NCBI RefSeq assembly: GCF_000142905.1
Contig: NW_013657675.1
Span: 434,001-498,000, forward strand
Length of the DNA stretch: 64,000 bases
Origin: Thecamonas trahens ATCC 50062
Taxonomy: Eukaryota > Protista > Apusomonadida
Direction of reading: 5' to 3'
Shown: positions 1 to 64,000 of the stretch, in pieces
How the letters are laid out: every line of letters begins with the position of its first letter
Position numbering within the stretch: position 1 is the stretch's first letter
Position numbers and translations under genes: made by a program
The notes under the pieces: generated by a model
The model's input: only the letters and a program-made list of their open reading frames with translations
Databases searched by the model: none
What the model was told of the DNA's origin: nothing

Positions 1-216
1 CCACGCCATCAAAAGATGCTGCTCTACCGCCAACAGTCGCCTTGTTTGCCATCGCCGCCACCGTCGTCACCGCAACCGCAGCCGTCCCATCCGTCATGTC
101 GGCAACAAAGAACCGAACGACCGAATAGACAGCAGGCAGCCCACGCCACGGCAGGCCACCACCTCTCCCCCTCCCTCCCTCCCCTCTACACACACACACA
201 TCATCATCATCATCAC

Positions 217-3200
217 ATGGCCGCGCTGTCGCAGTCGTCGCCGGAAGTCCATGTAACGGTTGAGGCCGAGGAGGAGGGCGGGCAGCGGCGGTCGTCGCGA
301 CTGCGGCGGCTGAGAACGACAGGTCTCCCGAGTGCCAGGTCTACAACGCTGTCCCCTTCTCCGAACGGTGCTGGTGATCTGGGCCTGCTGTCACCGCATG
401 CACGTGCGGGGCACAGGCGTCGAGGCTCTATCTCCCAGGGTGTGCTGGACCTCGAGTCGGCCTTTCTCTCGTCGGGCTCGAGCTCGGCGTCTGGCACGGA
501 GAAGAGCGGCGGCTCGGGCTCGGGCTCGGGCTCGAGCTCGTCGTCATCGACTTTTTCGTCCGACGAGGTTGCCGATGGCGGTGAGGGCGCAAGCGTGCGC
601 CAGCGCCGCCGCAAGGTCAAGGCAACGTCCGGCAACGACCGCAGCCGATCCGATGTCGACAAGCTGGCAAAGTTGGTCAAGCTCAAGCGCAAGCTGAAAG
701 AAAAGGTTCAGGTTCTCAAGGCTCGCAAGGTCAAGGCCTACCTGATCAAGCCAGTCTACGCCGAGTACTCGCGGGTCTCCAAGGCCATCAAAGCGCTCAA
801 GACCAAGCAGGCGCTCAGCGCGTTCCAGGTCATTGATACGGACGGCAACGGCACGCTGAGTGTCTCCGAGTTTGCCTCCCTTGTCCGCCGCATTGTGCCG
901 ACCTTCAGCGACGCAGACGTCGACTCGGCCTTTTCTTCGCTCGACCTCGACGCGTCGGCCACCATCTCGCGCGACGAGTTTGTGGCCTGGTGGGAATCGT
1001 TCGACCGGACTGACAACAAGATGGTCAACCTCCGCCGCAAGCTTGGAAACTGGGAGCAGCTTTCGGCCGCCACGGCTGAGGGCTCGATGAGCGCTGGTCC
1101 GGAGCTGGGCAGCAGCTCGCCGCCAGTCAACTCGGTTGCCGCCCGCCGCGCCCGCCGGACCAAAGCCAAGCGTAAGCAGTCGTCGGCACTGCTCCAGCAT
1201 TCGCGGTCGGCGGTCTCGGTCCACCTCGCAGCCTCGCCGCAGTCGCCCGCAGGCACCTGGCCGCGCATCTCGGCGTACCAATACCGGCTCAATCCGACCA
1301 AGCCGAGCTTGGCAAAGTACTTTCCGTTCTGGGAAGACTTTTACACTGCTCCGTTTCTAGTGGCGAGCATCTCGCGCATTCCTGTTGAGATGCTGCTGCG
1401 GGTTCTGCTCTCGCCGCAGCCGTACCTGTACGAGGTCGCAGATGCTGTCGCCCCCGAGGTCGACATCCGAGTCTCGGATCCGGAGCTGCTCCGCGTTGTC
1501 CTTGTCTCGTTTGAGGACTATCTCTCGGTCGAGACGCTGCTTGGCCTCCTGCTCGAGCGGATGACCTGCATGCCGCTGGATGCTGTGCCGGCGGAAGCGT
1601 TCAAGCCCTGGGCGCTCAGCGCCGCCGTTCTTGCCTTCCTCTACACGTGGGTAGTGACTGCGCCGTACAACTTTGAGCTCTCGGCGCGGCGGGCCCAGGC
1701 GCGTGCGGTGGTCAAAGCAACGGCGCCGGCGCCGGACAAGCCGGTTGTGGCTGCGCTCCAGCGCGCGGTCCTTATCGAGCTCAAAGGTGTGGCGAGCGTG
1801 GTCAAGCAGAGCTACGCAGTCGATCCCGAGTCAGTGGTGGCGTGTGGCAAGCCAATTCCGTCGCCGGTCGTCCCGGTCTCGTTGCGGCCAACCCGGCTGA
1901 GTTTGGTCCGAATCGGGCCGCTTGAGTTTGCGCGCCAGCTGACCCTCATCAACTTTGAGGCCTTTATGGCCATCCGGCCCAACGAGTTTCTGCTCAAAGT
2001 CGACTCGCCGCACATCCGGCTCTTTGCCGAGCAGTACTCACGGATTGTGAACCTGGTGGCGACCCAGATTCTGATTGCGTCGCCGCTGGCGGCCCAAATC
2101 GAGCTTGTGTGCGTTGTCATCGACGCTGCGCTCATCTGCTACACCTTTGACAACTTTTTTGGCATGAACGCCCTGCGTGTCTCCCTCGGCTCGGCTGCCA
2201 TCGACCGGCTCTCGTCGCTCTGGTCCATGCTTCCGCCGGCGTACGAGCGCCGGATGAAGAAGCTGGAGGACATCAACGCGCTCAAGAGCCACCACAAGCA
2301 TCTTCGCGAGGCCCATGCCCGTGCGTCGCCGCCGGCCATTCCGCTCACCTCGCTCTACGACCGCCGCATCATCACTATCGACGTGGCCGAGACCAAGCGT
2401 GAGGGGGCCTACGAGCTGCTCAACGTCGACCGCCAACGGTACATGGTGCAGGAGGTCGACAAGCTGGCCGCCTTTCGCGCCGGCCGCTACCTCATCCAGC
2501 ACATCCCGGCCATCCGTGACTTTCTCCTCACTGACGGCCCGGCATGGGATGAGGACCAGCAGTATCAGGCCTCGGTCTCGCTCCAGCCGCCGGCCTCGTC
2601 AGCCTCGTCGTCGTCGTTCAAGAAGCGTCGCTCTTCGGTAGCTTTCAAGTTTACCGCGCCGCTCGAGCTCTCGGACATTGTCAAGCCGGCGCACTCATAC
2701 CTCGACGACCCGGCCGGCCTCCCAGACCGAATCCACTCGCTGTCGGTTGTCACGCCCGACGCCGTCCGCGCTGCCACGCCCAAGCAGTTTCGGCGCATCA
2801 AGCACATGCGGTCGGCGTCGTCGGGCGACATCGATGCCATGCGCAGGTCCGAGCCGCTGCGGCCCGTCCTCAAGGGCTCGCCCCCGGTGACTCTCTCCTC
2901 CACGCCGCCGCTCGCTGTTGTCGAGCAAGTTGCGCTCCTCTTCCGTCCGCTCATCACTGCTCTCGCGCCAAGCGCACTAGTTGATGCTGCCTTGGCCATC
3001 GTGCCGCTTGATGCCGACGCCGACGAGGCTGACGTTCTCGTCGCCATCAAGGACGCGCCGGCTTCTGTTGTGGCTGCCACCGAACTATACACCCACATCC
3101 GTGCCCTGGTCGCCAGCGAGGTGCTGACCGGCGACACGCCGCGCGCCCGCGCCGAGCGCATCTGTTGGGCTGTCGACCTTGCCCGCGCTGCCGTTCTCAC

Positions 3201-3734
3201 CGGCACCTATCCGCTCCTTTTTGCCGTCGTCGCCGTCCTTGACTCGCCGGCCATCCGCTCGCTCAAGCGCACCCAGTCTGTGGTGCCCGCCCCGGTCGAG
3301 AACGCCCTCGCTCAGCTCATTGCGGTGTGCAAGGACCACTCTGAGCACGCCGCCTACCTCTCGCTCCTCCGCTACTCGGCCGGGCCCGTCATCGTCCACC
3401 ACATCTGCCACCTCCGCATCCTTGCCCGCAAGTTGGCCTCGATCGTCGCCGACGCCCGCGCAACGAGCTGGAGGCCGCCGCCACCGCCGAAAACGCCATC
3501 ATGGCCGCCGAGCTCCTCTATCCGCACCGGACCGAACCCGACACCGCCATCGCTGCCACTATCCAATTGTATCATCCCAAGTACGGCCTCGAGCCGCAGC
3601 ACTGGGCCCTAGCTTCCAAGCACATCCTCTCGGCTGCCTCTTCATCCAAGGTTGGCAAGGTGGAGCACAGCCTCTGGCGCGCAGCATCAACCCGCCAGCC
3701 GGAGGATGTTCTTGCAGACATTTTCTCGGCCTGA
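217..3734 (+). CDS. EF-hand-containing RasGEF (CDC25-type) with a second degenerate GEF-like C-terminal domain; apparent frameshift at ~3455-3495
   Basis: First ATG after a (CA)/(CAT) tract is at 217. EF-hand loops DTDGNGTLSVSEF and DLDASATISRDEF. CDC25 motifs PLEFARQLTLINFE, NFFGMNAL...AIDRL and PPAIP. A second, similar block AVVAVLDSPAIRSLKRT. The -1 frame (ORF 3501-3734, NELEAAATAENAIMAAELL...) has the typical codon bias and probably supplies the true C-terminus. Confidence 0.85.
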
Positions 3735-3991
3735 TCCCACCACCAAACTATTCATCCAAGCCATCCTAGCCCAGCCAGCATAGCCCATCCCAGCACGTCT
3801 CGACCATGTTCTACACTCTTGCGAACGCCGCTGCCAGCCAATGGAACGCCTGCGAACAAAAGGAAGGAACTCCACAAGGCCTTAAAAAAGGGCTTCCTCG
3901 CAGGCACCCACAGGCACCCACCCCCACACAGGCACAGCAGGCACCACCAACCACAACACAAACACACCACTTGGACCACCTACACCCCATC

Positions 3992-6286
3992 ATGTTCTTT
4001 GCATCGCCCCTCGTCTACGCGGGTGCATCATCCTCGGACGAGTTTTCTGAGAGTATGTCCCCTCCTCCCCCCCCCCCCCCCCCCCCCCCCCTTCCCTCCT
4101 TCCCTCCTCTCCGCAACTCACAACTCATCCTTATCCCGTTCACAGCCGAGCTTGAAGCCGGACTCGTTGCCAACGCCATGTACGATCTGGCCAAGGAAGA
4201 TGAAGAGATCGGCGCTCTGGCTGAAGAGGTCAACACCGCGTCGTCGTCGTCGTCGTCGGGCGAGGGCTCGGACAACGACTCGGCCTCGGATGGCTCGGCA
4301 GAGCTGGATGCGTCGATCGCAGTGGCGCAGCAGCAGGCGCAGCAGCAGGCGCCCGATGGGCCGCAAGCACGCGGCGGAAAGGCGGGAAAGGGCAAGAAGA
4401 AGAAGAAGGGCGTGCGGTTTGAGCTGAAGAAGCTGTTCAAGATGGGCAAGCGGCAGAAGGCGGCAAACTCGCGACGGGCTGTCCCCTCGCGGGCCGTCCC
4501 GCCTCGCAAGAAGCCGATCAAGACGCGTCGGGCAGACACCAACGTGATCTCGCTCTCGCTCGGCTCTCTGGCCGACGGTGTGACCCTCGCAACCGGCGAG
4601 GCCATCCGCTGCTCACAGTGCTCGGCATACTTTTCGGCGGTCTCGCAGGTCACGCCCAACGACGCAGACGCAGACGATGAAGATGACGACCTCGTCGGCG
4701 TGTGGAACTGCGAGTTTTGCGGAACCGGCAACGAGGTTGAGCTGGCCCGCCCGGAGATCCCGACCGCCAACTCGGTCGACTACGTAGTTTCTGGCATGAC
4801 GGTGGCGTCGGATGCGCGCGAGTCCAACGTGGTCTTTTGCGTTGACACCTCAGGCTCGATGTGCGTGACAACCGAGGTCTCCGGCAAGGTCAAACTCAAA
4901 GGCCAGGACCGGCGCAACAAGGAGTTTGCCGAGCTTCGCTCGTTTGGCGACGGTTCGAACCAGTTCCTCCGCGGCCAATCGCGCAACACAACGTACATCT
5001 CGCGACTGCAATGCATGCAGGCCGCGGTGGAGACTCAGATCGAGACGCTGGCTGCCACCGAGCCGGCTGTCCGCGCCGGGCTCGTCACCTTTGCGTCGGA
5101 CGTCAAGGTTGTCGGCGATGCTGCCGCCGCCGAGCACACCATTGCCGGCGACCATCTCGATGACTACGATCACTGCCTCTCTGCAGCCGCCGAGCTGCCC
5201 CTAGGCGCTCCGGTTGTCGACTCGGCGCCGGCCCTGAGGGCCAAGCTTGACGCGCTCTCCGAAGAGGGCCAGACGGCACTCGGCCCCGCGCTGGTCACCG
5301 CGGTTGGCATGGCGGCGCAGCGCCCGGGCTCGGAGGTCATTGTCTGCACCGATGGGCGGGCCAACATCGGCGTCGGCTCGATCTCGGATGCGCCGACCGA
5401 GGCTGAGGAGGATGAGACGACTGCGTTTTACGAGCGGGTCGGCCTCTACGCCCGTGAGGCTGGCGTCACCGTCAACGTCATCACCATCGACGGCACCGAC
5501 TGCTCAGTGGAGAACCTCGGCATCGTGACCGACGCCACGTCGGGCACCGTCGATGTTGTCGACCCGCTTGAGCTCACCTCGAACTTTTCGTCGATCCTCG
5601 CCGAGCCGCCGGTCGCTACCGCTGTTGAAATTGTCTTCCTCCTGCATAAGGGCCTCCGCTTCCGTGAGGACGACGTCGCCGCCGACTCCAACATCCTCAC
5701 CCGAACCATCGGCAATGTCAAGGCCTCGTCGGACGTGACTTTCCAGTACTCGGTTCGGCGTGACTTTCTCGATGCGCTCACCGAAGACGCCTCGGTCCCG
5801 TTCCAGGTCCAGATCCACTACACCAAGCTCAACGGCATGAAGTGCGTCCGGGTGATCACCCAGTCGAAGACCGTGACCCACTCGCGCGCCGCGGCAGAGG
5901 CCGACGCCGACGTCGCCGTCCTCGGCCTCAACGCCGTTCAGCACTCGGCCAAGTTTGTTAACGAAGGCGACTACACACAGGCCCGCGCCTACTCGCACGC
6001 CAACTCGCATCTCCTCTCGCGCATCTCGACAACCGAGCAGTCTAAGCGCCAGTTTGTCGCCTGGGTCCACAACGCCGCCGCTGTCGATGACCTGGCCCGC
6101 AACGAGCAGGCCTCAGAGCACGCCGCAGGCCTCTTCCTCTCCGACTCGGACGACGAGGCCGCCGATGTCACTGTCCGAATGAGCAAGAAGGCCCACAAGA
6201 AGAAGATGCGCTCGCGCGCACGCAAGGACAAGTCGTCCGCAGTCATGTATCAGCAGAAGGCCGTCTCCAAGGCTTCGTTCATGTAA
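3992..6286 (+). CDS. Sec23/24-type zinc finger + VWA domain protein (resembles the non-Ras part of circularly permuted Ras protein 1)
   Basis: Zinc finger CSQC...WNCEFC. MIDAS motif FCVDTSGSM, plus TALGPAL and VIVCTDG. Predicted intron 4053-4145 (GTATGT...CACAG, contains poly-C) keeps the frame, giving MFFASPLVYAG...SE-T-ELEAG. Confidence 0.8.
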   Translation: MFFASPLVYAGASSSDEFSESMSPPPPPPPPPPLPSFPPLRNSQLILIPFTAELEAGLVANAMYDLAKEDEEIGALAEEVNTASSSSSSGEGSDNDSASDGSAELDASIAVAQQQAQQQAPDGPQARGGKAGKGKKKKKGVRFELKKLFKMGKRQKAANSRRAVPSRAVPPRKKPIKTRRADTNVISLSLGSLADGVTLATGEAIRCSQCSAYFSAVSQVTPNDADADDEDDDLVGVWNCEFCGTGNEVELARPEIPTANSVDYVVSGMTVASDARESNVVFCVDTSGSMCVTTEVSGKVKLKGQDRRNKEFAELRSFGDGSNQFLRGQSRNTTYISRLQCMQAAVETQIETLAATEPAVRAGLVTFASDVKVVGDAAAAEHTIAGDHLDDYDHCLSAAAELPLGAPVVDSAPALRAKLDALSEEGQTALGPALVTAVGMAAQRPGSEVIVCTDGRANIGVGSISDAPTEAEEDETTAFYERVGLYAREAGVTVNVITIDGTDCSVENLGIVTDATSGTVDVVDPLELTSNFSSILAEPPVATAVEIVFLLHKGLRFREDDVAADSNILTRTIGNVKASSDVTFQYSVRRDFLDALTEDASVPFQVQIHYTKLNGMKCVRVITQSKTVTHSRAAAEADADVAVLGLNAVQHSAKFVNEGDYTQARAYSHANSHLLSRISTTEQSKRQFVAWVHNAAAVDDLARNEQASEHAAGLFLSDSDDEAADVTVRMSKKAHKKKMRSRARKDKSSAVMYQQKAVSKASFM

Positions 6287-6305
6287 CACTTGCTACACTC
6301 GGGTC

Positions 6306-9300
6306 TTAGTTAGCCATCGGCGAGAGCGGCGACCGGCGCACGCCGCGCGACGGCGACGTCACGCGCGTTGGCGAGAGCGAGAGCCGCTCCAGCAGCTGCG
6401 GCGACATCCGCTGCAGCAAGGACTCGGGCGAGAGGAGATCGGCCGCCCGCGAAGTGGGCGTCATCGGCGTCTTTGGCGTGGCAGGGTACAGGGGGGTTGC
6501 TGGTGTCGGTGGCCGCGAGTTCTCGTCGCCCTTGCGCGGCGTGCCGCGCGGCGTGCCACGGGCCTTGCGCCGTCGCCGCCGCTGCTTGGACTCAGCCCGC
6601 TGCGCCGCCGCGCGCTTCTTGAGCGCCGCCGCCCGGGTATTGTCACGCGCAGCCTTGTCCCCGAGCTCGACAAACTCGGTGAGATCCGCCAAAAAGTTGG
6701 CCCCGGCAGACGCCGACGTGCCCAAGCTGTCACCAGAGCCGGTCCGCGCGCCCTCGCCAAAGTACAGCAACATGTGGGACTCGGCATCGCGGGCAGTGGC
6801 CAGCGTGGACTCAAGTGCCGTCATTCGCTCGGCAGACACGTGGTGGAACGGCTCTAGGCGCGCCACAAACCCGTCGGCGTCCGCCAGTCCACCGCCAGCT
6901 GCCAGCGCTCGCAACGCCTCGAGCTCGGCGCCAAGGGTGTGCGCTGACTCGCGGAGACACGCCAGCTTACCCGCAATCTGCCCGAGGTTGAGCTCGGACG
7001 CCGCGCCAACGTCGAATAGCTGAGTCCGGAGCTGGCCTAGAAGCTCAGGTGCCGACTCCTGGATCGACTCGATGACTACGTGGAGGAGCGTGGTCGACCC
7101 GTCGGTTGTCTTGGTGTCGGCGAGCTTGAGCAGCGCGTCGAGCTTGAAGCCTCCCGCCTGCAGCTTCCCGCCAGCATTGAGGTAGTTGCCAACGTCGAGG
7201 ACGCAGCGCAGAACCTTGGCGAGCGCATCAGATGCCACAACCTGTGAGCATGCCGAGAGCGCGAGCCCGACCTGGTGCTCCATCTCGCCCATGACCTCAT
7301 CAAACGAGAGCTGCATCTCAAAGGCTCGCAGACGGGCATGGAGCCGCGGAATCGACTGCAAGCCAGCAATGAGCGCAACCGCTGGTGAGACAGCATCGCA
7401 CATCGCAAGGGCGGTGACTGCCGCAGGCTCGAGTGCATCGAGCACGGAGGCCACCTGAGTCCAGGTCTCGGCATCCGGCAGGTGCTTGGCCAGCCGGGCA
7501 ACCCGGTCAGCACCAAGCACGCTGTCATCGAGCTCAACAAGCGCGCGCACAATGTCGGCTGGCGCAAGACCCGACGAGGCGTAGACAGAGAGCATGATCT
7601 CCATCCGCTGCACGCATCGCGGGCCCATGAGTGCCATCAAGTCGCGGACAGCGACGTCGATCTCGGTCTCGACAGGCTCGGCCTCGGCTGGCTCGTCCTC
7701 GTTGGTTGGCTCAGCCTTGGTACACGTCTTGGCCACCGAGTCCTTGAGCTCAAACAGGGCATCGAGTTTGGAGGTGTCAACCTTGGGCGGGCTCACTTCG
7801 CTCAGCTTGGCAAAGACCGTCGGCCCGAGCGCGTTTGGCTTGATTTTGGTCCAGAAGAACCGCTTGAGCTTGCGATTCGGGCGGATAGGCGAGGGCATGT
7901 GTGCCGGCGAGTCGAACATGCCCAGGCTGCCAGGCATCGGTGGCGGCGGCGGCGGCGCCCCGATTGGAGTCCCCGGCAGAGGCGGCGGCGGCGGTGCTGC
8001 CATGCCAGGCATCGGCGGTGGCGGCGGGGGGGCGGCAGCCGGCGGCACAACTGGAATTCCTGTACCGGCCGACTCACCAGCCTCCCGCGACGGGGTGCTG
8101 AGCTGAGGCGCAGCGTCGCCAATCTCGGCCTCGTCCTCGGCTTCGTCGCTCGTCCCGAGGTGCTTGGCGAGTAGGACGTCCAGTGACGCCAGGTTGGGGT
8201 TGGGGCTCAGACCATCAACAACCGCGATGCAGTCGGAAATGGCAGCGTCAATGCTGTCTGCACTCTCAACACTGGCGTCAGCCGAGAGCATGAGGTAGAG
8301 GAAGCGCTGGAGGAGCTCCAAAAGGAGCTTCTTGGAGCGGATCGAGGGAAGAAGCGAGACGGTCTGAGAAACGACGTCCTTGGGATCAGAAAGCTGCAGC
8401 GACGAGAGCGCACATTTGGCGTCGTCATCGTTCATGCCCTTGATGAAGACGTCAAGCTGGGCACGAAGCATGTTGTGAGTCTCCATGTCGATGCCGGGCA
8501 GTGGCGAGAGGACAATGACATGGAGGTTGTCGACAGCGTTCCGGAGACCGAGCTCGACAAGCTCGGCGCGACGGCGGGCGCGAAGCGCAATTGAGTCCGG
8601 CCTCGAAATAATACAGTTGATGAGCCACATGGCGGCGTAGAGGAGGGTGAGCTGATCGGTCGATTGCGTCGAGCGCTCGTTGGGGTCGAGCGTCAGCTCC
8701 TTGACCAGGTCGATAAACCGCCGGCTCTCGGCCTTGCGGGTCTTGCGCGCAAGCTCGGTATACGCCCCGATGACGACAGCGTAGCCTGTCGGCGAGTGCA
8801 AGGTCAGTGCCGAGAGCAGCTTGTAGATGTCGGTACGGATGAGGACGTGATCGTCGTGGACGCACTCCAGGATGCGGACAACAAAATCGGGCGTCTCGAG
8901 CGCGTGGTGCATGGCGCACGGTGCGTTGAGCAGCTTGAGAAGTGCCTGGATAGCCGCCGCGCGGTAGGCTGGTCCTTGCTGCGAGCGGGCGACGGCTGCG
9001 AGTGCCGAGCTGCGCTTGGTCCTCGTCAGACCATCCTGCCGCCGGTGATGCACGTGGTCGGCATGAAGGGCGTCCAGGATGGCATCCATCCCGCCGATCT
9101 GCACAAACGTCTCCGTCCATGCCGGTGGGCTCGAGTCGAGAACTTGGACAAGCTCCTCGAGAATGCCTGGTGACGAGGTCGACTGGATGCGGGCGACGTA
9201 ATCCTCAGGCGAGTGAGCGGCGGACCGAGCGCGGCGGCCAGGCGATGCAATGCCACGCCCGCGCCCGCGCCCACCACCTCCGCTCGACGGCTCTGTCAGA

Positions 9301-9608
9301 GTCGAGAGCGTCGTAGTGGCTCTCCGAAACAGCGAGGCCATCATGGTCTTGAAGCCGCCACTCGAAGTCGACCTGCGGCCCGGACTTCCCGACCTGTGCT
9401 GCCTACGGCCGAGCTTGCCGAGGGGCGATCGAGGGCTGTTCTCCTGCGACGCAAGGCCGGCTCCCGGATGAACGCCTGGCAACGGAGTGTCAAACAGAGG
9501 GTTGTGCGGCCGCGAGCTTGGTGGCGGCCTCCTCGCCTTGGTCGGGCTCGGAGTGGCGATCGAGTCCAGCGCGTCCTCGGCCATGAACAGGTCCTTCTTC
9601 CGCGGCAT
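6306..9608 (-). CDS. Formin (GBD/FH3, FH1 polyproline, FH2)
   Basis: Armadillo-like GBD/FH3 (WTETFVQIGGMDAI; R.R.ELVELGL). FH1 PPPPPMPG repeats. FH2 motifs KLKRFFWTKI and LDVGNYLN...GFKLDALLKLADTK...TLLH. Confidence 0.95.
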   Translation of the reverse strand: MPRKKDLFMAEDALDSIATPSPTKARRPPPSSRPHNPLFDTPLPGVHPGAGLASQENSPRSPLGKLGRRQHRSGSPGRRSTSSGGFKTMMASLFRRATTTLSTLTEPSSGGGGRGRGRGIASPGRRARSAAHSPEDYVARIQSTSSPGILEELVQVLDSSPPAWTETFVQIGGMDAILDALHADHVHHRRQDGLTRTKRSSALAAVARSQQGPAYRAAAIQALLKLLNAPCAMHHALETPDFVVRILECVHDDHVLIRTDIYKLLSALTLHSPTGYAVVIGAYTELARKTRKAESRRFIDLVKELTLDPNERSTQSTDQLTLLYAAMWLINCIISRPDSIALRARRRAELVELGLRNAVDNLHVIVLSPLPGIDMETHNMLRAQLDVFIKGMNDDDAKCALSSLQLSDPKDVVSQTVSLLPSIRSKKLLLELLQRFLYLMLSADASVESADSIDAAISDCIAVVDGLSPNPNLASLDVLLAKHLGTSDEAEDEAEIGDAAPQLSTPSREAGESAGTGIPVVPPAAAPPPPPPMPGMAAPPPPPLPGTPIGAPPPPPPMPGSLGMFDSPAHMPSPIRPNRKLKRFFWTKIKPNALGPTVFAKLSEVSPPKVDTSKLDALFELKDSVAKTCTKAEPTNEDEPAEAEPVETEIDVAVRDLMALMGPRCVQRMEIMLSVYASSGLAPADIVRALVELDDSVLGADRVARLAKHLPDAETWTQVASVLDALEPAAVTALAMCDAVSPAVALIAGLQSIPRLHARLRAFEMQLSFDEVMGEMEHQVGLALSACSQVVASDALAKVLRCVLDVGNYLNAGGKLQAGGFKLDALLKLADTKTTDGSTTLLHVVIESIQESAPELLGQLRTQLFDVGAASELNLGQIAGKLACLRESAHTLGAELEALRALAAGGGLADADGFVARLEPFHHVSAERMTALESTLATARDAESHMLLYFGEGARTGSGDSLGTSASAGANFLADLTEFVELGDKAARDNTRAAALKKRAAAQRAESKQRRRRRKARGTPRGTPRKGDENSRPPTPATPLYPATPKTPMTPTSRAADLLSPESLLQRMSPQLLERLSLSPTRVTSPSRGVRRSPLSPMAN

Positions 9609-10268
9609 TCTACGTCTGTAGTCGACAAAGTATGAGAGACAGTGAGGGGGAAAGAGAAGGGAGGGGAGACGGTGTGGAAGTGACAGAAGTCTAGGCTGTG
9701 GCTATGTCACAGGGGGTGGGGTGGGGGGAGGGGGGGGGTGGCGGTGGGTGGGGTGGGGTGCCCGGGGGTGGACACCCCCTTCACCATTCGCCCGCCATTT
9801 CGGAGGCAATGACGAAAAGTTTGAATTTTTAGGCGATCGGGTCGGCGGGAAAGAAAAGGGGTGCAGCAGGGAGGGGGCTGGAAGGGGGGATGGCGATGGC
9901 GCCCGTATGACACAATCGTACGGATCGGAGCAATTGAAGAATGTACTTGCTAGTTGTCCGGCCCAGGATGTCAGCTAGGGGAGTTTTTTTTAAGTGGCAT
10001 CGGGTGTGATGATGGTGGTGGTGGTGACGGGAGGAGGAGGAGGAGGAGGAGGGGGGGTAGAGGCAGAGGTTTGGCGCGCCGCCTTGCCGCTGCCGGAAGC
10101 AGGTATGGGGAGGACACTCTTGTCAGACTCAACTACAGGCATACGAGACATAGCTGTAGTAGCGTATCAACTGCACGGTACGGCGACTGCACCTGGATCA
10201 CTCTGGACGGAACTCCTTCTGCATCCGAGTCGAGGCAACCACCTCGCCGCACTCCCCGTCCCATCGCG

Positions 10269-11873
10269 ATGGAGCGGCGGAAGAAGGAGGATGTGGCTGC
10301 GGCATGGCGACTGGAGCGGGCGCTGGGCGAGGGCGCGTTTGGAGTAGTGTGGGAGGTGGCGCCCGAGGATGGCGATGGTCCGCATGCGGCGCTCAAGATT
10401 CAGCGGCCGGGTGGGGCCGAGGCCCGAAGGGACGTCGAGGCCGAAGCGCTACTTGGCATGGAGCTGATGGCGCTGGGCCCAGGCTCGGGGCTCATGGGCG
10501 TCATCGACATGTGTACCGTCGCCTCGATCCCAACCGAGTGGCGCAAGCAGCTGGTCGACGCCGTCGATCCCAACGCAAAGTACCCATCAGTGGTGACAGC
10601 CTGGAAGCGGGCACGCTTCCGGGGGCCGTACACCTTTGTTTTTCTCCCGCTTGGCAGCGGCGGGACGCTCGACAAAGTGCTAGAGGATGCTGCCGCAAAT
10701 GGCAAACCGCTGCCGCCGACGCATCTGGCCGGCATGGCGGTTCAGCTCGTCAACTCGGTCCGAGTTCTCCACGACATTGTCGCCTATCAGCACTGCGATC
10801 TCAAGCCGGAGAACGTGGTCCTCGTTGCCAGTGACAAGACTGCACCGGGCCTGGAGGTGGCCGGCGATGTGCCACGGACGTCGATCATCGACTACGGCCT
10901 GGCGGTGAGGCTGGAAGACGGGTCTCATGCTGGTGGGACGGTCGCGTACCTGGCGCCCGAGGTGCTGTTCCTCGGCGCACTAGAGCGCGACTACGCCGCC
11001 GACGTCTGGGCGCTTGGCGTCATGTTTCTCGAGATGGTGTTGACCGGCATCGAAGGTGCGTGCTATCGGGCAGCCAGCGCGGCAACTGCAGCTATCCAGC
11101 ACCTCACTGAGGTGCTCGCTTGTGTTCTCACCCGCGACGAAGAATCCCCGGTCCATACTCTTGTCGAGCTAGTGATTGAGGCGTCTGAGAGCTCGCAGTT
11201 TGTTTGCGATGATCCGAGCGATGCGTCAGCGGTCATTGCTGTCGCCTTTATCCAGTACGCGCTGCATGGCGTCGTGCTTCCGCAGGCTGGCGAATGGCCG
11301 ACTGCCGAGGATGCCGAGACGTCGCCAACGTACGTGGCACTCGAACAAGACCGCGCAAAGCTCCACGAGCTCGCCTCGGACCCAACCATCAATCCGTATA
11401 TTGACCTCATCGACGCCGTCGAGGCCGCCGACGACCCAATTCTCAGAGAGATGCTGGTGCTGGCCAAGGACATGATGGCGTGGCAGCCCAGCGACCGGCC
11501 GGATCTTGTCCACGTCCTCACCGACCACCCCGTCCTGGCATCGCATCGCGTTGGGCTGGCCACCAACAAGATCCCGCTCGTCTCGCTGGCGGCATCCGAG
11601 AACACGCCGCCAAGCTCGCCCGCGCCTGCGGCTTGTGGCTCGCGCTCGCTCACACAGCATCCACTTGGCACGCCGTTTACCCCGATGTGCACGCCCGGCC
11701 GCTCGCGCGCTGTCCGGCGGCACATCCAGGAGCGAATCCACTCAACGGCGTCCAAGTTCGAGGCCAAGGCTCGGCGAAAGGCTCGGCACAAGGCTGCCGC
11801 CGCCGTCGCCCGCGGCGAGCGTCCTCAGGCCCTCCCGCCTCGCACTCCTCGCGCCGTCCGCGCTCTGCGGTAA
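10269..11873 (+). CDS. Ser/Thr protein kinase (divergent, non-RD)
   Basis: LGEGAFGVV, AALK, HCDLKPEN, DYG, GTVAYLAPE, DVWALG and RP motifs. The start is taken as the ATG at 10269; an upstream exon is possible. Confidence 0.9.
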   Translation: MERRKKEDVAAAWRLERALGEGAFGVVWEVAPEDGDGPHAALKIQRPGGAEARRDVEAEALLGMELMALGPGSGLMGVIDMCTVASIPTEWRKQLVDAVDPNAKYPSVVTAWKRARFRGPYTFVFLPLGSGGTLDKVLEDAAANGKPLPPTHLAGMAVQLVNSVRVLHDIVAYQHCDLKPENVVLVASDKTAPGLEVAGDVPRTSIIDYGLAVRLEDGSHAGGTVAYLAPEVLFLGALERDYAADVWALGVMFLEMVLTGIEGACYRAASAATAAIQHLTEVLACVLTRDEESPVHTLVELVIEASESSQFVCDDPSDASAVIAVAFIQYALHGVVLPQAGEWPTAEDAETSPTYVALEQDRAKLHELASDPTINPYIDLIDAVEAADDPILREMLVLAKDMMAWQPSDRPDLVHVLTDHPVLASHRVGLATNKIPLVSLAASENTPPSSPAPAACGSRSLTQHPLGTPFTPMCTPGRSRAVRRHIQERIHSTASKFEAKARRKARHKAAAAVARGERPQALPPRTPRAVRALR

Positions 11874-11880
11874 ATGCCCA

Positions 11881-13440
11881 ATGGACTTGCTCGCCCTCCT
11901 CCCTCCCCCCTCAGCCAGCCAACGTGCTCCCGTTCCTGCTGCAGCCTCGGCGGCAGCTGCTGCGCCTGCACTGACGGCTGTGGCACGGGCTGCGGCTGAC
12001 GCTGCTGCTGACGCTGTCACCGCCGCCGCCCACGCTGATGCCCGCGCGCTCACTGCTGACGCTGCTGCTGTCGCTGACACCCACGCCCGGGCTCGCCGCT
12101 CACACGCCCACGTCCGGCTTATTCTGGCTGCCGCAGGCGCCGCTGCTGCAGCTGGTTCGGCCCACGCCGCGAGCCGTGCAAAGTCAGTCCTCGCTGCACG
12201 GGCGTCGGCCGGATCTGCCGAGGCCGACAAGGCCCGCGCCGAGGCAATGGCCGCCAAGAAGGCAGCAGCGAAAGAAGCACAAATTGTGGCGGCTCGGACT
12301 CAACGGCGGTGCCTGTGGCGGATTGCGGCTGCGCGGCTGAGGCTGGCTGCCAATGTCTCGGGTGTGTCCATCTCGGTCCTGTCGCCGGATGGCATCCGCG
12401 CCCGCGCCTTGACTGCTGCCGCCTCGCCTGCACTGGGCATGATCGTGGAGACCACATTGAGCATCGAGATTGCCGGCAAGCTTCACTCGCTTCCTGGCGC
12501 TGCACAGTGGGTCTTCTCGCCAGTCATGGCTTGTGGATCCGGAGCCGAGCTTGCGGCGGTGGTGTCGACGATGTTCGAGGCGCTTGGACGCCAGACCTCG
12601 CTGAGCATCCCTCCGCCACGTAGTGGAGGCGACGAGCCCGACCGTTTCCTTGATGCCACGCTTGTCCGCTGGCGATGGGAGTCGCCGTTCACCGCGTACG
12701 GGCAGCGGAGGCGGGACGTTTTGCTCTGCGTCGATGAGGCCGTCGCGCGTGGTCTTTCCTTTGACGACATCGGACGCTTTCCAAGCTACATGGTGGACGC
12801 GTATACAGAACCAGCCGATGTTGAAGACCTCCTCGCAGTGCTTGCCGACCATGAGCCGCTGCGAATTGTCGAGTGGAACGCTGATCCGCGGTACGGTACT
12901 GTGGCTCTGGCGCAATCTGTCGAGGGCAGGCGGACAGTCATGCTGATGAGCGCGCGGGTCCGCCACCTGGACACTGTGTGTCAACTGTACTATGTGTCGC
13001 CTGCAGACGACTTCTGCGTCTTGTTGCCTTCTGACCGGCGGAGAGATCTTGCGGGCGTGTACGGAAGCACCGCGGTCGAATACAGCGTTGCAGAAGAGGT
13101 GAGCGCCGCGGTTGGCGTCAACAAGCAAGTATGGGGCTCGGCTTGCGCGGCAAGCTTGGTCTGCGACGCCCGCGATCCGCTCGTACCGCGGTATGTGGTG
13201 CACGGGGAGATGGTGCAAGAGGAGCGCCGCAAGAGTTGTACGGCTGAGGTTGATTATTGCGGGGTGCGCGGATGCCGTGGGCGTGGGGTCGGCACCAGCC
13301 GCGGCGGATGGCGAGTGTGCGCGCTCCATGCGCAGGCACCGCGGGCAGACGGCGGATGGGGAAAACGGCGGGTTGGTGGCGCCGAGGCGACTGCCGCGTG
13401 GCTGGCGACGCTGTGCAGCACTGAAGGCCGGACGCAGTAG
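11881..13440 (+). CDS. Hypothetical protein with Ala-rich coiled coil and C-terminal Cys/His cluster
   Basis: Long ORF with coding-like codon bias from ATG 11881. C-terminal CGVRGC...VCALH is a possible zinc-binding motif. No family recognised. Confidence 0.65.
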   Translation: MDLLALLPPPSASQRAPVPAAASAAAAAPALTAVARAAADAAADAVTAAAHADARALTADAAAVADTHARARRSHAHVRLILAAAGAAAAAGSAHAASRAKSVLAARASAGSAEADKARAEAMAAKKAAAKEAQIVAARTQRRCLWRIAAARLRLAANVSGVSISVLSPDGIRARALTAAASPALGMIVETTLSIEIAGKLHSLPGAAQWVFSPVMACGSGAELAAVVSTMFEALGRQTSLSIPPPRSGGDEPDRFLDATLVRWRWESPFTAYGQRRRDVLLCVDEAVARGLSFDDIGRFPSYMVDAYTEPADVEDLLAVLADHEPLRIVEWNADPRYGTVALAQSVEGRRTVMLMSARVRHLDTVCQLYYVSPADDFCVLLPSDRRRDLAGVYGSTAVEYSVAEEVSAAVGVNKQVWGSACAASLVCDARDPLVPRYVVHGEMVQEERRKSCTAEVDYCGVRGCRGRGVGTSRGGWRVCALHAQAPRADGGWGKRRVGGAEATAAWLATLCSTEGRTQ

Positions 13441-13795
13441 AGCGAAGCAATCTCAGGCAAAGGCATGAACGAGCCGGTTGCTGGCCGCGAGCAAGTGGAG
13501 AAACGCCGCGTACGCGGCAGCCAGGTGCTTCGCATCAGTCACAGCGTGACGGATGGCTTCGTCACCCCGGGGTCGAGCGTGCAAAAGGCGCAGGACACAT
13601 AGGCCGTTGCTCGAAGGCAGCGCGAGGTGGCGGCGTTCCGGGACGAACACGAGTGGAGCCTTTTGGTTACGACTGTCCGTGCGCTCCCGACGCGCAGCTA
13701 GTGCTCAACGCCAAGTCAGAACTCGGAGTCCGCGCTCTGGCCGAGGTTGATCGGCGCGGACGGGTGCGGCTGCAAGCGCGGCGAAAGGGGCAGTG

Positions 13796-16459
13796 TTAAT
13801 CGATGGCCGGGATGATCGAGTCTGACGAGGCAGTCGACTCGAGATCGGAAAGGAGGTCGGAGCTGCAGGCAATGCGAGCGTCGACATCGGTGTCTTCGTC
13901 GGACGAGAGGGCAACAAATTGAAAAGGTCGGGCGAGCGAGCGGTTGCGGTAAGAGCGGAAGATGGCAATGGCAGCGGCGACAACCATGAAGAGGACGGCG
14001 AGGACGGCGATAGTGATGACAGCAAAGCGTGAGGCCGGCGGCGAGACGGGAACGTCTGTGGCCTCGGGCGGCGGCGGCGGCCAGGTATGATCCTCGCACT
14101 CGGTGTCGGCCAGGGCGCCACCGCCGGCGAGGCGGATGACGAGCGAGTAGGTCTGCGGGCCGTGGGGGATGTTGATGCCAGCAATGCGGACCTGGTAGAC
14201 GCCGTTTGCGGGCGGCGGAAAGACAAACTCGACGTTATTGCGGTTGTCGAACGCGTTGCGCGAGTCAGCCAGCTGCGCGTTGCCCTTGTAGTGGGCACCT
14301 GATGGGGCGACGACCTCGAGATCGATGTCGTTGACAAGCGAGGCGGCGGAGGCCGGTGAAGCCGGGTAGTCCTGCCAGGCAATGACAATCTTCAGCGAGG
14401 CTCCCGGTGCTGGTGTGTCCGGCAGGCCGAGGACGCGGAAGCAGCGGGTGCGGAGCGAGTTTGTCTCTGCGGCGTGGTCCGGGTGGTCAAAAAGGACCTT
14501 GAGCGGCGAGTTGAGGGTGAGCGGGACGGTAGCGTTGAGGGTGAGACCGCCAAAGCCGGCGTAATAGTTGACGTCGCCAGGCATGGAGATTTTGCTGTCT
14601 TCGCAGCGCCAAAAGACACCACCGTCGAGCGGAGTAGCGCCGGCGAGAAGCAAGGCCTTGAGGAGGGCGGCGGACGGGGCGATGCCGCGCGCGTTGTTTG
14701 GCTTGCCGTCGGGCCAGCGACCCTCGGTCAGATACTGGCGGAGAAGGATGGCCGAGCCGGCGACGCCCGGGGCGGCCATCGACGTGCCGGACTCGATAAA
14801 GGCCCACGAGTTGCCTAGCTCGTAGCACTGGTCGGTGGGCGAGTTGTTGTCGCCATCAGAGCGGGCCGAAACAACGTAGTGGCCTGGGGCGACAATGTCG
14901 GGCTTGAGCCTGTGGTCCGGGCCAGACGGGCCCAGCGAAGAGTAGCAGGCGAGGTTGTTAGAGGTAAAGTAGTCGGGATGATTGGTGACGTGATCGACGC
15001 CGTCGGCAGAGCAGGTCATGGCAACCTGGTCGTCGACAATGCCGCACTTGTGCTCAAACGACGAGTACGTCGAGTACTGCGAGCCGACCGAGAGCCCGTT
15101 CTTAGCGTTGCCCGGAGTGGCGACTGTGTCCCAGCCCGCAGTTCCTGTGTTGCCAGCAGCAATGACATAGAGAAAGTCCGGGTTGTTGAACTGGAAGCGG
15201 TCGACGTCTTCGCAGAGCGAGTCGTAGCGGGTCGAGTCGCCGCCCCACGAGTCTGAGTGAACGCGTGCGCCGTACTCGTATGGGCGCGGAAAGTAGCTGG
15301 CAGCGAGGTCCGACGGTGGATAGAGGTCGCCGTACTGGTCACCGAGATCGGTGAAGACGAGACGGGCGCGTTGGGCAATGCCATCATACTTGCCGGGGAT
15401 GCCGCCGCGGTCGGCCCATCCGGTGAGCGAGCCGACGACGTGGGTGCCGTGGCCGGACCGGGCGTCGAGATCGTTCTCGAGCGTGATGTACGAGACGAGC
15501 TTGCGGTGGTGCGGCGAGACGACGTTGAATGGGATGGAGACGTTTTCGTCGCGGAAGAAGCACATGTCGGCGTCGAGCCCGGTGTCGCCGCACGACACAA
15601 CCTGGCCCTCGCCGCGGATGCCAGCATCCCAGAACGGGGTCGGCGCCATGTCGGCGTTGTGGGTCGACTCTGCCGCCGACGATCCAGCCTGCATGACAGA
15701 ACGCGAAAAGCGGTTGCGGACCGCCACCTTTGGCTGCCACTGAATCCAGTGGACTGCCGGGTGGAGCGCGGCAGAGGCAGCGGCGTCGGCGAGCTCTGCC
15801 GGCGTGCCGCGGATAGCTACCCGCCGTGACGAGACTGCCGAAGCCCCCAGGCCCAGCGAGGTTGAAAGGTCAGCGGCGACGTCGTCTGCCGTGTGCGGGC
15901 CGTCGAGGAGTGAGACAAGCAGCGGCCGCGGCCGCGCCTCGCCAGCAGCACGTGCTGAGCGAGCCTGCGCCGCGAGCTCGCCAGCATCAAACTTGTCCGA
16001 GGCCTCGTACTCGTAGGCACCTGCAACGTGCGGATGAGCATCAAGCGCATCAGCACAAGCCGCAGAGGCAGAGACCAGCACCGAGTGGTGTGGAACGTAG
16101 CGGTAGTGCCCGGCGCATGGCCCGTGAAGCACTTCATCGCGCAGCTGGCTGGGGATCGGACCGTCCATGACGACCAGGACCGGCCAGGCGGCGGCCTCGG
16201 GCGAGGCGGCCCTAGCTGTCACAGCCGCAGAGTGAGCGGAGACCTTTGCAGCAGCAGCGTCACGCGCGGCAGTCACCGAAGCATGAGCCATCGGCGCATT
16301 CCCAAACTGTCGGGCTGCAGGTCGGTCTTCGGCCACCACCTCGCGCGGATGCGGCAGAGTCCTCGAGCGGAGCAAGACGTCTGCCAGTACAGAGTTGGCC
16401 ACCCCCAGCAGAACAAAGAGGGCGAGTACCACCACCAAACGGGATGGTGTCGAGAGCAT
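13796..16459 (-). CDS. Membrane-anchored subtilisin-like serine protease (S8, KP-43/TagC-like)
   Basis: Signal peptide MLSTPSRLVVVLALFVLLGVANSVLA. Catalytic motifs GDTG, GHGTHV, AAGN and GTSMAAP. C-terminal beta domain LVNDIDLEV...NNVE. Single TM FAVITIAVLAVLFMVVAAAIAIF. Confidence 0.93.
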   Translation of the reverse strand: MLSTPSRLVVVLALFVLLGVANSVLADVLLRSRTLPHPREVVAEDRPAARQFGNAPMAHASVTAARDAAAAKVSAHSAAVTARAASPEAAAWPVLVVMDGPIPSQLRDEVLHGPCAGHYRYVPHHSVLVSASAACADALDAHPHVAGAYEYEASDKFDAGELAAQARSARAAGEARPRPLLVSLLDGPHTADDVAADLSTSLGLGASAVSSRRVAIRGTPAELADAAASAALHPAVHWIQWQPKVAVRNRFSRSVMQAGSSAAESTHNADMAPTPFWDAGIRGEGQVVSCGDTGLDADMCFFRDENVSIPFNVVSPHHRKLVSYITLENDLDARSGHGTHVVGSLTGWADRGGIPGKYDGIAQRARLVFTDLGDQYGDLYPPSDLAASYFPRPYEYGARVHSDSWGGDSTRYDSLCEDVDRFQFNNPDFLYVIAAGNTGTAGWDTVATPGNAKNGLSVGSQYSTYSSFEHKCGIVDDQVAMTCSADGVDHVTNHPDYFTSNNLACYSSLGPSGPDHRLKPDIVAPGHYVVSARSDGDNNSPTDQCYELGNSWAFIESGTSMAAPGVAGSAILLRQYLTEGRWPDGKPNNARGIAPSAALLKALLLAGATPLDGGVFWRCEDSKISMPGDVNYYAGFGGLTLNATVPLTLNSPLKVLFDHPDHAAETNSLRTRCFRVLGLPDTPAPGASLKIVIAWQDYPASPASAASLVNDIDLEVVAPSGAHYKGNAQLADSRNAFDNRNNVEFVFPPPANGVYQVRIAGINIPHGPQTYSLVIRLAGGGALADTECEDHTWPPPPPEATDVPVSPPASRFAVITIAVLAVLFMVVAAAIAIFRSYRNRSLARPFQFVALSSDEDTDVDARIACSSDLLSDLESTASSDSIIPAID

Positions 16460-16918
16460 GGCTGAAGTTGGGGGAGTTGGGCGTTGTGCTCTGGGCTTGT
16501 GGCCGCCAAAGTGCCGGCGAGTTGTTGGCCTTGTTCCTGAGACTGCGGAGTAACTCGGCCGACGACTGACGGACGAACTGTTTTGGGGCCACCGAGAGAC
16601 ACACAATGGACAGCGAGGAGGGGGGGAAGGGAGGGACGAGGGGAGATCAGAGTGGGGTTGGTGGTTAGGTGGGGTGGTTGGATGGGGATGGGGATGGGGA
16701 TGGGGTGGGGATGGGGATGGGGATCAGGGGGAGGGAGGAGAGGGATCAGAGTATTGGGGAGTGATGGGGGATGATGGAGATGGACAGAGGGGGGAGAGAG
16801 GGGGGGGGAGAGAGAGGGGTCGATGAATGATTGCAATTGCAATGGTGTGCAGGGATCACCGTGATGGGCATGATGGGTGGTGGGCGGTGGCGGTGTGAGC
16901 AAACTCTCCAATCGGAAC

Positions 16919-17018
16919 NNNNNNNNNNNNNNNNNNNNNNNNNNNNNNNNNNNNNNNNNNNNNNNNNNNNNNNNNNNNNNNNNNNNNNNNNNNNNNNNNN
17001 NNNNNNNNNNNNNNNNNN
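16919..17018. other. Assembly gap (100 N)
   Basis: N run flanked by G-rich and poly-C tracts. Confidence 1.
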
Positions 17019-17131
17019 CCCCCCCCCCCACCCACCACCATCACCACCACCACCCACCCACCCACCCACCTTGGCATAGACAGGCAGACACTTCTCTGCT
17101 TTTTTGAAGGAACACAGCCTCTTGTTTCACT

Positions 17132-18857
17132 ATGTTTGGCGTAGCACGGAGCGCGGCGCGAGTGCCGGTGGCCGCGGCGATGCGGGGACTGGCGACGGCG
17201 GCAACGGCGCGTGCCGGGGGGGCAAGGCTTTTGAGTACTCGGCGCTGTTCCAGGCGGAGAACCCTGTCGAGACACCGTACAAGCTTGTGACGACCGAGGG
17301 TGTGGAGAGCGTGACGTTTCCGGACGGACGCGAGGGCCTGCGTGTGGCGCCCGAGGCGCTGACTCTGCTGGCGTCGACGGGCATGCGCGACATTGCCCAT
17401 CTCCTCCGGCCGGCGCACCTCAAGCAACTGAGCTCGATCCTGGACGATCCCGAGGCGTCGGACAACGATCGGTTTGTGGCACTGCAGCTGCTGAAAACGC
17501 CAACGTGGCGGCCGGGATGGTTCTGCCCGGGTGCCAGGACACCGGGACTGCCATTGTGATGGGCAAGCGTGGCTCGCACGTTCTCACCGACGGCAACGAC
17601 GAGGCCGCGCTCTCCGAGGGCGTGTACAAGACGTACACCGAGACGAACCTGCGGTACTCGCAGGTTGCGCCGCTCGACATGTACACCGAGACCAACACCG
17701 GCAACAACCTCCCGGCACAGATCGACATCTTTGCCACCGGTGGCGCCGAGTACAACTTTATGTTTATGGCCAAGGGCGGTGGCTCGGCAAACAAGACGTT
17801 TCTCTACCAGCAGACCAAGGCGCTGCTCAACGAGGAGACCCTCATTCCGTTCCTTGAGGAGAAGTTCAAGGGCATCGGGACGACGGCGTGCCCACCGTAC
17901 CATCTTGCATTTGTCATCGGCGGCCTCTCGGCGGAGATGAACCTCAAGACGGTCAAGCTGGCCTCGGCCAAGTACCTGGACTCGCTGCCGACGACGGGTG
18001 ACGCGACTGGGCGTGCGTTCCGCGACGTCGAGATGGAGGCCAAGATCCACAAGCTGACCCAGGTGGCCGGCATCGGCGCCCAGTTTGGCGGCAAGTACTT
18101 TTGCCACGACGTGCGGGTCATCCGGCTTCCGCGTCACGGCGCGTCGTGCCCGGTCGGTGTCGGCGTCTCGTGCTCGGCTGACCGCCAGGCGCTCGGCAAG
18201 ATCACCAAGGATGGTGTGTTCATCGAGGAGCTCGAGACCGATCCGGCGCAGTACCTCCCCGAGGTTGTCGAGTCCGACCTTGCCGACGAGGTCGTGCCCA
18301 TCAACCTCAACGAAGGCATGGACAAGGTCCGGGCCAAGCTCGGCGAGTACCCAGTCAAGACTCGGCTCTCGCTCTCGGGCACCCTCATTGTGGCCCGTGA
18401 CATTGCGCACGCACGCATCAAGGAGCAGCTCGAGGCCGGCACGCCACTCCCGGACTACTTCCGCGACTACCCGATCTACTACGCCGGCCCGGCCAAGACA
18501 CCCGACGGGTACAACGTCGGCTCGCTTGGCCCGACCTCATCGGTCCGCCTCGACCCGTACCTCGACCCGTTCATGGCCGCTGGCGGCTCGTTCATCACCC
18601 TCGCCAAGGGCAACCGCTCCGCCGCCGCCCGCCGCGCCTGCAAGAAGCACGGCGGCGTGTACCTCGGCTCCATCGGCGGCCCCGCCGCCCTCCTCGCTCG
18701 CGACAACATCAAGTCCATCGAGGTCGTCGACTTTGAGGAGCTCGGCATGGAGGCCGTGTGGAAGATCGAGGTCGAGGACTTTCCGGCCTTTGTCGTCATC
18801 GACGCCAAGGGCAACGACTTTTACGCCCGCTACCTTCCTGCCTCTGCCGCCGACTAA
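17132..18857 (+). CDS. fumA: Class I (Fe-S) fumarate hydratase with mitochondrial presequence; two apparent frameshifts (G7 at 17216-17222, A4 at 17494-17497)
   Basis: Motifs [67 protein letters not shown] and [21 protein letters not shown] 17132 gives the Arg/Ala-rich, acid-free leader [29 protein letters not shown]. Confidence 0.93.
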
Positions 18858-19427
18858 TCGCCGGCCTCAGCAGCAGCTTGGACAAAGCTTGAGGTAAATC
18901 ACTTTCCCCCAACCATGTTGCTCAACACTACAGTGCAGGTACAAGTACCATAAGCAAACTCACCCTGTGTGCGTTTGTCCCCCCCCCCCCCTCCCTCCCC
19001 TCCCCCCCCCCCCCGCGCCACCTCGCCACACCAGCTCCTCCGCCACTTCCGCAGGTCACTTGACCAAGTCGCCAATGAAAAAAACTTACCCTTCGTTCAC
19101 CCTGTCACAATCATTGGTCCTCAATCGTTTGTTACTGTCAGGCAGAAAACCAACGTACGCTCACTTCGACTCCCACGCGTAGCCAGCCGCTCTTTTGCCG
19201 CGGACACCACAAACACTCTCACACACAGAGAGAGAGAAGCGAGAGAGAGACATTCCTCCCACCTTTCCATCCGTCCGTGTTAGCAACGACCTGCACTGTA
19301 GCAGGACTTGCCTTCACTCCCCCTCCGTCCCTCCCTCCCCTCCCCTCCCCCCCCCCCTCCCTCCCAAACCCTTCCCTTCCTCCTGGCTCCGTTCACTCCA
19401 GCTTCCACCTCTCATATCCTTCACATC

Positions 19428-21215
19428 ATGGGCTGTGGCTCATCACGCTCTTCGGCTGGTGAACGACCATCGCCAAGAAAGGCGGTCATATCCTCCCAGA
19501 CGGCAACAGGCTCAGGCTCGATGTCTGGAAGACCACTGCAGGCAAGTAACTCTGGGCAGGCAACTCCAGGTGGTCCGTCGACGCCAGGGCGCGACTGGCT
19601 CTCTGCGCAAGACTCATCGCGACATCCAGCAGGTAGCTCGTTCGATGGCCCGAGCGAGCCCGCGTCGCGGCTATCGACTGCCTCGCCGTCCCCGCGCGGT
19701 GTCTCGGCTACCTCAGTCAACTCCTTTAGCAAAAGCCGCAGCGGGCAAAAGTCGCCGATGCGTACACATCCGATCGGACAGCCCAAGTTCCGCTGGGGAA
19801 CGACAGGCGCATTCAGAGTCCTCGAGCTCTCGCACCGGTTCTCAATCGGGCTCCTGGGCCAGTCTCCGCCGTCGCTCCGAGCCGGCCACAACTATGTCAT
19901 GTCGGAAGAGGAGATCGACAACATCAGCGCGCAGATTCTCGGCGAGACCGACGTAGAGCCGACATCGGCGCTGACCAAGGCAACGCCGACCGATAAGTAC
20001 GAGTCGTTTGTCCTGTCGTGGAGACAGGCGACGCCTGCAGACTTGTCACTCATCGAATCGGACGAAGGTTCGACAACCTCCATGTCTGTACCGGACGTGG
20101 CAAGATCGGCGTCGAACCTTGTACTCATCCAGCTGACGCGGTTTTGGATCCACTCGCGCAAGACACCCGATAGCCACACCGAGGTTATGCCGCCAAACCT
20201 GCGAATGGCATTCCTGGTCTCGGCGGGCACCGGACAGTTTGTCGGGGCGATAGACGTCTCGCACGCGCTCGCCCAAAGTTTCATGATGCACAAGCGGCTG
20301 CATCCTGGCGCGCCGGCGACCAACTACAACATCCTCCGCAAGGAGTGGCGCAAGGACGCGCGTCGCTCACTTGTTGCGTTTTGGTCCAACGTGGTGGCCG
20401 GCTGGTCGGCACCGCTCTCGCAGAAAAACCTGCGGCCGCAGTACACGACGGCCCCAACGCCGCCCAACGCCGTCTCAGAAGAGCTCCAAAACGAGCTGGA
20501 ACAGATGCAGGCGTCGCAGGCCACCCGCGCCGGCCCATCAGCCTCGGTCGCGCCGCTCGGCAGCTCGACGCCGCCGGATGTCATCCTCACATACCGGTCG
20601 CGCAAGATGCTCGACATCACGTATCAGATTGCCACCCTCGAAGAGCATGCCAAGACCATCCTCTTTGATCCCGAGCTCCCGTTCAAGGCTGTGTTTGAAA
20701 AGGCTGTCATGGAGCTGCGGCCGCAGGCGCAGCTGACCTCGCCGTCGTTCCGCGAGCTCGATCCCATTGGCGCATGCGTCGACGAGGTCATCAAGTCGTC
20801 GACCAACTGGGCATCACTCACGCCGTGGTCGACCTCGACGGCGCAGACGCAGATCCTGGTCTCCATCTCGGTCGCGCACCCGTCGATCATGTTCTACACC
20901 CGGTCGATGCTTTTCAAGCGGTGGTTCTTCATCCCACTTCCGCTGCGCAGCTCGCAGCCGCTCTCGCCCAAGTCCAACTCGTCGAACGCCTCGCTCTTTT
21001 CCAACACCTCGCAAGAGACGAACGACACCCATCCGCCAGACGACGACTTTGTCCGCTTCATCTGGTCTGCCGCCGAGGCCGCTGTCGCCGAGGTCATTTT
21101 ATCCGAGTTTGAAAGCGATTGCAAGGCTCTCCACGATGACGCTCTCAGCACGAGCTCCATGGGTGGACTTGAGTCGATTGTCTCAATCTCTTCGGCGTCG
21201 TTTGATCCGAGGTAG
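19428..21215 (+). CDS. Hypothetical protein with N-terminal myristoylation/palmitoylation motif MGCGSS
   Basis: 595-aa ORF from ATG 19428 with strong codon bias. Ser/Pro-rich N-terminus followed by a globular-looking region. No family recognised. Confidence 0.75.
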   Translation: MGCGSSRSSAGERPSPRKAVISSQTATGSGSMSGRPLQASNSGQATPGGPSTPGRDWLSAQDSSRHPAGSSFDGPSEPASRLSTASPSPRGVSATSVNSFSKSRSGQKSPMRTHPIGQPKFRWGTTGAFRVLELSHRFSIGLLGQSPPSLRAGHNYVMSEEEIDNISAQILGETDVEPTSALTKATPTDKYESFVLSWRQATPADLSLIESDEGSTTSMSVPDVARSASNLVLIQLTRFWIHSRKTPDSHTEVMPPNLRMAFLVSAGTGQFVGAIDVSHALAQSFMMHKRLHPGAPATNYNILRKEWRKDARRSLVAFWSNVVAGWSAPLSQKNLRPQYTTAPTPPNAVSEELQNELEQMQASQATRAGPSASVAPLGSSTPPDVILTYRSRKMLDITYQIATLEEHAKTILFDPELPFKAVFEKAVMELRPQAQLTSPSFRELDPIGACVDEVIKSSTNWASLTPWSTSTAQTQILVSISVAHPSIMFYTRSMLFKRWFFIPLPLRSSQPLSPKSNSSNASLFSNTSQETNDTHPPDDDFVRFIWSAAEAAVAEVILSEFESDCKALHDDALSTSSMGGLESIVSISSASFDPR

Positions 21216-21559
21216 TCCCAGGCGCATCCTTGTCGGCATCGATAGTCAGCAAGCCATCCCCCTGTCCTGCGCCCTGGCCGTCTGCGAGCGTAGTACTTTG
21301 CACTGCCCTCAGCCTTTATGCAAATGTAACTGCAAGCCGTGAGACTCCTGGCCCACCACTACCACAGCCATCGACTCGGCAACTGGCGGGCAAGATGACT
21401 TGGTCGCCAACTGACAGCGACTGGCCATCTGACAGCGACGAAACCATTCCGTTGCCACAACACAAACAACGATTACGACAGCGACACGGCGACAACCAAA
21501 CTCCCAGAGACCGGCCGAGTCGACCAGCCATTCGACTTGTGCCCATAAGCAAGACCACC

Positions 21560-24076
21560 ATGGCTGCTACAAACGAGACCGACCCGAACGTATGTAACCA
21601 GATAGAGGGAAAGGAGGGGAGGGGAGCTGGGGAAGGCGGGGGGCGGGGGGGCGGGGGGGGGGGGAGGGGGAAGGAGAGGGAAGGCGCCGAAAGAGGAAGA
21701 GCGTTCTTTGTTGGCGAACGGCTGGTGGTGAGGCGAGGGGGGGGGAGGGGAGGGCAGGGTTTGCGCATCCAGNNNNNNNNNNNNNNNNNNNNNNNNNNNN
21801 NNNNNNNNNNNNNNNNNNNNNNNNNNNNNNNNNNNNNNNNNNNNNNNNNNNNNNNNNNNNNNNNNNNNNNNNNNNNNNNNNNNNNNNNNNNNNNNNNNNN
21901 NNNNNNNNNNNNNNNNNNNNNNNNNNNNNNNNNNNNNNNNNNNNNNNNNNNNNNNNNNNNNNNNNNNNNNNNNNNNNNNNNNNNNNNNNNNNNNNNNNNN
22001 NNNNNNNNNNNNNNNNNNNNNNNNNNNNNNNNNNNNNNNNNNNNNNNNNNNNNNNNNNNNNNNNNNNNNNNNNNNNNNNNNNNNNNNNNNNNNNNNNNNN
22101 NNNNNNNNNNNNNNNNNNNNNNNNNNNNNNNNNNNNNNNNNNNNNNNNNNNNNNNNNNNNNNNNNNNNNNNNNNNNNNNGCGGTGGGAGGGGCAGGGGGT
22201 GGGGGAGGGGGGGGAAGACTGACTCTGTTTGGGGGTGATGGCTGATGGTGATTGTGCTGGTGCTGGTGCTGGTGCTGCTGGTGTTTGTGGTGGTCTGGCT
22301 TGGTGGTGCCGTTTGCGGTGTCGGGGGGCTGGCCTGGCGGGGGACACAGTGGGAGTTCTACTGCCGGCAGTGGAAGGAGGGAGCCCACCATCGCGTGGGC
22401 AAGGCAACAGTGCTGACCCATGCCAAGCCCAAGAAGCTGGAGAAGCTCAAGTCGTACAAGGAACAATTTTTCTGCTCGGATTGGAAGCGCATCGAGTGGT
22501 TTGATGCTCCGGGTCTCAAGCGCCCGCGCGGTGGCATCGACTACAAGTTCATCCAGGACGTGGTCACGCCATCAGCAGCAAAGGTGCCGAGCGAGGCTCT
22601 GTTCTCATTCGACATTGTTCATTTGGAGGACAAGAAAAAGAAGCCCAAGACCCTGCGCCAGACCATCATCGTCATCGAGGAGGGCGCGCGCCGCGACGCT
22701 CTCAAGTTCTACCGCGACGTCCGTGAGACCTGGCTCAAGCATCCGTTCACAGTCCGCGACAAGGGCGTGACCTGCCCGGGCAAGCCGCCGGTTGAGCCGC
22801 ATGTCCTCGCCAAGCCCGACACCTCGCCGGCGCCTATTGAGATCGAGGGCTCGTTCTCACGCGAAGCTCCAACGCTCGTCACCGACTTTGTTGTCCCGCC
22901 CGGAGGCGGCCTCATTGTTGCCGCCGAGGAGGAGCACGGCATCCAAATGTGGACCGGCTCCAATGCGTCGTATACGATGCAGTATGCCGAGGCCGGTGCT
23001 GGCTCTGTCGGCGCCCTTGACCACGCCCTGTATGTTGACGAGCATGTCGTCGGCGTTGGCTACGCCTCGGGCCGCATCCAGGTCTTCCGCATGGAGTCGG
23101 CATCGCTCACGCCGTTCCTCTCGTTCGAAATGGGCGACCTGTCCGACGGCGTCACCATCACCCATCTCCGCATGTCGTCCTCCCCGCACATTCTCTTTGC
23201 TGCTGCCGGCAACAAGCTCGGCTGCTTTTCTATCGATTCGGGCGAGCAGGTCGCCATTGTTGAGACTCCGAGCGTCATTACTGCCCTTGACGTTGCTCCA
23301 TCGAGCTCGGGCGGCACCATTGCCGTCGTCGGCATGTCCGGCGCCGGTGGCGCGGCAGCTTCGGTCCTCCTCTACGATTCAGCGACCATGGCGAACGGCA
23401 GCCCGTCGCTGGCCATGGCCGGCCACACCGATGTCTCGATCCATGACTCAGTCGTCTACTCGGCCCGCAACGCCATGGTCTTCTCCGTCGCCGCCGACGG
23501 CAAGGTGCTGGGCTGGTCGATGGACTCGGCCGCGCCTGCCGCCGAGGCCTCGCCCGCTGGCGGTGCTGCTCTCAAGTGGCTGGCCGTAGCCAGCGAGGCG
23601 TCGGTTGCTGCTGTCGTCACCGCCGACGGCTCCGCCATGCACCTCCTCCGGACGCCCACCCTCGAGACTATTGCCTCGTTTGAGCTGGCCAACCTACCCG
23701 CGACTGCGCCCCAGTTTGTCAAGGGCTCGACGCTGGTGTACAGCGACGGGAGCAAGGTTCTGATCACTGACGCCTCGCACTCGCTTCCGTTTGCCATGAT
23801 CGAGACCGAGGCTCCAGTGGCCAAGGTCATCTACGTCCCGGCCACCGCCCAGTTGACCATTCTCGGCGCCGATGGCTTTGTCCGGCTTGTCACAAAGCTT
23901 CAGATGCGGGTCGAGGCCTGTGCCCGCGACTTTGAGAACAAGCTCACGGCTCTGGAGCGCTGGCGCGAGAAAACGCCAAGAACATCGAAAAGCTCGAGGT
24001 GTACCAGGCCGAGCTCGCCGAGTACACAGCAAAGGTTCAGGCCTTTGAGCAGGCCACTGCCGCAGGCAATCCGTAA
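21560..24076 (+). CDS. PH-like domain + WD40/beta-propeller + short C-terminal coiled coil protein; frameshift at A4 23970-23973
   Basis: Exon 1 21560-21589 (MAATNETDPN) and GTATGT donor at 21590. The intron spans a gap to CACAG 22349, and exon 2 begins WEFYCRQWKEG. WD-like repeats (AGHTDVSIHD, SVAADGKVLGW). The -1 frame gives NAKNIEKLEVYQAELAEY...GNP* ending at 24076. Confidence 0.7.
21773..22179. other. Assembly gap within an intron
   Basis: N run flanked by G-tracts. Confidence 1.
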
Positions 24077-24102
24077 CCCTTCGATAAACACTCCCGCACA
24101 TA

Positions 24103-25272
24103 TCACCCTCCCATCGCCCGACTCGCGTCCACAGAGAGCGGTGCTGAACAGTACGGGCACCGGCCAAAGAGAGTGTGAAAGGCCTGTCGGACCGACGGCA
24201 GCGATCGCATCCAATCGACGAGGCATCCGAGATGGAACGGCCGCCCACACTGCGGATTTTGACATGGCACATCTGGCCCATTCTCACCGCCCTCGGTGCT
24301 GCTCTCGTTGCTCTCGCCGCCCACGCTGTACGAGTAGCAGATCCCGCACTCGAGCTCCGAGATCCCGTCGCCGGCAATCCCAGCCGCAGGTCGTGCTGGC
24401 AGACATGTCTCCAGAGCCGCTTCGAGCTTGTCCTTGAGTGGTAGGTTAGGCGACGCCGGCCAGGACGCCGCGTTGCGGGCTAGTGCCTTGCGTAGCGGCT
24501 CGATCCGCGCGTTTGCACCCATGAACTTGATCCGCGGCAGCGCATGTGGGTTGAGCGGATCGAGCTGGATGTGCATCGACATGTGGTTGCCGAGCGCTAA
24601 CCGCCGCGCAAATGAGCCGCGATGTGGTGTGGTAGGTTCGAGAACGTGGCAACATCCATCAAGAGCGTCCATCACTCGCCAGAACGGCACATACTGGGCC
24701 AGTGTCTCGCGGAAGGCGGCCAAGATGGCGGCCAGGTCGAGGACGCCTGGCTCGAGCCGAGGCTCAAATGGGATAGCTGCGGCAGCGGCCACCGCCCATC
24801 CGGACGCGCCCTCGGGCCGGACTACAAGTTCGAGCTCGTGCTCGCGTCCATCGTCGTCGCCAGCCACCAGCACAATGCGCCCGGCCTCTGCGTCGAGGCT
24901 CTTGAGCACGCCCCATCCAACCTTGTCCAGCTCGGCCACAAGAGCGGCATAGACCCGCGACTCGGCGAGCGACGCAATCCGCGGCTTGCCCTCGGCCTCG
25001 ACCGCCGCGCGTGCCGCTCTGCATGCCAAGTGCTCCACTTCTTCCACAAACGTCTGTGCGTCTGCCGCTGCCGCCAGCCGGGCAGCTACCGCCCCCCTCG
25101 CACCGGCCAGGCACGCCGCCAGCTGTGGGTCCACAGCCACTGCCCTCGCCTCCGGTCGACCATCAGGAAGCCACACCGCAAGCCTATGCACAGCCTCGCC
25201 CACCCGCACAAGCCCTACCCATCCGCCTTGCTCCGCGTCGACCTCCACCACCACCGGTCGGCGACTGGTCAT
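24103..25272 (-). CDS. FANCL: Fanconi anemia E3 ubiquitin ligase FANCL
   Basis: RWD region FWRVMDALDGCCHVLEP...RRLALG...DPLNP..LP. C-terminal RING CGICYSY...CQNPQCGRPFHLGCLVDWMRSLPSVRQAFHTLFGRCPYC. Confidence 0.93.
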   Translation of the reverse strand: MTSRRPVVVEVDAEQGGWVGLVRVGEAVHRLAVWLPDGRPEARAVAVDPQLAACLAGARGAVAARLAAAADAQTFVEEVEHLACRAARAAVEAEGKPRIASLAESRVYAALVAELDKVGWGVLKSLDAEAGRIVLVAGDDDGREHELELVVRPEGASGWAVAAAAAIPFEPRLEPGVLDLAAILAAFRETLAQYVPFWRVMDALDGCCHVLEPTTPHRGSFARRLALGNHMSMHIQLDPLNPHALPRIKFMGANARIEPLRKALARNAASWPASPNLPLKDKLEAALETCLPARPAAGIAGDGISELECGICYSYSVGGESNESSTEGGENGPDVPCQNPQCGRPFHLGCLVDWMRSLPSVRQAFHTLFGRCPYCSAPLSVDASRAMGG

Positions 25273-25816
25273 GCCCTGGAGAGGGGTGTGCTCGCTCACA
25301 GCAGATGGCCAGTCTGAAAAAGGTCGTGGTTGTGGGGAGGGAACACTCGATGAGTCATACCAGCCAATCGTAGAAGAGGAAGGGGAGAGGGAGGGAGAGA
25401 GGTTGATATCTGATGTACGCTATTCTAGCAGGGATTAGGGTGCGAATAAGACAACCTGCTTTAGCTTCTCATCTCCTTCCACCCAACTAAGATCCGCTTT
25501 TGTCCTCGTGAAAGGCTGACAACTTGTGATCTCTCTTTTCTCTGCCGTTCACACCAGCTGAAGAACTGTACAGAACAGATTATCCCTGCCTCCTCTCCAG
25601 AGCTCCTCCGCCCCCTCCCTCTAATATTGTTGTCCACCCACATATCCATTGCATCCAATCCATCCTAGTTCACCGACACTAGGAGATGGAGGCACTTGAC
25701 GCCTGTACCCGTGGGATGCTGTCAGGATCACCCTCTTTGGCACGCCATGTGGCTGGCCCTCCCCTTCCTCCCCCCACACGCTGTTCACCTCAGTACACTC
25801 CACGCAAACCCAAGAC

Positions 25817-27745
25817 ATGACAGGTGCGATACAAACGGCGGCGGTGATGGCGGTGGTGGTGCTGGTGATGAGCGGAGCGAGTCACTGCGCCGCGAGTGTT
25901 GTGGGCCACTCGCTGCAGATGGACGAGGCCTCGGGCGCGGTGCTGACCATCCGTGAAGGGACGCTGCTTCTGGGCGAGAGGGCCATTCCGCGGATTGTGT
26001 TTGAGGCGTCTGGTCCAGGCATCAAGTCGATCGCTGGTGTGCAGACTTTGGTTGTGCCGTCGACTGCTGCGGCGTTCTCGGTCCTTTACGTCAACGAGCT
26101 CGAGGCCAACGAGACCACGGTCCACATTCACGGCCAGACTCCGCCACAGAACCTGGATGGCGTGCCGTACCTCTCGGCGCTGCCGATCCGACCCAAGCGA
26201 TCACAGTATGTGGCGTACCCCCTTGTTGGCAACAATCTCGGCGCCAACACTGGGACGTACTTTGCACACGGTCACTTTGGCTACCAGCACTCGCTCGGCC
26301 TCGCCATGCCGGTCATTGTCAAGGGGCCGCCTCCTGCAGGGTATCCCCTCCTTGCAGCACTTGATGCTGCAGAGGACGTAGTTGTCTTTCTTGAGGACGT
26401 GTGCCCGTACTTTGCCGACGATCCGTCCACCAATCCAACATGCACCGAGCCGTTTGAAGTCTACGCTCGCCTTGTCGATGCCTGGGCCGACGAGGCTGCG
26501 TCGTTCAACTACTCGCAGTGCATGGAGCCAGCGACTGGAACGGATGTGCTGTACCGGTATCAGACTGCCAACTCGCGGCTGGCATCCGATCCAGCCGTGG
26601 TCGAGGCTGTGCCTGGCGGAAAGCTGCGGTTGCGGTTTATAGCTGCGTCGGGCATGACCAACTACCGCATCGTTCTCCCACCGGAGGTTCGGGAGACCGC
26701 TCGTGCAGTGGCGGTCGATGGACAGTGGATTCTTCCGCTGGAGCCGGGCAGCGACGGTGAGTTCTGGCTCGCGGTGGCGCAGCGGCTCGATGTGCTCATT
26801 GAGGCCCCACAGACGCCCGGGGCGTATCCGGTCTTTGCTCAGGCCGAAAGCCTAGAGCCAGGCTCGCTGCAGTCAGCCATCACGATTGTTGTCGGTGGGC
26901 CGGCACACATCCCTGCTCCGGGTGTGTACTCGGTGACCACCTCAATTCCGCCTGGCATCATGAACTTTGCGCAGGAGCTGCGGCTGCAGGCGTACCGGCT
27001 CGGTGGCACCGATGAGCTTCCCGATTTCGCGCAGCCGGACAAGCTGTTCCGTCTGGAGCTGACTGGCGACAACGGATTCAACTCGATCAATCGTGCGTCG
27101 TACCAGCTGGTTCCGTTCGCACCACTGCCGTACTCGGCCAACCCCAACGCGCTGGTGGTTGATCTGGGTGACAAGGTTTGCATCGACTACGTCAACTTCA
27201 ATGCTGACCCGCATGCCATGCATCTGCACATGCACTCGTTTATGGTGGTGGAGATTGATGGGCAGCCGGTGAATGGGGCCATTCGCGACACGCTGCTTAT
27301 GGCGCGTGGCGGATGCCACTCTGCTCGCATCTGCTTTGTGGCCGATGCCCCTGGCCCCGCGCTTCTGCACTGCCACATGAGTTTTCACCTCTTTGCCGGC
27401 ATGGTGACGACGGTCGAGTACTCGTCGACCGCTCGGGTGGCGCCGTCTTACACCGCGCCGATGGGACTTGTCCCGCGGCCCGCGGCCTCTACCGCGCCGA
27501 CGTCCCCCGCCTCGATCTCTCGGGGCGAAGCCGCTGCAATTGGCCTCTTTGCCTTTCTCGTCTGTTCCATCCTCGCTGGCGTTTGCTTCTTGGCGGCCCG
27601 CTGGTGGAGCAGACGGGTAGACTCATCCCCACGCTGGCCACACTCCTCCCCGGCTGGCTCCCCGCTTGTCGCTGTCCGTCCGCTCCGCCGCACCGGCTCT
27701 ACCTCATCGTCGCACACCTCGCACACCCTCACACCCGACACGTGA
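25817..27745 (+). CDS. Multicopper oxidase (3-domain) with signal peptide and C-terminal TM anchor
   Basis: All four Cu-binding motifs are present: HIHG, FAHGH, HAMHLHMH and LHCHMSFHLFAGM (T1 axial Met). Hydrophobic N-terminus and a TM segment AAAIGLFAFLVCSILAGVCFLAA. Confidence 0.92.
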   Translation: MTGAIQTAAVMAVVVLVMSGASHCAASVVGHSLQMDEASGAVLTIREGTLLLGERAIPRIVFEASGPGIKSIAGVQTLVVPSTAAAFSVLYVNELEANETTVHIHGQTPPQNLDGVPYLSALPIRPKRSQYVAYPLVGNNLGANTGTYFAHGHFGYQHSLGLAMPVIVKGPPPAGYPLLAALDAAEDVVVFLEDVCPYFADDPSTNPTCTEPFEVYARLVDAWADEAASFNYSQCMEPATGTDVLYRYQTANSRLASDPAVVEAVPGGKLRLRFIAASGMTNYRIVLPPEVRETARAVAVDGQWILPLEPGSDGEFWLAVAQRLDVLIEAPQTPGAYPVFAQAESLEPGSLQSAITIVVGGPAHIPAPGVYSVTTSIPPGIMNFAQELRLQAYRLGGTDELPDFAQPDKLFRLELTGDNGFNSINRASYQLVPFAPLPYSANPNALVVDLGDKVCIDYVNFNADPHAMHLHMHSFMVVEIDGQPVNGAIRDTLLMARGGCHSARICFVADAPGPALLHCHMSFHLFAGMVTTVEYSSTARVAPSYTAPMGLVPRPAASTAPTSPASISRGEAAAIGLFAFLVCSILAGVCFLAARWWSRRVDSSPRWPHSSPAGSPLVAVRPLRRTGSTSSSHTSHTLTPDT

Positions 27746-28126
27746 ACGCCCACCCACGTTCGTAAAAGCCAGAGAACTGCGCCGATCCGTTGTTGGGCTG
27801 CCTCGGGCATCGACCTTGTCTGCCTGTCGGGCAGTGTGTCACATTGGCCTGCCATCGTTCGCACGTGTCTCGCTCCCGCCAGCAGGAGCAAGGTCTTAGC
27901 CGCGCCCCCCCCCCCCCAACGCGAGTCAGCTCACGCCACCAGACCTCTCACCCAAGAACTTTGACGAGGAGAGGGAGCGAAGCAGGAGAAGAGGCAAGGG
28001 AGCCGTCGGGAGTATGTCATCAGCAGCTCGCAGCAGCCGCAGTCCGGGAAAGACGACAGCAACTACAACAACCACGACGACAGTGGGTACGGGGCGACAG
28101 AGATTGGTGGAGGAGGCACGTCGACG

Positions 28127-30082
28127 ATGACAACCGAGACGACGGGAACAGTAAGGACGATGGAGACGACAGGAGGTATGGGTGAGGTGGACAGGCGGTT
28201 TCTTGGCGAGCTGTGGGCGCTGGCCAAGGTGGCGGTGCCGTCAGTCGGGTCGAAGCAGGCGCTGCTGCTGATGGCCCACACGGCGGCGCTGGGCGCGCGG
28301 ACGCTACTCTCGATCCGCGTGGCACAGCAAGACGCGGCTCTGGTGCGGAACATTGTCTCAGGTCGCAAGCGGCAGTTCTTTCTGGAGCTGGCCAAGTGGC
28401 TGGCGCTAGCAGTGCCGGCGACCGGGTGCAACGCGCTGATCAAGTACCTGGAGGACTCAGTGGCGCTGGCGTTCCGCTCGCGGCTAGTGGCCCACTTTTA
28501 CTCGGCGTATACCGCCGATGAGACGTACTACCGGGTTGACAACATGGACACCCGGCTCGACTCTGCGGATCAGTGCTTGACCGATGACATTGCGTCGTTT
28601 TGTAGCAACCTGGCCTCGCTCTGGTCGCAGATCTCCAAGCCGCTGCTCGACCTGCTCATTCTCTCGTTGACGCTCATTGCACATGCGCGGTCGCGTGGGC
28701 TCAAGCCGGGCTTTATTCCTGCGATTCTGGGCTTTGGCGCCATGTTCTCGACCGGCCGCATCCTGCGGTGGGCCTCGCCGCCGTTTGGGGCCATGGTGGC
28801 CAAGCAAGCGGCGCTCGAGGGCGCGCTGCGAACAGCGCACGCGCGGTTGATCTCGTCTGCGGAAGAGATTGCGTTTCAGGGCGGGCATGCGCTTGAGGCG
28901 AGCTACCTACTTACGGCGTACTACTCGCTGGCAAAACACTTGCGGTTTCTGTTCAAGGAGCGGATCCTGTACAACATGCTCGAGGGATTTCTGCTCAAGT
29001 ACGTCTGGTCTGCGGTGGGCCTTCTGATGGTGGCGATTCCGTCGTTCAACGCCGACGAGAGCGCAGTGGCAGCGTCGGGTCTTGACCCGGATGACGTGTC
29101 GATGCGGACCGAGGGCTTTGTCTTTGCCAAGAAGATGCTGCAGTCGCTGGCGGACGCAGCGCAGCGGTTGCTGGCGTCTTACAAGCAGCTGAAGGAGCTC
29201 GCGGGGCGGACGGCGCGTGTCTCGCACATGTCCAAGGTCTTTTCGGACGTTGCCGACGGAGTGTACGTCAAGGGTGACGCTTCGGAGTGGACTGATAAGC
29301 GCGGGCAGGTGGAGGTGGGCGAGTACATTTCGTTCGACAGTGTCCCGGTTGTGACGCCGACCGGTGACGTTCTTGTTCGCGAGCTGACGTTTGCCATTGC
29401 GCCTGGCAACCACTTGCTCATCACGGGGCCGAATGGGTGCGGCAAGTCGTCGCTGTTCCGAATCCTTGGCGGGCTATGGCCATGCCACGGCGGGGCGGTG
29501 GTCAAGCCTGCAGGCACGCAGCTGTTCTACATTCCGCAGCGGCCATACCTCTCGCTCGGCAATCTGCGAGAGCAGATCATCTATCCTGACTCTGTCGAGG
29601 TGATGGCGGGCAAGGGGGTGAGCGACGACGACCTTGTGGAACTGATGGCGCGGCTGTCGGTTGATCACATTGTGGCGCGCGAAGGTGGATGGGGAGCGGA
29701 GCAAGCATGGGACGACGTGCTCTCTAGCGGCGAGAAGCAGTGCATTGCGATTGCGCGGCTGCTGTACCATCGTCCTAAGTTTGCGATTCTTGACGAGTGC
29801 TCGTCGGCGGTGTCGTACGAGATTGAGGAGGCGATGTACGCATCTGCCAAGGCCATGGGCATCACGCTGCTGACAGTGACGCACCGGTCGTCGCTGTGGA
29901 AGTACCACAACCGCATCTTGCAGTTTGACGGCGAGGGAGGCTACGTGTTTGGCCCGCTCGACGCAGAGGGGCGGCTGGCGCTTCGCAAGGAGAAGGTGGC
30001 CATCGAGGGCCAGCTCATCGACGCGCCACGGATGCAGCAGCGGCTGGATCAGCTGGACGCGCTACTCGCGGCGGCGACGTGA
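28127..30082 (+). CDS. ABCD: Peroxisomal ABC half-transporter, subfamily D (PMP70/ALDP-like); 5' end uncertain
   Basis: YYRVDNMDTRLDSADQCLT, EAA-like SAEEIAFQGG, Walker A GPNGCGKS, FYIPQRPY, signature LSSGEKQ and Walker B AILDECSS. Confidence 0.93.
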   Translation: MTTETTGTVRTMETTGGMGEVDRRFLGELWALAKVAVPSVGSKQALLLMAHTAALGARTLLSIRVAQQDAALVRNIVSGRKRQFFLELAKWLALAVPATGCNALIKYLEDSVALAFRSRLVAHFYSAYTADETYYRVDNMDTRLDSADQCLTDDIASFCSNLASLWSQISKPLLDLLILSLTLIAHARSRGLKPGFIPAILGFGAMFSTGRILRWASPPFGAMVAKQAALEGALRTAHARLISSAEEIAFQGGHALEASYLLTAYYSLAKHLRFLFKERILYNMLEGFLLKYVWSAVGLLMVAIPSFNADESAVAASGLDPDDVSMRTEGFVFAKKMLQSLADAAQRLLASYKQLKELAGRTARVSHMSKVFSDVADGVYVKGDASEWTDKRGQVEVGEYISFDSVPVVTPTGDVLVRELTFAIAPGNHLLITGPNGCGKSSLFRILGGLWPCHGGAVVKPAGTQLFYIPQRPYLSLGNLREQIIYPDSVEVMAGKGVSDDDLVELMARLSVDHIVAREGGWGAEQAWDDVLSSGEKQCIAIARLLYHRPKFAILDECSSAVSYEIEEAMYASAKAMGITLLTVTHRSSLWKYHNRILQFDGEGGYVFGPLDAEGRLALRKEKVAIEGQLIDAPRMQQRLDQLDALLAAAT

Positions 30083-32662
30083 CCGGGAGTCACGTCTGCG
30101 ACTTGGGTCGAAGACGACGACTCGTCGGCGTTGTCGGTGTCGGCCGAGACAAATTCGTACTCATCGCTGGATGAGTCTAGGTCTTCACCACTTTTGACGA
30201 TTTCGAGGTTGCGCTTGCTGGTCTCCAGGTCCCAGCCGGAGACGAGACCTTCGTAGGTTTCGGATGGCGGAATGACGGCGGGCTCTGGTGAGAAGGAAAT
30301 GGAGGACGAGCGGCGACGGCCTGGGCCGCGACGCGAGAGCCGTTCTGTCAGTAGGTTGGCGGCCTTGCCCTTGGCTCTGAGCTGGGTAAAGTGGTCGGAG
30401 GCCTTGGCAAGGAACTGATCCAAGCCGCCGTCGACGTTCTGGAGGGTAAGGCTGAGCAGAGAGCTGACTTCTTCGGATGCGACGCCGCCATCTTCGTCTT
30501 CAAGCAAGTCGTTGGCATCGACCTTGGCGTCCCACGGCGATGAGCCGACCCAGACCAAGAGCGGGACGAGGACGTGGAACGGGATGGACTCGGAGCTCAC
30601 GTTTTCTGGATCGTTCTCGATAAACGCGGCTATGACAGCATCGACTGAATCAAAGGTGACTCGCGGCACGTCGCGCGGCAGCGACTCGTCGGACTTGGCC
30701 GAGTGCAAGACAAACGGAGCATCGTCGTCCGACTCGTCGGCCGAGACATCAGAGGCGTGCAGCGTGGTCGACAGGTCAGACTCATCGAGTGGAAGCGAGC
30801 GGAGCGTCGACGCGACATGATCGACAATGAACGAATCGCGTTCGAGGCTCTCGTTGATGGCCATCAGCGAGTCCTGAACGGCATTCAGGCGCTCGTTCAC
30901 AGGGACGGACACCAGGTCGTCGAGGCGGGCGTGGATGCCTGTGAGATCAAAAGCAGCGACGAGCTCGTCGAGGCGGGCATTGACGTGGGTGAGGTCTGGG
31001 CCGGAGTGGGCGATGAGTGAGTCCAGCTTGGCCTCGACGCCGGAGAGGTCGATTTCAACTCCTGCCGCCGGCTCGGGCGCAGGCCGGGCCATCAGTTCGT
31101 CCAGCTTGGACTCCACCGTAGAAAGATCCACCTCGGCAGCCGCCGCTGGCTCGGGCACAGGCCGGGCCATCAGCTGGTCCAGCTTGGACTCCAATCCCGA
31201 CAGGTCCACCTCGACAGCCGCCGCTGGCTCGGGCACAGGCCGGGCCATCAGTTCGTCCAGCTTGGACTCCACTCGCGACAGATCCACCTCTGGCACAACC
31301 ATAGGCTCGGGCGCAGGCCGGGCCATCAGCTCGTCCAGCTTGGACTCCACCGTAGAAAGATCCACCTCTGGCACAACCATAGGCTCGGGCGCAGGCCGGG
31401 CCATCAGTTCGTTCAGCTTGGACTCCACTCCCGACAGATCCACCTCGACAGCCGCCGCCGGCTCGGGCGCAGGCCGGGCCATCAGCTCATCCAGCTTGGT
31501 CTCCACCGTAGAAAGGTCCACCTCGACAGCCGCCGCTGGCTCGGGCGCAGGCCGGGCCATCAGCTGGTCCAGCTTGGACTCCACCGTAGAAAGATCCACC
31601 TCAACAGCCGCCGCTGGCTCGGGCACAGGCCGGGCCATCAGTTCGTCCAGCTTGGACTCCACTCCCGACAGGTCGACGACAACGTCGGGCTTGGCCGCCA
31701 GATCATCGATACAAGACGCCTGTCCATCTACAAGGCGGGCAATAAGATCCACTCGCTCGCCCGTGCCCATGACAACATCTGCGAGCTGCTCTAGCTGCTG
31801 TGCCACGGACGCGATCTGTCCCGCGAGCGGCGCAGTGACGGCCATGTGGCGGGCGTGGGTCTCGACCAGCATGTCCAGCCGCGCGTTCAGTGCCGCATCC
31901 ACTTCGGCAGCAACCCGGACCGCAATGCGCTCCTCCAGATCTTCCAGGCCGGCCCGAACCTGGGTCTGCTGCTCCCGCTCGGCAGCAACGCTTTGCACCA
32001 CCAGCGATAAATCCGCGCCGCTCTTGTTCATGCTCTCCTTCAGGTTGGCGAGCTCGGCAAGGACACGCTCTTCCAGATGCGCCGCCCATGAGGCACCCAC
32101 CGATGGAGAAGAAGTCCTTGATTCTCGAGCCGAGGCGCGCAGCCTGCCTGTCCGCGGCGAGCTGACCGATCCACCCGGCGGCGTGCTCGGCGGAGTGCCC
32201 GCCGGCCCAGGTGGCGGGACCGGCCTCTGTCCACCGCCCTGTAGCTCTTCATGCAGCCGCGAACATTCTTCCTCCTTGGCCCGCAGCTGGGTCAGCACCC
32301 TCCGCAGTGTTGTCCGGTACTTGTTCGTCAGGTGCTATGTATCCCTCACGTATCCCCCCAACCCATGTATGCCCCGCTACCGTGAGCAGACTCGCCCGTG
32401 CCACAGCCCCCCCCACCGCCCCCCCCCCCCCCCCCTCCTCCTCCATCTCCATTCCTCCGATCCCTTTCTTTTCCCCCATCCCCATCATATGGGATTCCGC
32501 TTCTTGTCGAACGAACATGGTTGGCTAGCCCCGAACAACACGAGCGAAGAGCCAGCCAAACCAACGACATGGTTGGCCAGTCGAACGAGCCCATAAACGC
32601 ATTGTTGGCCAGCCAAGCGAGCGCAGACTAGCAGTACGTTGGCGGCTCACTTGCGTTGGCAT
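30049..32662 (-). CDS. Coiled-coil protein with 26-aa tandem repeats
   Basis: ORF 30049-32334. A predicted micro-exon 32651-32662 (MPTQ; GTGAGC donor, TAG acceptor at 32335) joins in frame to HLTNKYRTTLRRVLTQLRAKEEE; this exon is tentative. Confidence 0.75.
31051..31674 (-). repeat. Coding minisatellite, 8 x 78 bp (DLSxVESKLDELMARPAPEPAAAVEV), followed by degenerate copies
   Basis: Direct inspection shows CAGCTTGGACTCCA and GGCCGGGCCATCAG recurring every 78 nt. Confidence 0.95.
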
Positions 32663-32772
32663 GATGCCTCCCCCTCCTCCTCCTCCTAGCGCACCCTCGG
32701 CTCAGATCCTGCCTTCCAAGCACACTCTCCATCGACCGCCATCGCCCGAATGTACAGACCACCACCACCACC

Positions 32773-32838
32773 ACACACACCAACATACACACGGAGACAC
32801 GCGAACACACACACACACACACACACAGACACACACAC
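32773..32838. repeat. Imperfect (CA)n microsatellite
   Basis: Visible CA runs in the divergent intergenic region. Confidence 0.85.
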
Positions 32839-33075
32839 TTTATCTCTCTTTCTATCAACTATGTGGTGTGGTGGGGGTGGGGGTTTGATCGCGTGGCGGC
32901 ATCTGCTCATGTCGCCTCGAAAAAACACCAACAACACGCTTCTTGTGAACTGACTCCACCAACACCTGACAAGCCGAGGCATCACCTCACCGTCCCTACG
33001 CTCTACCTCTTCCCCTCCTCCTCCCCCTTCCCCCCTCCTGTGCAACCCCAAGCCTACCTCCCATACTCCCTTCTC

Positions 33076-33928
33076 ATGTCTGCAGGTACGGATAGACATA
33101 CGACATCATTCCCTCTCATTGCACCTCTCCACCACATCTCCCTATCTCCATACTCACATCACCACCTGCTGGCGGTAACGACGGCTAGGATTCGTGCCGG
33201 CCACGCCAGACGCACCGTGCAAGGCGTGTGGCAAGGCCTTTCAAGAAGGTCAGATTCCTATGAAGTGTGGAGAGGATCGGTATCATGTGGCTTGCTTCCA
33301 TTGTGCTTCGTGTGATGCCATCCTTACAAAGGTTGTCTTTATCGAAGAAGTCATCATGTGCCCACCCTGTGCCGCTGACTATCGAGCCGACCAGAAGCGC
33401 CTCGCTGACGCCGCCCTTGCTTCTCAACTTCACAATTGCGCCGCGTGCGGCGATCGCATCGAAGGCGCCGAGCTGTTTGCTCTCGACAAGTACTGGCATG
33501 GCATGGGCTGCTTCACATGCGGCTATTGCGCCCGCGATTTGTCCACAAAGTTCGCCGTCGCCGATGGCGTCGCCTACTGCAACCAGGGCTGCTTTGAGCA
33601 CGCCCAGGCCGGCGATGCGCCTCCAGAGCCCCCAGCATCCACCGACGCTGCTGCCGCCTCTCAGACGCCTGCTGGCGACCAGCCTGCTGCATCTGTCAGT
33701 GAGGGCGAGCCAGACGATTGCTACGCGTGCGCCAAGCCTGTAACTGACAGCAAGTCGATGCGGGTCCCGCCGCTCGGCCGCTTCCACATCGACTGCTACG
33801 TCTGTGGCGCCTGCACCCAGACCATCGGCACCAACATTGTCGCCCGTCCACCGGCCTCGGAAGGCGAAAAGTACCGCCTATTCTGCTGCGATGCCTGCGC
33901 CGAGGCTGATGCCGTTGTCGAGGCGTAG
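33076..33928 (+). CDS. LIM-domain protein (3 LIM domains)
   Basis: Three CxxC...HxxCxxCxxC...CxxC units. Exon 1 ATGTCTGCAG, intron 33086-33188 (GTACGG...GGTAAC...CTAG), giving MSAGFVPATPDAPCKAC. Confidence 0.9.
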
Positions 33929-33975
33929 CTAGGCTGCCTGTAAACCCACTTGTCGCTTCGTGCTCGTTGCACGTC

Positions 33976-35508
33976 ATGGATGACAGTCTCTTTGCCGAGC
34001 TCCGCAGCGGGAATACCACACTTCGGACAGGCCGTCAACACATTCGCCTGCAGCTACCGGAACTCCTGCGTGCGGCTGCTGCTGCTGTAGAGTGCAACGC
34101 CGACGTAGGCGGCCCACAGCTGGCGGTCTCTGTCCCAATCGGAGCCAGTGTGGGCGAGGCGCTGGCTGCGGCTGCGGCCGAGCTGACCAGCACAGATGGC
34201 AGCATTGCTGCCGCCGGTGAGATCAAGCTTGAGCTCCCAAGCCCTATCCATGTCGGCAAGGTGGTTGGCGATGGCGATGGTTGGGGTGCTGCGGTCGGTC
34301 GTGGTCCCGCCTCGGCGGAGCCTGGCGGCATGGAAGCTTGGCTCCACGCCCGGACTGTCCAGCACAGTCTGGCGCGGGCAGCCGATGATTTGCCGTCTGG
34401 TGCTATTGTCTCGATGGTTGTTCCACCGAGGTGGGCAGCGCGTGGTAGGAAGCTCCTGCTCTTGGCCCACGGCTTTCGCAAGGTCGGTACAGTGCGATCG
34501 GCCGAGCTTGACGTCGACGATCCGTTTGTGGCTGGCCAGCTGCAGCGTGGAATGGCGGTGGCAATCACCTCGTATCGTCGCGAGGGCCGCATCGTCCGTG
34601 ATGCGGTCAAAGACATGATCGATCTTCGCCAGTGGGCGGCCAACCATCTGCCGCAGCCGCCTGTCCGGGTTGTGGTTGAGGGCCGGTCCATGGGCGGCGC
34701 CGTCGTGGTCCACCTCGCCGAGTCGGCAGCTGCCGCCGAGTTTGATGGCATCGTCGCCATCGGCGCGGCCTTGCTTGTTTGTGAGGACGACGATGAGGGG
34801 TATGCCTTTAGTCACGCGCCGCGGCTCCCGATCGTCTTTCTGGCCAACGAGTCCGAGGTCTCTGTTGTCGACAGCTATGTGGAGCGGGTGGTGGCGGTCG
34901 CCAACGCCGAGGCCGCTGATCGCGTCGACTCGGGCATTGTGGTCCCGGCAGTTTGGCAGGTTCCACGCGATGGCCACAACCTTGTGGCTTGGCTGGAGCG
35001 TTCAACAGCACACGACAAGCTGGCGACATGGGTGGACCATGCGTCGCTGGTCACTCTCCGTCGGCGTCACATCCTGATGGAGCCGCCACTGGTCGGCGAG
35101 ACTGCGGTACCGGTCGGTAGAACCAAGATCCGTGCTGTTGTTGGTGCTGTCCATCCAGTCCACCGCTCGTTTGTCCTGGACGTGACGCGTGCACGGCTTG
35201 GTGACCTTGGTCATCGACCAGGCAAGGCGTTCTCGCTCGCCACCGCCGGCGAAAGTGCCCTTGTCCGCGTCTTCTACTCGACCTATCCGTTTGGCGATGT
35301 GCCGGCGGATGCCTTTATGGCGTACAACCACCCTGACGGCCACATCGTCGTCACTCAGAAGGGCTGGTACAAAGTCCACACCCCCGCCGATACTCTCGGC
35401 CTTGTCCCAGGTGCCATTGTCACCATCGGGCCGGCGCTCCCAGCCTCGGCCACCGACACGCTGCCAAATCCCCCTGCCGCCGCATCCGGGGCCTCGTCGT
35501 CGGCATAG
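33976..35508 (+). CDS. Alpha/beta-hydrolase with C-terminal DUF62/SAM-hydroxide adenosyltransferase C-terminal-like beta-barrel
   Basis: LLLLAHGFR (oxyanion region), TSYRREG, nucleophile elbow EGRSMGG and His motif RDGHN. C-terminal YSTYPFGDVP...DG...ADTLGLVPGAIVTI pattern. Confidence 0.75.
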   Translation: MDDSLFAELRSGNTTLRTGRQHIRLQLPELLRAAAAAVECNADVGGPQLAVSVPIGASVGEALAAAAAELTSTDGSIAAAGEIKLELPSPIHVGKVVGDGDGWGAAVGRGPASAEPGGMEAWLHARTVQHSLARAADDLPSGAIVSMVVPPRWAARGRKLLLLAHGFRKVGTVRSAELDVDDPFVAGQLQRGMAVAITSYRREGRIVRDAVKDMIDLRQWAANHLPQPPVRVVVEGRSMGGAVVVHLAESAAAAEFDGIVAIGAALLVCEDDDEGYAFSHAPRLPIVFLANESEVSVVDSYVERVVAVANAEAADRVDSGIVVPAVWQVPRDGHNLVAWLERSTAHDKLATWVDHASLVTLRRRHILMEPPLVGETAVPVGRTKIRAVVGAVHPVHRSFVLDVTRARLGDLGHRPGKAFSLATAGESALVRVFYSTYPFGDVPADAFMAYNHPDGHIVVTQKGWYKVHTPADTLGLVPGAIVTIGPALPASATDTLPNPPAAASGASSSA

Positions 35509-35836
35509 CCTCCAGGCCTGTAGGCAGGACACTGTGGCCATTTCAGCTCTACCAGCTCCACCAGGCAGCGCAGGTACCGCTACGGCCAACATACGCCTCC
35601 GATTATCCTCTTCCCAAACTCTGATCTGTCCGCCAAAGCAAAGCGCGCGACTCTGTGTGCAACAGCGATGCGCCCAATGCCCGCCAGCCCGACACCATTC
35701 AGCGGTCGCAGTTGGGCCAGCCCCCCCCCCCCCCCCCCCCCCCCCCCTTGCCACCCCCACCCCAGACACCAGACCCCACTCCTCCCGCCCCCGCCCCGAC
35801 ACCTTGTCACCCCCCATTCCACTCTCTTCTTCCATT

Positions 35837-38383
35837 ATGGATACGTCGGCGTTTGCGTCGTCGACGTTCTCGCCTGTGACGTGGGTCAACCGTGTGCTGG
35901 CCGAGGGTGAGGCACTTGCTGACCCTCTTGCTGTCCACCTGGCCGTCGTCACCTCGCAGCTGGAAATGGCCTATTCCACGCTCTCTGTGCGGACGGATGA
36001 GGCTGCTGCTCGTGCGCTGGCGGCGGTTCCTCGGGCCTTGCGTGAGCTCGAGTCCTTGCGCAAGTCAGCGACTGCCCTGGCGGCGGTGACGGCGGCAGCG
36101 ACGGCAGAGCTCGACGAGCTGGAGGCTCAGACAGGGCCGGCTGTGGCGGAGCTGGGCACGCTGGATGGTGCCCGTGAGCGGCTGGTGGCTTCGGCGCACG
36201 CACTCTCGCAGGTTCAGTCGCTCTCGTCATCGCTGGCAGAGATGAACACACTGTTCAAGGCCGGCAACTATGTGGAGATCGCTCACAAGCTCGAGGCCAT
36301 GAACTCGGCGCTAGAGCTGTTGGCATACATGCCGTCATCAGACGATGTGCGAACCCAAGTCGCCGACTACGCCACTCAGCTGGAGAGCCTGGTGGCGCCG
36401 AAGCTGACCTCGGCGCTGAAGGCTTCCGACGCCAAGGCTGTAGTCTCGCTCGTTGCAGTCCTGCGCTCGATCTCACGGTCGGACGAGATGTGGCAGTTCT
36501 ACCTCCGGGCGCGGGCGTCGTCGCTGAATGCGGCGTGGGGCGAGGTGCCGCGTGAGAGCGGTGGTGACGTCGGCAGCTGGATGGCGAGCTTCATGGCCGA
36601 GTTTGTCGAGTGGGTGGCCGGCGAGCTAGCGTTTGCGGGTGCAGTCTTTAGTGAGGACGCATCGATTGCGCCGCCACGTGTTCTGCCGCATCTTGTCCAG
36701 TTTGCGCTCGATGAGCGGCAACCGCCGCTAGGCGAGGTTGTTGGCGGCGTGGTTGCCTCGCGCGACCTGGTCCAGGGCTACGCGCTGTACTCGAGCGTCA
36801 TGACCGGCCTTGCGCTCACGCTTGAGCCGCTGGCGGAGAAGGGCGGACTGGTGAGCGCAGGCGAGCGGCTGGACTCGGACCCTGAGAGGCCAAGGCCGGC
36901 GCTCGGGCCTGTGGTGGAGAGCTTTGTGCAACCACTGGCACCGTTTCTGGACGCGCTCGTGCCACTCACGGTCGAGCTGCTCGAGTCGTCGATGGCCGGC
37001 GTCATCCAGCGGCACATTCCGTCAAGCCAAGCCGGCTCTGACCCGCGGCCGGGCTCGTTTACCTTTGAGCTCGATGCGTCGCTTGATGGCTCTGCAGCGT
37101 CGTCGCTGTACGCCGGAGTGATGCAGGAAGTTGCGCTGGCGGGCGGCGCGCTCTTTGACGAGTTGACAGCGTTGGTGGAAGCCGAGCTTGTGGAGGTTCA
37201 CGTCTCGCTGGTGGGCGAGCCGGTTGTTGCAGTGCTGTCGGAGACGCTCAACTCATTTGTGGGCAAGATGTTGCAGTTGTTGGAGCTGCTGCGATCGATT
37301 TCACCACTGGACAAGGGCAAGACCGGAAGCGACGGGAGCGATGGGCGGAGCGCAGGGCTGGTGTGGGAGTTTTTCCAGGCCTCGATCCGCGGACTCGAGT
37401 CTGTGGCAGCACTGATGGAGCGGCTCGAGTCGTTTGATGAGGAGGTGCGCAGAGTGTTGGGCCGTGCGCTGCAGCGAGTGGTGACGCCGGAGCGGTTGGC
37501 ATGGTGGAGCAGCGTAGAGGAGGCCCAGAACCGCATTGCGCAGGACGGGCCGACTCTGGTGGCGCTGGACGAGCTAGAGGCGGCGTATGGCGGGTATGCA
37601 AGCCTTGTGCCGCCGCCCGGCTCTGCATCAGAGCCCGGGCGTGAGCAGGCGCAGCTGGCGCAGTTTGTCGTCCTTGCAGTGACCGAGGGCGGGACGCAGC
37701 TGGAGCGAGTCGATCATCTGCGCCGTGCGCTTGGTGAGCCGGGCGCCGACCGGCCGATGACGATGCTTCCGAATCCTGCGCGAGCATTTGCGGGGCTGGC
37801 GAGCGAGGTGGTGGGTCTTGCCAAGGCTTTTGCCTTTGCGCCGATCGCCGAGCAGCTGGCCGGTGTGGCGGGCGACGAGGCGTGGCGGGCGGGCGGCGTG
37901 CCGCAGCCGGCGTTTTCCATGACGCCATCGGCTTACATTACGCACGTCGGAGATCATCTGTACATGCTACTGCAGCAGCTGGAGCCGTTTGCGGGCTCGC
38001 AACGGCTGCAGAGTCGGGCGATGCAGCTGCTTGCGCCGCTCGTGCCCGGCGGCGGGAATGGTGAGGGCGAGGGCGACGCGGGCGGCGAAGGCGGCGACGT
38101 GTTCGCGGCTCTTTGGGTGTCTGCCATGGCGCGGACGGCCATGTCGGCGTTTGTGGACGCAATTTTGGAGGTGCCTGTGGTGACGCCGGCCGGGGCGCGG
38201 CAGCTCGAGGCCGACATTGGGTATCTCGCCAACGTGGTGGCTGTTCTTGGCGAGCCGCTGGATCCTGCGCTGAGCGATGTGCGGACGCTGCTGCGAGGCG
38301 AGGACGACAGCGTGGGGCTTGTCTCCGGGCGGGCGTCGGAGATTGGGCGCGTGCTGGGCAAGGCGCGGGAGGGCGGCGCGTAA
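35837..38383 (+). CDS. COG7: Conserved oligomeric Golgi complex subunit 7
   Basis: N-terminus MDTSAFASSTFSPVTWVN and VPRALRELE. C-terminal FSMTPSAYITHVGDHL..L.QQLEPF and QLEADIGYLANV match the COG7 pattern. Confidence 0.88.
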   Translation: MDTSAFASSTFSPVTWVNRVLAEGEALADPLAVHLAVVTSQLEMAYSTLSVRTDEAAARALAAVPRALRELESLRKSATALAAVTAAATAELDELEAQTGPAVAELGTLDGARERLVASAHALSQVQSLSSSLAEMNTLFKAGNYVEIAHKLEAMNSALELLAYMPSSDDVRTQVADYATQLESLVAPKLTSALKASDAKAVVSLVAVLRSISRSDEMWQFYLRARASSLNAAWGEVPRESGGDVGSWMASFMAEFVEWVAGELAFAGAVFSEDASIAPPRVLPHLVQFALDERQPPLGEVVGGVVASRDLVQGYALYSSVMTGLALTLEPLAEKGGLVSAGERLDSDPERPRPALGPVVESFVQPLAPFLDALVPLTVELLESSMAGVIQRHIPSSQAGSDPRPGSFTFELDASLDGSAASSLYAGVMQEVALAGGALFDELTALVEAELVEVHVSLVGEPVVAVLSETLNSFVGKMLQLLELLRSISPLDKGKTGSDGSDGRSAGLVWEFFQASIRGLESVAALMERLESFDEEVRRVLGRALQRVVTPERLAWWSSVEEAQNRIAQDGPTLVALDELEAAYGGYASLVPPPGSASEPGREQAQLAQFVVLAVTEGGTQLERVDHLRRALGEPGADRPMTMLPNPARAFAGLASEVVGLAKAFAFAPIAEQLAGVAGDEAWRAGGVPQPAFSMTPSAYITHVGDHLYMLLQQLEPFAGSQRLQSRAMQLLAPLVPGGGNGEGEGDAGGEGGDVFAALWVSAMARTAMSAFVDAILEVPVVTPAGARQLEADIGYLANVVAVLGEPLDPALSDVRTLLRGEDDSVGLVSGRASEIGRVLGKAREGGA

Positions 38384-38400
38384 ACAAAGCGCGGGCGAGT

Positions 38401-39627
38401 TTAGGTGTGCTTGCGGACACGCTTCTTGCGACGATGGGCACCTGGGGCGTGTCCTGGTTGCAGGGTGGTGCGCGAGACCGAGGAGGGAGAGTGAGAGCGC
38501 GAGCGCGAGACGGTTTGCGAGCGCGAGGCTTGGCGCGAGCGCGACTGGACCGAAGCTTTTGCGGACGAGGCCCACTTGAGAAGCTTTGCATGGACAATCT
38601 GGCGGCCGTTACCCTGCTGCCAGTTCATGATGGAGAGGACGAGGTTGGCGAGGTGAGTGTCCGGAGCGTCTGAAGTGATCCATGAGTGCTTGAGAGCCTT
38701 GGCGGGCGTTATCCGTTTGCTCGGATTGACCTGCAGCATCTTGGAGATGAGGTCCTTGGCCGAGTCTGAGATGCCGGCCCACTCACGCCCGTCGAACGAG
38801 TAGTCCGCGGAAACGATGGCTCGGTAGAGCTCGCGGTCTGTGTTTCCGCCAAAGGGGGTGAGGCCGGAGAGGAGAATAAACATGATGACGCCTGCGGACC
38901 AGGTGTCGACGGCTTCGTTGTAGCGCCGTTGCAACAAGATCTCGGGCGCAACGTAGCCCGGCGAGCCGCAGGCGACGGTTAGCAGTTTGTCGTGGTCAAT
39001 GACGGCGCTGAGGCCAAAGTCTGCGATCTTGATGGTGATGTCGCCGTTGGCATCCTCGTGATACAGCAGGTTTTCCGGCTTGAGGTCGCGATGGACCAAG
39101 TTGAGGCTGTGCATGTGTGAGAGTGCTGAGAGAAGCTGCTTCATGATGGTAGCCGCAGTGGCCTCGGAGTAGTGGCCGCGCTCGATGATGTGGTCAAAGA
39201 GCTCGCCGCCGTCCACCTTTTCCAGCACCATGTAAAAGTGGTCTTCCGACTCAAACACCTCGTACAGCTTGATGATGTTGGGGTGATTGACCTTCATCAG
39301 CACCTTGATCTCAATGTCCAGATCCTCAGGCTCAAAGTTGGACGCCCGGGTGTCGATGGCCTTGATGGCCAGCTCGGCACCATCCGACTTGCGGGTAGCG
39401 TCGTAGACTTCAGCAAATGAGCCCTTGCCGAGCAACGATCCAAAGATGTAAAAGTTGCCGATCGGTTGCTCGTAGTGTTGTGCTATGTCATCCGCTGCGC
39501 CGTGATGGACCGAGACTGCTGGACTCTGACCTCCATCGGCTTGCTCAACGGCATGTTCATCGAGCTCCTTCTTTGGTGCCGGCACGGTTCCCTGTTCAAC
39601 CGAGCTCTTGGACGATCCACAGCCCAT
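38401..39627 (-). CDS. CAMK-group (CaMKI-like) Ser/Thr kinase with MGCGSS acylation motif
   Basis: LGKGSFAEV, AIK, GGELFDHI, HRDLKPENLL, DFGLS, CGSPGYVAPE and DTWSAG. Ser/Arg-rich tail. Confidence 0.95.
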   Translation of the reverse strand: MGCGSSKSSVEQGTVPAPKKELDEHAVEQADGGQSPAVSVHHGAADDIAQHYEQPIGNFYIFGSLLGKGSFAEVYDATRKSDGAELAIKAIDTRASNFEPEDLDIEIKVLMKVNHPNIIKLYEVFESEDHFYMVLEKVDGGELFDHIIERGHYSEATAATIMKQLLSALSHMHSLNLVHRDLKPENLLYHEDANGDITIKIADFGLSAVIDHDKLLTVACGSPGYVAPEILLQRRYNEAVDTWSAGVIMFILLSGLTPFGGNTDRELYRAIVSADYSFDGREWAGISDSAKDLISKMLQVNPSKRITPAKALKHSWITSDAPDTHLANLVLSIMNWQQGNGRQIVHAKLLKWASSAKASVQSRSRQASRSQTVSRSRSHSPSSVSRTTLQPGHAPGAHRRKKRVRKHT

Positions 39628-40668
39628 GATGACACTGGTACTTATATAGAGTATCCACAACAAGTGCGTTGTTGAAGATATCCCCAATACAGTACCTTCT
39701 ACGTTCGTATCAACAAACTCGTTGACCCCCTTTTAGCCGTAGACCGTTGTCTCTCCCACAGAAGGTGCGGGCGAGTCAAGGTTGGTGACTCGTAGCGTTC
39801 CGCAAAGCGTCAAGGACAAACAAGGTCCGACCGAGGAAATATGTTTGAGGATATACGCCGTATGAGTGTGATTGTTTGTGTAACACTTGGTGTATGTGTG
39901 TGTGTGCGTGCGTGTGTGTGCGTGATTGTATGTGCGTGTGTGTGAGTGGTGCTGTGTGGTGGGAGAGGAGGTGAACGAGAGGTGTCGTCACGCCCGTTGA
40001 AATCTTGATCGCTTTAGGCTGGTGGGGCGAAGCCGTGCACGTGCGAGCTCGGCTCGTGCAGGTGACCAATGAAACTGTTTCGCACACGGTAACGTGACAG
40101 GAGGGAGAGGAGGGGGAAGGGCGGGGGGTAGGGGATTGAAGGTGGGAGAGGTGGATGTGTGACTGAGAGATCGTTCCGGGTTTGGGTGTGTGGTATGTAT
40201 GCTGTTGTTGATGCGCCCAGCGTGGGTGGTATCGGTCGGGGTTGATGCGATGGGGAAAGGAGGGGGAGGGGGAGGGCTGTGCTTGGGTGATATGGCAAAG
40301 AAGTGATGCGTGTCAAGACAATACCTGTGGGTGGGCTGATGTTGTGGGTGATTTGATGATGGATGTGGAGCATCGCGTGGTCACCAACGGCGATCATGCT
40401 CATGAGCGCGATCATGATCATGATCGTGATCACGATTGTGATCACCTCGGGGTGGGCTAGCGTCCTTGAGCGGCTTGGTGGCCAAGGCCAAACTAGGTGA
40501 AGAGTTGGGCGTGTCATGGATAGCAGTGGGGGCGAAAGAGGTGGTGGCGGGTGGTGTGGACGGCGCGGAGGGGGAGGTGGGGAGAGTCGAAGGAGGGGAG
40601 GGCGGGGGAAGGGACTGGGCTGGGATGGGGGGGGCAAGGACGCGACAGGGACAGGGAACGAAGGTGTT

Positions 40669-40797
40669 TTATTGCGAGCGGAGCATGCGGATGACGTAGG
40701 GCGCGGCACGGAGGGCGACGAGGAAGCCTGTGAGGATGAAGAACCGGCGCTTGAGGTTGGCAGTCTCGGCGGCAACGTCAACAGGCTCGCCAAACAT
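40669..40797 (-). CDS. 42-aa single-TM microprotein resembling the small TOM subunit Tom5
   Basis: MFGEPVDVAAETANLKRRFFILTGFLVALRAAPYVIRMLRSQ*. Nearly all codons end in C/G or match the host bias. The start context ACATCATG resembles other genes here. TM contains the R-x-x-P-aromatic motif. Confidence 0.7.
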   Translation of the reverse strand: MFGEPVDVAAETANLKRRFFILTGFLVALRAAPYVIRMLRSQ

Positions 40798-41011
40798 GAT
40801 GTGTGGAGGGAGTTGGGTGGTGGCCTGTGGTTTGAGGTGGCGGACGGGTGGGTGGTCATTTTGCTGCTCATCGTCGCCCAGATGAGGACCACAAACCGGC
40901 ACTGCCGAGCATGATCGTCACGGTAGTCCACCTGCTCTCCCCTCCCCTCTCCCCCCCCCCCCTTGCATTTCCGACCATGCTCGCTCCTTGGCAGGTTTAG
41001 CGTGAACGGCT

Positions 41012-42463
41012 TCATGTCGAGGCGTAGGCATAGTCGACGCCGGCAATGGGAGAGGAGAGGTCAGCGACAGCAGCGTGTGAGGCGTCGCAGGCGGCCGGGG
41101 TGGCAAGGACCGCGGTGTAGGTGCACTTTTCGGGCTCGTCGATGGCGTAGAGTTCATCGTCAGAGCCGCAGACGAGCGCGACGCGGAGCGAGCGCATCGG
41201 CCCGTTCCAGCACTTTGCGCCGTTCTCGAAGAGCATCGAGTCGTAGGCCGGATCCCACTTGCCCCACGAGCCGAGGAGGGTTGACGAGCCGCCAGAGAGC
41301 GACTTTTGGCGGGCGTCCTTGAACGGGCACACCTCGTACTCGTACTCGCGGGTCTTGAACGACACACACTTGCCGACGAGTGGGAAGAACTCGGCTTCCG
41401 GGCCGACATCGAGCCGGGTCTTGTCGTTGGCCTCGTTGGCCTCGCGCTCGGCGGTGTTAAACTCGCGCTGCAGCTCGTCGCGGGTGGCACGTGCGGCGGC
41501 AGCGGCGGCGATGACTGCCTCTTCCTCTCCGGGCGGGACGAGGCGGATGCCCTCAACACCATGCTCCTCAGTCTCAAAGGTGTCGAGCGGCTCGAGGGGA
41601 GGCGGTGGTGAGGGCGGGACAATGGTTGCTTCCGGGGCAGAGTCCTCAGCCAATTCTTCAACCGAGTCTGAGGCGGGGTCTGTGGGAGCAGAAGCGGGAG
41701 CGGCAGCGGCCTCGGCGATGTCACGATCGCGCTGCAGGCGGGCCTGGCGGGCCTTGGCGATCTTCTCCAGGGTCTCTGCATCTGTGGCGGCGGTCTTGGC
41801 TGCCTCTAGGCGGTCGCGGAGAGAGTCGACGTCGGAAGCCTTGTCCTGAGCAAGCTGGCGGGCAGCGGCAAGGGCGGCCGAGCCATCGGCGATGTACTGC
41901 AGCTTTGCGGTGGCGCCGGCAACGACAACGCGGTTGCGCTGGCGAATGCGGCGGACAGCCTCCTGGCCCTCCTCCACGCAAGTGTTCGGGCATGCGACGC
42001 GCGCAGCGGCAGCCTCGTCGGCACCGTCGCAGCAATCGCACACGCCATCGCCGACAAAGGACACAGGCACGTCCTTGGGCATTGAGCCGAGGTTGGGGCA
42101 GTGGAAGGTGGCGTGCGGAGTGCGACCGGCACACGCCGCCGTACCGGGCTCATCGGCCGCATCAGCACAGTCGCAGTATCCGTCGTTGATGGCCGACCAG
42201 GGCAGCAGCTGCGGCGTAGCATCGGCAGAGCCGTCAGCAGCTACGCACCACACGCCGTCGGCCGAGTACGCCTCGCCGCGGTGCGGCGCAAGGCCATGGA
42301 CCGCGGCCACAGAGCCGCTGTCCTCGGCTGCGACACAAGCAGCAGAAAGCAAGACTGCCGCTGCAGCCAGTACCACCATACTCAGTCGTCCGGTCGTCCG
42401 CCATGCGCCTGTGGTCCGCTCTCTCGTGGGGCTGCCTGCGCCGGCTGCTGGTGATGAGGTCAT
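41012..42463 (-). CDS. PRKCSH: Glucosidase II beta subunit
   Basis: Signal peptide. LDLa-like INDGYCDCADAADEPGTAAC and VGDGVCDCCDGADE. MRH domain YEYEVCPF...GAKCWNGPMRS...EPEKCTY...TPAAC. An alternative start is at 42379. Confidence 0.93.
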   Translation of the reverse strand: MTSSPAAGAGSPTRERTTGAWRTTGRLSMVVLAAAAVLLSAACVAAEDSGSVAAVHGLAPHRGEAYSADGVWCVAADGSADATPQLLPWSAINDGYCDCADAADEPGTAACAGRTPHATFHCPNLGSMPKDVPVSFVGDGVCDCCDGADEAAAARVACPNTCVEEGQEAVRRIRQRNRVVVAGATAKLQYIADGSAALAAARQLAQDKASDVDSLRDRLEAAKTAATDAETLEKIAKARQARLQRDRDIAEAAAAPASAPTDPASDSVEELAEDSAPEATIVPPSPPPPLEPLDTFETEEHGVEGIRLVPPGEEEAVIAAAAAARATRDELQREFNTAEREANEANDKTRLDVGPEAEFFPLVGKCVSFKTREYEYEVCPFKDARQKSLSGGSSTLLGSWGKWDPAYDSMLFENGAKCWNGPMRSLRVALVCGSDDELYAIDEPEKCTYTAVLATPAACDASHAAVADLSSPIAGVDYAYAST

Positions 42464-42795
42464 GGTTCGAGAAGGGTGTGTCGCTGCCGAGCGGCCAACT
42501 TGCCGCCACCCATTGTTCAGCCGTAGTGATCGATCACAGCCGAGGGCGGTGTGACAGGCGAGGGCGTGGACCTGGCCCGCGCTTAGGGTCAGCCGCCCCT
42601 CCACCCCATACTCGGGCATGATGATCAATGCACATCAGAGTTTTTCTGTGTGGCTGTCCGTGAGCCAGCCGCCAGCCGTGGAGGGGCGGGGTGGAGGTCG
42701 GTGTGCCGTTGGTGCAAGAAAAGGTCGTGAAACTGTGTCGCGAGTCGTGAGGGGACATTCAACGGAGACGCAAACACCTCTCTCTGAAGGCCATC

Positions 42796-44997
42796 ATGGA
42801 CGACGCGCAATGCATCATGTGCGTCGAGGACATATCGACGTATGGTCTCGGTCCGTGTAACCACCGCAACATCTGTGCAAAGTGCACCCTTCGCATGTGC
42901 CAGTTCTATGGCCGTACATCGTGCCCGCTGTGCAACGTACGTCTGGCTGTCTGCCCCCCCCCCCTTCCCCCCTTCCCCCCCCTCCTTCATCCCGCCCGCA
43001 TTGGGTCATTGGTGCTACCGCGCCCTGTTCCTTGGTGTAACAGGCGTGGCGAATCTCCCCGACCTCCTCCTCCCCATCTCGGCTCTCCACCCCACCGTTC
43101 ACACACCTCGGTCTCCCTTTCCGGTACCGACAGAGCGTGGCAGCTTTGTGGTGGTAGTGGCGGAGGGCAGCCGACCATGCAAGAGGCTCGCACCCAATTT
43201 CTGTTGGTTAGTCCTGTTGGAAGACCCGAAAGGGTTCCAAGCCGGGAGCGGTGGAAGGATCAGAGTGGGGGTAGAAGTGAGGAACGAGGCAAGGTAGCAT
43301 GGGCAGGAGCAGGGATACTCATGGAGAAGGATGCGGGACGGCTTTTAGACATCGTTTGAAACGATTGTTGTGACGACGGATGCGCAGGTGACGTACGACG
43401 CGTGCCTGCACGACCGCCGGTATGTGGGCGACGACGAGCTGAAGATGAACGTGCGTTACGAGTCGTCGCAGTTGCGGACACAGTTTAAGAAGATGTGGCA
43501 GCTGTACTGCCCTGTGGGCGGATGCAGCGCGTCGATGGGAAAGTCGAACCAGCCGTTTCCCCACGTCCGCAGCCTCCGCAAGCATCTCTCGTCCAAGCAC
43601 GGCGCGTTCCTCTGCATGGTATGCGAGTCTTCGGGCAAGACGTTCAAATGCGATCTGGAGACGTTTGAGTCCAAGGCGGCGCTCCAGCGGCACAGGAAGA
43701 CACACCCGATGTGCGAGTTTTGCAACGAGCACTACCTCGACGACGAGGAGCTGTTTGCGCACCTCTCCGAGCAGCACGAGGTGTGCAACCTCTGCGACGA
43801 GGCGCACCAGTACTTTGAGTCGCCGGCTACGCTTGCAGAGCACTACTCGAGTGCACACCACCCTTGTCCGCGCGGATGCAATGCTGGGCTGTGTGCGTTC
43901 CGCTCCAAGGAAGGCTTGCAGGAGCACATGCTGCGAGCGCATGCATCCGAGATGTCACGGGCGGAGCGGGCACGACTCCGGCAGCTCGACCAAATCGAAT
44001 TCACCTTTGCTGACAGCGGCGCCGAGCGGGTGAGTGCGGAGACTGCCGACTCGCGGCGGTCGCTTGGCGGCGGGCGCGGAGCGTTCCGCGGACGGCTCCG
44101 CGGCGAGCCGACGAACCAGGTCAATGTCTCGTCGCCGTCGTCGTTTCCGCCGCTGCGTAGCTCGACCACCGGCAATGACAACTCTAGCTCTGGCGCTGGC
44201 CGCGGGTCGAGTGCGCGAGTGCCGAGCGGACGCGGGGCACCACCGCCGTCGTCGGCCTCGCGGGCCGAGCGGCAGCGGCAGCGGCTCATTGCGGAGCGAG
44301 AGGAGCGCGAGGCCAGGAACCGGGCCGCGGCTGCGCGCGATGAGCAGCGCCGACTGAAGGAACAGGCTAAGCGTGACCGTGCTGTCGAGGCCGAGGCTGT
44401 GCGGCAGGCGGCTGCTGCGCAGTCGGCGGCTGCTGCTCGTCGGGCGGCGCCAGCTGCCACCCGCGTCTCGCGTGAAGATTATAGGGCTCGTAACAAGCAG
44501 ATGGTTGCGCGGCTCAAGGCGGCGCTCGGCGGCAACACCACTAAGTTTAAGGCTTTCAAGCTGGCCTCTAAGGAGTACCGCAACTCGGACATTGACGTCG
44601 ATGACTACTACGGGCGCTTTGTCTCGTTGTTTGGCACCGCAAACGCCAATGCTGTTCTGCCGGACCTCATTGCTACGCTGCCGAACCCAGCCAAGCGTCA
44701 GGAGCTGGCCAACTACCACGACTCGGTGCTGGCCGCGTCGGCGGCAACTAACCAGTCGACAGGCTCGTCATCATCCTGGCTTGCTCGGACTGCTGGCGGC
44801 GGGGGAGGAGTGGCGGCGGCCGCGGCAGATCGGCACCTTCTGCCGATTCGGAATTCCCGGCTCTCTCGTCGACAGCTTCGTCATCCGCTGCTCCGTCGTG
44901 GCCTGCGCGCAACGGCGGTGGCTGGGGCAGCCTGGCAGCAGGATCCGGCAGCGGCGGCAATGGCCGGCGGAGCAAGGTTCTCTTGCGGTATGGATGA
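42796..44997 (+). CDS. ZNF598: RING + C2H2 E3 ligase of ribosome quality control (ZNF598/Hel2); frameshift at G5 44801-44805
   Basis: Exon 1 42796-42936 holds the RING CIMC...CNHRNICAKCTLRM...CPLC. Intron 42937-43348 (GTACGT...TTTTAG). Zinc fingers HPMCEFC...HEVCNLC and a PAH-like RNKQMV...F..AS..Y block. The -1 frame ends ...EFPAL...RRSKVLLRYG*, like Hel2-family tails. Confidence 0.88.
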
Positions 44998-45492
44998 CGT
45001 TTGGTATGATCTCAACCGGCCGTGGTCTCAACCGGCCGCGTGTCGAATTTCGAAGGTTGGAGGTTGACTTGAGCAGCAAGTCCAAGTCGAGTTGGTGGCG
45101 GTCAGCTGCCATCGCTTCAACTCCCTTGGCAACACTCTCTTCTCTTGCGGTATGCGTTTGAGGAGTTGGAGTGAGGCTGGGGACCAAGACGGGGACGGGA
45201 CGGGTGGGGCCGTGCGGTTCCAGGAGGAGGGTGGGAAAGGAGCGATGGAGATGGGCAGTTGAAAGGATGTGCGGCCGCAGTTGCCCACATCCACCCCCCC
45301 ATCTCTCCTCACATCCCGTCCTTTCACCCACCACCCCACTCCTCCCCCCATCCCACTCCCAAGCACATCAACAACTCTGACACAAATGGCGTGATACGTT
45401 TTTCCTCTCTCGACATAAACGCATTGTCGCGACATGTCGCATACCGTTCGCTCACGCTCATCGTTGCAGACATCAGCGATGGTGTGGTACGC

Positions 45493-48400
45493 CTAGCGCT
45501 TTGAACGCTTGCGCGAGCGCGAGGCGACGACCTCCTCCTCCTCGTCCTCCTCGTTATCATACTCGTCGTCCGAGTTGGGCTGCGACTTTGTCGAGCTCCG
45601 CTTGCGCTTGGACGACTTTGAGGCCTTGGACTTTGAGGCCTTGGACTTTGAGGCCTTGGACTTTGACGAGCGGCGCCGGGCCGGGGCGAGCGACGAGCCG
45701 CCCTTGGACTTTTCGTAGGCGCGGAGGAGGGCGTCGCAGCGGCGGTTGAGCTCGATGGGGGTACGAGACTTGAAGTACCAGTCAAAGCGGAACTCCCAGG
45801 CGGAGCGGATGGCAAGCTTGAGCTTGTCCCACTCGCCGTAGCCGAGGTCATTGATCTTGCAGATGATGAAGCGATCCTCGGCAGCGGTGTACATGGACGA
45901 CTTGGTCTTGATCTCGAGCGAGTGGTACGGGTTACCCGGCGCCTCGGCGACGGCCTGGCGAATGAGCTTGATCTTGGTCGAGTGGCGGCGGAGCTTCTCC
46001 TCGCCCTTCTCGATGACGTCGATGACCTTGGGCCACGACGAGAGGTGATCCGGGCCCCGCTCAAAGAAGACCTTTGCGTACTCGCGCACCTCGTCCTCGG
46101 TCTTGGTCTCGATGACGCGAGCAATGTCTGCGTACGACTCGCGGCCGTACGACTCGCAGCCGTGGTAGAAACGGGCAAAGTCAACGCGCGACCAGTTGTC
46201 AAAGCCCTTGGTGAGGAGCTCGTCGCGGCGCGCCATCTCCTCCTCGGTAAGCGGGACAGCGATCTCGCGGAGCTCCTCGCGGCGTGCGGCGCGGTCCTCG
46301 TCGGTCTTGAGCTCCTCGTCGTTGGCGATGACCTCGTCGACGTACTTGGGCGTGTTCTCAAAGCGCCATGCCCAGAGTTCGCGGGCGAGGAGCTCGTGGA
46401 GCTCGTCGGGGTAGAACTGATACTCGGCGACAAACGGCTGCTTGGGCGGCCGCGGCGCCTTCTTCTTCTTCTCGGTCGTCGCCTCGGACGAGCGCATGGT
46501 CTCGCGGTAGTACTCGTTAATGTTGTACGACGTCCGCTCGCGGCGGCGCTTGCCGAGGTTGATAAAGGTGTGCCCGCCAAAGTCCGAGCGGAGGTTCGAC
46601 GCGGCCTGCGCCGTGTAGTCAACGCCCTCAAAGACGTTGGTGGCAAAGCTCGACTCCATCTTGAAGCCGTCAGTCGAGCCCGGCGCGCCGAGCTCGACGA
46701 CCTTATCCGAGAGCTCCTGCGCGTTGGTCTCGCCGGCTGCGAGCGCAGCATCGATGTCGGCCTCGGTGATTTCGTCGGCGTCGCCCGAGTTGAACTGGTA
46801 GTCGGCGCCGTAGCGGACAAGCGAGTGCATCTCGTCCTTCGAGAGGCCCTTGGACTTGGGCTGGAGCCGGCCCTGCTGGATGATTTTGGCGTCGAGCTTG
46901 AGCTTTTGCATGGCGCGCTCGATGATCTTCTCCTCGATGGTGTTGTCGGCGCAGAACCGCGCGACAATGACCTGCTTCTTCTGTCCGATACGGTGGGCGC
47001 GGTCCATAGCCTGCAGATCCATCTGCGGGTTCCAGTCCGAGTCAAAGATGATGACCGTGTCAGCAGTCGCGAGGTTGATGCCAAGGCCGCCGGCGCGAGT
47101 CGAGAGGAGAAAGACAAACTTGGACGAGCCTGGCTTGTTGAAATCCTCAATCTGCTCGTCACGGAGGTCGCCGTTGGTGGAGCCGTCGATGCGGCAGTAC
47201 TCGTACCCGCGCCAGTGGAGGTAGTCCTCGAGGATGTCAAGGAGGCGGGTAAATTGCGAGAAGATGAGCGCCCGCGAGTCGCGCGCCAGGAGCACCTGCA
47301 GCAGCTTGTCCAGCAGCAGCATCTTGCCCGAGTTCTTGACCAGGTGGTAGTCGGTGGTGTACGGCGGGCCGGGCTCGGCGCCCTCAAACAGGTACGGGTG
47401 GTTGCAGCACTTGCGGAGCTGCATGATGATGTTGAGGAGCCGCGTCTTGGACGTCGCCTTGGTTGTCGAGTTGAGGGCGTCGATGTCGCGCGAGAGGAGC
47501 TTGCGGTACCACTCCTTCTGCATCGGCGTCAGCTTGACCTTCATCAGCAGCTCCTTCTTCGGCAGCAGCGACGACTCGACGTCGGCCTTGAGCCGCCGCA
47601 AGAGGAACGGCCGCAGCACCTTGTGCAGCTGGTCCACCGCGTCGGCCTCGGCAGACTCGGACGAGAGGTCAAACCACTCGTCAAACGACGAGGCAGACTG
47701 GAAGACGTCCGGGAGCAGAAAGTTGAGCAGCGCCCAGAGTTCATGCACGTTGTTCTGCAGCGGCGTGCCCGTGATGAGCAGCCGGTGCGCCGACGAAAAG
47801 GCCCGCACGTTGAGCGAGAGCCGCGATGACTCGTTCTTGATCCGGTGCGCCTCGTCGATGGCAATGTACTCCCACTCAAACTTGGAGAATGCCGCCCGCT
47901 CAATGTTGACCATCTCATACGACGTCACGCACACGTCAAAGTGGCCCGGCAGGAGCTGCTTCTCCACAAGCAGGCCGCGTTCGTGCTTGGCGCCGTAGAG
48001 CTTGAAGACTCGGAGCGAGGGGCACCACCGCTTGAACTCGTTCATCCAGTTGCCGATCGTCGACTTGGGCACAATGACCAGGTGCGGGCCGTTGATCCCC
48101 GCGCTTCCTTGAGATACCCGAGCAGCGAAATCGTCTGCAGCGTCTTGCCTAGGCCCATCTCGTCGGCAAGGATTCCGTTGATGCCGTTGTCATGGAGGTT
48201 GATGAGCCAGTTGAGGCCCTCGAGCTGGTAGTCGCGCATGGTGCCAAAGGCAATGCAGTGCGGCTGCGTCGTCAGCCGCGTCACAGATGGCTCGTGCTCC
48301 GCCGCCGCAAGCAACTCTGCATCCTCCTCGTTCTCCGTCCGCCGCCCACGGTGCGACTTGGACGGCGAGCCGGGCGCCTCGGACGGCGCCCCGGTCCCAG

Positions 48401-48987
48401 CCGTGCTCGCCGTGCTCGCCGTGCTCGCCGTGCTTCCGCCAGCCTTCTTTCCCTTGCGCGGCGATGGCGGGAGCTTGGCCGGAGCCTCGGAGAGAAAGTG
48501 CTTAAACAGCTCGGTCTGCGCCAGTAGGTGCCGCCGACGTGCCTCCGGCAGACCCTTGTTCCGCTCGCGGATGGCGGCGTTCTGCTTGGCGAGCTTGCGG
48601 TCACGCTCGTCACGAGGCATATCGAGCTAGCACCCCGCCCCATACCCACCAACCACACCATTCCATTGCTATAAGTCTGGGCACCCTGCTCATCACCTTT
48701 CCACCCACTCTCCTCTCCCCTACGCCCTGCTACTCCTTCCTCTCCCGCCACATACCCCCGTTTTTTGACTCCCTCTAGCCACCCTCCCCTCCCGCTGTCT
48801 TGTTTCAAACGATGGAATCTACGCTCTGGCCAGCCAGGGGGCTGGGGGGGGGGGGGGGGGGATGGAGAGGCACCACACCCACATCACCTCATCACCACTG
48901 ACTGCTTCGTACCAGTGGCACTCCGTGAGAGCCAAAGTCTGGCTCGCCGGGCGTGTTCGTCCCGCTTGTCGCGGGCGAGGTCTCCAT
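45493..48987 (-). CDS. ISWI: ISWI/SNF2H chromatin-remodelling ATPase; frameshift at 48097-48100
   Basis: [54 protein letters not shown] and a HAND-SANT-SLIDE C-terminus ([11 protein letters not shown]). Predicted exon 1 48913-48987 and intron 48627-48912. Confidence 0.95.
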
Positions 48988-49128
48988 TGACTGTACGTCG
49001 GCCATACTGTGAGACGAGTGGCCTAATCGACCTCGCTTACTTTATCGTTGATTATCGATAAATCTCCTTCAGGTCGGCTTGCAGTTCGCCGGCGCTGCGG
49101 GGTGGGGGGGGGGTGGTGGGGGGTGGTG

Positions 49129-49578
49129 NNNNNNNNNNNNNNNNNNNNNNNNNNNNNNNNNNNNNNNNNNNNNNNNNNNNNNNNNNNNNNNNNNNNNNNN
49201 NNNNNNNNNNNNNNNNNNNNNNNNNNNNNNNNNNNNNNNNNNNNNNNNNNNNNNNNNNNNNNNNNNNNNNNNNNNNNNNNNNNNNNNNNNNNNNNNNNNN
49301 NNNNNNNNNNNNNNNNNNNNNNNNNNNNNNNNNNNNNNNNNNNNNNNNNNNNNNNNNNNNNNNNNNNNNNNNNNNNNNNNNNNNNNNNNNNNNNNNNNNN
49401 NNNNNNNNNNNNNNNNNNNNNNNNNNNNNNNNNNNNNNNNNNNNNNNNNNNNNNNNNNNNNNNNNNNNNNNNNNNNNNNNNNNNNNNNNNNNNNNNNNNN
49501 NNNNNNNNNNNNNNNNNNNNNNNNNNNNNNNNNNNNNNNNNNNNNNNNNNNNNNNNNNNNNNNNNNNNNNNNNNNNNN
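49129..49578. other. Assembly gap
   Basis: N run flanked by G- and C-tracts. Confidence 1.
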
Positions 49579-49990
49579 CCCCCCCTCCCCCACTAACCCG
49601 CTTGCCTTTCACCAATTTTATTGTTGCCTGTCACGTTTGTCGGTAACGGGTCAGCCAGCAGTTCCGGCCAACACTCCCCCCCCCCCCCTCGCCCGCCCCG
49701 CCGCAAAACTAGGCCCACCTGTTCTGACGAGGGCGGAGCGTCCCTCCCTCGTCCTTCCCTTCACTTCTCCCCCTCACACTTTGACCAAGGTCGAAGGCAG
49801 ACCAGACGCGGAGGGCCGTCGGTGCTTTCTCTTCCCCCCCCCCCCTCCCTCTCCCGCTCTGCGCTTTCCCACCCACCCCTCTCCTTGTTGTGGCTGTTCG
49901 CTTATCGCAAGTGACCGCAGTTCTTCGCCGCCCGGCCCCTCACCGCACCTTGCAGACAAGGAGGTGGCAAAGTACTTGTGAGTGGTTGTC

Positions 49991-52900
49991 ATGGCGGCTG
50001 ATACAAATGCAAATGCGGCGCCAGACGTCATCTCTAGGTTCTCCGGATGGGTGGGCGACTGGCGTGTGGCTGTTCTCGAAGTCTCGCTCCCTGCTTGGGT
50101 CAATGTCATGATCGACGACTCGTGGGTTCACATCTCGTCGCTGATCGAGGCCTCAGAGCCGATGCTTCTGGCTCACTTGACCAACGCGATTGTGAGCGAG
50201 GATGTATTCAACGGAAGCGGCATCGCCGACTCGATCGTGTATCCCATGACCGGCGCCAGCGACGGCCGGCGCAATGTGCAGACCTGCCTCGACGCACTCA
50301 AGCGGGCCGGTGCGGCCATCTCGGTCAAGGCTGACGAGATTGTAGGCAGCTCAGTAGACTCAGTCAAGACGCTGCGGCTGTTAGTGGAGATGTACGAGTT
50401 TTACTACTCGCGGCGGCTTGGGCTCTCTGCGCGCAACTTTCACAAGGGCCTCATGCGGGCTGTCCGCAGGCAGCTCAGCTCGGTGTCGGGCATTCCGTCG
50501 GGAACGCGCAAGGCGCTGACGGACGCACTGGACCGGCTGGTCAACTTTTCAACCAACTGGCAGTCGGGCCTCCTGTTTTCGGCCCTTGTTGCCTCGCTCG
50601 CGCCCAACTCGCTCTCGCCGTCGTCGGTCTCTCTGTCAAAGATTCCAAACGATGCGCTGCAAGCGGCGTTCAACGCTGCCAACACCGGCCTTGCGGTCCC
50701 GCAGCTTATTTTGCCATCGCAAGTTGCGTCGCAGCCCGAAGAAGTCTCGATTGCTCTCTATGTGGCCATGATCCTCGACTCGGGCATCAACGGCTCGGAC
50801 CGCTCGCTCAAAGCGCAGCTGATGGCCATGGAGACCGAGCTCAAGCGGGTGCAGCAAGTAGCCGACCAGGTGAGTGGCCTGCAGCTGGCGCTGACGGAGA
50901 CCCGCGACGAACTGGCCAAGGCCAAGGGCGTCAATTCGGCTAACGAGGGCCTTAATCTGGAGCTGTACGCAAAGTCGGACGAGATGGCCTCGCTTCAAGC
51001 TGAGATCATGAAGCTCAAGGCCAACAACATGGCCGTGACCAAGGCGCTCGATGAGACCAAGGCCAAGCTCGCGCGTGCCCGCGAGAACACCGGCGACCCC
51101 TCACTTGGCCCGGTTGTGGAGCGCATCAAGGAAGACGTCTCCAATTTGATGTCCAAGGACGTCTCGTCGCGCATGCTTCGTCTCCAGGCGGAACTGACCA
51201 AGATGACCGAGCGGCTGGCCCGCATCGAGCTCCAGCATCGCATGCACGAAAAGGGCGTGACGTTTTCGCGGCATACCGAAGACGACGTGCCTGCCCCGCA
51301 GGGCAATGTGGTCATGATGTGCACCCACGTGCAGGGCGCCAACAGGCTATGGATCAAGCATCCGTCGGTGATGGCACGGGCGCTCAACACCCACCACGCC
51401 TTCCTCCGCACCGTCCTTCCAACCTACGGCGGGTACGAAGTCCGCGTTGACGGTGACTCGTTCCTGGTCGCCTTTTCGTCGCCGGTCCAGGCTCTCCGGT
51501 GTGGCATCTTCCTTCAGATGGAGCTCATGAAGCGTGACTGGCCGCGCGAGATTCTGGAGGAAGAGGACGAAGACGTCCGGGTAGTGTTCGGCTCATCAGG
51601 CTCGACCCTCTTTCGTGGCCTCCGTGTGGCCATGGGCTTTGACATTGGCCGAGCACAAACGCTGGAGGACCCGGTCTCCAACCGCGTCGACTACCAAGGC
51701 GACGTTGTCGAGCGGGTGCTCGCGCTCTCGATGGCGGCGCTTGGCGGGCAGATTGTCATCTCGGACATGCTGCACGAGGCCGTGGTCGACTCGCTCAGCT
51801 CGCTCTCGCTCGGTACCGATCCGCCGGGCGTCACCCCGCTTGACGCGGTGGTGGTGCCGGGCAAGGACATGCTAGTCAACTCGCTGCAACTCTCTCCGAG
51901 CCAGCTGAAAGATCGTTCCTTTGTCGAAGCCAAGCGCGAGGTGGCCGACGATGTCATTGAGCTGTACAAGACCCGCAACCTCGACGCCATCCAGAACGCG
52001 CTCTCGGAGCTCTCGTCGTCGGCTTCTCTGCTGCACTCGGAAGTTGACACGCTCTCAGCCGACTTTGCCGAGCGCATCCAGGGCTGTGTCTCGCTCCAGC
52101 ACCGGATGAAGGAGCTGGCGCACACGATGGCTGACCCCGTCGAGGTCCGGCTCGCCCTCGACAAGGCCGTCCAGTTCTTGCACTCGGTCCCGTCAGCGCT
52201 CAATCCCGAGGTCTCGCAGCTCGCAGTCTCCAAGCGCAAGATCAACGCGCACCTCGAAAAGGTGACCATTCTGGAAGAGGTCATCACCTCGCTCGTCGAG
52301 GGTCAGCGCAACCGGTGGAAGGGGACGCAGCACGCTCGCTTTGCCACCTCTTTTCTTGACTCGAAGCGCGAGGCGCTGGCCTTTGCCGAGGAGCGGCGTG
52401 AGCTCATGCACACCATTGACATGCTCAGGTCCAAGCTCGAGAAAGCGCAGCGGTCGCTGAGGGTGACTCGGCGCGGCTCAACACCCAACGGCGCGCCGCC
52501 GCTCTCGTCGTCGCCGTCGCTCAGCTCGGCACTGGGGCCAATGGCGTCGACGCTTGGCGGTGGACCTCCGTCTCGCGACCGCCGCTCGCCGCAGCCACAC
52601 CTCGGCGGCCCGCCGTCGATGCGCTCGTCGTATCAGGGCGGCGATGAGTTGGAGGCCGACACGTCGTCGTCGGCGGTGCTCTCTGTCTCGGCATCGGGCT
52701 CGACGCTGCCGTCGCTGGGCGCGTCGGGCGCACCGTCGCGCCGCGGCCAAGGCGGCGAGCGTGAGTACCACCGCGGATGGGACGCATCAGCGTCGACCGG
52801 GACCTGGGCGCGCCACGCTGCGCCGACCCGTTCAGCCTCACAACGAACAGTGAGCGGCCCGTCGCCGACCGGCCCGCGCGGTGCGCGCGAGCGGTCGCGC

Positions 52901-54145
52901 GAGCGCGGCACTCGCCGCGGCCGCGACCGGTCCAAAGACCGACTCACCCATTCGCAAGTCCGCTCGTCCAAGGGTCGCGGCAAGGACCGCGAGAAGGCCA
53001 AGTCCAAGTCCAAGGCCAAGTCCAAGGCCAAGGGTAAGGATCGCGACAAGCGCGAGCGTGGGTCCAAGGACGGCCGGTCGTCTGGCCGCCCGCGGCGCGA
53101 GCGCTCGCGTGAGGACCACGAGCGGTCGCGGTCGGGCTCGTCGCGCAAGTTTGCTCCGCGGTCGTCGCCGCTCGCTGGTCCCGTCTCGCCATCGTCCTAT
53201 GGCGGCCTCCGCGCAGGCGCGGGCTCGTCTGGTCACGGCACGTCCCGGCGGGCGGCGTCGGGCCGGCGGTCGCCTGGCCATTCGTCGGACCTGCCGCCGT
53301 TGGCAGGTGGCGGCAAGGACATTGACAATGCGGCTATGCTCACCGTCGAAGAAATCATTGAGCTGGACTCTGGCGATGATGAATCGAACCGGGCCAACAT
53401 GCTCTCAGGCCCAGCGTCGTCGCGGTCGCGGTCCAAGTCTCCGCTCTCGACGCCAACCTCGCCCAATCCGCCGACGCTGCGGTCACGGTCGGGCGTAGAG
53501 CTCGCAGCACCGGAACGTGGCTCATCATCGCATGAAAACTCGGGCTCGCTTCCAGGCACGCCGTCGTCTATCACACCTACGTCGCCGCAACCGCCGCAAA
53601 CGCCGGCCGAGCCTATGGCCCCCACCAGCTCGACCGGCTCCATCGGCGCGGCCCAGAAGAAGAAGCGGATTGTGCCCGAGGTCTCGCGCATTCTGCTCGT
53701 CGATGCCAACCAAGTCTCGCAAATCATGGGCCAAGTCGTGCTCGAGCAGCACGGGTACGAGTGCGTGGCGCTAGGCGACGGCATCGCTGCCGTCGACAAC
53801 ATCGAGAGCCAGCTCCGCGCCGGCAAGCCGTACCAGCTCATTCTCACTGCAGTCGACGTGCCCGGTCGCGACGCCTTTGACCTCACCTCGGAAATCCGCC
53901 GCATCGAGTCGGCGCTTGGCTGGTATCGCACCCCGGTTGTCGTCATGTCGACCGATCCGGCTTCGGACATGGAGGCGTGCATGGATGCCGGCGTCGACGG
54001 CATCTTCCCCTTCCCCATCTCGATGACGACCACCCTCGTCTCGACTATTTTCCAGTATCCCGCCGACGGGCAACCGGAGAAGGAAGCGCTCACCGCGCCG
54101 GGCTCTGTGGCTATTGCGTACATGATTCGCCATCACAGCGACTAA
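49991..54145 (+). CDS. Calponin-homology + coiled coil + degenerate class III nucleotide cyclase + SR-rich linker + pseudo-receiver domain protein; 5' end may extend upstream via intron 49978-50037
   Basis: CH-like NVQTCLDALK...ADEIVG and VNFSTNWQSGLLFSALV...AFNAA..GLAVPQLI. Cyclase PAPQGNV...GYEVRVDGDSFLVAF...FRGLRVAMG...DY.G...GGQIVIS. Receiver RILLVDAN...YQLIL...PG.D...RTPVVVMS...CMDAGVDG. Confidence 0.85.
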   Translation: MAADTNANAAPDVISRFSGWVGDWRVAVLEVSLPAWVNVMIDDSWVHISSLIEASEPMLLAHLTNAIVSEDVFNGSGIADSIVYPMTGASDGRRNVQTCLDALKRAGAAISVKADEIVGSSVDSVKTLRLLVEMYEFYYSRRLGLSARNFHKGLMRAVRRQLSSVSGIPSGTRKALTDALDRLVNFSTNWQSGLLFSALVASLAPNSLSPSSVSLSKIPNDALQAAFNAANTGLAVPQLILPSQVASQPEEVSIALYVAMILDSGINGSDRSLKAQLMAMETELKRVQQVADQVSGLQLALTETRDELAKAKGVNSANEGLNLELYAKSDEMASLQAEIMKLKANNMAVTKALDETKAKLARARENTGDPSLGPVVERIKEDVSNLMSKDVSSRMLRLQAELTKMTERLARIELQHRMHEKGVTFSRHTEDDVPAPQGNVVMMCTHVQGANRLWIKHPSVMARALNTHHAFLRTVLPTYGGYEVRVDGDSFLVAFSSPVQALRCGIFLQMELMKRDWPREILEEEDEDVRVVFGSSGSTLFRGLRVAMGFDIGRAQTLEDPVSNRVDYQGDVVERVLALSMAALGGQIVISDMLHEAVVDSLSSLSLGTDPPGVTPLDAVVVPGKDMLVNSLQLSPSQLKDRSFVEAKREVADDVIELYKTRNLDAIQNALSELSSSASLLHSEVDTLSADFAERIQGCVSLQHRMKELAHTMADPVEVRLALDKAVQFLHSVPSALNPEVSQLAVSKRKINAHLEKVTILEEVITSLVEGQRNRWKGTQHARFATSFLDSKREALAFAEERRELMHTIDMLRSKLEKAQRSLRVTRRGSTPNGAPPLSSSPSLSSALGPMASTLGGGPPSRDRRSPQPHLGGPPSMRSSYQGGDELEADTSSSAVLSVSASGSTLPSLGASGAPSRRGQGGEREYHRGWDASASTGTWARHAAPTRSASQRTVSGPSPTGPRGARERSRERGTRRGRDRSKDRLTHSQVRSSKGRGKDREKAKSKSKAKSKAKGKDRDKRERGSKDGRSSGRPRRERSREDHERSRSGSSRKFAPRSSPLAGPVSPSSYGGLRAGAGSSGHGTSRRAASGRRSPGHSSDLPPLAGGGKDIDNAAMLTVEEIIELDSGDDESNRANMLSGPASSRSRSKSPLSTPTSPNPPTLRSRSGVELAAPERGSSSHENSGSLPGTPSSITPTSPQPPQTPAEPMAPTSSTGSIGAAQKKKRIVPEVSRILLVDANQVSQIMGQVVLEQHGYECVALGDGIAAVDNIESQLRAGKPYQLILTAVDVPGRDAFDLTSEIRRIESALGWYRTPVVVMSTDPASDMEACMDAGVDGIFPFPISMTTTLVSTIFQYPADGQPEKEALTAPGSVAIAYMIRHHSD

Positions 54146-54514
54146 GCCGGCCATAAACCGGTCTCGAGCCATCAGCCGCATGGAAGAGAGCAGGTTTTTG
54201 TGGCAGGAATCAGAAAACAATACATCTCGCTGCCGTTGCAATGCAAGAAGGCTCAGTTGATGATGAATGAGGCGAGGGTGGCTGGTCGTCGGTCAATGTT
54301 GGCCAAGTGCAAGGATATGCCAGCCTGTCGCGTTCGTACTTTTTGTTGCACAGAACTCAAATGGCGGTGACTTGCGCCCACGTGCGAGCATTTGGCGAAG
54401 GTGGCAACGACTGTCTCTCTGCCTGCGGCAAGGCCACCAACCAAGGCGGCGACAGAGAGACAGAGAGGGATACTTACACACGCTCGACATAGGGCACGAC
54501 AGAGGGCAGAGGAT

Positions 54515-57500
54515 ATGAGCTTTGCAAGTGGGGCTACCCTTGGAGCGCGTGGCGCAAGCCCGTCGATGTCCATGTCGCCAGCACCGCATTCACCTTCACC
54601 AGGACCTGGAAGTAGGACCGGCGGAGTGGTGGTCACCGCCGAGCTGCGGGGAACATCCCACCCGGACTGCCTCATGCACCGCAAGTGGCAGCTGGGAGTG
54701 GATGCACCAAGTAAGCTGCAGCCACTGTCACTAGCCGTCAAATGTGAGGGTATTGAGTTTGAGCTGGAGACAGAGCCCATGGCTCTCGGCTCTCGTATCG
54801 TCTACAAGGACGGTGCTATTGACGCCACCGCCATTCGCCACCGCCTCCGCCAACCGCGTGGTCTCATCAAGGTCCACTTTGTCTTTCGCGGCGCCCTCCT
54901 CCCGCCAGACTCGGCTCAAGACGATGCCAGTTCACAGCCGGTAGAGGTCGTTGCAACGTCGCGCGAGTACTTTCTCTTCACCAACACTCGCCAGGTCTCT
55001 GCCTTTCGTGCACGCCATGGCTCAGACTCGGTCCTCGCCCGCGACATGCCGACGCCCTCGCCGTTTGGCGTCCCCTTCCGCTACCTCAAAGACGTCTCGC
55101 CCGACTCGGATGCACCTGCTGCTGGGCCCGGGTCGAGCGGAGGCGGCCGTGAAAGAGCCAAGGAGCCGCGCCGCCGCAAGCGCTCGTGGCACTCGCGGTC
55201 ATCGTCGGCGTCAGACACGCCGCCGTACACCACCTTTGCGTTCATGGTTGGCGTGGGAGGTGCAAGCGCCGCCTTTGAGCTATGGACATCGGCATCCGGG
55301 GTGCCTACTTCTCTTGGCGAGCTTAAGCGCGCGCTTGCCATGCGCTTTACCGACTCTCGTGGCTTGGCGCTGACCTCCGTCTCAGTCTGGGAGCCCGTCT
55401 TTGATGCATGGGAGCCGCTGACCTCGCTTCAGCAGCTTGTCTCGCTCGCCGAGCCGACCAAGCTCCGCGGCAAGCTCCTGCTCACCACCGATGCGTCGTC
55501 AGCACCGTCGGCACCGTCTGGCCGCGGAACCGGCCCAGCCTCGTCGGCTTCGCCGCAAGACCCGCTTCCGCCGCCTATGCTCTCGTCTGGCGGCAGCTCG
55601 TCGGTTTTCGACGTCCGCTCGGCTGACGATGGCCTGCCGTTCCTCTCGCTCGACGAGCTCGACTCGATCCTGCACATGTCGGCGACAACGCCGGCTGGCG
55701 CCCACCCGAATCCGCACTCGTCGACAGCTCCGGCGCCGCAGGCTGTCGCCGACTTTGACGCGCTCACGTGCGCCACAGACATGGATCTCACGTTTCCAGA
55801 GCTCGAGCTGCAGCCGGAGCAGCCGAGCCAACCGGCGCTGTTTAGCTCCAACTCGGCGCTGGCCACCTCGCTCTCGCCACAGGAGCTGGCAAGCCTCACG
55901 TCGCGGCTTGTCGACGAGCTCGAGGTCTCGGTTGGGGCCTCGGCACCAGCGCACCAGCCGGTCTACGACCTTGTCGAGGTTCTGCCATGGCAGGCTGTGT
56001 ACTCGGCGTCCACCTCTGAGCTTGTCGACTGGACCGGCGGCCAGAAGGCGTTCTCGCTCACTGTCATGAGCTCGGCGCAGTCTGGCACCGTGCTGCCGTC
56101 GGCAGCGACGCTCAACATCGGCGCCATCCAGCTGGACGTCTCTCGCGAGCTGATGGCGACCGGCGCGTCGTTCCGAGTGGTTACCATCTTGTCGCACGAG
56201 GTGGTGCTCTCGCAAGTTGCTCCGCTCGTCGAGCCGGCGATGGCGCGGGCTGAGCTGGATCCAACGACCCCGGTTGTCCTCGCCCAGCTACCAGTTTCGC
56301 TCACGCTCGACGGCGTTACCTCGAACGCGCGTGCCTTTGTCGTCTATCTCTCAGTCTTGGCTGGAAGCGGCGACTCGCCGGCGCCGGGTAAGAAGCGCAA
56401 GCTCCGCCACGACGACGACGGCGCCGGTATCGGCCGGCCTGGCCAGCGCGCCAAGACGCTCGGCGCTGGCAGAGCGTCGTCGAGTGGCGGCGCGTCGAGC
56501 TCGACAGCGGCGGCACCAGGGCTTGGGTGGGGCATGACCATATGGGCCACCGGGCCGCGACCGAGTTCCGACCTGGTGGTCGACGGCCTATCCGACTCGC
56601 CGGTTCTCAGCGCACACGCGGCGGCGCTGCTTCCGCTCCTGCTTCAGCCGCCGTTGGCGATGGCGCAGGAGCTAGGTTCGTTTGCGCCAGGCTCGCTGCC
56701 GGCCCACGTGGCTGGCGAGCTGGTGATGCACGCGGTGCGGTGTGCTCGTGTCGGCGCGCTCCGTGTTCTTCTTTTTGGCGTGCATGGCCACCCTTCGGCG
56801 CTTGCGTCCCTGGTCCCTGGCGGGCTCCGCGCGCTCGACTGGATCGAGCCGCACACTGGCCACACGGTGGTGCACCTTGCGGTGCTCCTTGGCTCGCCGT
56901 TTGTTCTTGGCTCGCTCCTCATCAAGTACGCACCGATCATGCTCCGCGAGCTCAACACGCCGAACAGTGCTGGGCTCACGCCGCTCGGCCTCGCGCTCTC
57001 GCTTGGCCGTCGGTGGCTTGTTCCGCTCCTGCTTCACTTTGGTGCGGTGCCGCAGCTTGGCGACTGCGCTGTGCCGGGCCCGCTCGCGCTCCGGGCGTAC
57101 GTCGCACTTGCGCTTCGCGCTGCAACCCTCGGCCGCGCATTCCGCCACGGCGCCATCACTCTTTTCCTCAGAGACTGGGCTGCGTCGCATGGCCAAAGCT
57201 CGAGGGCCACACTGCAGGATGTTCGCCTCGAGCGACGGGCGCTGACGCCTGTTCTGGCCAACTCGGACTCGCAGGGCTCATGGAACACGCCAGGGTCACC
57301 GTCTGTGTCATTATCATCATTATCATCATCATCTTCTTCTTCGTCATCGTGGACCGCGACTGCGTCGTCAGAGCTCGCGGTCTCGGGCGATGCTGAGGCT
57401 CGAGCCCGCAGCAGTGCGCCGCGGGCCAGCCGCTCGCTGCGGTCAGGGCAGACTTCAACCACCACCGGGCGGACTGTGTCAGGCGGAGATGAGGAGGAGG

Positions 57501-59584
57501 AAGCGACCGAGTTGGCGGCCGAGCCGGCGCTCAAGCTTGCCTCGCACGAGATTGAGCTCGCGCAGTTTGGCGGCGAGCCGTATTTTGACCCACTGGATCC
57601 GCGTCAACGGCACGAGATTGTGGCATCTGGCACCGGCGGCGGAGTTGTGGCGGGCGCCGGCGTGCTGCGGCTGGGAGTGGTGGCCGGCGGTGTGAGCCGA
57701 AACGGATCGCCGCGGCAGACAGAGCCGCAGCGCCACAGTCCGCTTGCAAAGCGGCCGTCTGAGCGGAGCGAAGCAAATGCTGCGCCGGTGTGGTCGGTGT
57801 GGGTGCTGAGTGCGCTCGCACTCGCGGTCTTTGTCATGGTGGCGTCGCTGGCGGTGCTGATAGGGGTGGTGACGGTGTATGCGGCAGACACGCGGTCGTG
57901 CGGCTCACTAGCAGAGCTTGCCGGGCAGTACTCAAGCCTTGCGCGGCGCGGCGGCCATGCTCTGGGCACTATCCGTGACCGCGACTATTTCAACTGTACC
58001 ATCCTCAACCTGGCCGGACTGCCGTTGACAAGCGCGAGCGGCGGCGCAGGCAACGCTTCCGACATTGGCATCTCGCTCTGTCGCGGCATCGCAGCGTCGA
58101 TATTTTATCAAGGTCTCGACATTGATCGCACGCTCGACCGGCGGATTCGGTACACTTCGTTTGTCAACTCTGCAGATGTTGTTGTGGGATGGGATGTGTC
58201 GCTGCCACGTGCGAGTGGCGGGCGGGTGGTCTCTGGCCCGCTTGTGCACGAGACACTGGCGATGATGACGCTGGCCAACGGGACGCGTGGGGCGTGGCTC
58301 GGTCCGGACATGGGCTGGATTGTGCCGACCGAGGCGCCAGGCGCATCGCCACCACGGCGCGAAGAGCTGGCACAGCTTGTGCAAGCCCGGCTTCGTGGAG
58401 AGGTCGGGTTGGCCAAGGCCAACATGCTGTTCAACACCAGCGTGTGCCTGACATCCGAGACACGGGAGCGCGGCGGGGAGCGGCTGGAGCTCGCGCTCGC
58501 GGGCGCGCTTGTTGTCGAGGTCGCGTCACTCGCGGACGGCTTTGTGGCGCTCAACGGCGGGCAGATAAGCGGAACCGGCCACGTGTTTGAGGCGCTGCCG
58601 CCGGAGGAGCCGCGGTGTGCTGCCGTGATCGGCCCGCTCTCTGACCTCGTGGCGGAGGCGGGGGCGACTGCGGCCAGGGCTGCACAGTCACCCAAGTCGA
58701 TACTCGATGCGACGACGCACGACTCTGTGGTGCGGTCGTGGGCGGTGGATCCGCAGCCGCTGGCGCTTCTCGGATCTATGGTGGTGGCTCTGCCGCAGCG
58801 GCACACCTCGGACGCAGTGCTTGCGACGGTGGTGAGCGCCGGCGTGTCGGTTGTTCCGCTTGCCGACCAGCTGGGACTCTCGCGCGTCAACGCGTGGGAC
58901 GATCTCGACCCGCTCTCGTCGGAGGACTACATGCTCGAGCACGGCGACAAGTTGTACGACGTGGCGCCTTTTGTGCACCGTGTCTTTCTCCGAACGGTGC
59001 TCCGATGGGGTGGCTCGCTCACCGACATGGTGCAGTCTGTGTTTGGCAGCGCCGGTGCAGAACTCTTCCTCGCGCCGCACTCGCTTAACGCAGTTTGGTC
59101 TGCGGGCGGAGCCTTGACGGCTGCGACGCCGCTCTCGCCCAATCTCTCGCCGGCCTCGGTGTTTGCCAGCCAGGTGGTTGACGAGAACGAGTATGACGAG
59201 GGGCTTGTGGTGGACTCGATGGCACCCAAGCCGCGCATTACACGCGGCTTCTTTGGGGTCGTTGTCTCGATGATGGTGGTGTTCTTTGTTGGTGCGCTCG
59301 GCTACACTATCTGGCTGGTGGCGATGCGATGGAACGCCGGACATCCTGCGGCTGCGCGCCGGGCCCGCGACCTTCGCTACGCCGCGGCCGCGCACCGACA
59401 CAAGGGCAAGGACGAGGAGGATATAGTGTGGGACGAGGCCGCGGGCATGCCTGCTGGCTGGGCCGAAGCTGCCGGCGTTGATCCGGCGTGGCGGGTCGAG
59501 TACATGCGCAAGGTCATGATGCTCCAGGCCGATGTCGACGACGATCACCTGTGGGAGCGGGCTGAGGTGGAGTACGGGGCGTAG
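54515..59584 (+). CDS. Two-TM protein: putative DNA-binding N-domain, IPT/TIG, NLS, Gly-rich linker, ankyrin repeats, TM, AapJ/BztA-like amino-acid-binding domain, TM
   Basis: Uninterrupted ORF. IPT-like EVLP...GGQK...VSLTLDGVTSNARAFVVY, then KKRKLR. Ankyrins GHTVVHLAVLLG and GLTPLGLALSLG. TM segments at ~57790-57885 and ~59246-59325. Solute-binding-protein motifs lie between the TMs. Confidence 0.8.
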   Translation: MSFASGATLGARGASPSMSMSPAPHSPSPGPGSRTGGVVVTAELRGTSHPDCLMHRKWQLGVDAPSKLQPLSLAVKCEGIEFELETEPMALGSRIVYKDGAIDATAIRHRLRQPRGLIKVHFVFRGALLPPDSAQDDASSQPVEVVATSREYFLFTNTRQVSAFRARHGSDSVLARDMPTPSPFGVPFRYLKDVSPDSDAPAAGPGSSGGGRERAKEPRRRKRSWHSRSSSASDTPPYTTFAFMVGVGGASAAFELWTSASGVPTSLGELKRALAMRFTDSRGLALTSVSVWEPVFDAWEPLTSLQQLVSLAEPTKLRGKLLLTTDASSAPSAPSGRGTGPASSASPQDPLPPPMLSSGGSSSVFDVRSADDGLPFLSLDELDSILHMSATTPAGAHPNPHSSTAPAPQAVADFDALTCATDMDLTFPELELQPEQPSQPALFSSNSALATSLSPQELASLTSRLVDELEVSVGASAPAHQPVYDLVEVLPWQAVYSASTSELVDWTGGQKAFSLTVMSSAQSGTVLPSAATLNIGAIQLDVSRELMATGASFRVVTILSHEVVLSQVAPLVEPAMARAELDPTTPVVLAQLPVSLTLDGVTSNARAFVVYLSVLAGSGDSPAPGKKRKLRHDDDGAGIGRPGQRAKTLGAGRASSSGGASSSTAAAPGLGWGMTIWATGPRPSSDLVVDGLSDSPVLSAHAAALLPLLLQPPLAMAQELGSFAPGSLPAHVAGELVMHAVRCARVGALRVLLFGVHGHPSALASLVPGGLRALDWIEPHTGHTVVHLAVLLGSPFVLGSLLIKYAPIMLRELNTPNSAGLTPLGLALSLGRRWLVPLLLHFGAVPQLGDCAVPGPLALRAYVALALRAATLGRAFRHGAITLFLRDWAASHGQSSRATLQDVRLERRALTPVLANSDSQGSWNTPGSPSVSLSSLSSSSSSSSSWTATASSELAVSGDAEARARSSAPRASRSLRSGQTSTTTGRTVSGGDEEEEATELAAEPALKLASHEIELAQFGGEPYFDPLDPRQRHEIVASGTGGGVVAGAGVLRLGVVAGGVSRNGSPRQTEPQRHSPLAKRPSERSEANAAPVWSVWVLSALALAVFVMVASLAVLIGVVTVYAADTRSCGSLAELAGQYSSLARRGGHALGTIRDRDYFNCTILNLAGLPLTSASGGAGNASDIGISLCRGIAASIFYQGLDIDRTLDRRIRYTSFVNSADVVVGWDVSLPRASGGRVVSGPLVHETLAMMTLANGTRGAWLGPDMGWIVPTEAPGASPPRREELAQLVQARLRGEVGLAKANMLFNTSVCLTSETRERGGERLELALAGALVVEVASLADGFVALNGGQISGTGHVFEALPPEEPRCAAVIGPLSDLVAEAGATAARAAQSPKSILDATTHDSVVRSWAVDPQPLALLGSMVVALPQRHTSDAVLATVVSAGVSVVPLADQLGLSRVNAWDDLDPLSSEDYMLEHGDKLYDVAPFVHRVFLRTVLRWGGSLTDMVQSVFGSAGAELFLAPHSLNAVWSAGGALTAATPLSPNLSPASVFASQVVDENEYDEGLVVDSMAPKPRITRGFFGVVVSMMVVFFVGALGYTIWLVAMRWNAGHPAAARRARDLRYAAAAHRHKGKDEEDIVWDEAAGMPAGWAEAAGVDPAWRVEYMRKVMMLQADVDDDHLWERAEVEYGA

Positions 59585-59649
59585 GAGCAGAAAGCAGCTC
59601 ATTGAAGCGACACATACACACGCACACACATGCAAAAGGGCAGGCGGGT

Positions 59650-61830
59650 TCACTGTTCGGCGGCCTCCAGCTCGGCCAATCTTGCCAACACAGGCGCGAG
59701 GGTGTCGGCGAGCGCTGCGGTGGCAGCGGAGACATCTGCGAGCGCGACGGCGGGCGCGGAGGTGATACGCGAGGAGGCGGCGGCGTCAAAGGCGGCAAGA
59801 TCAAGCGAGAGCTGGCGGTAGATCTTAAAGGTGTCAGACGGCCCGGCCGAGCCTGCGGGGCGGGCGCCACGGAGGCGGCGCAGCGAGTCAGCGGCGTTCT
59901 TGACCGAGGTGAGGACGGCAAGGAGGCTGGCAGCAAAGGCGGTAGCGGCTGCTGCGACAGTCATGAGCCGCCACTCGGCGAGGCGGGCGTCTGCAGCGAG
60001 GCCGACGACTGAGGCCTCAAACTCATCGAGCGGGTCAAAGAGAGTGGCAAGAAAGACCGATGCCGTAGTCGGAGTTGGCTTGGAGAGGCCGCGGTAGGCG
60101 CGCGGGATGGCGGAGAGCTCAGCGTCGAGGTTCTGTGTGAGGGAAGACGTGAGGAGGTCAACGATGGCGGCCGAGGCCTTGGGCCGGAGGGCAGCGAGGG
60201 CAGCGGCAGGTGCGGTAAGGCCGGCCGAGACGGCGGCAGCAGCGGCGTCGGCGGCGGCGGGCGAAGTCTCGGGCCCGAGGGCGCCTACAGCGGCGGCTTC
60301 GAGGCGCGGCAGAGCGTTGCAAAGAACAGCGTTGGCGTCGGCGTCGAGGGCAGCAAGCTCAAAGAGCGAGACGGGCGTCTCATCGGCCTCACCGAGTGTG
60401 CGGCGGTCAAAGAGGAGGTCGACCCACGAGGTGTAGCGGGCGAGCATCTGGAGCGAGAGCTTGAAGAACGAGCCCACGAGCGGGCGGAGAACAATGGTCG
60501 GCGCCCACACGTCAGCGAGGACAGTGACGAGGGAGCGGGTCTGGGTGACGGCGGCGGGAAGCGCGTCCGCGGGCGCGTCGTCGAGCTCGGCGAGGGCGAG
60601 CGGTGCGTCAAAGGCAGCGGCAAAGGGGCCGACGAGGCCCTGGAAACGGAGCTGAAAGTAGACCGGTAGGTTCCAACGGCGCATAAATGCGAGGTAGTGG
60701 TCCGAAGCTCGGAAGGCTTGGATGGCGTCGACCGGGCCGAGGACGGACTCGACGGCGACGAGAAAGGCAGAAGTGGCCGAGTAGTTGGTGTGGAAGAGGT
60801 CCGGGAGGCCAGGCGCAAAGATATGTGGGATGCGGTCGTCGACGAGGCGAAGGAGGACGGCAAAGACGGCGTTGCCCATAAACTCAAAGGCCGCACGCGG
60901 GGCGTCGGCGCCGTCTGGCAGCTGGTCGGCCGACGAGGCCGCGGCCGGGACCGAGACTGTAGCAGCGAGCTCGAGGAGGAGCCGAAGCTGCGGGCGGCGG
61001 AGGAGGACGACGACGGCGTCATAGATGGCGGGCAGACCGTTGTGCGAGCCAAGCGAGCCGGCCTCGAGGGCGGCCTTGGTGATGACAGCCTCGAGAGCAG
61101 GGGTGACAACGTGGCGGGCGACGACAGCCTCTGCGTCGGCAACACCATTAACTGCGGCGTAGGTGCGGAGCGAGAGCTTGAGGCCCGGCCCGTCTGCGGC
61201 GTTGAGCGCGGCGAGAAAGGTCTCGCGGAGCGAGGCGCGCAGTGCGTCCTGGACGGCCGAGATGCGCGGGGTGAGGCCACGGATGAAAGCCAGACCCTCG
61301 CCTTGCTCTACATAGTGCAGCAGCCTGTTGAGCTCTGCGCCAACGCGCTCGATAACGTGCGAGTCCGAGGCGGCGGCGACAGCGGGACGGTTGAGGCCGG
61401 CGCCTGACGCGCGAAGACCGAGCAAGGCCTCGAGCTTGTCGACACAGCGGGCAGCATCGATACAGAGAGCTAGCTGAGCGCGAGCAGCGGCAACGGCAGC
61501 GCGCTCTGCGGCCTTTGCAGCGACAGTGGCGCGAGCAGCATCGAGGGCAGCGTGGAGCGAGGCGACCTGAGCGCGAGCCGTGGCCAACGGAGCGGCGATG
61601 CGATCGAGAGCATCATCCAAGCCAGAGAGGTCTGTGGAGAGAGCAAGAAAAGCAGCATAGTCTTCGTTGATAATGTGAAACAGCTCGCCAGAGACGTCTT
61701 CCCGGACAGCATCGAGCTCCTTCTTGAGGCTTCCCAGGGGAATGACCTTGCGTGCGGCGGCGACGTAGGTCTCTGGCACAAACTCGCCCTTTGTCTCAAA
61801 GGTCTCTGCTGAGACCACAAAGTCTGTCAT
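59650..61830 (-). CDS. COG2: Conserved oligomeric Golgi complex subunit 2
   Basis: IINEDYAAFLALSTDLSGLD, FAPGLPDLFHTNY, FMRRWNLPVYFQLRF and SDTFKIYRQLSLD match the COG2 pattern. Confidence 0.9.
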   Translation of the reverse strand: MTDFVVSAETFETKGEFVPETYVAAARKVIPLGSLKKELDAVREDVSGELFHIINEDYAAFLALSTDLSGLDDALDRIAAPLATARAQVASLHAALDAARATVAAKAAERAAVAAARAQLALCIDAARCVDKLEALLGLRASGAGLNRPAVAAASDSHVIERVGAELNRLLHYVEQGEGLAFIRGLTPRISAVQDALRASLRETFLAALNAADGPGLKLSLRTYAAVNGVADAEAVVARHVVTPALEAVITKAALEAGSLGSHNGLPAIYDAVVVLLRRPQLRLLLELAATVSVPAAASSADQLPDGADAPRAAFEFMGNAVFAVLLRLVDDRIPHIFAPGLPDLFHTNYSATSAFLVAVESVLGPVDAIQAFRASDHYLAFMRRWNLPVYFQLRFQGLVGPFAAAFDAPLALAELDDAPADALPAAVTQTRSLVTVLADVWAPTIVLRPLVGSFFKLSLQMLARYTSWVDLLFDRRTLGEADETPVSLFELAALDADANAVLCNALPRLEAAAVGALGPETSPAAADAAAAAVSAGLTAPAAALAALRPKASAAIVDLLTSSLTQNLDAELSAIPRAYRGLSKPTPTTASVFLATLFDPLDEFEASVVGLAADARLAEWRLMTVAAAATAFAASLLAVLTSVKNAADSLRRLRGARPAGSAGPSDTFKIYRQLSLDLAAFDAAASSRITSAPAVALADVSAATAALADTLAPVLARLAELEAAEQ

Positions 61831-61843
61831 GAGAGTGACAGTA

Positions 61844-61847
<4 letters not shown>

Positions 61848-61889
<42 letters not shown>
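61848..61889. repeat. (TG)n microsatellite, about 21 units
   Basis: Perfect TG run immediately upstream of the COG2 start. Confidence 0.95.
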
Positions 61890-61890
<1 letters not shown>

Positions 61891-62065
61891 AGGAGTGTTT
61901 GGTGTGTGTGTCTGAGGGTATGACGGGGGGGGAAGGGGGCATCTAAGGGGTAACCATTGATAACGCCCGTTGACCATGGGGTACCATTGATACCCCCCCC
62001 CCCCCCTCCCATGACCAACCACCACACTCCACAGACCCACACCTACACCCTCCTCCTCCCCTCAC

Positions 62066-63793
62066 ATGCCGTCGCCCACGTCGTCGTCGTCCACGACGAC
62101 CACGCCGTCGTCGTCGGTACCCCCTTCAGCACCTACCGGGACCACCGAGTCAAGCCCGGTGGGGACAGCAACAAGCGCAGGTGGGCCATCAGCAAGCACA
62201 GGCGGTGGGGCAGCCGTAGGCGGTGACGAGGCGGTGGCCATGGCGGTGGCACAGACAGCGCATGCGTATGCACACCCACAGCAGACAGCCATGCCTGCTC
62301 CTCGCCCTCTCTCGGCCTCGCTTGGTCATCCCTCGCCCTCGCGCAAGCGGCAGCGCGACATGACGCCGGACGACTTTGGCCTCCGTCTCCCTCCCGGCGC
62401 CGTCCCGCGACCAAAGCGCCGCAAGACGCCGACCAAGACCCCATCGCCGGCCTTTTCAAAGCCCATCACTCCCGCCATTGCTCCGGCATCAGCGCCGGGC
62501 GTTAACGTTGTCGTCTGCCTCCATCCGGATGCTCCTGCCGCCACGGCCATGGCCGGTGGCGCTGTCGTCGGCATCGATGCCGTGGGCGGCACCGTCCTGC
62601 CGGGCGCCACCACCCCGTCGGTCGAGTCCGAGTCCGAGCATGAGGGCCTTGACCCGCTCGAGCACTGGCTCACCCACGTCCAGGTGCTCACGGGCGCCAA
62701 GGCGAACAAGATCCTTGAGGTCCAGGCCTACGATACGGTGGTCTCGGCCTTCCGCACACTCATCACTGCCCGCCTGCTCTCGGCACCGATCTACGACGCC
62801 CACACCTCGACATACGTCGGGACCATCGACATCGTCGACCTTGTCCACATGGCCGTCAACTCGCTCTCCAAGGTCACCTCGCGGGTCTCACTTGAGAACC
62901 TCATGCGGACCAAGGTGTTCGGCATGAAGGTTTTCCAGCTCGCTAACTTTTCGTCGCTCAACCCGTTTGTCGCCGTCAAGCTCGGCTCGTCCATCCTCAA
63001 GGTCATGCAGGGCCTGGCGGTCGACAAGCTCCACCGCGTGAGCATCACCGATGACAAGGGCCGCGTCCGCGGCATTATCTCGCAGTCGTGGATGGTTCGC
63101 TGGCTCTCGACCAACGCGCAGCGGTTTCTCGGCGAGCGCGCCCACGCCCCGATCGCAGACCTCGGTCTCGGTGAGCCCAAGACCGTTGTCACCATTCGCG
63201 ACTCGCAGCTCGCCATCGAGGCCTTCTCCGCCATGGTCGAAGCCTCAGTCTCGGCCGTCGGCATTGTCGACTCGCACAACGTGCTCAAGGGCGTCATTTC
63301 CGTTCGCGACATCAAGGCCGTCCGCCCCTCACAGTCCAATCCGGACGTCATCCACTTTGACGCCCTCTACATCAACGTCATGGAGTTTGTCGCCGTCTCA
63401 CGCGCACAAGTTGTCTCCACCGAGAAGGTTCCGCTCCTCTCCTGCTCACCAGACACTCCGCTCACCGTCGTCCTCGGCCGTGTCGTCGCCGCGCGCATGT
63501 ACCGCATCTTTGTCGTTGACGAAATGCATCGCCCGGTCTCGGTCGTCTCGCTCGCAGACCTCATCCGCGTCTTCCTCCCGCCCTCAGCCTCATCGTCACT
63601 CATTGCCGAGGCTACTGCCTCGGCCAATGCCACCACCACCGTCTGCACCACCACCACCTCGTCCAATGCCACCACCACTGTCTCGTCTATTACTGTCGCG
63701 ACCACTTCGGCCACACCCGTCGTCTCGCCAGCATCGGTTGCTGGAAATCCGTTCGGGCTGCACTCGAGCTCCGAGCCGCCCGTCACCCTCTGA
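62066..63793 (+). CDS. CBS-domain protein (4 CBS; AMPK-gamma/Sds23-like) with low-complexity termini
   Basis: LLSAPIYD...YVGTIDIVDLV, LHRVSITD...GIISQS, VSAVGIVD...GVISVRDIK and YRIFVVDE..PVSVVSLADLI. Confidence 0.88.
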   Translation: MPSPTSSSSTTTTPSSSVPPSAPTGTTESSPVGTATSAGGPSASTGGGAAVGGDEAVAMAVAQTAHAYAHPQQTAMPAPRPLSASLGHPSPSRKRQRDMTPDDFGLRLPPGAVPRPKRRKTPTKTPSPAFSKPITPAIAPASAPGVNVVVCLHPDAPAATAMAGGAVVGIDAVGGTVLPGATTPSVESESEHEGLDPLEHWLTHVQVLTGAKANKILEVQAYDTVVSAFRTLITARLLSAPIYDAHTSTYVGTIDIVDLVHMAVNSLSKVTSRVSLENLMRTKVFGMKVFQLANFSSLNPFVAVKLGSSILKVMQGLAVDKLHRVSITDDKGRVRGIISQSWMVRWLSTNAQRFLGERAHAPIADLGLGEPKTVVTIRDSQLAIEAFSAMVEASVSAVGIVDSHNVLKGVISVRDIKAVRPSQSNPDVIHFDALYINVMEFVAVSRAQVVSTEKVPLLSCSPDTPLTVVLGRVVAARMYRIFVVDEMHRPVSVVSLADLIRVFLPPSASSSLIAEATASANATTTVCTTTTSSNATTTVSSITVATTSATPVVSPASVAGNPFGLHSSSEPPVTL

Positions 63794-64000
63794 CCGGCGC
63801 CCCGCTGGCGCTGGCTCCGCTCCGCTTGTGCGGCAGCCGCGTCGCCTTGGATCCGGCGAGCCCGAGGTCGTCGCGCACGAGCCAGCTGTAGTCAGGGTAT
63901 ACCGCCCGCGGCGGGTGGCTCGCCGAGAGTCCCGCCACCGACGCCGCCGACATCACACGCAACGCCGGCACTTGCTCGCCTTCGCTCGCGCGCATAGACG
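63783..64000 (-). CDS. Probable 3' end of a gene running off the window
   Basis: Open frame ending ...YPDYSWLVRDDLGL...PVRG* with coding-like composition; too short to identify. Confidence 0.4.
   Translation of the reverse strand, partial: SMRASEGEQVPALRVMSAASVAGLSASHPPRAVYPDYSWLVRDDLGLAGSKATRLPHKRSGASASGAPVRG

Follow-up and report, generated by a model that had tools for sequence, protein, structure and literature searches.

The 64,000-nucleotide stretch of Thecamonas trahens DNA analyzed here (the window) carries a long open reading frame at positions 54515 to 59584, and the question it raises is what kind of protein joins a large ankyrin-bearing module to a putative bacterial-type binding domain in a single chain. 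The initial annotation had proposed a one-component amino-acid receptor, or membrane-tethered transcription factor, in which an NF-kB p105/Spt23-like module is fused to an AapJ-type binding domain. According to the ORF list and the translation, 54392..59584 (+) is a single uninterrupted ORF with an ATG at 54515, giving a complete coding sequence (54515..59584) of 1689 aa plus stop in one exon as far as visible; all of the parts that had been described thus lie in one frame and in the order given. The GC contents of the three codon positions (0.69, 0.55, and 0.74, respectively, over the full ORF length) match those of the neighboring genes and are coding-like throughout. Metatranscriptome contigs from four runs of two studies, mostly with at least 99% identity, cover both gene halves and include no credible splice joint, support that is to be read with the caveat that RNA libraries can carry DNA. 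When the gene was compared to these environmental RNA contigs, 9 of the 15 variants were synonymous (27% expected, P 0.007); all three variants in the loop described below were synonymous, and five of the six non-synonymous changes were located in the Ser-rich linker and other low-complexity linkers.

One alternative is that the ORF arose by chance in GC-rich DNA or that an assembly error fused two genes. Long spurious ORFs are plentiful in GC-rich genomes, several ORFs of 250-320 aa overlap 54515-59584 in other frames, and no RNA contig among those of the four runs extends through the whole gene. However, a frame open over 1730 codons greatly exceeds what chance would produce at this composition, the codon bias is uniform, the variants are biased toward synonymous sites in this very frame, and the parts recur in the same order from end to end, in one frame, in an independent paralogue located on a different contig. 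We regard such an artifact as scarcely credible and conclude that 54515-59584 is a real and expressed gene, whose host is a GC-rich, intron-poor marine eukaryote.

This genome holds four members of the family to which the gene belongs, with the whole architecture common to the members and colinear; two members are intact and two (C69 and C5b) have frame breaks in the assembly, either genuine or assembly errors. The paralogue search that had been suggested with the initial annotation yielded three relatives of complete architecture in the same genome. These paralogues were missed by own-genome searches with three pieces of the protein and surfaced with the AapJ alignment and then with a two-sequence profile. 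All searches beyond this genome were blank. A collection of 5.8 billion proteins, queried with the full-length sequence and with separate regions, returned only the protein itself, as did an exhaustive phmmer search with aa 1108-1689 against 1.84 billion representatives; JGI metagenome contigs, queried with this protein and its C2 paralogue, gave nothing; and the literature search provided no description of this architecture, in keeping with the earlier statement that no such protein was known. We conclude that the gene belongs to a receptor-like family that is specific to its lineage and new in architecture.

Two strong hydrophobic segments flank a loop of ∼450 aa near the C terminus. The first, TM1 (aa ∼1090-1123, 57782..57883), has a Kyte-Doolittle peak of 2.93 and an equivalent in the paralogues and is a putative signal-anchor; the second, TM2 (aa ∼1575-1602, 59237..59320), has a peak of 2.28 and is present in all paralogues. 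TM2 is followed by a C-terminal tail of 87 aa (59321..59581), Arg-rich beside the membrane, that is not conserved, the tails of the paralogues being about 12 to 50 aa long and without similarity. No N-terminal signal peptide was detected. Sequons account for 5 of the 12 Asn residues in the loop but for just 1 of the 11 in aa 1-1089 (P 0.013 by shuffling), and across the four paralogues the sequon density of the loops exceeds that of the cytosolic parts by a factor of 2.7 (P 0.004). The two membrane segments, the sequon-bearing loop (then put at ∼400 aa), and the short tail are all present as first annotated, and the SREBP-like hairpin suggested for them is plausible: the two TM segments, the sequon enrichment, the four conserved cysteines, and the lack of a signal peptide are consistent with the loop being outside the cytosol and both ends of the chain within it.

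The initial annotation had named motifs of the AapJ/BztA binding proteins, in order, along this loop. BLASTP, HMM, and hhalign comparisons all place here a divergent domain of the AapJ/YhdW type (SBP_bac_3 class) at aa 1142-1540 (57938..59134). BLASTP of the loop against intact E. coli YhdW gave 35.4 bits and an E value of 2e-6, together with a colinear C-terminal HSP; the E. coli K-12 copy of yhdW, known to be a pseudogene whose frame is broken, was set aside in favor of an intact natural allele of a different strain. AapJ HMMs matched aa 1144-1214 only (E 1e-5 to 1.6e-6). The N-terminal end of the loop scored 16.9 bits against AapJ, the best of 3000 shuffles reached 5.5 bits, and none of the 3000 came within 10 bits. 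The part of the loop beyond its first ∼90 residues was non-significant when taken alone (z -0.25, -0.36, and -0.6 for local, semi-global, and profile alignment, respectively), and its best local match was LNAVWSAGG (E 0.03-0.06). Inclusion of the paralogues extended the match over the domain: hhalign against the AapJ alignment gave E 7e-4 for the single loop sequence, a probability of 97.1% and E 7e-11 for the loop plus one paralogue, and 98.4% and E 4.8e-15 for the four-loop profile, over 294 columns corresponding to AapJ positions 25-335 of 341 (AapJ alignment of 26 sequences). In a PDB-wide profile search the best match was 4z9n_A (E 0.002), and 4Z9N is the only AapJ-type structure in the PDB. 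The cysteines C1161, C1189, C1311, and C1368, which are invariant in the four paralogues, align with family residues C40, C66, C151, and C193, and their local contexts are colinear with the AapJ family with P values of 0.054, 6e-4, 1.6e-3, and 0.32, respectively. The proposed motif order is thus borne out at the N-terminal end by the shuffles and over the whole domain by the paralogue profile.

The same domain escaped general-purpose detection. Pfam SBP_bac_3 had no match at E up to 10 in either the whole protein or the cut-out loop, the NCBIfam search returned nothing for the loop, and neither E. coli GltI nor the genome's own SBP_bac_3 proteins showed similarity to it. A genome-wide PF00497 search placed seven other genes above the cut-off, this gene not among them; SBP_bac_3 domains are also used by the iGluR-like channel genes of this genome. 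Language-model neighbors of the loop were SBP_bac_3 proteins at 0.77, which is below the level reached by shuffled proteins, and a single-sequence AlphaFold2 prediction of the loop, run with no alignment, had a mean pLDDT of 33.1. On the basis of the profile comparisons, the assignment of the loop as a full-length, very divergent AapJ/YhdW-type solute-binding domain holds at the level of sequence, with a two-lobed fold predicted only through homology to 4Z9N.

Candidate ligand residues were located by a motif alignment and knowledge of the class, through which the loop was mapped to GlnBP. The GlnBP residues R75 (α-carboxylate) and D157 (α-amino group) are taken by us to correspond to family R112 and D199, both invariant in the AapJ alignment. 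Only this gene retains the carboxylate-binding Arg (SLPR), which the paralogues replace with G, S, or Y; at the canonical Asp site, located six residues C-terminal of the fourth Cys, this gene has P and the paralogues have T, H, or P, so that the Asp is lost in all four. Because this binding Asp is lost, the ligand is probably not a standard α-amino acid. Of the proposed amino-acid receptor, the homology of the loop to AapJ-type binding proteins stands, and amino-acid binding, as judged from these residues, appears doubtful. A membrane-tethered binding protein that supplies substrate to an ABC importer, an arrangement known from Gram-positive bacteria and archaea, was also considered, since the closest relatives AapJ, YhdW, and BztA do just that in bacteria. 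However, no BPD_transp_1 ABC permease was detected in the 28.7-Mb genome by a search that detected it in each of the 14 control genomes, and a 1090-aa cytosolic extension has no role in an importer system. The importer role was rejected on the basis of the missing permease, and we consider it very improbable.

The N-terminal part of the protein contains several segments conserved among the paralogues. An N-terminal domain (aa 36-169, 54620..55021) with the signature RGTSHPxC...RW...SKGxID...FxN(T/S) is conserved in all four members and had no Pfam or PDB match as a single sequence or a profile. It is followed by a small conserved domain (aa 235-323, 55217..55483), defined by a colinear BLASTP HSP to the C2 paralogue (E 0.23) and by the four-way alignment, for which the family profile found no credible match in the PDB, and by an acidic/hydrophobic linker (aa ∼365-470, 55607..55924) whose character and D-M-D core are common to the paralogues. 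A beta-rich conserved domain (aa 477-619, 55943..56371), for which the label IPT-like is putative, was delimited by alignments with the paralogues, including a BLASTP match to C2 over aa 413-647 (E 1e-4). Directly beyond it are the NLS-like basic cluster KKRKLR (aa 626-631, 56390..56407), with a G-x-K-R-x-R cluster at the equivalent place in all four paralogues, and a Gly/Ser/Ala-rich low-complexity stretch (aa 632-690, 56408..56584), both as described in the initial annotation.

The folds that had been ascribed to the N-terminal segments fared less well. Pfam TIG and RHD had no match in the ORF at E up to 10; TIG (PF01833) has 68 matches elsewhere in the genome and none in this ORF. An HMM built from the genome's own TIG domains had its best match in the protein at aa 549-605 (E 0.32), hhalign of the family profile of the IPT-like region against those same domains gave E 0.03 and a probability of 2%, and the family profile had no relevant match in the PDB. 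Language-model neighbors of aa 470-625 were RHD_dimer/TIG domains (Rel/CSL IPT) at 0.78, a value often reached by shuffled proteins, and single-sequence AlphaFold2 of aa 1-640, with no alignment, gave an unusable model (pLDDT 35.0). Pfam, at E up to 10, recognized no Rel homology domain in the ORF, and the N-terminal domains matched none in the PDB; the genome searches for this domain (PF00554 and PF16179) were blank, and their positive control was likewise blank. By Pfam, PDB, and family profiles, no DNA-binding domain was found in the ORF and no recognizable signalling domain in the cytosolic part. The segments named as an IPT/TIG-like domain and a beta-rich, Ig-like N-domain exist and are conserved in the paralogues, whereas the folds assigned to them are unsupported by Pfam, PDB, or profiles.

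The ankyrin repeats, by comparison, were supported by several searches. The repeat region spans aa 695-894 (56597..57196), with the clearest repeats at aa 759-845, where Pfam Ank_2 matched the cut-out with E 2e-4 (22.2 bits, the gathering score being 27.3). Pfam Ank_3 matched the region with E 2.7e-3 and DARPins with E 6e-5, and 10 of 10 PDB matches of the family ankyrin profile were ankyrin proteins (best E 3.5e-4). The repeats, named as such in the first annotation, are conserved in the paralogues. Next comes a Ser-rich low-complexity linker with a poly-Ser run (57212..57649), recognized by its composition; the C2 paralogue too carries a poly-Ser run. The juxtamembrane motif GVLRLGVVAGG (aa 1049-1059, 57659..57691), ∼30 aa N-terminal of TM1, emerged from the family comparison: as GVLRLGVVAxG it is near-identical in all four paralogues, which elsewhere share only about 25% identity, and it is among the best-conserved short motifs of the family.

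Taken together, we think it probable that the gene encodes a two-pass membrane protein whose outward AapJ/YhdW-type domain acts as a sensor for the cytosolic module. The first ∼1090 residues, lacking a signal peptide, would stay in the cytosol, with the family N-domain, small domain, acidic stretch, beta-rich domain, basic cluster, ankyrin region, Ser-rich linker, and juxtamembrane motif in that order. TM1 would then carry the chain across the membrane, the ∼400-aa domain of bacterial AapJ/YhdW-type descent would be located outside the cytosol, probably disulfide-bonded and glycosylated, and TM2 would return the chain to the short cytosolic tail. The binding-protein domain would serve as the ligand sensor and relay its state to the cytosolic module. 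A sensor is favored over a transporter by the absence of a BPD_transp_1 permease and by the use that this genome makes of SBP_bac_3 in iGluR-like channel genes. Two observations bear on the sensor reading from the other side: the canonical ligand residues are not conserved, and the domain could be a structural relic; and the frame breaks in two of the four members may mean that the family is decaying. The most specific mechanism that we would entertain, tentatively and with well under even confidence, is that the N-terminal module is released in a regulated manner close to the juxtamembrane motif.

The initial annotation had gone further, to a membrane-tethered transcription factor in which ligand binding would cause partial cleavage of the protein, by the proteasome or within the membrane, and the N-terminal fragment would reach the nucleus by means of KKRKLR and act on DNA. 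The large cytosolic N terminus anchored by a TM helix is consistent with this proposal, the strong conservation of the juxtamembrane motif could reflect a site of processing, and Gly/Ser low-complexity stretches adjoin folded domains as in p105. The acidic/hydrophobic stretches and the basic cluster at the same positions in all paralogues also fit, but such features are commonplace in low-complexity proteins, and the Rel/CSL IPT neighbors of aa 470-625 lie at a score that shuffled proteins often attain. Moreover, Pfam, PDB, and family profiles reveal no DNA-binding domain, and the IPT assignment is unsupported; the failure to find an RHD in the genome is a weak point against the proposal, the control having been blank too. 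We regard the transcription factor as possible but rather unlikely. A related and more speculative version, which we consider unlikely, is a one-component signalling protein of a previously undescribed kind in which the binding domain in the hairpin directly gates release of its own 1000-residue N-terminal module, with its acidic activation-like stretches, NLS-like cluster, and ankyrin repeats, at or near GVLRLGVVAxG and the module moves to the nucleus, with the N-domain being a new DNA-binding or co-regulator fold. At the opposite extreme, the ectodomain may be a relic, its binding fold kept as an extracellular scaffold (for instance an adhesive part or a glycoprotein spacer) that senses no ligand, and the ankyrin region anchoring the protein to cortical or cytoskeletal partners. 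The loss of the canonical Asp in four of four members and of the Arg in three of four, the extreme divergence from the bacterial relatives (including the missing Pfam SBP_bac_3 match), and the two broken paralogues are in line with a relic, and ankyrin repeats are generic protein-binding modules. Nevertheless, many fold motifs are kept across the whole domain, in both lobes and with the four cysteines, and the loop variants seen are exclusively synonymous. Changes of ligand in binding proteins often involve replacement of exactly the canonical Arg and Asp residues, which also speaks against a relic. A purely structural ectodomain seems to us improbable.

Bacterial periplasmic binding proteins have been recruited several times as eukaryotic sensor heads, as in glutamate receptor channels, class C GPCRs, and receptor cyclases. 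The present family would represent an independent recruitment from a different subfamily, the AapJ type, in an unusual geometry with the binding loop in a membrane hairpin and a large effector part before the first TM segment; a cytosolic module without a known signalling enzyme is a third unusual feature. Were the module released on ligand binding, a chemical outside the cell would be linked to the nucleus, and extracellular chemistry to transcription, in a new and very direct way within a single polypeptide. The family would also give a handle on nutrient sensing in poorly studied marine protists. As a point of method, neither Pfam and NCBIfam nor an exhaustive HMMER search of 1.84 billion proteins revealed the domain, which was recovered only by a hypothesis-driven comparison with a paralogue as intermediate sequence.

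Comparison to known systems places the protein beside several and within none. Of the general L-amino-acid ABC transporter binding proteins (AapJ/BztA/YhdW), the loop keeps the N-terminal signature L..v..RG.l.C, then C-R-a-x-A-A-A, AEE-G-I-T, GNY..F.RN.G, and RG-LN-x-LW-x-GG in order, along with all four invariant cysteines. It differs from them in having about 20% identity, under Pfam/NCBIfam detection, with insertions of about 60-85 aa, in lacking the binding Asp and a partner permease in the genome, with the Arg kept in this copy only, and in being placed between two TM helices of a 1689-aa eukaryotic protein. The NF-kB p105/p100 or Spt23/Mga2-like module that had been proposed is not upheld, with no RHD or TIG match in the ORF and a TIG hhalign comparison of E 0.03 (2%). 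The likeness to p105/p100 is one of layout only, namely a beta-rich domain with the basic cluster directly after it, a Gly-rich stretch, and ankyrin repeats; IkB-type Bcl-3 is among the PDB matches of the ankyrin profile, alongside unrelated ankyrin proteins, and the protein here is membrane-anchored and has neither a death domain nor, by Pfam, a Rel homology domain. With Spt23/Mga2, the ER-anchored yeast activators composed of IPT, ankyrin, and one C-terminal TM segment, it shares an ankyrin-bearing cytosolic N-terminal part tethered by a downstream TM segment and a beta-rich domain N-terminal of the repeats. In contrast to their single tail anchor it has two TM helices and a 450-aa luminal or extracellular binding domain, and it has no TIG match by Pfam and no sequence similarity to them in any search. 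The putative hairpin, in which the effector is N-terminal and cytosolic and the chain both begins and ends in the cytosol, resembles that of SREBP. SREBP, however, combines a bHLH-Zip with a luminal loop of ∼30 aa and a large regulatory domain at its C terminus, whereas the present protein has a 450-aa loop, a short tail, and no bHLH. As in iGluRs, class C GPCRs, and natriuretic-peptide receptor cyclases, a binding-protein fold would be the outward, membrane-tied sensor, and as in bacterial sensor kinases with periplasmic SBP_bac_3 (e.g., PDB 3H7M), the domain is a loop between two TM helices. Unlike these receptors and sensor kinases, the protein lacks any kinase, cyclase, channel, or 7TM part; its large cytosolic module precedes TM1 rather than following TM2, and its binding domain is a member of the AapJ subfamily.

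The initial annotation had the ~450-residue loop of the two-pass membrane protein encoded at 54515-59584 (+), here the window gene, following motifs of the bacterial general L-amino-acid ABC transporter binding proteins AapJ/BztA; this motif list was checked against real sequences. Comparison with E. coli GltI gave no match. Against an intact natural E. coli allele of YhdW, the AapJ orthologue, BLASTP aligned residues 23-90 of the loop to the beginning of the mature protein (35.4 bits, E 2e-6 in a single comparison), and a second, colinear HSP lay at the far end of the loop (NAVWSAGG/NNLWNNGG). Two AapJ HMMs, one from 108 close homologues and one from 30 diverse ones, matched the 1689-aa protein only at aa 1144-1214 (E 1.6e-6 and 1e-5), and none of 3000 shuffled loops rose above 5.5 bits when the real loop scored 16.9. 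Outside this N-terminal part the similarity to AapJ was not significant taken alone, the best local match in the remaining loop being the C-terminal RGLNALWxKGG motif of the AapJ family (E 0.03-0.06); the sequence contexts of loop cysteines 2 (P 6e-4) and 3 (P 1.6e-3) fit those of the corresponding family cysteines.

The decisive step was a search of the organism's own genome (131 contigs, 28.7 Mb) with the AapJ alignment, which revealed a second gene on contig C2 (L143:~3294-7340, +), an open frame of 1424 aa whose parts follow the order of the window gene from end to end. A whole-protein profile of these two genes found two more members, so that the paralogue search suggested in the initial annotation yielded three further genes. 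The C69 paralogue (contig C69, L152:3263-7562, -) is spread over three frames, both shifts lying within its beta-rich domain, and C5b (C5:503167-508973, L153:3167-8973, +), ~10 kb downstream of the window gene and just beyond the window, over two, the single shift coming just after GVLRLGVVA; these breaks may mark pseudogenes or assembly errors (indels), and the window gene and C2 are intact. The C2 loop matched the AapJ profile with 93.7% probability (E 1.9e-7, 231 columns), and a profile of the window-gene and C2 loops did so with 97.1% (E 7e-11). Against all PDB sequences the top match of the latter was 4z9n_A (E 0.002), and 4Z9N is by far the nearest solved relative of an AapJ-type query (E 4e-136; next match 3e-24). 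The profile of all four loops reached 98.4% (E 4.8e-15) over 294 columns, corresponding to family positions 25-335 of 341, and the four cysteines invariant in the bacterial AapJ family are also invariant in all four paralogous loops. On these sequence comparisons, we regard as established that aa 1142-1540 are homologous to the AapJ/YhdW/BztA type of binding protein; the likeness noted initially is upheld by BLASTP, HMMs, shuffles, and the four-loop profile alike, and from this homology a type II fold is predicted.

Long ORFs crowd both strands of the window (C5:434001-498000; GC ~63%), which contains clearly eukaryotic genes for COG2, COG7, glucosidase II beta, ZNF598, and an ABCD transporter. 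The open frame of the window gene runs from 54392 to 59584 (+), with its first ATG at 54515; its GC content by codon position (0.69/0.55/0.74) is coding-like in each 300-nt slice, and neighbouring genes are similar. Marine metatranscriptomes of subsurface, seawater, and hydrothermal-vent origin contain near-identical sequence, and short contigs from four subsurface and seawater runs of two studies tile the ORF in both halves with no indels or credible splice joints. Nine of the 15 differences between the gene and these contigs are synonymous in frame (27% expected, P 0.007), including every one of the three located in the loop; of the six replacements, five lie in low-complexity linkers and one, S761P, lies in the ankyrin region. 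The probability that the ORF is an artefact and not a real gene is negligible. Transcription as a single mRNA is only likely, because none of the contigs of the four runs spans the whole gene and DNA carry-over is possible. One contig from run X2 (depth 2.3) links 56319 to 56975 with four additional letters (GGTA) between them and is probably chimeric rather than spliced; were the join real, the basic cluster and some of the ankyrin region would be lost. The COG2 gene (59650-62040, -) is convergent with the window gene, with 65 bp between its end and the window-gene stop codon, and divergent from a CBS-domain gene (62066-63793, +), with which it has a very short promoter region in common. The upstream neighbour (49982-54145, +) encodes a 1387-aa protein with an unusual fusion of Pfam calponin-homology (E 1.9e-6), adenylate/guanylate cyclase (E 1.4e-9), and response-regulator receiver (E 2.8e-7) domains.

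The window-gene protein has two prominent hydrophobic stretches (aa ~1090-1123 and ~1575-1602) and no N-terminal signal peptide, and the conserved loop cysteines are of the kind that forms disulfides in periplasmic relatives. In the loop, 5 of 12 Asn belong to sequons, compared with 1 of 11 among the N-terminal 1089 aa (P 0.013); family-wide, 1865 loop residues contain 19 sequons and 3714 cytosolic residues contain 14 (P 0.004). Taken together, these features favour, short of proof, a topology with both termini in the cytosol and the loop facing outward or into the lumen, in agreement with the SREBP-like hairpin first proposed.

Four-way paralogue alignments defined the cytosolic elements of the family. 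A conserved N-domain, whose signature is RGTSHPxC..RW...SKGxID...FxN(T/S), precedes a small domain, then an acidic/hydrophobic stretch and a beta-rich domain directly followed by a basic cluster (G-x-K-R-x-R). After these come a helical region and Ser-rich linkers, and a striking motif, GVLRLGVVAxG, lies 30-45 residues ahead of the first transmembrane segment. Judged by its sequence matches, the helical region is ankyrin: Pfam detected only weak ankyrin repeats in the protein (aa 759-845), a PDB sequence search returned DARPins (E 6e-5), and the family profile of the region retrieved ankyrin proteins only from the PDB (best E 3.5e-4, espin), confirming the repeats seen earlier. The IPT label given to the beta-rich domain was unsupported. 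Pfam TIG matched 68 times elsewhere in the genome and not in the window gene, an HMM from the genome's own TIG domains gave its best match inside the beta-rich region at a nonsignificant E of 0.32, profile-profile comparison with those domains gave 2% probability (E 0.03), and the PDB profile search was blank. A large share of the 68 matches comes from very large, clustered open frames on contig C22 (432124-446397, -; 1745-4031 aa) with dozens of tandem TIG/IPT domains, which look like giant surface proteins. PDB profile searches gave no match to the N-domain or small domain, Pfam detected no Rel homology domain in the ORF (a genome search was also blank, as was its positive control), and no recognisable DNA-binding domain was found in the protein.

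In binding proteins of the SBP_bac_3 class, an Arg grips the ligand carboxylate and an Asp its amino group, R75 and D157 in GlnBP. Their counterparts, R112 and D199, are invariant across the AapJ alignment. The window gene has the carboxylate Arg (SLPR), the three paralogues have Gly, Ser, or Tyr, and the Asp position holds Pro, Thr, His, or Pro in the four members. Because the Asp is replaced in all four and the Arg in three, the domain may bind another ligand, or none; of the amino-acid receptor proposed initially, the AapJ-type domain stands and amino-acid binding is doubtful. A search of the genome found no BPD_transp_1 permease, whereas the control was positive in 14 of 14 reference genomes, which makes a bacterial-style importer role for the protein, or any transport role of the domain, negligibly likely.

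In the best supported reading, these two-pass membrane proteins form a lineage-specific family, in which a recruited bacterial binding-protein domain would serve as the outward-facing head and the ankyrin-containing cytosolic module as the output. A sensor role is the most likely function, favoured because the fold motifs and cysteines are kept, the loop variants are synonymous, and binding-protein domains occur in other membrane proteins of the organism, such as those of its iGluR-like genes. In at least five of these (L009-L013; C6:53675, C56:49289, C6:598459, C56:47600, and C41:21525) a pore-like region carrying the motif YTANLA(T/S)IL splits the SBP_bac_3 halves, and a last transmembrane helix follows, a layout like that of ionotropic glutamate receptors; a further locus (L014, contig C1) encodes a binding protein with a C-terminal transmembrane anchor. 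That the binding domain is instead a relic or a scaffold we consider unlikely. Four features make regulated release of the N-terminal module attractive: its membrane tether, conserved basic cluster, acidic stretches, and invariant juxtamembrane motif. No DNA-binding domain is recognisable, however, and we regard such release as rather doubtful.

Beyond ankyrin, no part of the window-gene protein, searched by its own sequence, was recognised by Pfam, NCBIfam, or the PDB, and single-sequence AlphaFold models were unusable (pLDDT 33 for the loop and 35 for aa 1-640). No relative was detectable in a 5.8-billion-protein collection, in an exhaustive HMMER scan of the C-terminal 582 aa against 1.84 billion representatives, or among JGI metagenome contigs. 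With the IPT domain unsupported, the N-domain unmatched, and no Rel homology domain, the resemblance to NF-kB p105 and Spt23 noted initially is a likeness in layout, with descent not demonstrated. As far as the protein, metagenome, and literature searches reach, the combination of an AapJ-subfamily domain, hairpin geometry, and an enzyme-free cytosolic module is undescribed, in accord with the novelty first claimed for it; receptors with binding-protein heads are themselves a known theme in eukaryotes.
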